31,681 nt of DNA from a virus (Duplodnaviria > Caudoviricetes), in the IMG/VR virus record IMGVR_UViG_3300035670_000888, positions 1-31,681 of that record, one strand, 5' to 3'. The notes beneath the pieces were generated by a model, which did not search any database, was not told where the DNA came from, and saw nothing but the letters and a program-made list of their open reading frames with translations. Position 1 is the first letter of the stretch. Each line of letters opens with the position of its first letter. A program made the position numbers and the translations under genes. Of the stretch, positions 1-31,681 are shown piece after piece.

Positions 1-2016
1 AACGTCAGCCGGCTTCGCATTAGCAATCTCGCGCAACGGCTTCGCAAGGTCAGCTCGCCCCATCGCATCGAACTGATCGGCAGCTGCGCGAGCGTTCGCC
101 TGCAGAGCCTTGAAACCTTCATCTTGCGCGAGTCGCTTATTCAACGCATCAACAGCGGATTCGTAGTCCTTCGCAGCCTTCGACCCCTGGCCACCGGCCT
201 GCGCTGCCAACCTCAGACCACTTATGCGTTGCATCTCTGCAGCCGACGCATCGCGCATCCGGGTCGTGACGTTCTGATATTCCGTGCGCAAGGTATTCAG
301 CGACTGCTTCACGCTGCCTGCGGCCTGCGACTGATTGCCCATTGACGTTGCCAGGCTCGCCTGTGCTGCGGTAAGCCGTTGCACGGCAGCTGTGTACTGC
401 GGTCCGCTGGTAATCCCTGCCTTCCGCAGATCATTGACCTGCCGCTCAGCGGCGGCAACCTCGTCTGCTGCCTGCTTCGTCGCAAGCTGCGCCTGTGTGT
501 AGTTGCCAACGGCGCCGAGCAGCGTGCCAACGGCGCCGGCAGCGTTGCGTGCCGCCGTGTCGAGTCCCTGCAATGCCTGTGCGTAGATCTGCGCGGGGGG
601 CGTGGCACCGAACAGCCCCGACGACAAAGCGGCGATTCCACCAACAAGCAGGCCAACGCCTGCGGCTGCCAATGCCCACGGATTGCCGCCACCCATCAGC
701 GCGGTTCGCACAGCGGTCATCGCCAGGCCGAACCGGCTCAATCCTGCTTGTGCTGCAGTCAAGCCGGGCGCCAGGCCAACGGATGCCGCGCTGATGCCGG
801 TAAACCCTGCCTGCAGCGCCTTCATGCCGGCAGAAAGCGCCTGCACGCCTCCTACGGCAGCCTGCACGACAGCCAGCTGCCGCAACGAACCAACAAATGC
901 CGTGACCTTGCTGACTGCCATTGCGGTTAGAAACGCGGTGATCGCCCCGGTCGCTACCGCTGCAAGTGGTCCGAAGCTGGCAATCGCGCTCGCAATACCG
1001 GCAAACGCTCCGGCGAACAATCCAAGCGGGCCGATCGTTCCGGTAATCACGTTGCCGATCGTCGTGAACGTGGCCTGCGCGATTGTTCCGAGGTCGGACA
1101 GCAGATTCTTGAAACCCTCCGAACGCAGCACCTGCGATGCGAACACGCCAAACGACTGTGCTGCCTGGCTGAACGCCGGCACCGCCGACTTGACCACATC
1201 GTTTAGGACCGGCATGAGCGCGCTGAACGCAGGCAGTAGCCCGACGCCGATCTGCGCTTTCGCGTTAGCCACCTGCGCCGCAAGAATCCTCTGCTGGTTC
1301 GCTGCGCCGCTCGAGGTACGCTGGAAGTCGCCCTGCGCATCGCTCGTTTGCTTCAGTATCTGCGCCTGCGCAGCGAGCACCTTCTGCTGCGGCGTCAGAG
1401 CACTTTTCGTCGTCTTGGTAATGCCCATTGCGAACGCTTGCTGTCGAAGCGTCGCATCGTCCAGCAAAACACCGTAACGGCGAATCGGCTCGCTCTCACC
1501 CCGAAGCGCAGCACCAATCGCCTGAATCGCATCCTCGGGACTCGTGTTGTAGAACGACGCAAGGTCGGCTGACAGAGTGACAAGCCGCGTGCTGAATCCC
1601 GTAAGCTCGCGACCCGACAGACCTGCGCTCTTGCCAAACACCGCGAACGTGGACGCGGCATCGAGCGCAGCAGTTTCTGACAAGCCGATGCTGGTTGCGG
1701 CTCGCTTGGAAAACTGCTCGATCGCGCCGGCGCTGCGACCAAAGATCACGCGCGTCTTATTGACCGATTCGTTGAGGTCGGACGCGGCCATAGTGACCGA
1801 CTTGATTCCCTGCACGGCCTTCGTCGCAACAAAAGCACCTGCAGCTGCGCGCATTGCGAAACCGAGCCTGCCGAAAGCCTGGCCGGTGCGTCCTACGTTG
1901 CGGTCAGCCTGCCCCGCGAACGTGACGATCTGACTGTTGGCCTTCTTGAGTGCGCGTTCAAGGTTCCCGATGCGGGCGCCGAGCTCGACGTATGCGGCTC
2001 CGACCTGTTCTGCCAT
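1..2016 (-). CDS. Tail tape measure protein (5' part; runs off left edge)
   Basis: ATG at 2016 directly follows the stop at 2017-2019. Reads MAEQVGAAYVELGARIGNLERAL... with TMP-like segments 'SADLASFYNTSPEDAIQAIGAALRGESEPIRRYGVLL' and 'QGDFQRTSSGAANQQRIL'. Ala-rich, sits after the tail chaperones. Absent from the ORF track, consistent with no stop in the window. Confidence 0.92.
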   Translation of the reverse strand, partial: MAEQVGAAYVELGARIGNLERALKKANSQIVTFAGQADRNVGRTGQAFGRLGFAMRAAAGAFVATKAVQGIKSVTMAASDLNESVNKTRVIFGRSAGAIEQFSKRAATSIGLSETAALDAASTFAVFGKSAGLSGRELTGFSTRLVTLSADLASFYNTSPEDAIQAIGAALRGESEPIRRYGVLLDDATLRQQAFAMGITKTTKSALTPQQKVLAAQAQILKQTSDAQGDFQRTSSGAANQQRILAAQVANAKAQIGVGLLPAFSALMPVLNDVVKSAVPAFSQAAQSFGVFASQVLRSEGFKNLLSDLGTIAQATFTTIGNVITGTIGPLGLFAGAFAGIASAIASFGPLAAVATGAITAFLTAMAVSKVTAFVGSLRQLAVVQAAVGGVQALSAGMKALQAGFTGISAASVGLAPGLTAAQAGLSRFGLAMTAVRTALMGGGNPWALAAAGVGLLVGGIAALSSGLFGATPPAQIYAQALQGLDTAARNAAGAVGTLLGAVGNYTQAQLATKQAADEVAAAERQVNDLRKAGITSGPQYTAAVQRLTAAQASLATSMGNQSQAAGSVKQSLNTLRTEYQNVTTRMRDASAAEMQRISGLRLAAQAGGQGSKAAKDYESAVDALNKRLAQDEGFKALQANARAAADQFDAMGRADLAKPLREIANAKPADV

Positions 2017-2200
2017 CTACCTACGCCTTGCCCTTTCCGCGTCCCGCTCTGCTCTTTCCCGCTCGCGCTGCTCGTAACGATAGAAAGCGATCCAATGTGT
2101 CATTTCGCGCCGGCTCATGCGCACATCGAGTTCGCCTACTGTCATGCCGAGGTCACGCGCCAGGCGGAACCTCCACGTCGTTTCCGGTCGCTTGAGGAAA
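2017..2200 (-). CDS. Tail assembly chaperone C-terminal (gpT-like) segment, probably reached by frameshift
   Basis: 'WRFRLARDLGMTVGELDVRMSRREMTHWIAFY' resembles gpT-like segments. It overlaps the 3' end of the chaperone in the +1 frame and lacks an obvious RBS/start of its own. 5' boundary approximate. Confidence 0.75.
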
Positions 2201-2578
2201 CATGGCCTCAGCATCCTCTAGTGCGCTCGCACCGATGCCCGAAAGCGCCATGACGCGCTCAAGGACTCGATTGACCGCACGCATGGACTGCTGACGAATC
2301 CACTCGTAAGCGTCGTCGCCAAGGTCGGGTTCCACGATGCCGGAAAGGACAAGGTACGCCTGTAGTTTCGCTTCGTCGAGCGTGCCGCGTGTATCCGTCG
2401 CCTTCTCCTGCACCGACTGATACGTACCCATCGAAAGCTCGCGCACCTTCACGCGCGCTCCCCATTCCGGCACGTCTACGTATTCCTCGCGCAACGTCTG
2501 CTTCTGCAGCAGATCGTCTGCCGAAAGAATAGGAAGGGCGTCCCCCGAACGCCCATCCTCTGCCCCCTGCCTGGCCAT
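2153..2578 (-). CDS. Tail assembly chaperone (gpG-like)
   Basis: 141 aa between tail tube and TMP; 'EEYVDVPEWGARVKVRELS' motif. Confidence 0.85.
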   Translation of the reverse strand: MARQGAEDGRSGDALPILSADDLLQKQTLREEYVDVPEWGARVKVRELSMGTYQSVQEKATDTRGTLDEAKLQAYLVLSGIVEPDLGDDAYEWIRQQSMRAVNRVLERVMALSGIGASALEDAEAMFPQATGNDVEVPPGA

Positions 2579-2988
2579 TAGACCGTGCCTCGCGTAACCG
2601 CACCGCTGTTCTGGAACTCAGCGGTCCAGCTGATCGCGTCACCGATCTCGCTGGTGACTTCGTAGCTCGTCAGAATCGCCGAACCCGAGTAGTACGGGCG
2701 ACCGGCAGCCGAGCCGGCGGGAAACACCTTCCACACACGCGGGGTGCCACCGAGCAGTCCCGACAGGTAGCCGTCCACCGTGGCGTCCCACTTGCCTTCC
2801 AGCGAAACGGTACGGTCACGCAGCCCGGTCACGTACACCTTGTCGTCGTCGCCCAGCGTCGAAACCTCTGCAGTCTCGACCTCGACCGGGATACCCACGC
2901 TGGTTGCGTATCCGGTCAGGTTGCGCTCGGCATCGCCGGAGTCGTTGATGTAGACCTCAGCGTCCTTGCCGTGAAAGAACGTCGGCAT
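2578..2988 (-). CDS. Major tail (tube) protein
   Basis: 136 aa; 'VETAEVSTLGDDDKVYVTGLRD', 'YYSGSAILTSYEV', terminal 'SGAVTRGTV'; directly before the chaperone. Confidence 0.85.
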   Translation of the reverse strand: MPTFFHGKDAEVYINDSGDAERNLTGYATSVGIPVEVETAEVSTLGDDDKVYVTGLRDRTVSLEGKWDATVDGYLSGLLGGTPRVWKVFPAGSAAGRPYYSGSAILTSYEVTSEIGDAISWTAEFQNSGAVTRGTV

Positions 2989-3001
2989 TGTTCGTTATCT
3001 C

Positions 3002-3703
3002 CTAACTGCGGCCAAAGCCGGCAACGAAGGTCGCCGTGCCGCTCGTGATTGTGTACACGACGCGGGTGTACCGATTGACGGTTCCGGTCGCAGTGGTTCG
3101 GAAGGACCGGGCCGAAGCCGTGATGGTCCCGAGAGTGAGGTAGTCGGCGTAGGTGTTGTTGTCCGACGAGTGCTGCACGGTGACAACAACCGTACCGCTG
3201 GCAGCCGTTGCGTGCAGGTAGCCGTAACCACCATTCGCTGACGATGCGCCGGCATCAACGACGGTAGCCGTGCCGGATGCGGTGCGCTGCGCCAGGGCGT
3301 GATGGCTGATGATCGGCTCGGTGCCAACGGAGCTCTGACCCTCGATGTTGATCATCACAACGTCGCCAATCTCGGCGGTACGCTCCGCGCTCGTGACGTC
3401 GAGCGAATAACCGCGACCCGAACTGCCAACGCCGTCACCACCGGGGTACACGGACCAGATGCTCTTGGTGCCTGATCCGGTGATGCTGTTCAGGTTTCCG
3501 TCGAACGTGGCGTCGAACAAGCCCTCCGCGCTGATCGTCGCATCGGCCATGCCGGTCACGTAGGTCTTGTCGTCATCCGAGAACGTGGTGCTCTCGGCGG
3601 TCTCGACCTCTGCGCTATTCGACAACGACCGCAGGTATCCGGTCAGGTCGTTACCGTCCTGATAGACAACCGCGCTCTTGCCGTGGATGAACGTCGGGCT
3701 CAC
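3002..3703 (-). CDS. Tail tube paralogue with extra C-terminal beta-rich domain
   Basis: N-terminal ~135 aa align by eye with 2578..2988 (PTF.HGK.A.VY; LTGY; EVETAE; DDDK.YVTG; DAT.DG). The C-terminal ~95 aa are Thr/Ala/Gly-rich. Confidence 0.75.
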   Translation of the reverse strand: MSPTFIHGKSAVVYQDGNDLTGYLRSLSNSAEVETAESTTFSDDDKTYVTGMADATISAEGLFDATFDGNLNSITGSGTKSIWSVYPGGDGVGSSGRGYSLDVTSAERTAEIGDVVMINIEGQSSVGTEPIISHHALAQRTASGTATVVDAGASSANGGYGYLHATAASGTVVVTVQHSSDNNTYADYLTLGTITASARSFRTTATGTVNRYTRVVYTITSGTATFVAGFGRS

Positions 3704-3885
3704 TTGCCACCCCCGCCTTTGTGCTTATCGGATGCCGGCTGCTCGCCGACAAACTCAATCAGCTTCTGCTTGATCAGCCACTTGACGCTTCCATCGGGTA
3801 GGTCGCTGACGACGTCACCCGGCTCGGCACGCTTGCCAGGCGGGTAATCCAGCCCGACGAGCGCACGGTACTTGGTTGCGCTCAT
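3700..3885 (-). CDS. Small neck/tail-region protein
   Basis: 61 aa 'KYRALVGLDYPPGKRAEPGDVVSDLP'; 4-nt overlaps with both neighbours. Confidence 0.7.
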   Translation of the reverse strand: MSATKYRALVGLDYPPGKRAEPGDVVSDLPDGSVKWLIKQKLIEFVGEQPASDKHKGGGGK

Positions 3886-4289
3886 GCGCGTACCTCCAGC
3901 TCGTAACGGCTTCCCGCCTGGCGATAGAGAACGCCGTTATCGTCCTCGGTCAAGTCGGGCAACTGCCCAACGCGCCGGCAGGCCATGACAGTACCGCCCC
4001 CAACGACAAGGTCGTATTCGTCCAGCAGCGCATCGCAGCGATCGGCCAGCTGCTTCGCGCGCTTGTGCGAGTTGCCCGTATCCCAACCCTTGATCAACCA
4101 CCGCTCCCGAATCGTTGCGCGTGCGCCGAATACACGCGTATCGTCACCGTCCGCAAGCTGGATTGTGACGTAGGGTGCCACGGCGCTTTGCGGAGCGATG
4201 CCATAGTAGACGCCTGTGCTGCCCAGGCTCGCCAACGTCGCGTCATTCGACAGCCGGGTATACAACGCGCTTCCGCTGGCCGCGCTCAC
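3882..4289 (-). CDS. Tail terminator / DUF3168-like tail completion protein
   Basis: GTG at 4289 overlaps the upstream TGA. 'ALYTRLSNDATL...GVYYGIAPQSAVAPYVTI' matches the family pattern; synteny fits. Confidence 0.75.
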   Translation of the reverse strand: MSAASGSALYTRLSNDATLASLGSTGVYYGIAPQSAVAPYVTIQLADGDDTRVFGARATIRERWLIKGWDTGNSHKRAKQLADRCDALLDEYDLVVGGGTVMACRRVGQLPDLTEDDNGVLYRQAGSRYELEVRA

Positions 4290-4600
4290 AGAATCGCCTT
4301 TCCGATTGCCTTTATCGCGCTCGGCCACGTCGTGCGTAGCGCCGGCTCAAGGTACGGAACCGCATCCATGCGCCGCGTGCCAAGCTCGACGTAGATCGCG
4401 TACTCCGCGTTCGCCGTCACGCGCCATGTCATATCGCGCACCTTGTCAGCAGCGATGCTGTTCATCAGATTGCCGGTATCCACCGGGGCGTAGACCTTCG
4501 CCAGCGACTCCGTATCGAATGCCGTCTTTGCCAGGATGCGATCAACGGCAGGCTTCGCGCCAGCGATGATCTGCGGAATCCTGTTATAGACAATCGGCAT
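4286..4600 (-). CDS. HK97 gp10-like neck protein
   Basis: 'APVDTGNLMNSI...NAEYAIYVELGTRRMDAVPYLEPAL' signature. Confidence 0.88.
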   Translation of the reverse strand: MPIVYNRIPQIIAGAKPAVDRILAKTAFDTESLAKVYAPVDTGNLMNSIAADKVRDMTWRVTANAEYAIYVELGTRRMDAVPYLEPALRTTWPSAIKAIGKAIL

Positions 4601-4602
4601 CG

Positions 4603-4755
4603 TTAGCGGCGCTTCCGCTTCTTGGGCAGAGCCGAATACGACTTCGTCTTATTCACGTATTCCTTCGCCTTCGACCGCGACAGTCCCTTCGCTTTGATAC
4701 CGCCGCTCGCGACGCCCTGCATGAATCGGTATTGAGCTTTACTGCGTGCCGGCAT
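4603..4755 (-). CDS. Small highly basic protein (50 aa), not in ORF track
   Basis: MPARSKAQYRFMQGVASGGIKAKGLSRSKAKEYVNKTKSYSALPKKRKRR. TAATG overlap upstream, ends 2 nt before the gp10 ATG, fills the gap exactly. Confidence 0.75.
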   Translation of the reverse strand: MPARSKAQYRFMQGVASGGIKAKGLSRSKAKEYVNKTKSYSALPKKRKRR

Positions 4756-5114
4756 TAGTCCACCTCGTTACAATCAAGACGGATGCACGTCGCGTAACTG
4801 CGTGGGGTGCTGGTGCGCGTAATCTCATACGTCTGCCCGTCATAGATGATGCGATCGCGTTCGGTAACGCTTGTCCCGACAGGGACGGTAATGACCCACC
4901 CGGTAGCTGCCACAAACTCACCGCCTGCGATCATTTCGATGCCGGCGCCGGCAGGACTCACGCGGGCAGCGACCGTCCCCACATTTGCCCACGTATCCGT
5001 GACGCCGCCCATTCCGTCCGAGCCTTGCGTGCTCCGGCTGATAATGACGGTGCCTGGCAGCGTGGTCGCTACAGCGTTCCGCATGCATGTCAGGTCAGAT
5101 GACGACAGCATCAC
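4755..5114 (-). CDS. Head closure / head-tail adaptor (SPP1 gp16-like)
   Basis: 'SDGMGGVTDTW...DRIIYDGQTYEI' pattern; neck synteny. Confidence 0.8.
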   Translation of the reverse strand: MMLSSSDLTCMRNAVATTLPGTVIISRSTQGSDGMGGVTDTWANVGTVAARVSPAGAGIEMIAGGEFVAATGWVITVPVGTSVTERDRIIYDGQTYEITRTSTPRSYATCIRLDCNEVD

Positions 5115-5683
5115 GAATCAGTCCGTAGGTTGCGCTTCTGCACGCGGGCCCGCTTGCGCAACAGCGACGCCTGCTCGCGTAGCCCTTGCACCTTCTGCGT
5201 GACGTTGAACGTTTGCCCGTCAGTCGTGAAGTCGAAACAGCGCGACTCGCGGGTTGCCCACTGCTCTAGCAGTTCGGCTGCTGCTCCATAGATATCGTAG
5301 CTGCGAGCAGTCAGGTAAAGAGCCGTGCCGCCCGTATCGGAGTCGAAGTCAAAGATGCCGAGCTGGTAATCGGCGGTGTAGGTTGCGGTGCCCCGATCGT
5401 CTCCTACAGAGTCCTCGATGATGAACACGGCAGTACCGCTCGCAGCAGTCTCTAAGAAGCCGTAGGCCGAGCGAAGCCGGGTATAGATGACGCTACCCCC
5501 GCCGATGTAGTTCGGCTCGCGCAAGAGCTTGTGCCGAACCAAGTCCTGGCGGTGGCGGTCGAGCACCTGCTCGATCTGATTGTCGTCCCAGAAGTTGGCC
5601 GTGCCGATGGAATATTCGGCGGTGCCGGCGTAGGTCAGCGCACGCACGCGACTGATGTTGTCTGTCATTCCGCTACGGCTCAT
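5111..5683 (-). CDS. Head-tail connector/adaptor protein
   Basis: Start MSRSGMTD by ATGA overlap with the epimerase stop. C-terminal 'YDIYGAAAELLEQWA...FDFTTDGQTF' is adaptor-like. Confidence 0.7.
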   Translation of the reverse strand: MSRSGMTDNISRVRALTYAGTAEYSIGTANFWDDNQIEQVLDRHRQDLVRHKLLREPNYIGGGSVIYTRLRSAYGFLETAASGTAVFIIEDSVGDDRGTATYTADYQLGIFDFDSDTGGTALYLTARSYDIYGAAAELLEQWATRESRCFDFTTDGQTFNVTQKVQGLREQASLLRKRARVQKRNLRTDS

Positions 5684-6651
5684 TGAATCAACGCCTCCTC
5701 GGGTGCCAGCTGCTCGGCAGCAGTCCGCGCAACGATATCCCGCAACGTCTGCTCCGGCTCCCATCCGAGCTTGCGCGCCAGGCTCGCATCGGGCAGCTTT
5801 GTTCCTGCAGATGCTTCCTCATATCGTGGGCCGAATACGCGCTTGCCCGACGTATGCGCGATCGGGCTATTTGAGCCGGTCACTTCCTTCACAATATGAG
5901 CCAGATCGTTGATGGTCGTGCGGTTGGCTTCGTTTCCAACGTTGTACGCCTGCCCTTGCCATGCGTCGTAATCGGCAGGCAGATGATCGGTAATGAACCG
6001 GCACACATCCCAGACGCCGGTAAAGGCGCGCTCCTGCTGGCCACCTTCAAAGACCGTGATGGGGTCATCCGCTAGTGCCTGGCAGACCATACGTGGCACC
6101 ACGAAACCCTTTGTCTGCGCTTCGCGCGGCCCGGCCATATTCCACGGCCTTATCTGCACGGCGCGCAATCCTCGAGCTACAGATGCCCCAACTACCTGCT
6201 CGGCAGCGATCTTGCCGGCCTGATATTCCAGCCTCGCGCTGTAACGAGCCGGCACCGTACATGGATCGGTCTCGGACGCCATGCCCGTAATCCCGTAGAC
6301 CTCAGACGTGCTGATATTGACGAGCGGCGTGCCGGCCACGATGCACGCATCCACCACGCGCTGAGTACTGTGCACGACCTCGCCCGCGATCGTTCCTTGC
6401 GCCGGCAGGATGCCCGCTGCACCAACAGGGCTCGCCGCATGAATCACGACGTCAGCAGACGCTACGTGCTTCGGAACGATCTGCCTGGCATCAGCGATCA
6501 GAACATGGTGCAACGTCGGGTGAGTTACGCTGACGACGTTCGCAGTCATGTTGTCGAGCGCAATCACGGACCAGCCGAGCTCGCTGTATCTGTCGGCCAG
6601 ATGCGAACCGAGGAAACCGAGGCCACCCGTGATCAGCACGCGCGGCTTCAT
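5680..6651 (-). CDS. NAD-dependent NDP-sugar epimerase/dehydratase (UDP-glucuronate decarboxylase-like extended SDR)
   Basis: Rossmann motif 'VLITGGLGFLGSHL', 'HAAS', 'STSEVYG', catalytic YxxxK (YQAGK); ATGA-coupled start. Confidence 0.9.
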   Translation of the reverse strand: MKPRVLITGGLGFLGSHLADRYSELGWSVIALDNMTANVVSVTHPTLHHVLIADARQIVPKHVASADVVIHAASPVGAAGILPAQGTIAGEVVHSTQRVVDACIVAGTPLVNISTSEVYGITGMASETDPCTVPARYSARLEYQAGKIAAEQVVGASVARGLRAVQIRPWNMAGPREAQTKGFVVPRMVCQALADDPITVFEGGQQERAFTGVWDVCRFITDHLPADYDAWQGQAYNVGNEANRTTINDLAHIVKEVTGSNSPIAHTSGKRVFGPRYEEASAGTKLPDASLARKLGWEPEQTLRDIVARTAAEQLAPEEALIQ

Positions 6652-7265
6652 GCCGTTACCTGCGCCCATTCCACTGAAGTCATGGCCTGCTCAAACATGA
6701 GCCGGTCCGTCATGCTTCGGCGCACCATATCGTCGCGCCCAACCGTTCCTTCCAAGTGCGTCATGCGGTAGCCCTCACGGTAGGCAACTGTCATACCGAG
6801 TGCGCGTGCCCTGGCAGCCAGATAGTCGTCGGCGAAGTAGTGAATCGGTAAGCTCGGCCCCATCTCACGCCACACATATCGGCGAAAGAACGGGAACTGC
6901 GAGCTGACGACCGGCGCCCAGTCTGCGCAGCCGGTAAGAATCCAGCCGCCCCCCATGCTTCCGGTCGCCAGCGTCGAGCCGTCGAGCAGGTCAATACGCG
7001 GCGCGGGGTAATAACCCGCATCAGCAGCTTCGCACGCTGCCTGCACCCATTCGGGCGCCATGAGAACGTCATCGGCAGCGAGCATGACGTATTCTCCTTC
7101 GGCGGCATCCATGCCGTCGTTCCATGCCTGGCCGATCGTGGTGCGCTCCTTGACAAGCACCAGCTGCAGATCATCGGCAGGTACGGTCGCGCGAAAGCTG
7201 GCAACCGTCCGCTCGCACATCTGCTCGCGTCCGCGAATCGTGGGCATGATGACCGATATGGTCAT
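6648..7265 (-). CDS. Glycosyltransferase family 2 (GT-A fold)
   Basis: 'ISVIMPT', 'GQAWNDG...GEYVMLAADDV' (DxD region), 'YFADDYL'; ATGA-coupled start. Confidence 0.88.
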   Translation of the reverse strand: MTISVIMPTIRGREQMCERTVASFRATVPADDLQLVLVKERTTIGQAWNDGMDAAEGEYVMLAADDVLMAPEWVQAACEAADAGYYPAPRIDLLDGSTLATGSMGGGWILTGCADWAPVVSSQFPFFRRYVWREMGPSLPIHYFADDYLAARARALGMTVAYREGYRMTHLEGTVGRDDMVRRSMTDRLMFEQAMTSVEWAQVTA

Positions 7266-8440
7266 GCGATGACCTCGACAGGTGGCGCGTCGGTGCCGGC
7301 ATCTGCAGCCAGATCGTTCGCCATGCGCTCCAATGCCGGGCCCCAATAGTTCTGCGTAATCTCGTCAGCGTCGTACCGCATCGCGAACGCACGCGCCTGG
7401 CTCCGCAGGGAAGCGTCGCCACGATGCGCGTAAGAAGCCTCCAGAGCCTCTAGAACGCCGTCGCAGGTGGGCAGGTATTGGTAAGCCTGCATCGGAGTCA
7501 GAACGCGCTCATGGGCCGTTACGGTCCATCCTGCTCCGACGAGCTCGGGCATCGCTGTCCAGCCACCGACGATGACCGGGGTGCCGCATGCCTGAGCCTC
7601 GATGATCGGCACGCCAAAACCTTCGCCCATCGTCACGGACGACAGCACATCCATCGCGGAATAGATACCTGCCATGACACCGTCACCGTATCCCATGATG
7701 TTGCGGTACTGATCGCAAACCTTGACCCGGTCCTCTGGGATACCGAGGCTGCGCATGATGCCAGGCAGGTCAAGCCCTTCCATCTCCGTTCCGAGATGCG
7801 TGTGGATGTAGAGCATGGCGTCGTTGTGCTTCCGCTGGAACTGTGCAAAGGCTTCCAGCTGCGTCGGCAACGCCTTACGGCTCGGCACGCCCTTATTCGC
7901 AGCGACGATGCCGACGATGAACGCATCCTGTGGGAAACCAAGCTTGCGCCGCGCTTCGTCCTGCGGCATCGGCGCATAGACGTTCGTATCCACTCCGTGC
8001 GGAATGTAGATCGGGTCCATGCCGGCTTCGATAGCCAGGCTTTCTGCGTGCCGGCTGTAGACCATCGGGTGCCATGCATGCTTGACGCTGCGCTGGACGG
8101 GTTCGGGAATCGGGTCATGATCAACCGGGAACCACGGAGCCCAACGTGCCCCGCTCGCCGTAATGCGCTGCGGGTCGAGTACCCACGCATCAACGAGCGT
8201 AATCACGACGTCTGCGCCGGCATCCTTGGCATGCTGCGCAACGACGTCCATGCCGTACGGATGAAACGCCTTTGGGTACACAGTCATGCCCTGCCACGTA
8301 ATGCTCGCGCCTTCCAGCCCATAGAACGCGCTGATCGAGACGTCGTGTCCGAGGTCACGGATGCGCGGGGTAAAGATGCGCGTTTGCACTCCGTAGCCGG
8401 TTGCAGTCCACGGTGCGTTGCTGTGCCAAAGAATGTTCAT
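7262..8440 (-). CDS. Glycosyltransferase family 4 (GT-B fold)
   Basis: 'TGYG', 'IPHGVDTNVY', EX7E motif 'EGFGVPIIEAQACGTPVI'; GGGGG RBS before ATG 8440. Confidence 0.92.
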   Translation of the reverse strand: MNILWHSNAPWTATGYGVQTRIFTPRIRDLGHDVSISAFYGLEGASITWQGMTVYPKAFHPYGMDVVAQHAKDAGADVVITLVDAWVLDPQRITASGARWAPWFPVDHDPIPEPVQRSVKHAWHPMVYSRHAESLAIEAGMDPIYIPHGVDTNVYAPMPQDEARRKLGFPQDAFIVGIVAANKGVPSRKALPTQLEAFAQFQRKHNDAMLYIHTHLGTEMEGLDLPGIMRSLGIPEDRVKVCDQYRNIMGYGDGVMAGIYSAMDVLSSVTMGEGFGVPIIEAQACGTPVIVGGWTAMPELVGAGWTVTAHERVLTPMQAYQYLPTCDGVLEALEASYAHRGDASLRSQARAFAMRYDADEITQNYWGPALERMANDLAADAGTDAPPVEVIA

Positions 8441-8442
8441 CG

Positions 8443-8553
8443 GTTGCCCCCGATCGGCCCCCTGGCAATAGAAGCGGCGAGGGAAAGCTGCCGGGGGCAA
8501 CGAAACAGCCTTGTCAGCGAACGCTGTACGGTGCGTCGCCTATCCCTTGCCGC
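8443..8553 (-). promoter_or_regulatory. Structured leader of the GT4 gene with an RBS-sequestering inverted repeat
   Basis: Perfect 10-bp IR 8443-8452 / 8492-8501 covers the RBS. An interleaved 11-bp IR lies at 8474-8484 / 8543-8553. Confidence 0.45.
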
Positions 8554-8564
8554 CATGCTGCTCG

Positions 8565-8957
8565 TCACACCTTTCCGCCGACGTAGTGGAGAACCACCTT
8601 GCCGTTGGTCGGCGTGCCGTTGTTCTGCGCGGTCATGCACAAGCCAACCCATTCGCCGCTCTCGATCACGGCGATATCCTCGTTCAGCGGCATCGTCTTG
8701 GGCACATTCTTGACCCAATGATCTTGGGTGCCGCCAACCGGTCCGAATACGGTGCCGGTCACGATCGGCGTGCCGCTTGCTGAATACTTCTTGAGCGCAA
8801 CGCGGAACGATGTGTTGCTCTCAGTATCAGCATCGTTGATCGCTACTGCTTCCAGCAGCGTTACTGCTCCGCCTGCGTGCGATGCGTAAAACTCGAGCAC
8901 GTCGCACTGCTTCTGCTGGATATCCAGCGTGAGCGTGTTTACGTCAAACTGCGCCAT
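8565..8957 (-). CDS. Putative capsid decoration protein, paralogue 2
   Basis: 130 aa; shares MAQFDVN, VTLL.A.A.N, GGT.DHW, GE and HYV.GK with 9019..9405. Confidence 0.65.
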   Translation of the reverse strand: MAQFDVNTLTLDIQQKQCDVLEFYASHAGGAVTLLEAVAINDADTESNTSFRVALKKYSASGTPIVTGTVFGPVGGTQDHWVKNVPKTMPLNEDIAVIESGEWVGLCMTAQNNGTPTNGKVVLHYVGGKV

Positions 8958-8961
8958 GACG

Positions 8962-9016
8962 ATGACGGTTGGGTGGCCGACCTCTATCCGAGCAGGTCGG
9001 CCACCGATACCGTCGT
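8962..9016. terminator. Strong hairpin (terminator/attenuator-like) between the decoration paralogues
   Basis: Perfect 12-bp stem ggtggccgacct / aggtcggccacc plus outer gacggt/accgtc; no U-tract. Confidence 0.55.
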
Positions 9017-9018
9017 GC

Positions 9019-9405
9019 CTACGCCTTTCCCTGCACGTAGTGAATCGTCACCATGCCCCGCGTCTGCGAGCCGCCGTCCACCGTGGCGTATGCCAGGCTC
9101 AGGCACTCGCCCTCGTCAATGGTGATGTAGTCACCGTCGAGCGAGAACGACTTGGGAAGGGTGTCGGTCCAGTGATCGGCGGTGCCGCCGAGCGAGCCGA
9201 CGGTGCCAGCGATCACCGTGCCGGCGCTGGTGCGCTTGTGAAGCGCGAGGGTGAAGGTAGCCGTTCCGGACGTCGTCGCGTGATTGACCGCGTACGCGTC
9301 GAGAAGGGTCACCTTGCCGCCCGTACCGCTGTGCTTGTAGACGATCACGTCGTCTGCTGCAGCGGGCATCGGAACGGTAATGCTGTTCACGTCGAACTGT
9401 GCCAT
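9019..9405 (-). CDS. Putative capsid decoration protein, paralogue 1
   Basis: 128 aa, beta-rich, immediately after the major capsid gene; good RBS (GAAAGGA). Confidence 0.7.
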   Translation of the reverse strand: MAQFDVNSITVPMPAAADDVIVYKHSGTGGKVTLLDAYAVNHATTSGTATFTLALHKRTSAGTVIAGTVGSLGGTADHWTDTLPKSFSLDGDYITIDEGECLSLAYATVDGGSQTRGMVTIHYVQGKA

Positions 9406-9418
9406 TCGGTGGTCCTTT

Positions 9419-10270
9419 CTACTCGGTCGGCACGGAGGCGTCGGCGATCAGCTGCACGCCGAACTTCGGACGCCACACGCCGTGCGCGTAGACCGCCGAC
9501 AGGTTGATCTCGTCCGCGCGACGGCTGGCGTCACGCTCGCGCTCGATACGCGGCGCCCGGCGAATGTCGAGTGCCAGGGCCATAGGTGCGAACACACCCG
9601 CCACGGAAGCGGTGCCGGCGCTGATGTTGGACGACTCAAAGATCGTCACACCAGCGGCTCGCGCCACCACACGGTTCTGCATCACAGCGTCACCGAACTG
9701 CGGCGTGTTCTGCATGCCGGAGACCGCAGCCTCCTTGGACAGGTCGTGCCACTGGTACGGGTGCAGCACGGCGTAGTACGGACCGGGCGCGTTCTGCGCG
9801 CGCAGCTGCGCGACAGCCGCAAAGAAACGGCCCCAGGTCATGGCCGAACCAGCGGTGCCAGCGGTGCCGCCCGTGAAGGACGAGAAGTTGCCGATCAGGT
9901 CGGTCTCGATCTTGTTCGCAATCGCGAAACCGAGCTCCTGCGCTGCAGCCTGCATGACGCCCATCGGGTCGGACTCCATGCGCTGGTCGGTCACCAGGTA
10001 CTGCGCACCGACCTCCGAGGGGGTCAGCGTGGAAAGCACGGTCGGCTTGAACGACTGTGACGTGAGGTCGTCGTCGTCATTGACCGCGACGATGTTGGCC
10101 GAGCTGTACTCGCTCGCAACACGCGGAGCGATGCCCTGGCCGGACAGGTTGGTGACGAGGTTCGACATGAGCTCGTTGTCACGAGCGACGAACATCGCGT
10201 CCTCGTAGATCTTTTGGATGTAGTCGGTCGGCGTCTGAATGTCGCTAACCTGAGTGAAAGCTGCCGGCAA
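9419..10270 (-). CDS. Major capsid protein (HK97-fold)
   Basis: 283 aa after the scaffold; TTG start with GGAAAGGAAG RBS; 'YYAVLHPYQWHDL', 'RIERERDASRRADEI...AVYAHGVWRP'. Confidence 0.88.
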   Translation of the reverse strand: MPAAFTQVSDIQTPTDYIQKIYEDAMFVARDNELMSNLVTNLSGQGIAPRVASEYSSANIVAVNDDDDLTSQSFKPTVLSTLTPSEVGAQYLVTDQRMESDPMGVMQAAAQELGFAIANKIETDLIGNFSSFTGGTAGTAGSAMTWGRFFAAVAQLRAQNAPGPYYAVLHPYQWHDLSKEAAVSGMQNTPQFGDAVMQNRVVARAAGVTIFESSNISAGTASVAGVFAPMALALDIRRAPRIERERDASRRADEINLSAVYAHGVWRPKFGVQLIADASVPTE

Positions 10271-10285
10271 GGCGTGCTTCCTTTC

Positions 10286-10933
10286 CTAGTCGGTGTTCAC
10301 GACGCCACCACCGAGCCTCCGAGCCGCTTCCGGCTCAAAGATTCCGGCATTGCCGCCGAACAGCCGTGCCCGCTTCTGCGCATCAGTCTCACCCAACGGC
10401 TCGCTCCGAGCGGGGTTCGCAGGGCTACCTGCCGACTGCTGCACCTTGAGGTACGGCTTCTGCTTGATGAGGCGTCGCAGTGCGTTGTCGAGGCTTTCGG
10501 GATCTGGCCTGCCAGAATCGTCGTACTGCAGAGCGTCACGGTCCAGCATGGCAACGGCGACTTCTGCATCCACGATGCCAAGCGCGTTCGAGCGCAAGGC
10601 GACGGCACTCTCAAGTGCCAGGCGGCGAGTCGTCGAGTCACGTTCAGCTAGCTCCGCTTCCAGCTCCTGCAGTCGCTTAGCTTGCCGCTCCGCTTCGGTG
10701 AGCTCCGCTTCGTCGCGCTGCTTCTGGGCCGCTTCCATGTCTCGGAACCGTGCCCTCCACTTGATCGCATCGTCGCGTGCTTCCTTCAGTGCGCTCGCCA
10801 ACGCCTGCTTGTCAGGGTCCTCAACGGTCTCCGTCGAAGGCTGCTCGGGCGTCACACCCTCGTTCTGCTCAGTGCCCATCTCGGGCTCGGGAACGTCAGG
10901 CGTCACACCTGCGTCCTCGCTGTTGGTATCCAC
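10286..10933 (-). CDS. Head scaffolding protein
   Basis: Acidic N-terminus, coiled coil 'ELTEAERQAKRLQELE', 'LIKQKPYL'. Start placed at GTG 10933 behind a GGGGG RBS; the frame is open to 11047, so the start is uncertain. Confidence 0.8.
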   Translation of the reverse strand: MDTNSEDAGVTPDVPEPEMGTEQNEGVTPEQPSTETVEDPDKQALASALKEARDDAIKWRARFRDMEAAQKQRDEAELTEAERQAKRLQELEAELAERDSTTRRLALESAVALRSNALGIVDAEVAVAMLDRDALQYDDSGRPDPESLDNALRRLIKQKPYLKVQQSAGSPANPARSEPLGETDAQKRARLFGGNAGIFEPEAARRLGGGVVNTD

Positions 10934-11029
10934 AGTACCACTACCCCCGGTTGTCATCTGCATGCGTGCAATCGTGGCAAACGCGCTGCGGCTTGGCTCG
11001 GCAGGCTGTGCCGGCTCAGGCTTTGGTGG

Positions 11030-11044
11030 CTTCTTGCGCGGTGC
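11030..11044 (+). repeat. 15-bp direct repeat, left copy (CTTCTTGCGCGGTGC)
   Basis: Identical to 12602-12616; the pair flanks the antisense cassette. Confidence 0.8.
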
Positions 11045-11093
11045 CATGCCGTGAAGGAAAGCAGATCAGGCCACAGCTATCACGCGCACAGTT

Positions 11094-11142
11094 GGCTACA
11101 TCGCTTGCATCCTAGACTCAACCGGCTATGCTTGTTGCCACA
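11094..11142 (+). promoter_or_regulatory. Promoter/operator element A (TTGCAT-16-TATGCT)
   Basis: 36/49 ungapped identity with 28629-28677; followed by GGAAGGA RBS and ATG 11171. Confidence 0.75.
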
Positions 11143-11170
11143 AGGCCAATCAAACGGAAGGAATCACATC

Positions 11171-11569
11171 ATGGCCAGGCAGCTTCTTAGGGATATCCAC
11201 CCAATCTGCGCAGATATCCTCAACGGCGAGCACGACGACATTCTCGACGCGCTTGCGCAGAGCATCCGCGCTCGGGAAAAGTCGGTGCGCTACGAGAGCG
11301 GAATCGCCAAGGACCGTTTCGTGACCATCGCTGCTGACGCTGACCCGCGCGTTGCCGGCAAGACGGCCCGCGTTCTGAAGGTCAATCGCAAGACAGCCAG
11401 CATCCGCATCATCGGCGACCCCGAATGGGTGTCATGGAACGTCAGCCTCAACCTGCTCACGATGGAGCCAACGACGAAGGAACTGCTGGATGCGTGGGCG
11501 GATACGACGCACGACGACTACGAGAACAAGGTGCGCCGCGGTCAGGCCACGCCGGAGACTGCAGCATGA
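11171..11569 (+). CDS. Hypothetical protein, possibly with an SH3/KOW-like barrel
   Basis: First gene after promoter A, RBS GGAAGGA; 'AGKTARVLKVNRKTASIRI'. Confidence 0.7.
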   Translation: MARQLLRDIHPICADILNGEHDDILDALAQSIRAREKSVRYESGIAKDRFVTIAADADPRVAGKTARVLKVNRKTASIRIIGDPEWVSWNVSLNLLTMEPTTKELLDAWADTTHDDYENKVRRGQATPETAA

Positions 11570-11868
11570 CCGCCCCTACGCTGACATTCGCTGGCACGCG
11601 CATCGTGCACTTCCCCGGTAGCGTGCGCGTCATGCTGGACAACGAAACGGTGCGCTCGCTGGCAGACATGGTCGAAGGACACGTCGGGGCATTTCCGCCC
11701 GATTCGGAGGATGCGCACTACATCGGACTGCTGGCGGAAGCGCTGCGCGGCTCGGACGGTGTGAACATCACAATCGAGAACCACAACGACGGGCGCGACG
11801 ATACCCGCACAACCGACTACTGCGCTGCCCTCGTCGGAGCACTCGTGGACGCGGGAGCCAGCGCATGA
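11566..11868 (+). CDS. Hypothetical protein (100 aa)
   Basis: MTAPTLTFAG...; ATGA overlaps on both sides. Confidence 0.7.
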   Translation: MTAPTLTFAGTRIVHFPGSVRVMLDNETVRSLADMVEGHVGAFPPDSEDAHYIGLLAEALRGSDGVNITIENHNDGRDDTRTTDYCAALVGALVDAGASA

Positions 11869-12077
11869 TTCGTCCCGGTCAGATCGTCATGTACCAAGAC
11901 AAGGACAAGCGGGCGCACTTCGGGCGCGTCGTGCACGTCGGCACCACGTGGCTCACGCTTACGGACCAGCCTGGCACTAAGAACTTCTGGAAGGTGCGTC
12001 TGGATTCGGTGAAGCCGTGGCCACCTATTCGTGATGGCTCGGCGCCAACGCGCCGCGTGAAGCGCGGTGCAGCATGA
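11865..12077 (+). CDS. Hypothetical SH3/Tudor-like small protein
   Basis: 'IRPGQIVMY...HFGRVVHVG' beta-barrel pattern; coupled overlaps. Confidence 0.65.
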   Translation: MIRPGQIVMYQDKDKRAHFGRVVHVGTTWLTLTDQPGTKNFWKVRLDSVKPWPPIRDGSAPTRRVKRGAA

Positions 12078-12328
12078 CCGAAACGACGTTCGACGAGCCA
12101 CCCGAGCCAACCGGCTTCCTTGTTGTGCTGCCCGGCAAGCGCGGTAAGCGATTCGGTATGGGCGTTGGCCCGTTCGAGGACCGCCAGGCAGCGCAGGATT
12201 TCGCAGATGAGTTCATGTGGAGAGTGGATGTGACGGACGGTGGGCTGTTGATCGGTGCGATGTATGCTCCCGACTTCATCTTGTCCGTCGTACTTGACAC
12301 GCAGGAAAGGAAAGCTCGCGGTGAGTGA
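12074..12328 (+). CDS. Hypothetical protein (84 aa)
   Basis: ATGA-coupled; 'VGPFEDRQAAQDFA' motif. Confidence 0.65.
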   Translation: MTETTFDEPPEPTGFLVVLPGKRGKRFGMGVGPFEDRQAAQDFADEFMWRVDVTDGGLLIGAMYAPDFILSVVLDTQERKARGE

Positions 12329-12524
12329 TGACGTCAGCCGGCACATTCAGCACGTCACGGACTGCGCTCGCGCACGCGAGGAAGCAGAGACCGATTTCAT
12401 AGAAGCGGTCCTGCATGCCGCTCGCTCGGGTGCATCGCAGCGGCAGATCGGAAACGCATGCGGTCTGTCGCACGCGCGCATCGGTCAGATCGTTCGCAAG
12501 TACGAGTACCTGCACCGCTACTGA
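12321..12524 (+). CDS. Small helix-turn-helix DNA-binding protein
   Basis: GTG after AGGAAAGG; 'GASQRQIGNACGLSHARIGQIV' HTH. Confidence 0.8.
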   Translation: MSDDVSRHIQHVTDCARAREEAETDFIEAVLHAARSGASQRQIGNACGLSHARIGQIVRKYEYLHRY

Positions 12525-12539
12525 TCGTTCTGCGGTAAC

Positions 12540-12579
12540 GGCGAGCCTGTAGGTGGTTCACACCATCTGCAGGCTCGTC
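12540..12579 (+). terminator. Terminator-like hairpin ending the antisense cassette
   Basis: 17-bp stem with a 6-nt loop; its three non-Watson-Crick positions are all G-U pairs on the + strand. Confidence 0.75.
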
Positions 12580-12724
12580 AGCGTGTAGTGCCTGGCTTCG
12601 CCTTCTTGCGCGGTGCGTTCTTGACGTTGCGCGGCGTGGGCTGCACGGAAGGCACGATACGGATACCGCTCGGGCCGGCACCAATGCGGTCACCGAACTT
12701 CTGCGGATTAGCTTTCCGCCTCAC
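12578..12724 (-). CDS. Small basic peptide (48 aa) coupled to MuF-ART
   Basis: GTGA overlap with the MuF stop; MRRKANPQKFGDRIGAGPSGIRIVPSVQPTPRNVKNAPRKKAKPGTTR. Confidence 0.5.
   Translation of the reverse strand: MRRKANPQKFGDRIGAGPSGIRIVPSVQPTPRNVKNAPRKKAKPGTTR
12602..12616 (+). repeat. 15-bp direct repeat, right copy
   Basis: Identical to 11030-11044. Confidence 0.8.
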
Positions 12725-14505
12725 AACTGCTCCAGCTGGACAACAGTTTTCCTTACCACGCTTCCATCATAGCGGCGAAAGGGAACATCCGTAACCGTAC
12801 GCAGCACGCGGAACTTTGAGTTGCGCGGCAGTAGGAGCTCGCTTTCCTCGAGGTCGAGTCCAAAGTCGGACGGGTTGATGTAGGCACCGCGCCTGGCGCG
12901 GATTTCCAGCACGATATCCCCGACGTCACCGCGCTGCGCAAAGTCGAGCGCAATGCGCGGGTCGAAGCTCGTGCTGACGTATTGGTCCATCTGCACGGTT
13001 GCCCCGGTCGGCATGTTGTCGCGAATCCATGCGTCGCGCCCCTGCCAATCGAGTCCATCAATGTCGTCGGGGTCCACGTAGAAGCTCATGCCTCGCCATA
13101 CCGTTACCGGCTCGTCGAAGTCACCAGCCTTGCCGATCGCCGAATCTATGTTTGTTACCGCTTCGTCCACAAACGCGCTCGGTGGGTACTGACCGCGCAG
13201 CGTTCCGTTGATGTTGTCGTAGCCGAGCTCTGAGTACTCGGTTATTGACCCAAACTCGTCGTCTGTGAGGCTGTTCGTCCAGTTGCGAGTTGGCGACGAC
13301 GGTTCAATAGCTTCGCGCACATCATCATCAGCGTATGCCCAATTTGTTTCGTCGCGCGCGGGCAGCTGCACGGCGGGCTGTAGTTCCGTGGGCTGCGGAG
13401 CCGTGCCGCGTCGGGCATCAGCGTTGCGCAATGCTGCGGTTAGATTGCCAGCGCTGGTACTTGGGCCCCAAACCGGCGACTGCCGCTGCACCACAACATC
13501 GTCGAGCGTGATTCGGTTACCCCGCCAGGCTTCGTACACGCGATCACCGAGGATGCTCCGCTGATCGGCAGCAGACAGCTTCTTGAACTCGTCCTTGCCA
13601 GGTGCGATGCGCACGGTTTCGGGGGTGTCACCATATCCGAGCTCGTCCCACGACTTGGTAAGCGGAGCCATTGTGCAACGGCAGTTCGGGTGCGTCGCCA
13701 TGATTTCATCGAGCGTATGCTCGCTGCCATGCTGTGCCCAACATGCCGAGCATGTGCGGGTGCTTAGATCAGCTACCCATATCCAGCCGTTCACGACGTC
13801 TGCGTTGGCAGCATATTCGGCACGGCTCGCTTCGCGGTATGCACGCAGGGTTTCTGTACGTGCGATCGTCAATGCGCGTGTCAGGTTGCCGCCGAGCGCA
13901 TCCCGAATGTCGCGGGCAATCTGCCGGGGGTTGCGACCGAGCGCAATACCGCTGACCAGCGAATCCCCAACGCTGTCAGCCGCTGAAGGTGCCAGGCCGG
14001 AAAGGAGTTGCGTGATTGCGCCGGCAGGTTGCGTCGCTGCCGTAACCCGTTCGATCGCGCCCGTTGCAAGTCGCACTTCCTCCGGTATCAGGTCGGTGAC
14101 CTCGACCCCACCATCCTCGAGGATGACACCGGACGGCGATACCGATATGCCGGCAGGCAAAGCCGTATCCATCATGGCCAGGGCAGCTTCACGACCCTGC
14201 TCGCTCGCGTTGCCGATTGCCCCACCAATGATCAACTGCGCCTGTTGCCCGAAGCTGCTGATTTCGTCGAGCACTCGGGTTCGCAGCACCTGCAGTCTGC
14301 CCTCCCGCGTAATCAGGTACTGCCATTCGTTCTGCGGCACGCCTTGTTCGCGAAACTGCTGCAGCCGGCGCCGAACAGCATCCAGGTCGTCTTGGATGCC
14401 CTTATACGCCGCGCCATAACTTCGCGTCAGGCTCGCTGCAGCTGCACGGTCGCCGCGCAGAAGCCGCTCGCGGAACTCCTGCGCCTGCTCATAGATGGTT
14501 GCCAC
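12721..14505 (-). CDS. MuF/SPP1 gp7-like minor head protein fused to a VIP2-type ADP-ribosyltransferase
   Basis: MuF motifs 'RALTIARTETLRA', 'RTCSAC', 'HPNCRC'. ART motifs 'YDNINGTLR', 'VWRG', 'YVSTS', 'ESELLLPRNSKFRV' (R-S-E triad). Confidence 0.9.
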   Translation of the reverse strand: MATIYEQAQEFRERLLRGDRAAAASLTRSYGAAYKGIQDDLDAVRRRLQQFREQGVPQNEWQYLITREGRLQVLRTRVLDEISSFGQQAQLIIGGAIGNASEQGREAALAMMDTALPAGISVSPSGVILEDGGVEVTDLIPEEVRLATGAIERVTAATQPAGAITQLLSGLAPSAADSVGDSLVSGIALGRNPRQIARDIRDALGGNLTRALTIARTETLRAYREASRAEYAANADVVNGWIWVADLSTRTCSACWAQHGSEHTLDEIMATHPNCRCTMAPLTKSWDELGYGDTPETVRIAPGKDEFKKLSAADQRSILGDRVYEAWRGNRITLDDVVVQRQSPVWGPSTSAGNLTAALRNADARRGTAPQPTELQPAVQLPARDETNWAYADDDVREAIEPSSPTRNWTNSLTDDEFGSITEYSELGYDNINGTLRGQYPPSAFVDEAVTNIDSAIGKAGDFDEPVTVWRGMSFYVDPDDIDGLDWQGRDAWIRDNMPTGATVQMDQYVSTSFDPRIALDFAQRGDVGDIVLEIRARRGAYINPSDFGLDLEESELLLPRNSKFRVLRTVTDVPFRRYDGSVVRKTVVQLEQL

Positions 14506-14539
14506 GGCGTTAGGTTAGCCGCTGCACTGCGTGGCAGCT

Positions 14540-15874
14540 TTACTGCTCTGCAGCACCACGGTCGAACGCTGTCAGCAACGCGGAACCAATATTTGTCTGC
14601 TCCGAGCTACTGCGCTCGGCTTCGGCGTCAGGGTCATACCCAAGCTCGGATAGCGTCGTGGCCTGGCTGACGCCTGCACGCTGCAGGGCTTCGGCTGCCA
14701 TTGCGCCGGTCATCGGGTCGTCGGGGATGATTTCGGGCCAACGGATTTCCGCGTACAGGTCCGGTCCATAACCACCGAGCTCACACAGCCGGCGCGAAAG
14801 CTCCATCATCATGCCGCCATACAGCCTGCGCTTTACTTCCGTCTTGCGCACAAGCGGGCCGTACAGGATTTTCAGAGCCAGGCCGGAAAGCTGACCGATG
14901 TTTTCGAGGTTGCCCGCCGTGATTGCCGGCACGCGGCTGATTTCGTGCAATGCCGCTTTGACGGTGTTGAACAGCTCGATGTGATCAGCGACCGTGGCGC
15001 GTGGCTCGAGAAGGCTGACTTCGCTATCAGGGTCAGGCAGGACGATCGCCTCGTCGGGGCCAACATCGAGGTCCCCATCGCCCACGCCCTTCGCCACAAC
15101 TTTCGGGTGACCGTGGATGCGCTGTACGCGCGCAGCGTTCGACATTACGCGGTTTATCGCCAGCTGCGTTTCCAGCACATCATCTGTAAGGTCGGGCCGA
15201 CCCCAATAGGCGTTCGGCTCGGGCAGGTTCTGGCAATCCACGATCGGCGCCCACGAGAACCGCCAGGGCGTTTCCGCGATCGTTACCCACTGCCCGCCGA
15301 TGCGCTCACGGCTTTCTTGGTCCACGATCAACCATTGCGCGCCGTCACGGTGAATCACCTGCCGCTTGCCATACTCGCGCCCGGCATCGTCGAGCATCGC
15401 CCATTGCAGAACGTACGCCTCAACCATCCCGACGTCCTCGGGACTCCACATCACACGCAACATCTCGGGGTCCACAACCAGCAGGCGCGGCAGCGTGCCA
15501 GGCTGCGAGCCTTCGGGCGCCGGCAGGATTCGGATTGCCGCGTTGCCGGCAACGGCGCCGTTCGTTGCGGCTCCCTGCCACAACAGCATGTCGCGATTCG
15601 CTTCGTACACTCCGTACAGCCAGCTTGTGACGTCGTCGTTTACCGCCTCGCCGTCCATCACTTCGATGCGAACGTCTTGGCCAAACAGCGCATCCACGCC
15701 GGTATCAACGACGAGCCCTGCCAAGTTCAGTCGAATGTTGTCGTCCGGCTCACCGGGCAACACACGCAGCGGCTTTGGCTGATCGCCACGGTAGATCTGC
15801 CAGGCACGATGAATCCGCAGGTGCCTTTGCCTATCCGCTTCAGCGGTGGCCATGAGAAGCGCATCGAGCGACAC
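14540..15874 (-). CDS. Portal protein (SPP1 gp6-like)
   Basis: 444 aa between terminase and MuF; 'NLAGLVVDTGVDALFG', 'LSGLALKILYGPLVRK'. Confidence 0.9.
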   Translation of the reverse strand: MSLDALLMATAEADRQRHLRIHRAWQIYRGDQPKPLRVLPGEPDDNIRLNLAGLVVDTGVDALFGQDVRIEVMDGEAVNDDVTSWLYGVYEANRDMLLWQGAATNGAVAGNAAIRILPAPEGSQPGTLPRLLVVDPEMLRVMWSPEDVGMVEAYVLQWAMLDDAGREYGKRQVIHRDGAQWLIVDQESRERIGGQWVTIAETPWRFSWAPIVDCQNLPEPNAYWGRPDLTDDVLETQLAINRVMSNAARVQRIHGHPKVVAKGVGDGDLDVGPDEAIVLPDPDSEVSLLEPRATVADHIELFNTVKAALHEISRVPAITAGNLENIGQLSGLALKILYGPLVRKTEVKRRLYGGMMMELSRRLCELGGYGPDLYAEIRWPEIIPDDPMTGAMAAEALQRAGVSQATTLSELGYDPDAEAERSSSEQTNIGSALLTAFDRGAAEQ

Positions 15875-15943
15875 GGTCGTGCAGTCTAGCGTTTATTGCG
15901 GCGCCGAGCGGCGCAGCGTTGGCGATGGGTCTATACTCGGCGT

Positions 15944-16151
15944 TGCGATCAACCGGATACGGTCGCCGATGCCAACTTGCGTACGCATCGAGCAGGGTAG
16001 AGGCGTCGGCCTTTCCTCCTTCGGGCCGGCGCCTCCCCTGCACATTGCCTGGCGTAATCCACTATCATCTGCCATGCGCTGCGGGGAACTGCGGCGCGAA
16101 GCTGCGGAGCGGTCACGTGCTTCCTTCCCGCGTGACCGCTCCGCGCTGTTT
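15944..16151 (+). ncRNA. Candidate multi-hairpin small RNA with anti-SD loops
   Basis: TATACT at 15932-15937, then six consecutive stem-loops. G-U pairs and a GGAA tetraloop favour the + strand. Loops include UUUCCUCCUUCG and UGCUUCCUUCCCG. Ends in a 14-bp perfect stem followed by GCUGUUU. Confidence 0.55.
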
Positions 16152-16989
16152 ATGCCCAGCGAGCGAGCGGTGGGTCGTCCACAAGCTGCGGGCGCTGCGG
16201 AAACTTCCGCCATACCTGCGACGGTCCGAGCCTCGGCAACCCATCCTTGCTGTAGCGGATGTAGAAACATCCCGGCCATTGTTTCACCATCGCTTCGGCA
16301 CGACCGAGCCGGTTGGTGTGCGTGGTGTCTGTGCACCCGCCAGGCTGCTTTGAGGTCGAGGGTTGTTCGTGCACCACGCGCCGGCTGATCAGCGTGCAAT
16401 AGCCCTCGGTGAGTACTTGCAGCGAATAGTCCGTGTCATCCATTAGGTGAGCTCGGAATCTGGCGTGCACATCAGTCTTTACCAGCTGCACGCAATAGAT
16501 CATCTGATTTAGACCAACGGGCGGCTTGCGGTCGTATCCGAAAGCGAACGCGCTGTTCATAACGCTCGCGCCGGCAACGTTGCTGAACGAATCCGAAACA
16601 AGTTCCATGAAAGCCAGGGCAACGCTCGCAGGGATTTCTATGCGCTTGCCTTTGCGTCTGATGCGGAAGCGTCGCATATCGTCGTCAATCATCCATACGT
16701 ACGGGGTGCCGGCTGCTCGTGCGTAGTCCATGATGAAGTTGCGGGCGTACGCAATGCCACGCTCGTCATCGTCCAGCACCATCACGCGATCGGCGCCGTA
16801 CCGCTCAACGTATGCATCAGCGTCATGCGGCTCGACAACGATGCGGTGCGGCACGCCCGATGCGTGAAGCAGGTCGGGCGTCGTTGCTGTATCCGCTCGG
16901 TGCCGCGACGGGACAAACACCGGATGATGTGGGTGCTGCAGCTGCTCGATGTTGTCGAGCGCATTTTGTATCGCTGCGAGAATGTCCAT
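16150..16989 (-). CDS. TET-associated-type / GREB1-like glycosyltransferase, paralogue 2
   Basis: 'PVFVPSRHR', 'IVVEP', 'GIAYARNFI', 'WMIDDD', 'DDTDYSLQVL', 'GGCT'; parallels 18707..19645. Confidence 0.75.
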   Translation of the reverse strand: MDILAAIQNALDNIEQLQHPHHPVFVPSRHRADTATTPDLLHASGVPHRIVVEPHDADAYVERYGADRVMVLDDDERGIAYARNFIMDYARAAGTPYVWMIDDDMRRFRIRRKGKRIEIPASVALAFMELVSDSFSNVAGASVMNSAFAFGYDRKPPVGLNQMIYCVQLVKTDVHARFRAHLMDDTDYSLQVLTEGYCTLISRRVVHEQPSTSKQPGGCTDTTHTNRLGRAEAMVKQWPGCFYIRYSKDGLPRLGPSQVWRKFPQRPQLVDDPPLARWA

Positions 16990-16996
16990 GTTCCCC

Positions 16997-18253
16997 CTAA
17001 AAACGTGGTGCTTTGACGCCGCGCACGCCCGCTGGCCTGGCTAGATCGAGGTCCGTTAGTGCCCACACCAATGCGTCGAGCCTGTCGGGTGACGTCGGGC
17101 TATCAGGCGTCCACGTCACAAGCTGTTCCTCAAGTTCGTTGAACACCTGCGCGTGGGCAACCCTGCTTTGTTCGTACAACGCTGCTACCGGCTCGGCGCG
17201 CACGCGCTTGCCCCGCGTAGCGTGCACGAGCTTTACCGGCACGTTCGGGTCCACCGTACGCAGCACCGTCTTGACCATATCCCCGCCCTGATTAGCTTCG
17301 GCAACGATGCGGTCAGCCTGGTGTTCGTGATACGCCTCGATCGCACGGCGGGCCCACCCGTCAGGGCTTGCGCGGCATGTGTAATCGGCGAGCACGTATC
17401 CGTTCGGTCCGTTCCTGCCGGCAACGACGATGCCGGTCTCGTCAGAGTCCTCGCCGCTCGTAACTGCCGGATCAATGGCGACGACGATGCGTTGCAACTC
17501 TGGCTCGCGCTTCGGCCACGCGCTTACCGCAGCTTCCAGCATGCGCCGATTCCATAACGCGCCTGGCACATCATCAAGGATTTCGGCGTACAGCTCCTGC
17601 CGGCCAAGCCTCGTGCCCTCGTACTTGGCGAGGATGCGCTCGAGGAAAGCCGGCGCGAGATTGTCGGCGTTCTCAAACGTGCTGCCCCGCGTGACGACGG
17701 TGGTGTCTGCAGCGACGAGGTCACGTATCTCTTTGGTCGGGCGCGGCGTGGTGGTGACGATGCAACGCGGGTCGGTACCAAGCCGCAATCCAAACTGCAG
17801 CTGGTCCCACGCTTCGGGATACCGCCAGGCTGCGAGCTCGTCGCACCAGGCCGCGTCATGCTGCGGTCCACGCAAGCGGTCCGGCTCGTCGGCGGAATAC
17901 GTCGTGCACAGCGCGCCTTCGGGGGCAATGGCAGAGCCTTTAGGGAACGTGATACGCCTCTTAGAAGGCTCGTACGTCGGCTGTACGGCGTCGTCCGCGC
18001 ATACAGCCAACAGGCCGCTCTCGCCCTCCACCATAACGTCGCGCACGTCGGCAGCAGTCGGACCCACCAATGCAATGCGTTTTGCGCCGTGGGCAATGCG
18101 CCAGCGCACCCATTCGGCTCCCGTTCTCGTCTTGCCCCAACCTCTGCCGGCCAGAATCAGCCATGCACGCCATTCGCCTTCCGGCTCGATCTGCTCCGGC
18201 CTGGCCAAACCATCCGGCGCATACCACGCAAGCGAGTACGGAAGGGTTATCAC
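16997..18253 (-). CDS. terL: Terminase large subunit
   Basis: Walker A 'AGRGWGKT', 'LRGPQ', Walker B 'WCDE', 'TTTP'; nuclease 'AIDPA' and 'SPDRLDALVWA'. Confidence 0.96.
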   Translation of the reverse strand: MITLPYSLAWYAPDGLARPEQIEPEGEWRAWLILAGRGWGKTRTGAEWVRWRIAHGAKRIALVGPTAADVRDVMVEGESGLLAVCADDAVQPTYEPSKRRITFPKGSAIAPEGALCTTYSADEPDRLRGPQHDAAWCDELAAWRYPEAWDQLQFGLRLGTDPRCIVTTTPRPTKEIRDLVAADTTVVTRGSTFENADNLAPAFLERILAKYEGTRLGRQELYAEILDDVPGALWNRRMLEAAVSAWPKREPELQRIVVAIDPAVTSGEDSDETGIVVAGRNGPNGYVLADYTCRASPDGWARRAIEAYHEHQADRIVAEANQGGDMVKTVLRTVDPNVPVKLVHATRGKRVRAEPVAALYEQSRVAHAQVFNELEEQLVTWTPDSPTSPDRLDALVWALTDLDLARPAGVRGVKAPRF

Positions 18254-18714
18254 CCCGTTGCGGCACGCTTCCGCCGACGTGCGGCGAGCTCGTCCAAGTG
18301 CTCGACCAGCCTGCGGTTCGCTTCCTCCGGTGTTACCTGCTCGACACGGACGGGTCCACCATCCTCACCTGTCAGCGCGAGCATCTGCTTCCTGCCCCAG
18401 CGTTGCGCGTTCGTGCGCTCTAGATACCACGCTGCAGCCTGCCAGCTTCCATCCTGCGCGGCTTTCTGAATCAGGGCAACGCTGCGCACTTCGGCAACTG
18501 CCTTTGCGCTTTCTACTTCCTTGCGGAACTCGCGATAGGGCTCCGGCGCGTCATCGGCTTCGCCTTTCTGCATCCAGCGGTAGAACGTGGCCTCGTTGAT
18601 GCCCGCGTAACGTGCCGCAACCTCCTGATAGTTGCCCCCGCGAATCGCGGTCACGATGCGGTCCTTGACCTCCGGCGTCAGCTTCGTTGGGCGTCCCGTC
18701 TTGCGCTCAGCCAT
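18250..18714 (-). CDS. terS: Terminase small subunit
   Basis: 'GRPTKLT' then HTH 'AARYAGINEATFYRW', 'WQAAAWYLER', 'LTGEDGGPV'; overlaps terL. Confidence 0.88.
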   Translation of the reverse strand: MAERKTGRPTKLTPEVKDRIVTAIRGGNYQEVAARYAGINEATFYRWMQKGEADDAPEPYREFRKEVESAKAVAEVRSVALIQKAAQDGSWQAAAWYLERTNAQRWGRKQMLALTGEDGGPVRVEQVTPEEANRRLVEHLDELAARRRKRAATG

Positions 18715-19645
18715 TCGTGCGCTCGCTTTCATGCTCGTTCAGCAGCGCGCGCAATGCCGGCGCCTTGACCTCGTCTGCCACCTTCTGCAGCTGCATCCCG
18801 TAATCGTCCGTGCCGGCTGCGGCCAGGGCATCCCAATCTATATCCGAGCGACGCTTCAGCGGCGTGTCAAACTTTGTCCACGAATCTCTAATCCAATGCT
18901 GCGGGCGTCCGTACTTGCGGGTGGTCGTGACCACGTACGGCCAGGCACGTTCCAAACTGCGCGCCATATCGAGGCGACCGTCCCCACGGTAAAGCTCGGA
19001 CGTGTTGCCACCCTTCATCGTCATAGTGGCCTGCTTGTTGATCAGGAACGCGTTGATGCAAACCGTGCACATGCCGGCTGCGAGCACCTGCAAACACAAG
19101 TCCGTGTCCTCGTTGTACCGACCGCGCCAGCGCTGCGGAATGCTGTTGTCAATCAGCAGGCAGCTATAGACGTGCGTGTTCACGTAAAACGGGGGCATAC
19201 CTGTCTTGCCGTGCATGCCGGCGCCCGCGAACGTGAGGTACTGCAATCCGGCAACGGCGATGTTCTCGTAGCGGTCTACGAACTGCTCGCTGATGTGCAA
19301 CGCAGCACCCGCATCGCAGGGTATCCGCTTCTTGCGGTAGCGGCGGTAGAAGCCTTTGATGTTGTCGTCAATAATCCAATGCCGAGCGTGCCCCTGCTCC
19401 TTAGCGTGCTCCCAGCACCAGTTGCGAGCAGGGATGCTCCCGAGCCCAAGATTCTGGAACGGCAGTACCATGATGCGGTCGTCGCCATAGCGTGCCGCGT
19501 ATAGCTCAAACTCCTGCGGCTCGACGACGATGTAAAACGGGCAGCCGTCCGCTTCAAGATGATTCGCTGTGTAGCAGACGTCGTGCCGACCCTTGCTGAT
19601 GACGTACACCGGGTACTGCGGCACAAGCTTGCCAGGCGCGTTCAT
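18707..19645 (-). CDS. TET-associated-type / GREB1-like glycosyltransferase, paralogue 1
   Basis: 'YPVYVISKGR', 'IVVEPQE', 'PARNWCWEHA', 'HWIIDDNI', 'WRGRYNEDTDLCL', 'MKGGNT'. Confidence 0.8.
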   Translation of the reverse strand: MNAPGKLVPQYPVYVISKGRHDVCYTANHLEADGCPFYIVVEPQEFELYAARYGDDRIMVLPFQNLGLGSIPARNWCWEHAKEQGHARHWIIDDNIKGFYRRYRKKRIPCDAGAALHISEQFVDRYENIAVAGLQYLTFAGAGMHGKTGMPPFYVNTHVYSCLLIDNSIPQRWRGRYNEDTDLCLQVLAAGMCTVCINAFLINKQATMTMKGGNTSELYRGDGRLDMARSLERAWPYVVTTTRKYGRPQHWIRDSWTKFDTPLKRRSDIDWDALAAAGTDDYGMQLQKVADEVKAPALRALLNEHESERTNG

Positions 19646-20292
19646 CCCAAAAACCTCAGTGAGCTCGGGTCCTCCTTAGCCTTCGGTGGCCACCATAGAC
19701 TCTTAGTGCGCTCTGTTATCTGAATCCCAAGCCGCTTCGCAAAGTCCTGGCGGTCAGCCTCGCTGTCGAAGCTCATGATGATCTTCGTCGGTGCGCCGGC
19801 TGCATAATCGTATTCCGGCATGCTCAACCATTCCTTCGCGGCATCCTCGTCTGGGATTTCGTGCTTCGGACGGGTAACCATTGCCAGGGCTGCGAGTTGG
19901 TCCTCGTCGAACCCAGAGCCGGCGAGCCCATCGTCGTCGAGCTGTGCAACCTCACGCAGCAGTTCCGTGAGCGCTCGGTCGTCAACGATTGCGAGGTTGC
20001 TGATCTCGTTATCGCTGGCGATCAGCTTCAGCGCTTTCGGGTCGTCACGCGCGATCGGCAGGCGAATCACAGGCACTTCCTTCATGCCCATTTCCTGCGC
20101 GGCTTCCACAACACCGTGGCCTGCGAGGATTGTGTCGTCCTCTGCTACGACGATGTTTCGGTAGATGCCGTAGGTCTCGATACTCGTGATGATGTGCTGC
20201 AGCTGCTCTTTCGGATGGTTCCGATAGTTGCGCGGATGCGGCTTTAGGCTGCTCAGTTTCACGACGACGCTGTCGTGTGTGGTGACGTTCAT
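19642..20292 (-). CDS. ParB/Srx-like N-terminal domain protein
   Basis: 'LKPHPRNYRNH', 'ILAGHG', 'IASDN'; upstream of the terminase, a common position. Confidence 0.85.
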   Translation of the reverse strand: MNVTTHDSVVVKLSSLKPHPRNYRNHPKEQLQHIITSIETYGIYRNIVVAEDDTILAGHGVVEAAQEMGMKEVPVIRLPIARDDPKALKLIASDNEISNLAIVDDRALTELLREVAQLDDDGLAGSGFDEDQLAALAMVTRPKHEIPDEDAAKEWLSMPEYDYAAGAPTKIIMSFDSEADRQDFAKRLGIQITERTKSLWWPPKAKEDPSSLRFLG

Positions 20293-20334
20293 TCGGCCCC
20301 CCGTTCGTTCACCGATGCGAAGCGTAGCGCGAGC

Positions 20335-20937
20335 CTAACCCGCATCGTCCCATGCGATTGCATCCTCACGCGTTTCGGGAATGGTGATCGTGCCCGCTGT
20401 GCCGGCGCGTGCTGACCGCCTGGCAGCGATTGCGTCGCGCAGCTTGCCCAAAGCTTCCCGCCCGGTGACACGCGCTCCGCGTGCATCGCCCGACCGAATG
20501 GGCAACGCCTTTATCTCGTGGTACTCGAGGTGGTAGCGACTGCGGCCTGCTGCGTACCCGAGCGACTGAACCAAGTTGCACGGACTGCAATAGACCACGC
20601 GCTCGTGCGGAATAAGCGCGACCGGACCGTTGCACCGCGAGCAGTACCTATCGGTGAGCTCGGTCCGTGGCGGATAGACCGGTGCCGGCGCCTCGCTGCG
20701 GCGGGCATCGCTTCGACGCATGACGCACCCGACAACCTCATGTGGTCCCGGTGGCCACCCGCTCGTGGGCATTGCGGCGATGCAATCGTCGAACCCACCA
20801 ACGACGTCCTGCGGCTGCAACTTCGCAGCCTGCCGAACGATTGCCTGGCGGATTTCGTCGATCACCTGCGGCTTGCTGTTCAGCGCTGGCCAAAGCGACC
20901 GCAAGCGCTGTAGCTGCTCCGTGATTACGTCATCCAA
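20335..20937 (-). CDS. Putative replication accessory (helicase loader/inhibitor-like) protein with Zn ribbon
   Basis: TTG start behind GGGAAGGAG; 'WPPGPHEV', CSRC...CSPC; follows the origin. Function inferred from position. Confidence 0.45.
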   Translation of the reverse strand: MDDVITEQLQRLRSLWPALNSKPQVIDEIRQAIVRQAAKLQPQDVVGGFDDCIAAMPTSGWPPGPHEVVGCVMRRSDARRSEAPAPVYPPRTELTDRYCSRCNGPVALIPHERVVYCSPCNLVQSLGYAAGRSRYHLEYHEIKALPIRSGDARGARVTGREALGKLRDAIAARRSARAGTAGTITIPETREDAIAWDDAG

Positions 20938-20980
20938 CGTGTGTGCTCCTTCCCTGCGCTGCATAAACCTCGCACACAAT

Positions 20981-21156
20981 AAAGCATGTTTAGAGGCTTA
21001 CCATGCTTAGTCTCTATCTCTATCTCTAACTCTTACTCTTACTCTGTTGGCAACGGTCGCAGTTGCGTTCCGCGACGCGCACCACGTTCTCTGTAGGTAA
21101 CCGTCGCGCGACGCGCACCGGGTTACTTGCCACCGACGGTCGCGCGACGGTCGCGC
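20981..21156. repeat. Putative replication origin: iteron-like repeats plus AT-richer hexamer tract
   Basis: CGCGACGCGCACC x2 (21071, 21107); tandem GACGGTCGCGC x2 (21135-21156); TCTCTA/ACTCTT hexamer run at ~21011-21045; IR aagcatg/catgctt. Confidence 0.6.
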
Positions 21157-21455
21157 CTGGCCTTCGCTTCTGCGCGCTTGCGGTCAAGGTATTCGCGGCT
21201 CGCCTGCTTTCGGGTAAAGCCGTCTACTACCCACGCGCCGGCTTCGCGACGCACTAATCCGACACGCTGCATTGCCTTCGCTTCCGTATCCCGCACGCCG
21301 CACGTTCGCAGCGCGGCGTCGGGTACGTGCCCATCGGTTTCGTATTCCTGGCAATAAAGGATCAGCGCCAGGAAACCCACCTGCTCCGTAGGCTTCAGTT
21401 GCACGACCTGCGGGTGGCGCAGGAAGCCCACGTCAATCTTTGCCCAATCCGCCAT
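21123..21455 (-). CDS. Replication initiator N-terminal (wHTH)-like protein
   Basis: 'MADWAKIDVGFLRHPQV...YCQEYETDGHVP' resembles the N-termini of actinophage replication initiators; strong RBS AGGAGG. Confidence 0.65.
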   Translation of the reverse strand: MADWAKIDVGFLRHPQVVQLKPTEQVGFLALILYCQEYETDGHVPDAALRTCGVRDTEAKAMQRVGLVRREAGAWVVDGFTRKQASREYLDRKRAEAKARRDRRATVGGK

Positions 21456-21485
21456 TCCTTCCTCCTATCGCATGCGGGCTCGCCG

Positions 21486-21494
21486 CATTTTATG
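21486..21494 (-). promoter_or_regulatory. Candidate -10 element CATAAAATG
   Basis: Intergenic TAAAAT before the initiator gene; the same 9-mer occurs at 28549-28557. Confidence 0.45.
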
Positions 21495-21524
21495 GCGTGC
21501 TGCTATTCCGCGCTCGGCACACGG

Positions 21525-21899
21525 TCAGTTATTGCCGGTGGCCTTCGCCGCGAGTCTGTCGATCACGAGAATGAGCCTGGCAGCATGCTCGATGCCCTCG
21601 CGCACGTCAGGGTCAGCCATGTTCCCTAGATGGAAAGCTACTTGGGTCAGGTAAGCGGGCACGTCGAGCGCTTCTTGCCGGCACTCGATCAGCGCCTCGA
21701 TAACCGTCTTGGCCTCAAACTGCTGCTCGTTCGCATGCACTTCGTATTGCGTGCCTACGGTCGTGCATCGCTGCGCGGCACCATCGGCAAGCTCTTTGAA
21801 CGCCCACGCCAGCTTGTGTTCGTCCTCGTATAGATCGCGTGCATGCCGAGCCTCGGTTATGGTGCGATGCACCAACTCGGCATATTCCTCGCTCGTCAT
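21525..21899 (-). CDS. Hypothetical protein (124 aa)
   Basis: MTSEEYAELV...; ATGA overlap with the VRR-NUC stop. Confidence 0.65.
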   Translation of the reverse strand: MTSEEYAELVHRTITEARHARDLYEDEHKLAWAFKELADGAAQRCTTVGTQYEVHANEQQFEAKTVIEALIECRQEALDVPAYLTQVAFHLGNMADPDVREGIEHAARLILVIDRLAAKATGNN

Positions 21900-22207
21900 A
21901 CTGCTTGTCCTTCCTGCAGCTGGATTCGCTGCGTTGATTTCAGTATTGCGATCACGTCGTCCCAATCTGCAGGACGCCATAGATACGTCTCTACGTCGGC
22001 AGCGCGCAATGCGTCAAGCCATTCGCGCTGCGCCAGGCTTACGCGTCCTCTGTCCGTCTTGAGCTCGGCCATGATTAGCCGATCGCGCACCAATGCAAGG
22101 TCGGGCCAACCCGGTTCGCTGCGCCGGCTGTCGTGGGTGTGGTACACGCGCCAACCGAGAAGCCTGGCAGCGTCCACAACCTGCGCTTGCCATTGCCGTT
22201 CGGTCAA
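21896..22207 (-). CDS. VRR-NUC domain nuclease (resolvase-like)
   Basis: TTG start; 'ERQWQAQVV...GWPDL...AELKTDRGRVSLAQREWL'. Confidence 0.88.
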   Translation of the reverse strand: MTERQWQAQVVDAARLLGWRVYHTHDSRRSEPGWPDLALVRDRLIMAELKTDRGRVSLAQREWLDALRAADVETYLWRPADWDDVIAILKSTQRIQLQEGQAV

Positions 22208-22281
22208 AGAGACCTGCCGATCGTTATCCATACCGCGAGGCAGATCATCAACGCGAACACAAGCCCGGCAAAGTTGTGCAT
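22204..22281 (-). CDS. Hydrophobic micropeptide (25 aa)
   Basis: MHNFAGLVFALMICLAVWITIGRSL; TAATG and TTGA overlaps. Confidence 0.55.
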   Translation of the reverse strand: MHNFAGLVFALMICLAVWITIGRSL

Positions 22282-22355
22282 TAGCGCCGGCTCCTGTCAA
22301 TCTCTCGGATTACCAGCAGAATCAGTATTGCCAAAGCTGCAAACCAAACCCACAT
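22281..22355 (-). CDS. Hydrophobic micropeptide (24 aa)
   Basis: MWVWFAALAILILLVIREIDRSRR; ATG directly after the upstream TAA. Confidence 0.55.
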   Translation of the reverse strand: MWVWFAALAILILLVIREIDRSRR

Positions 22356-22841
22356 TTATTGCCCTTTGTGTGCGTACCTGATGACGCTTACCACAGTTGC
22401 AATGGAAACACCAGCTGCCGCCGCCGTGCGAACGTAGCGGTCGCGGGTATCCATATGCTCGCGCGCACTCCACTCACGCAGGATTTTCATGATGCCTGTG
22501 CCCCGTTGCGGCGGCGTAATAGGCGGTCGGGATGCTTCACGCTTCTTGCGTTCTGCGTAGTTGAGCCGGCTGCGATGGTGACGGTAGGTGCGAACGCATC
22601 CGGGGCTCCCGCACGTTCGCTGCCTGGCACCTTTGACCGGAAACTTCCCGCATACGGCGCACATTTCGCCTTCGCGGTCCGCTTTGATATTCAGCAGCGC
22701 AGATCGTGAGTACAGATTTGTTGCATACGCGCCGCCGCTTTGCCCATGCTGCCGAATGGCATCCTTGCCGATGCGATGCAACGTGCGCTGACTGACGCCG
22801 AGCAGTCGTGCGGCTTCGCTCGTTGGCACTAGCTCGTCCAT
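22356..22841 (-). CDS. HTH plus Zn-finger DNA-binding protein
   Basis: 'TSEAARLLGVSQRTL'; CAVC...TCGSPGC. Confidence 0.7.
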   Translation of the reverse strand: MDELVPTSEAARLLGVSQRTLHRIGKDAIRQHGQSGGAYATNLYSRSALLNIKADREGEMCAVCGKFPVKGARQRTCGSPGCVRTYRHHRSRLNYAERKKREASRPPITPPQRGTGIMKILREWSAREHMDTRDRYVRTAAAAGVSIATVVSVIRYAHKGQ

Positions 22842-23296
22842 TACCGCGCCTCCCATCGAATCTTGTCAATCGGCAGCTGGCCAGCGTCGTCGCGGGCGCG
22901 GCTCGGGCATGACCACGGACGCCCATTGACCGTGCCGATTATTTTCCATCCTGCAGCATCGAGCGACGTGCCAGGCTCGTCGGTGCGGGTATAAGTAATC
23001 AACCGCGTGTATCCCAACGCTTGCGCAGCGCGCCACGCCGCCCCGTAAAGCTTTGAGCATGCGTTCGCGCATCCATCAGTAGCTACCCGATTGACCTCTA
23101 GCGTGAAGCCGTCGTCGAAACCTCGAGCTACCGGCCTGCCCACCATCGCAACGCCGCGCAACGTATCCGACGAATCCACCACACCCAGATTGAACACCGA
23201 GCCGGCAGGGGGCGGCAGATGCCGGTGCATATTGCGCACGTATTCTTTCGCAGTGCGTTGGCGTACAGGCACAATGCGTAACCGTTCCTGCTTCAT
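22841..23296 (-). CDS. Mom-like (XF1762-type) GNAT-fold protein
   Basis: 'HRH', 'GVAMVGRPVAR', 'LEVNRVAT', 'NACSKLYGAAWRAA', 'ITYT...EPGTSLDAAGW'. Confidence 0.8.
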   Translation of the reverse strand: MKQERLRIVPVRQRTAKEYVRNMHRHLPPPAGSVFNLGVVDSSDTLRGVAMVGRPVARGFDDGFTLEVNRVATDGCANACSKLYGAAWRAAQALGYTRLITYTRTDEPGTSLDAAGWKIIGTVNGRPWSCPSRARDDAGQLPIDKIRWEAR

Positions 23297-24258
23297 GGCA
23301 CCTGCCCGAACAATGACAACTGCTGCAGGCGTTCGCTCGCGAGGTCTAGGTAGGAAGGGTTGAGCTCGATACCGATTCCCCTGCGTCCGAGCATGCGTGC
23401 AACCGCCATTGTGGTGCCACTACCGCAGAATGGGTCGAGGACGATATCGCCGTCCTGTGTACTAGCCTTGATACACCGTTCGGGCAGCTGCGGCGGGAAC
23501 GTCGCGAAGTGCGCACCTGCATATGGTTTCGTCGTAATCCTCCACACGGTGCGTGCATTTCTGCCGGCGCCAGGCACATGCCGTTCAGTCGTACCGCTGC
23601 CACCGCTGCGCGCGTGGTATTCCGCACCGCCTTGTCTACCTGCGAAGCCGTTGCCGCTCGCATAGCCCGAATCCGGCTCACGGATCGCGTCGGCGTCGTA
23701 GTAATAGCGTTCCGACTTGGTGAGCAGAAACACGTATTCGTGCGCCTTTGTCGGACGATCACGCACGCTTTCCGGCATGGCGTTCGGCTTATGCCAGATA
23801 ATGTCCGAGCGCAGATACCACCCGTCATCCTGCAGCGCGAAAGCCACCCGCCACGGAATCCCAACTAGGTCCTTGTGCTTACAGCCTGCAGCCGTACGAA
23901 CGATGGATTGCGTGCGGGCAGCTTTCGGACCCCCGCCACGATGCCCATTACCCATCAACGTGCTTGTGCTGCTCGGCGGGCCGGCACCACCTGCTGCATA
24001 TGAATCGCCAAGGTTCAGCCACAGCGTGCCGTCATCGCGCAATACGCGTCGCACTTCGCGGAATACGCACACGATGTTTCGCACGTACTGCAGCGGCGTG
24101 CTTTCTAATCCAAGCTGGCCAGGCTCGCCGTAGTCACGGAGTCCCCAATACGGCGGCGATGTGATGCAAGTTTGCACGCTGGCATCGGCGAGCGTGGCGA
24201 GCACCGTAACTGCATCGCCTTGATACAGCTGCACGTCTCCATCGTCGCGGGTCAGCAT
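23293..24258 (-). CDS. DNA methyltransferase (beta-class, N4-C/N6-A)
   Basis: Catalytic 'TSPPY' precedes SAM-binding 'VLDPFCGSGTT'; 'HFATFP'; TAATG-coupled start. Confidence 0.93.
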   Translation of the reverse strand: MLTRDDGDVQLYQGDAVTVLATLADASVQTCITSPPYWGLRDYGEPGQLGLESTPLQYVRNIVCVFREVRRVLRDDGTLWLNLGDSYAAGGAGPPSSTSTLMGNGHRGGGPKAARTQSIVRTAAGCKHKDLVGIPWRVAFALQDDGWYLRSDIIWHKPNAMPESVRDRPTKAHEYVFLLTKSERYYYDADAIREPDSGYASGNGFAGRQGGAEYHARSGGSGTTERHVPGAGRNARTVWRITTKPYAGAHFATFPPQLPERCIKASTQDGDIVLDPFCGSGTTMAVARMLGRRGIGIELNPSYLDLASERLQQLSLFGQVP

Positions 24259-24698
24259 TACGCTTCCCGACAGCCCCATCCCTGCCACTGCCGCGTTATG
24301 GGCCAAGCTGCGACCGCTACTGCGATCTGCTGCTGTGGCGTTGCGGTAGCTGGGTAGGGATACTTGGTAATCCGAGCTCCGTACGCATATGTCGAGCGGT
24401 ACATGCCCATCATGCCGATCCAGCGACCGTTCGGAAAGTGACGAGGGTTAGCGCCCGTTTCGCAGCGAGCAATCCTCCACGCCTTCTCCCACGTTCCCTT
24501 GCCGCCGATCTTGTCTACTCGGCGTCGGATTTCCCACGCGCGAGGGTTTGGTGGCCACGCTTGCGCGTCGCGCTTCGCCTGCTTCATGCACTTCGCTTTC
24601 GCCGGGCCCACATGTTTCTGGCACGGCTTCGCATCTGCTACGCCATTCGCACCGAGCGCGATAACGCCGGCAGCGATGATCGCGATGCCCATTTTCAT
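24258..24698 (-). CDS. Secreted Rpf-like lytic transglycosylase
   Basis: Signal peptide (MKMGIAIIAAGVIALGANGVADA); 'IARCETG', 'ATPQQQIAVA', terminal 'WQGWGC'. Confidence 0.72.
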   Translation of the reverse strand: MKMGIAIIAAGVIALGANGVADAKPCQKHVGPAKAKCMKQAKRDAQAWPPNPRAWEIRRRVDKIGGKGTWEKAWRIARCETGANPRHFPNGRWIGMMGMYRSTYAYGARITKYPYPATATPQQQIAVAVAAWPITRQWQGWGCREA

Positions 24699-25045
24699 CG
24701 TGCGTTCCTTCCGTAGTGTGAACTGAGCGACCGGGTCTCAAAGCAGTCCTCGAGTCCCGGCTCCTGCATGAGCAGTCGTGCATACCTGCTGTGGTAGTTG
24801 TTGTTGAGTTTGAAGTCGTCGCCCTGCGTTCGCAACGTATGCCGCCAACGCAGTACCTCAAACAACATCTTGACGCCGATGCGCCTGGCGCCGGCACGTC
24901 GTGCCCGATACGCCAGCTTCCGCAACTCGTCGTACACGTGTGGGTTCGCTTCATGGAACCGCTGAAACCGCTCGTCAATGCTGCGCTCGCGATTCATTGC
25001 GAACACCAGCTGCTCTGGCCATGCGCGTTCGTCGTGGGCGTTCAT
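24695..25045 (-). CDS. Hypothetical phage protein (116 aa)
   Basis: 'FQRFHEANPHVY...FKLNNNYHSRYAR'; ATGA overlaps. Confidence 0.7.
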   Translation of the reverse strand: MNAHDERAWPEQLVFAMNRERSIDERFQRFHEANPHVYDELRKLAYRARRAGARRIGVKMLFEVLRWRHTLRTQGDDFKLNNNYHSRYARLLMQEPGLEDCFETRSLSSHYGRNAR

Positions 25046-25272
25046 CGCAAGCGCGACCCTCTGCCACGGCACGCCGTGCAGGTGGCACCGAACCAGCGGT
25101 CAGGCTGATTCGGGCCACCCTCGATGTACCACTCTTGTGCGCCCGTACCGTCGCAGGCAGGGCAGGGGCGCCGCATGTGCAAACGCGCCAGCGATCGCCA
25201 TGCCCGCCATGACGAAACCTGCAGCACGGTTCCGTCCTGTTTCACGATTCGTAGAGCCAACGTAGTCACCAC
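25042..25272 (-). CDS. Small protein with DnaJ-type CxxCxGxG zinc-finger pair
   Basis: CPACDGTG and CTACRGRG. Confidence 0.65.
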   Translation of the reverse strand: MVTTLALRIVKQDGTVLQVSSWRAWRSLARLHMRRPCPACDGTGAQEWYIEGGPNQPDRWFGATCTACRGRGSRLR

Positions 25273-26141
25273 ATCACCCCCGCCGAACCCCGCGCGTCGG
25301 CGGCTCGCTCTTGCAGTTGGGCGTCATCCTTGCCGCTCATGCAACGCTCGTAATACCCGCACCAACGCTTCGAGCAGTGCCACCCCATCCTGTTGCGTGG
25401 CCATACGCCGAGTGCCATACCCTGCGCAGTTTCCGCAACGGTCGCTTCCGCGAGCCTGGCAGCTTCGGCGGTTTCGTGCGCGGCAATGTCCACGTGGACA
25501 ACTTTCTGCGTGCGCGCACCATCTACGAGATACACATACGACAATGGCTTGCGAGCCGCTGCCGCGTACATCTCGGTCTGCACCGAGCGAGCCTGGTCAT
25601 CCCTGTTCGGGCTACGGCCTGACGTTTTCCAATCCACGACGCGGTCCGTGGTGATTACGTCCAGCCGGCCCGTTACCGGAACGCCTGCGATGGTGATGTC
25701 GAACGTGGATTCGACCTCCATCGGTTGCACGGTAGGTGCCGCCTCGGATGCCCACATGGTGCTGACCCGCACCGCTTTGTCCACAAGCTCGCCAGGCGCC
25801 TGACCATCCTGCAATCTGACTTCGCCGGTTGTGCATTGTTCGTCCACGTATTCGGCGGCGTTCGTGGCTGCCATGTCGGGTTCGGGATTCTCTCCGGTCT
25901 CCTTCTTGTGAATCATCCCGAGCTCGGCGGCATGGTGCACGCCGCTACCTACGATCAGCCCACCGTCAGGCGGAACCTTTATTCCGAGGACGTAGCGATA
26001 TGCCCATTGACGCGGGCAGCGCTGGTACATGCCGATCTGGGATGCGGATACATGCCGCACGCCTAGCGTTTGAAAGCTGGCGAGCACGGCATCCTGCCGC
26101 TCGTCGTTGTCGCTGTCGTCGAAGATAAGATCGTCAGCCAT
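25266..26141 (-). CDS. Cas4/RecB-like PD-(D/E)XK exonuclease with predicted Fe-S cluster
   Basis: 'HVSASQ...CPRQW', 'GSGVH', 'GRLD', 'VDWKT', C-terminal 'CSKRWCGYYERC'; same operon as the RecT-like gene. Confidence 0.85.
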   Translation of the reverse strand: MADDLIFDDSDNDERQDAVLASFQTLGVRHVSASQIGMYQRCPRQWAYRYVLGIKVPPDGGLIVGSGVHHAAELGMIHKKETGENPEPDMAATNAAEYVDEQCTTGEVRLQDGQAPGELVDKAVRVSTMWASEAAPTVQPMEVESTFDITIAGVPVTGRLDVITTDRVVDWKTSGRSPNRDDQARSVQTEMYAAAARKPLSYVYLVDGARTQKVVHVDIAAHETAEAARLAEATVAETAQGMALGVWPRNRMGWHCSKRWCGYYERCMSGKDDAQLQERAADARGSAGVMW

Positions 26142-26559
26142 TGGTAGCCCTTTCGGCGAGCCGCTTTGCGTTGTACCAACCGCGAGCCGCATCGGTGTTC
26201 AGATCGTCAGGGCCGTTGTCGTTGCGGCTCCACCAACTGTGAGCCAGCTTGTCGAGATGCGCTGTCAGCGTTGCGTGGTCCTTATGGTGCCAGGCACGCA
26301 AGTCACCCTCGATGCGCATCAGATCGACATAGGTTCCGTCAGGCAGTCGTTGGTAAGCGATGATGACGTACGGCCAATCGCCCATGTCCCACCCATCACT
26401 TCCCCATGATGCGATGATGCGGAACCCTGCGTGCCTGGCATCCTCCATCCAATCGTAACCGTCACCGGACGGGTCGAAACCTGTCCAGCTGTGTTCGATG
26501 CCGGTGCCGGCTTGTCTCTCCATGTTCCAGCGTGTGTCGAATACTGCTTCTGCGAGCAT
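26134..26559 (-). CDS. Hypothetical protein (141 aa)
   Basis: RBS GGAAGGAG; 'SWGSDGWDMGDWPYVI'. Confidence 0.7.
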   Translation of the reverse strand: MLAEAVFDTRWNMERQAGTGIEHSWTGFDPSGDGYDWMEDARHAGFRIIASWGSDGWDMGDWPYVIIAYQRLPDGTYVDLMRIEGDLRAWHHKDHATLTAHLDKLAHSWWSRNDNGPDDLNTDAARGWYNAKRLAERATNG

Positions 26560-26585
26560 TCTGTTCTCCTTCCGTTTAGGTAAGC

Positions 26586-27053
26586 CTATTGCGAATCGCA
26601 CGCCCAGGGGCGCCGCTGCATACGCATCTGCAATCTGCGCCACAACGATGCCCGCTCGGTAACGATCTGCGTTGCGTTGTTTTGGGCCAGCTCCTGCAGC
26701 TTGCGATCGCGATGTGTTTCTGCCCCTCGCAGCGTCTTGAACGTGCGCGCGTAGCTTTCTCCTTCTATGTTCATGCGTAGCCGGTAACGCACTTCGCCGT
26801 TGGCCAACCGCTCGCGCTTTATGCACCGACTCACAGTCAGTTGCGTATCCAGCGTTCGCTTGCCGGCTGCATTGCGAGGGTACGTGTCGTCGAACAGCAT
26901 GACTTCGTCCTCGTCGAACATGACGCGCTTTCTGTTGTTCGCGTCACGCATGTAGTGCCGTGTGATGAAACCCCAGTTGGCGTAGTCCTTCAGCGTCGTG
27001 GGATGCACGCCTAGGTAGTCCGCGGTTTCGTCGTAGCTGATCAGCTTGCCCAT
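26586..27053 (-). CDS. Excisionase/MerR-like HTH plus AP2/arm-type DNA-binding domain
   Basis: 'ETADYLGVHPTTLKDY'; 'VRYRLRM...RTFKTLRGAE'; TGATG coupling. Confidence 0.65.
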   Translation of the reverse strand: MGKLISYDETADYLGVHPTTLKDYANWGFITRHYMRDANNRKRVMFDEDEVMLFDDTYPRNAAGKRTLDTQLTVSRCIKRERLANGEVRYRLRMNIEGESYARTFKTLRGAETHRDRKLQELAQNNATQIVTERASLWRRLQMRMQRRPWACDSQ

Positions 27054-27286
27054 CAGTCCTCCCCTCGGTCCTGATCGCCGTATTCCTCGCGCCGGAGCCA
27101 GGCCGCGTGCTGCTCGGGTGTTTCTGCGTAGTCCTGCTCGTCGTCCTCGTACGGCATTTCGCGCTGCATTTCCCAACGACGTAGGGCACGCTCGGCGCGG
27201 TCCTCGCGGTCGCGCTCTATGTAGTTGTCGTGTTCCTCGTGGTCCTGCTCGGCGTAGTGCTCTGGCGTTTCGTAATCGCGGGGCAT
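27053..27286 (-). CDS. Small acidic hypothetical protein
   Basis: 77 aa, D/E-rich, internal repeat DYETPEHYA / DYAETPEQHA; TGATG coupling. Confidence 0.6.
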   Translation of the reverse strand: MPRDYETPEHYAEQDHEEHDNYIERDREDRAERALRRWEMQREMPYEDDEQDYAETPEQHAAWLRREEYGDQDRGED

Positions 27287-27528
27287 CAGTCGTCCTTCTT
27301 GTCAGGGGACAGCATCATGGTGATTTTGGAGTGCTCCATGAACCGGATGGTCTGCCGGCACAGTTCAATCACGTTGTCGGCTTCCGTCATGCGATATCCG
27401 CCCGCGTCAAGCACGGCATCCATAGCCTCGATTGCGGCAGTCGCTTCCATGCTCGAGTACCGGGCACGGTTGATGTGATTGCTTGTCTCGGTTAGGCGAC
27501 GCCTTCTGTTCTGCGTATTCATGCTCAC
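27286..27528 (-). CDS. Hypothetical protein (80 aa)
   Basis: Overlap-coupled on both sides. Confidence 0.6.
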   Translation of the reverse strand: MSMNTQNRRRRLTETSNHINRARYSSMEATAAIEAMDAVLDAGGYRMTEADNVIELCRQTIRFMEHSKITMMLSPDKKDD

Positions 27529-28358
27529 GCTTCCTCAACCTCCTCGTTGTTTGCCAGGCCAGCGGCGTCAATGACGGACAACTGCTCTACGATCGCATCC
27601 GCCTTCTCTGGCGTCAGGTCACCGAATCTCGTGATGCCCTGCTCGGTGAACACTCGCTTGACAACGTCGGCACCGAACTCTGTCTTTAGCTGCTCGATGA
27701 TCGCTTTCGGGTCGTATTCGTCGTCGCCAGCTGGCAACACCTGCGGCTGCTCGACGATCGGCTCGGGCGCCTGCGACTCGGCCTGTGCTGACGTCTGCGC
27801 CGGCACAGACACAACCGCGCCTTCCTCGTCCACTTCTGCTCCGAGCTCGTCCGGCGTGTAGATCGGACCGCCGAATACCTCTGCTGCGTGCCAGCGTGCG
27901 GCGTTGGTCAAAGCGCGCGCGAACAACATATTTTTCGGGTAGTTCTTCCACGGTCCCTGGCGGACAAGCCCTGCCGTCTGTGCGTCCTGCATCGTGAACG
28001 TGGACGGCGGGCAGGCACGCCATTCGCCGCGCTTGTGGCGATACACGACGATCGTGCAACGCTCGTCCGTATGCTCGGTTACCTCGTAGTCGTACTGCGG
28101 GTGCCCGCCGAGCTTCGATGCGATTGCGCCTGCTGTCAGCGCAGGGCTGCCGTTGATGACGGTTACCGATTGCAGCGCCGTCGCTGGTCCGAGCCCCATT
28201 TCCATCCCGTACTTGACCCGCAGGGCTAGCTCTGCCTCGTTCTTGGACTTGTAGTTGCCGGCGCGTGCTGCCGCCTGCCCGATGCGGAACGCGACCTCGA
28301 CCTGCTCCATTTCCGAGCCGGCCCGTGCACCGGCATGACGTACAACGTCGGTACTCAT
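27525..28358 (-). CDS. RecT-like single-strand annealing protein
   Basis: 'GMEMGLGPATALQSVTVINGSP', 'FTMQDAQTAGL...WKNYPKNMLFARA', 'YTPDEL'. Confidence 0.85.
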   Translation of the reverse strand: MSTDVVRHAGARAGSEMEQVEVAFRIGQAAARAGNYKSKNEAELALRVKYGMEMGLGPATALQSVTVINGSPALTAGAIASKLGGHPQYDYEVTEHTDERCTIVVYRHKRGEWRACPPSTFTMQDAQTAGLVRQGPWKNYPKNMLFARALTNAARWHAAEVFGGPIYTPDELGAEVDEEGAVVSVPAQTSAQAESQAPEPIVEQPQVLPAGDDEYDPKAIIEQLKTEFGADVVKRVFTEQGITRFGDLTPEKADAIVEQLSVIDAAGLANNEEVEEA

Positions 28359-28366
28359 GTTGCCCC

Positions 28367-28507
28367 CTAGTGGATTCCGTGTGCGATGCCGTTGGCCAAC
28401 CAGCCGACGACCATTGCCGTGAGCCAGGCGGTGCTGACAACGACGGCAATGCTGAACAGCGCGCGGCGCAGACGAAGCTGCGGCGAGCGCGATGCGGTGC
28501 GCTTCAT
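28367..28507 (-). CDS. Small membrane protein (46 aa), first gene of the leftward early operon
   Basis: RBS GGAAGGAGG; MKRTASRSPQLRLRRALFSIAVVVSTAWLTAMVVGWLANGIAHGIH. Confidence 0.65.
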   Translation of the reverse strand: MKRTASRSPQLRLRRALFSIAVVVSTAWLTAMVVGWLANGIAHGIH

Positions 28508-28548
28508 ATGAAGCCTCCTTCCGCGGCTGCCGGACGCAGCCGATGCCT

Positions 28549-28557
28549 CATTTTATG
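28549..28557 (-). promoter_or_regulatory. Candidate -10 element CATAAAATG of the leftward operon
   Basis: In the divergent intergenic region; identical 9-mer at 21486-21494. Confidence 0.5.
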
Positions 28558-28628
28558 CCATGAGCAGGTTTTCCCCTGCCTTCGACGGTACGTTTATGCC
28601 GCTAGTTGCACTATTGCGTAGTGCGAAC

Positions 28629-28677
28629 GGCTAGAACGCTTGCACTCATAGTGCATCCGGCTAGGCTTGTAGCCACA
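28629..28677 (+). promoter_or_regulatory. Promoter/operator element B (TTGCAC-16-TAGGCT)
   Basis: 36/49 identity with element A; contains palindrome TGCACT-cat-AGTGCA; followed by AAGGAAGGAG RBS. Confidence 0.75.
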
Positions 28678-28696
28678 CTAAAGGAAGGAGCCGGCA

Positions 28697-28882
28697 ATGC
28701 CTGGCAAGGGAACCATCATCGGGGACTACATGGCTATCGAGTGCGGTGACGGCTCGGGCATGGTCACCACGAACATCGAGGGCGACGAGGTCATCATCCG
28801 TCGCACCGCCGACTACGAGCAGGCGGTCATCACGGCGCAGGAGTTCATGCGCCTCGGTCTCGCACCGTGGACGGTGGCGTGA
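28697..28882 (+). CDS. Hypothetical protein (61 aa)
   Basis: Strong RBS after promoter B. Confidence 0.7.
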   Translation: MPGKGTIIGDYMAIECGDGSGMVTTNIEGDEVIIRRTADYEQAVITAQEFMRLGLAPWTVA

Positions 28883-29040
28883 TGCCCCCGTTTCCTGAGG
28901 ACGTGCTGGCTAGCATCCTGCCTGACGGCTGGTGGGGCGACGGCGATACGCTCGTCTGCCCATGCGGATACGACATAGAACTCGACGGCACCTGCCCCGA
29001 TGGGTGCAAGTCACCGCTTGTGACTTTCGGCATGATCTAG
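28882..29040 (+). CDS. Small Cys-rich, probably metal-binding protein (52 aa), not in ORF track
   Basis: TGATG overlap; MPPFPEDVLASILPDGWWGDGDTLVCPCGYDIELDGTCPDGCKSPLVTFGMI. Confidence 0.7.
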   Translation: MPPFPEDVLASILPDGWWGDGDTLVCPCGYDIELDGTCPDGCKSPLVTFGMI

Positions 29041-29061
29041 GCCAGCGTCACACGGCAGGCT

Positions 29062-29094
29062 GCGGCGGCTCGCTTCGGCGGGCCGTCGCCGTTT
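29062..29094 (+). terminator. Intrinsic terminator between convergent genes
   Basis: 12-bp stem with cUUCGg tetraloop, G-U pairs on the + strand, short U tail. Confidence 0.8.
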
Positions 29095-29308
29095 AGTCGA
29101 CCAAACGCAATGTCGGGTCGGCAGCTTTCTCCGCTTCGTCGAACGCATGAACCATGTCGATTATGTCGCTCGACTGTTCGCCGATCATGTCTCTCAACTC
29201 GCAATCCGGCATGTCAGCCCATTCCGCCGCGAGCATGTATCCGAGCCGGCGCATGAACGCGCGCACCCACGGCTGTGTGATATCAGCGTCGTTGGTGAGC
29301 AGGTCCAT
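29093..29308 (-). CDS. Hypothetical protein (71 aa)
   Basis: TGATG-coupled to the phosphoesterase. Confidence 0.65.
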   Translation of the reverse strand: MDLLTNDADITQPWVRAFMRRLGYMLAAEWADMPDCELRDMIGEQSSDIIDMVHAFDEAEKAADPTLRLVD

Positions 29309-30333
29309 CAGTCGAGCCAGATCATGTATTCGCCGGTCACATGCCCCTTGTCGGGGTGGACGTACAGCAGGCGTTGGCCTGGCCTGCCCTTCGCCGCCAT
29401 GAACTCGCTCGCATACTGACTGCCGCTCTCCGTGCTCGGCACCATTCGCACTTGCCCGCCATTCGGCAACGTGATCACGAGGTTCTGATGGTAGTGACCC
29501 AGAAACAGGTCAGAGAACGTGACAGGCAGCGCACCCGAGCTCCATGCCGTCGCTTTGCGTGCGATTGCGAACGCCGGGGTGCCGCTGAATCCGCGTATCT
29601 GATCGCCGTGACACAACAGCGCGGTGTAGTTGCCGAGCGCGATGTGTTCGTACCAATGCAGGTTTTCCTGCCAGGCCATGCGATCTTGGTGCTGCAGCTG
29701 CGCTCGGGCGATCGCATACGCAATGTTGTCGAGATTGTCCTCGCGGGGCATTTCACCACGCCGACCGAGCCGGCCATGATTGCCGTGCACGCTGAACACG
29801 CGTACTTCGTCGAAGTCGGCCAACAGCGACAGCACGACCTCTGCCATGAGATTTGATGCTGCCATGAGCTGCGAATACCCGGTGCTGTCCACTTCGTATG
29901 CCTGACCGGGAAAGATATTGGTGCCCTCGACCATATCCCCGCCGAACAGGACAGCGCAGCCTGGCACCGGATGATCTTTGCGCTGAATCGCGGTAATGCG
30001 ACGGACGCGTTCTACGACGTGCCGTATCCGAGCGGCGCATACGTCGGCGTCGTAGTCCTCTGTGCGTTTGCCGAGCTGCCAATCAGAGAAGTGGACAAGT
30101 GCCCATTCAGCATCACCCTTGCCGGCGCCGCTGGCTTTGGGCTTCGCGACCGGATTCGGCCTTCCGACAATCAGTTGCGCGTCATGCGCTGCCTGCTTCA
30201 CGACGTCCACAAGTTGGTTCGTTTTCGCCTTCGCGTCCGATAACTGACGCTGAAGCCGATTGCAGGTGCGCTGAAGCTCCTCGATCTCGCGTTCTCGCTC
30301 TATGTCATCTGCGAGCGCAGACACAGCGTCCAT
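29308..30333 (-). CDS. Calcineurin-like metallophosphoesterase with N-terminal coiled coil
   Basis: Motifs 'SDWQ', 'GGDMVEG', 'GNHG', 'HGD', 'GHYH'. Confidence 0.88.
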   Translation of the reverse strand: MDAVSALADDIEREREIEELQRTCNRLQRQLSDAKAKTNQLVDVVKQAAHDAQLIVGRPNPVAKPKASGAGKGDAEWALVHFSDWQLGKRTEDYDADVCAARIRHVVERVRRITAIQRKDHPVPGCAVLFGGDMVEGTNIFPGQAYEVDSTGYSQLMAASNLMAEVVLSLLADFDEVRVFSVHGNHGRLGRRGEMPREDNLDNIAYAIARAQLQHQDRMAWQENLHWYEHIALGNYTALLCHGDQIRGFSGTPAFAIARKATAWSSGALPVTFSDLFLGHYHQNLVITLPNGGQVRMVPSTESGSQYASEFMAAKGRPGQRLLYVHPDKGHVTGEYMIWLD

Positions 30334-30538
30334 TCCTGTGCGCGGCGATGCGCTTTTCGTGCATATCGTATCCGCGCGCTATCAGCACTCGTGCGATCAC
30401 GGTATGCGCGATCGTGTTGTCAGCGAGAGCAGCGCGGAGGTCGTCAGCATCCTTGTCGGGAAGCGTATCGAGCAGGTCGCCAACGCTGCAGCTTCCTCGC
30501 GTTACGGTTTCGGCCCGTATGTCGTCCAGCAGTCCGAT
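30305..30538 (-). CDS. Small HTH-like protein with terminal H..CxC; start codon uncertain
   Basis: (I)GLLDDIRAETVTRGSCSVG...HRNGRCVCARR fills the gap between holin and phosphoesterase; no ATG/GTG/TTG at the expected start. Confidence 0.5.
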   Translation of the reverse strand: MGLLDDIRAETVTRGSCSVGDLLDTLPDKDADDLRAALADNTIAHTVIARVLIARGYDMHEKRIAAHRNGRCVCARR

Positions 30539-30543
30539 AGCTA

Positions 30544-30822
30544 TTAGCCAGGCTCGACGTCGGTAGGCTCGTCGGGCAGTTCGTCCACCCACATATCCGC
30601 TTCGGCAGGCGGATTCTTGACTGCCTGTGCGACCGCTTGTGCCATGCGTCCGATGACGACGGCAACCGCCAGAATCGCTCCCATGATAATCCAAACGCTG
30701 CCAGGCACACCGAGCGGGGCAGCTGCATCCTGCAGTTCACCAACGAGCGGAATAAGGACGCCGGCTGCAGCACCGATCGTCCCGAGCCACGTTGCGAAGC
30801 CAATGCTGATCTTGGTTCCCAC
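30544..30822 (-). CDS. Holin-like membrane protein
   Basis: Two hydrophobic segments and an acidic tail; directly after the endolysin. Confidence 0.65.
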   Translation of the reverse strand: MGTKISIGFATWLGTIGAAAGVLIPLVGELQDAAAPLGVPGSVWIIMGAILAVAVVIGRMAQAVAQAVKNPPAEADMWVDELPDEPTDVEPG

Positions 30823-30830
30823 GTTACCCC

Positions 30831-31598
30831 CTAATCCGTCCTGCCGAACGCTTGTGCGTTGGCATTATCGAGCGGTCGCGGTCTGCTGAAAGGTCGCAGC
30901 TGGCGCCCCACACGCTTTCTGATGATTGCCATTGCCCTATTGCGGCTCGGCGCATCCTGCCAGGGGCCGTATAGCGAACGCTGACCGATCAACACGCCGA
31001 ACCTATCCTTCCCGACCCGCTTCACACGCGCCTGCTCCCATGCCGGTCGCTTCTTCGCCACCTTGCGTGCATGAGCGAGCCCTCGCTTGCCGCGCCAGGG
31101 GCCCAGAAGTCGTTGCGTTTGTTTCGCGCCCAGGTCCTCAAACCAATACAGCCGGGCACGCGGTTGCGTGGAGCGCAAAGCCTTCGGCACGATGATTGTT
31201 GCGCCGCGAATGTCACGGACGGTACGGCGAACCCCGTCGCTGACATTGCCACCAACGCAGTGCCAGATGTTGGGATTGCTTGTCGGCGCAACAGCAATCT
31301 CCACATGGCGCGGCGCCCAACAGACAGCAGCACCGGGCCGGCATGCTCCCGTGAGCTTCATGCTGATTGCCCTGGCAGCGAATACCGCTGTCGAAGGACT
31401 GCACACGTCGGTGTCAATACCCCCAACGCGCTTCCAGCACCACTCTACAAAAGCTGCGCACCACGGCCAACCCGTCTCGCCGAGCTCCGTGGCTGCCTGA
31501 TACTGACGGACGCGCGGCCCCGTATTGGACCCGAGCGGCACTTCGGTAACGCCAACTTCCGCGAGCGCAACCTTGACGACGGCATCGCCTTTGGTCAT
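30831..31598 (-). CDS. Endolysin with CHAP/NlpC-like peptidase domain and basic C-terminal region
   Basis: 'EVPLGSNTGPRV', catalytic 'WCAAFV', 'HVEI', 'GGN'. Confidence 0.82.
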   Translation of the reverse strand: MTKGDAVVKVALAEVGVTEVPLGSNTGPRVRQYQAATELGETGWPWCAAFVEWCWKRVGGIDTDVCSPSTAVFAARAISMKLTGACRPGAAVCWAPRHVEIAVAPTSNPNIWHCVGGNVSDGVRRTVRDIRGATIIVPKALRSTQPRARLYWFEDLGAKQTQRLLGPWRGKRGLAHARKVAKKRPAWEQARVKRVGKDRFGVLIGQRSLYGPWQDAPSRNRAMAIIRKRVGRQLRPFSRPRPLDNANAQAFGRTD

Positions 31599-31615
31599 TA
31601 GCCCTCCAAGCTTGC

Positions 31616-31681
31616 CTAAAGGAAGGCTACCACCGTGCCTACAACGGAACCAATAGCAGCAGAAACGGCAGCAGTTGCCAC
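31616..31681 (-). CDS. 3' end of a membrane protein (partial)
   Basis: ...VATAAVSAAIGSVVGTVVAFL-stop, upstream of the endolysin. Confidence 0.5.
   Translation of the reverse strand: MATAAVSAAIGSVVGTVVAFL

Follow-up and report, generated by a model that had tools for sequence, protein, structure and literature searches.

The locus described here raises the question of what is encoded between the portal gene and a glycosyltransferase gene of a tailed phage, where positions 15932-16151 fold strongly on the + strand, opposite to the late genes. The record analysed (the window; 31,681 nt) is a whole phage record of 31.7 kb, with a head-tail operon on the - strand that comprises terS, terL, TAGT glycosyltransferase, portal, MuF, scaffold, capsid and tail genes. 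The element is flanked by the SPP1 gp6-like portal gene (14540-15874, -) and by the TAGT glycosyltransferase gene TAGT2 (16150-16989, -), whose stop codon overlaps the 3′ end of the second of the two units described below. In the relative L180, TAGT2 is absent and terL adjoins the element directly; the relative G002 has terminal repeats at 35.7 kb. The host-linked nearest relatives are Chloroflexota: portal homologues at 43-45% are named so, and a contig of a Chloroflexi MAG shares the gene order terL, portal, MuF, scaffold, capsid and GT1 (32-55%). Roughly 40 relatives of the portal have an identity of at least 63%. A portal scan of bacterial genomes gave no matches. A 16S tail ending in CCUCCUUCC was found in none of 401 Chloroflexota genomes, many of which are without a 16S, by a search that detected 4 of 10 positive controls. 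No integrase or repressor was recognised in the window, so a role in lysogeny is unsupported. All counts of gene starts refer to genes called within this analysis (51 in the window).

Several other features of the genome were recorded. The MuF minor head protein (12721-14505, -) is fused to an ADP-ribosyltransferase domain (PF03496), and its C-terminal part is variable, with most relatives aligning over the first 370 residues only. An epimerase and two glycosyltransferase genes lie within the head-tail operon (5680-8500, -); the set is kept across relatives and in the Chloroflexi MAG contig (GT1), and virion glycosylation is possible. A ParB-like gene and two TAGT glycosyltransferase genes around the terminase genes (16150-20292, -), together with Mom-like and methyltransferase genes at 22841-24306, likely form a DNA modification set. 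Two tandem paralogues of ~130 aa are located 3′ of the capsid gene (8565-9405, -), are present in one or two copies in relatives, and gave no PHROG or Pfam match.

Folding of 15932-16151 gave -118.7 kcal/mol on the + strand (z -6.59), with none of 200 shuffled sequences as good, and -104.2 kcal/mol on the - strand (z -3.38). Among 572 tiles of 220 nt from both strands, the + strand element ranked first after GC correction. A sequence-only reading of this DNA had described six hairpins in one array behind a TATACT box. The box is found at 15932-15937 and five of the hairpins were confirmed by folding, and the remaining one (16050-16074) is unpaired as a local hairpin in the full-length MFE structure. 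Since this stretch contains the second -10 box, there are five hairpins in two units, not six in one. The element reads as two predicted RNA units, each behind its own -10 box and opposite to the late genes.

The first unit is a predicted RNA of three hairpins (15944-16045, +; z -4.43). Its -10-type box TATACT (+) has no -35 consensus; it is invariant in the window and in L001 and L180, two relatives at 90% portal identity that carry the element, and its flanks diverge. A TANNNT box is found at the same position in L002, L177, L007-L009 and L175. The first hairpin (15945-15966, +) is conserved in L001 and L180, the second occupies 15967-15990 (+), and the third (15992-16041, +) is built on a base of 6 bp with a bulge on the 5′ side and has the loop UUCCUCCUUC, which is not kept in these two relatives. 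The unit 1 loops of L001 (4820-4936) and L180 (563-677) are not of the anti-SD type and match no gene start of their own; the first of them, ACCGGAC, is complementary to a GUCCGGU immediately upstream of the second -10 box, with which it can pair. Loops with CCGGAC or GGAC are seen again in L002, L007-L009 and L175.

The second unit (16076-16151, +) is a predicted RNA of two hairpins. Its -10-type box TATCAT (16063-16068, +) was matched in the promoter scan as TGCACA-18-TATCAT and is TATGAT at the same place in L001 and L180. In the alignment of the three phages, each -10 box lies 6-7 nt upstream of its hairpin set. Hairpin A (16076-16097, +) consists of 9 bp with two invariant G-U pairs and a variable tetraloop (GGAA, GAGA or UCAA). 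Hairpin B, previously placed at 16104-16144, is present and extends to about 16100-16147 (+); its long stem has one bulge, and its MFE loop CUUCCUUCC (16120-16128, +), which is the complement of a tag, GGAAGGA(A), is fully open (opening cost 0.0). Over the five hairpins the loops are GAUA/AACCGGAUACG, UUGC, UUCCUCCUUC, GGAA and CUUCCUUCC. The U tail is weak (UGUUUAU in the window, CUCAUU in both relatives), and the 3′ end of unit 2 is provisional. Unit 2 of each of the three phages contains three copies of the motif CUGCGG (16079-16108 in the window). A TANNNT box of the portal gene (15883-15888, -) stands 7-8 nt before its GTG, back to back with the unit 1 box. This portal box is present at 10 of 10 loci examined, and the gap between it and the RNA box is 43-45, 22-23 or 14 nt among relatives. 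The portal start is without an SD and is likely leaderless.

Covariation, one of the checks named in the sequence-only reading, was found in unit 2. The unit is kept in L001 and L180 with compensatory changes in the stems, and the core of the CUUCCUUCC loop is unchanged in three of three sequences, with one extra C in both relatives. In the 29 pairs, 98.9% of the cells are paired, with three double and four one-sided changes counted over three sequences, two of them close. Hairpin B contains 20 pairs, three changed on both sides and three with one-sided G-U changes. The shuffle control reached the covariation of unit 2 in 12 of 500 cases, and slid structures fell to 24-58%. The RNA of L007/L008/L175 has double changes in 4 of 31 pairs. 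In a strain variant, the element has no changes in 213 nt, against 22 in 313 nt of TAGT2 (P 1.6e-5; recombination in TAGT2 could make this contrast too large) and 7 in 365 nt of the portal gene (P 0.05, borderline). Membership in a known Rfam family was not borne out, as neither the window nor eight related loci gave a gathering-score match. A covariance model of unit 2 revealed no further members in 947 kb; the next-best matches were the syntenic RNAs of L002 and L177 (E 0.03 and 0.17) and unit 1 of the window (E 2.2). Homology between units and lineages consequently rests on position and architecture. On the whole records G002-G010 the model gave no convincing match, the best one (E 0.025) not being the slot hairpin. 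BLAST of the element against annotated phages returned one chance match only. A pattern scan of viral contigs gave 69 stretches, none with the loop or flanks of the element; of the further scans, one gave only the contig of L001 and another gave 14, 13 of them seemingly unrelated. We regard the locus as a real, conserved two-unit phage non-coding locus of predicted RNAs.

The strand antisense to the late genes folds lower in 13 of 13 unit sequences and contains more G-U pairs in 12 of them (an equal number in one). As noted in the sequence-only reading, the non-canonical stem pairs are G-U on the + strand and mismatches on the - strand. That reading had also allowed for the late mRNA as the functional strand, with its GGA loops bound by CsrA; a phage repressor that also binds the tags would be a decoy or operator-like version of the same idea. 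The - strand loop does carry the tag sequence, and the - strand still folds. Nevertheless, the one-sided stem changes, which give G-U pairs on the + strand and mismatches on the - strand, and the strand bias favour the + strand; a protein would have to switch its specificity in every lineage; and one of 10 genomes from the order of the Chloroflexi MAG had CsrA (incomplete genomes; host uncertain). We consider protein binding to the late strand very improbable. Still less can be said for the GGA loop as the RBS of a 55-codon ORF (16116-15949, -). GGAAGGA stands 5 nt before the GTG of this ORF in the window, but in L001 and L180 the GTG is absent and no start codon follows the motif. The ORF has no PHROG or Pfam match and no synonymous variation in the strain variant, and we give this possibility hardly any weight.

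The hairpins might instead merely end or stabilise convergent transcripts, as a terminator or antisense element between terL/TAGT2 and a separately promoted portal gene, with incidental loop matches. In each of the three phages, hairpin B comes directly after the convergent gene's stop codon, the portal gene has a TANNNT box of its own, and the slot in other relatives is filled with ordinary small-gene cassettes. However, the late strand has no U run and the + strand only a weak one, and a terminator needs neither a conserved loop, nor a dedicated -10 box, nor a loop that changes together with tags elsewhere in the genome. Such a role appears improbable to us, and we return to the reading of the element as a regulatory RNA.

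The complement of the CUUCCUUCC loop, GGAAGGA, occurs 12 times in the window, against 2.2 expected. Outside the element, 8 of 11 sites precede a gene start, and all eight genes are small and non-structural. On the + strand, the tag at 11156-11162 precedes gene 11171-11569, the first gene behind a TTGCAT-16-TATGCT promoter, and the tag at 28683-28689 precedes gene 28697-28882, which has a TTGCAC-16-TAGGCT promoter. On the - strand, tags are located at 28516-28522 (gene 28507-28367), 26567-26573 (gene 26559-26134), 24706-24712 (the transglycosylase-like, or Rpf-like, gene 24698-24258), 21908-21914 (gene 21899-21525), 21456-21462 (the replication-initiation-like gene 21455-21123, where the tag abuts the ATG) and 20947-20953 (gene 20937-20335, with a TTG start). 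A variant tag, GGAAAGGA (12304-12311, +), with weak predicted binding, precedes a small HTH gene (12321-12524). Both bulged matches proposed previously, one at the Rpf-like gene and one at the gene that begins at 20937, are present. The tagged genes include the only two of the 51 called genes with a canonical -35/-10 promoter. Tags lie partly within repeated promoter-leader cassettes, and the sites are not independent. The two canonical promoters (11110-11170 and 28640-28696, +) share the leader CCGGC TA.GCT TGT.GCCACA...GGAAGGA; G002 has a repeated cassette of its own, TAATAAT...CATCCAGC...GACGAAAGG, before 4-5 small genes.

The tag of the window lineage differs by one base from the ordinary SD, GAAAGGA. 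In G001, 4 of 5 GGAAGGA sites precede a start (three at 6-8 nt and one 2 nt before an ATG, the fifth lying within a coding region). A stricter start filter undercounted the tags (5 in the window, 1 in G001). In 14 relatives without unit 2 (236 kb), none of 10 GGAAGGA sites precedes a start. The ordinary SD precedes 5 starts in the window and G001 together and 12 in the 14 relatives (Fisher 1.2e-4 for the comparison, which is not phylogenetically independent). In an accessibility-aware ranking of the 51 starts, the eight GGAAGGA genes took ranks 1-7 and 9. Most of the target sites are already open (predicted opening cost 0.3-3.8 kcal/mol), and the predicted net binding reaches -11 to -13 kcal/mol at the Rpf-like gene, 20937 and 11171.

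The tag and the loop were then compared across lineages. In other relatives, the slot between terL and portal contains a -10 box and two hairpins on the same strand, one of them short and the other long with a bulge on the 5′ side. Four starts of G002 have GACGAAAGG, which is matched by the G002 loop UCCUUUCGUC, and a one-base variant stands before a fifth. In G004-G006, TGACGAG precedes the orthologues of window genes 11171 and 12321 and is matched by the loop CCUCGUCA; the 11171 orthologues carry TGACGAGAGGA, which fits their own loop. The loop of G008, CACCUCCGU, matches ACGGAGG at 6 of 23 starts, including that of the 12321 orthologue (0 of 300 shuffles). The 12321 orthologues of G004-G006 and G008 thus carry the tag of their own lineage. 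With at least 7 contiguous pairs, the window seed matched 10 of 51 starts of its own genome and 5 of 19 in G001, compared with 0-3 in each of ten further sets; the G002 seed, at 8 pairs, matched 6 of the 57 starts in G002 and 0-1 in other sets. Seeds with shuffled letters equalled or passed the real count in 3 (window unit 2), 2 (G001), 0 (G002), 0 (G004), 3 (G005) and 0 (G008) of 300 cases. The signal in G004-G006 is weak, with 3-5 starts against 2-3 in non-cognate genomes. The assignment of each loop to its own phage was the best of all 24, and with four lineages its P cannot fall below 1/24. In the portal tree, each of the four lineages forms a starred clade of its own. Cognate and non-cognate genomes could not be told apart by a simple cut-off on duplex energy (-11).

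A genome-wide hairpin scan, blind to the slot, placed the slot hairpin first in 6 of 12 genomes or loci: in the window, G001, G005, G006 and G008, and tied in G004. In the window, the CUUCCUUCC loop ranked 1 of 40 with 11 hits and the UUCCUCCUUC loop ranked second with 7 hits, a count that shuffles of this unit 1 loop reached in 9 of 300 cases. The unit 1 loops of G001 matched none of 19 own starts. The scan missed the bulged hairpin of G002 and found no such hairpin in G003, G007, G009, L173 and L178 (the last begins inside the slot). In several relatives without the slot hairpin, small genes on the same strand fill the slot.

Matches of this kind could also arise from shared SD-likeness, if the RNA mainly hits host mRNAs, as a general anti-SD brake or means of host takeover, or decoys proteins that recognise the anti-SD. 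All loops have a CCU/CCUC core, the unit 1 loop of the window contains CCUCCUU, as does the 16S tail, and all of the 80 Chloroflexota genomes tested contain GGAAGGA-N5-9-ATG. The loop of two cluster K phages (see below) is still pyrimidine-rich, and its match to the start-associated sequences is lost. On the other hand, the loops match tag bases beyond those that pair with the 16S tail CCUCCUUUCU, and they track lineage-private bases outside the SD (GAC, TGACGAG, AC). Moreover, the GGAAGGA-start pattern has a density of about 2-21 per Mb in Chloroflexota, against 6 in the 31.7-kb window. Host mRNAs or host proteins as the main partner are therefore unlikely in our assessment, although this is the strongest of the competing explanations, and we continue with the phage's own starts as targets.

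The sequence-only reading had given the capsid gene as the headline target. The 13/14 complementarity between 16116-16129 and the capsid RBS (10273-10286, -) is exact, and 0.02 matches of this type are expected per shuffled genome. Only nine of the 14 bases are loop sequence; the other five belong to the stem, and freeing them would cost 9.7 kcal/mol. The capsid RBS is predicted to be occluded, its net energy with accessibility is -5.8 kcal/mol, outside the top 16 of 51 starts, and in relatives the capsid RBS shows no match to the loop of the same phage. The capsid is read as a secondary or incidental target.

The core of the first reading, a structured non-coding + strand RNA with an anti-SD loop expected to act at several phage RBSs, is supported by the strand bias, the covariation, the loss of the ORF start and the co-variation of loop and tag. 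We hold with moderate confidence that unit 2 encodes a trans-acting anti-RBS RNA, likely repressing the tagged early/middle non-structural genes. The predicted RNA would be transcribed from the second -10 box, and its CUUCCUUCC loop would pair in trans with GGAAGGA at the RBSs of eight of the phage's own non-structural genes and block their translation. The second anti-SD loop, in unit 1 of the window, may add to repression; this loop differs in the two closest relatives. The RNA may be late-timed and turn off early/middle genes as assembly begins. The back-to-back position of the RNA box and the -10-only box of the portal gene weakly suggests shared late activation and such an early-to-late shut-off.

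The same pairing might instead promote translation or stability, with the RNA acting as a surrogate anti-SD or as an opener. The tags mark genes behind strong promoters, for which high translation would be desirable for the phage, and start-associated sequences were originally proposed to aid initiation (PMC3203893, in the part available). Against activation, the target sites are mostly open beforehand, as given above, and the pairing occludes the SD itself, which makes repression the likelier sign. Pairing that covers the SD blocks 30S binding in known cases. C-rich loops that pair over the SD are described as acting in this way in the accessible part of PMC4615179. Activation is accordingly a poor prospect in our estimation, and repression is retained as the probable effect.

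Among known small RNAs, the cuckoo family (RSs0680/CcsR, Rfam ar7-type) resembles the element in its adjacent tandem hairpins, variable stems and pyrimidine anti-SD loop, as far as the available portion of PMC4615179 describes it. Cuckoo RNAs have 2-4 adjacent hairpins, and the units of three and two found here, with covarying stems, correspond to this. In contrast, CCUCCUCCC is present in every loop of the cuckoo RNAs, and here the anti-SD loop is a different one and is found in only 2 of 5 hairpins; the best Rfam score, that of ar7, is 21 bits against a cut-off of 60, and the window has 0 matches at gathering score. The element is also phage-borne and matched to private phage tags. Cuckoo RNAs are Hfq-bound in alphaproteobacterial hosts. 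The nearest host-linked relatives here are Chloroflexota, and a search of 10 genomes from the order of the Chloroflexi MAG found no Hfq (incomplete genomes; host uncertain). RNAIII of Staphylococcus and other UCCC-loop sRNAs are similar in that a C/U-rich loop is proposed to seed pairing with several RBSs (PMC4615179, same portion). Unlike RNAIII, the predicted unit 2 RNA is ~75 nt long, has one seed loop and no coding region, is phage-borne and would target the phage's own genes. The CsrB/RsmY sponges expose GGA loops, whereas the favoured strand here has UCC loops, with GGA on the + strand only in the non-conserved tetraloop and in the loop of the first hairpin.

P1 C4 and P4 CI are phage RNAs that control phage genes by base pairing. 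The same is described for the antisense RNAs P22 sar, lambda OOP, aQ and BTP1 STnc6030; in the part of the review available, each acts on one gene or operon, and most are encoded opposite the target (PMC12197685). Here, by contrast with the sar/OOP type, one short loop would address at least eight scattered starts. Instead of a long perfect complement opposite the target, the element is intergenic, with matches of 7-13 nt located 4-13 kb away. In the literature covered, largely without subscription papers, we saw no description of a phage RNA that matches the start tags of the phage encoding it.

A close parallel to the tags is provided by the start-associated sequences (SAS) of cluster K mycobacteriophages. 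According to the available part of PMC3203893, SAS are repeated oriented motifs at the RBSs of non-structural genes, with conserved bases beyond the 16S pairing; their partner (RNA or protein) was left open, and one reversed copy was noted in K1 phages. SAS are also present in cluster EF Microbacterium phages, their function being still unclear (PMC7302621, in the portion available). PMC13402561 makes no mention of SAS or sRNA. The tags of the window share the repeated, oriented placement at RBSs of non-structural genes (8 of 11 sites outside the element). They differ in that the SAS are constant, with a 13-bp consensus, GGGATAGGAGCCC or GGGAAAGGACCCC, in 10-19 copies, whereas the tags here have 7-10 nt, GGAAGGA(A) in the window, with variable flanks, and differ between lineages. 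BLAST against annotated phages revealed no sequence relationship between the element and K phages.

In Angelica (L221:38540-38680) and Anaya (L222:39776-39915), the reversed SAS of K1 falls within a hairpin loop; the hairpin is long and bulged and is preceded by a TAGACT box. Annotated gp92 of Angelica overlaps this hairpin, and in most other records fetched the region is intergenic. The hairpin region is conserved in 194 phage records, and nine aligned phages show double changes at 12 of 45 consensus pairs, with an anti-SAS loop in five of the nine. Both strands fold about equally, so no strand was called for the K element. A blind prediction, by which a changed loop should go with changed SAS, was not borne out: the loop is altered in Fefferhead, Syra333 and Hurricane, which still have 14, 14 and 15 copies of the SAS, and AnnaSerena has 10 SAS and no anti-SAS loop. 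Such tags can therefore be retained when no RNA matches them. The K element is analogous, not homologous, to the element in the window.

Taken together, these comparisons allow a broader proposal, which we put forward tentatively and at somewhat less than even confidence: a private RBS tag may address a class of the phage's own genes, and one small RNA that co-evolves with the tag through its loop may switch that class. The loop-tag pair would then be a lineage specificity code, which possibly blocks superinfecting kin, and the reversed SAS of K1 would be the gene for the SAS partner. If true, a phage regulon would be governed by a switch that is addressed by sequence and needs no protein, in a host group that is likely under-studied and in which Hfq was not found. 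The four natural loop-tag pairs would be possible orthogonal translational regulators. The proposal would also give a concrete answer to the function of SAS, open since 2011 as judged from the available parts of PMC3203893 and PMC7302621, and it points to cluster K1 phages on Mycobacterium smegmatis as a cultured test system.
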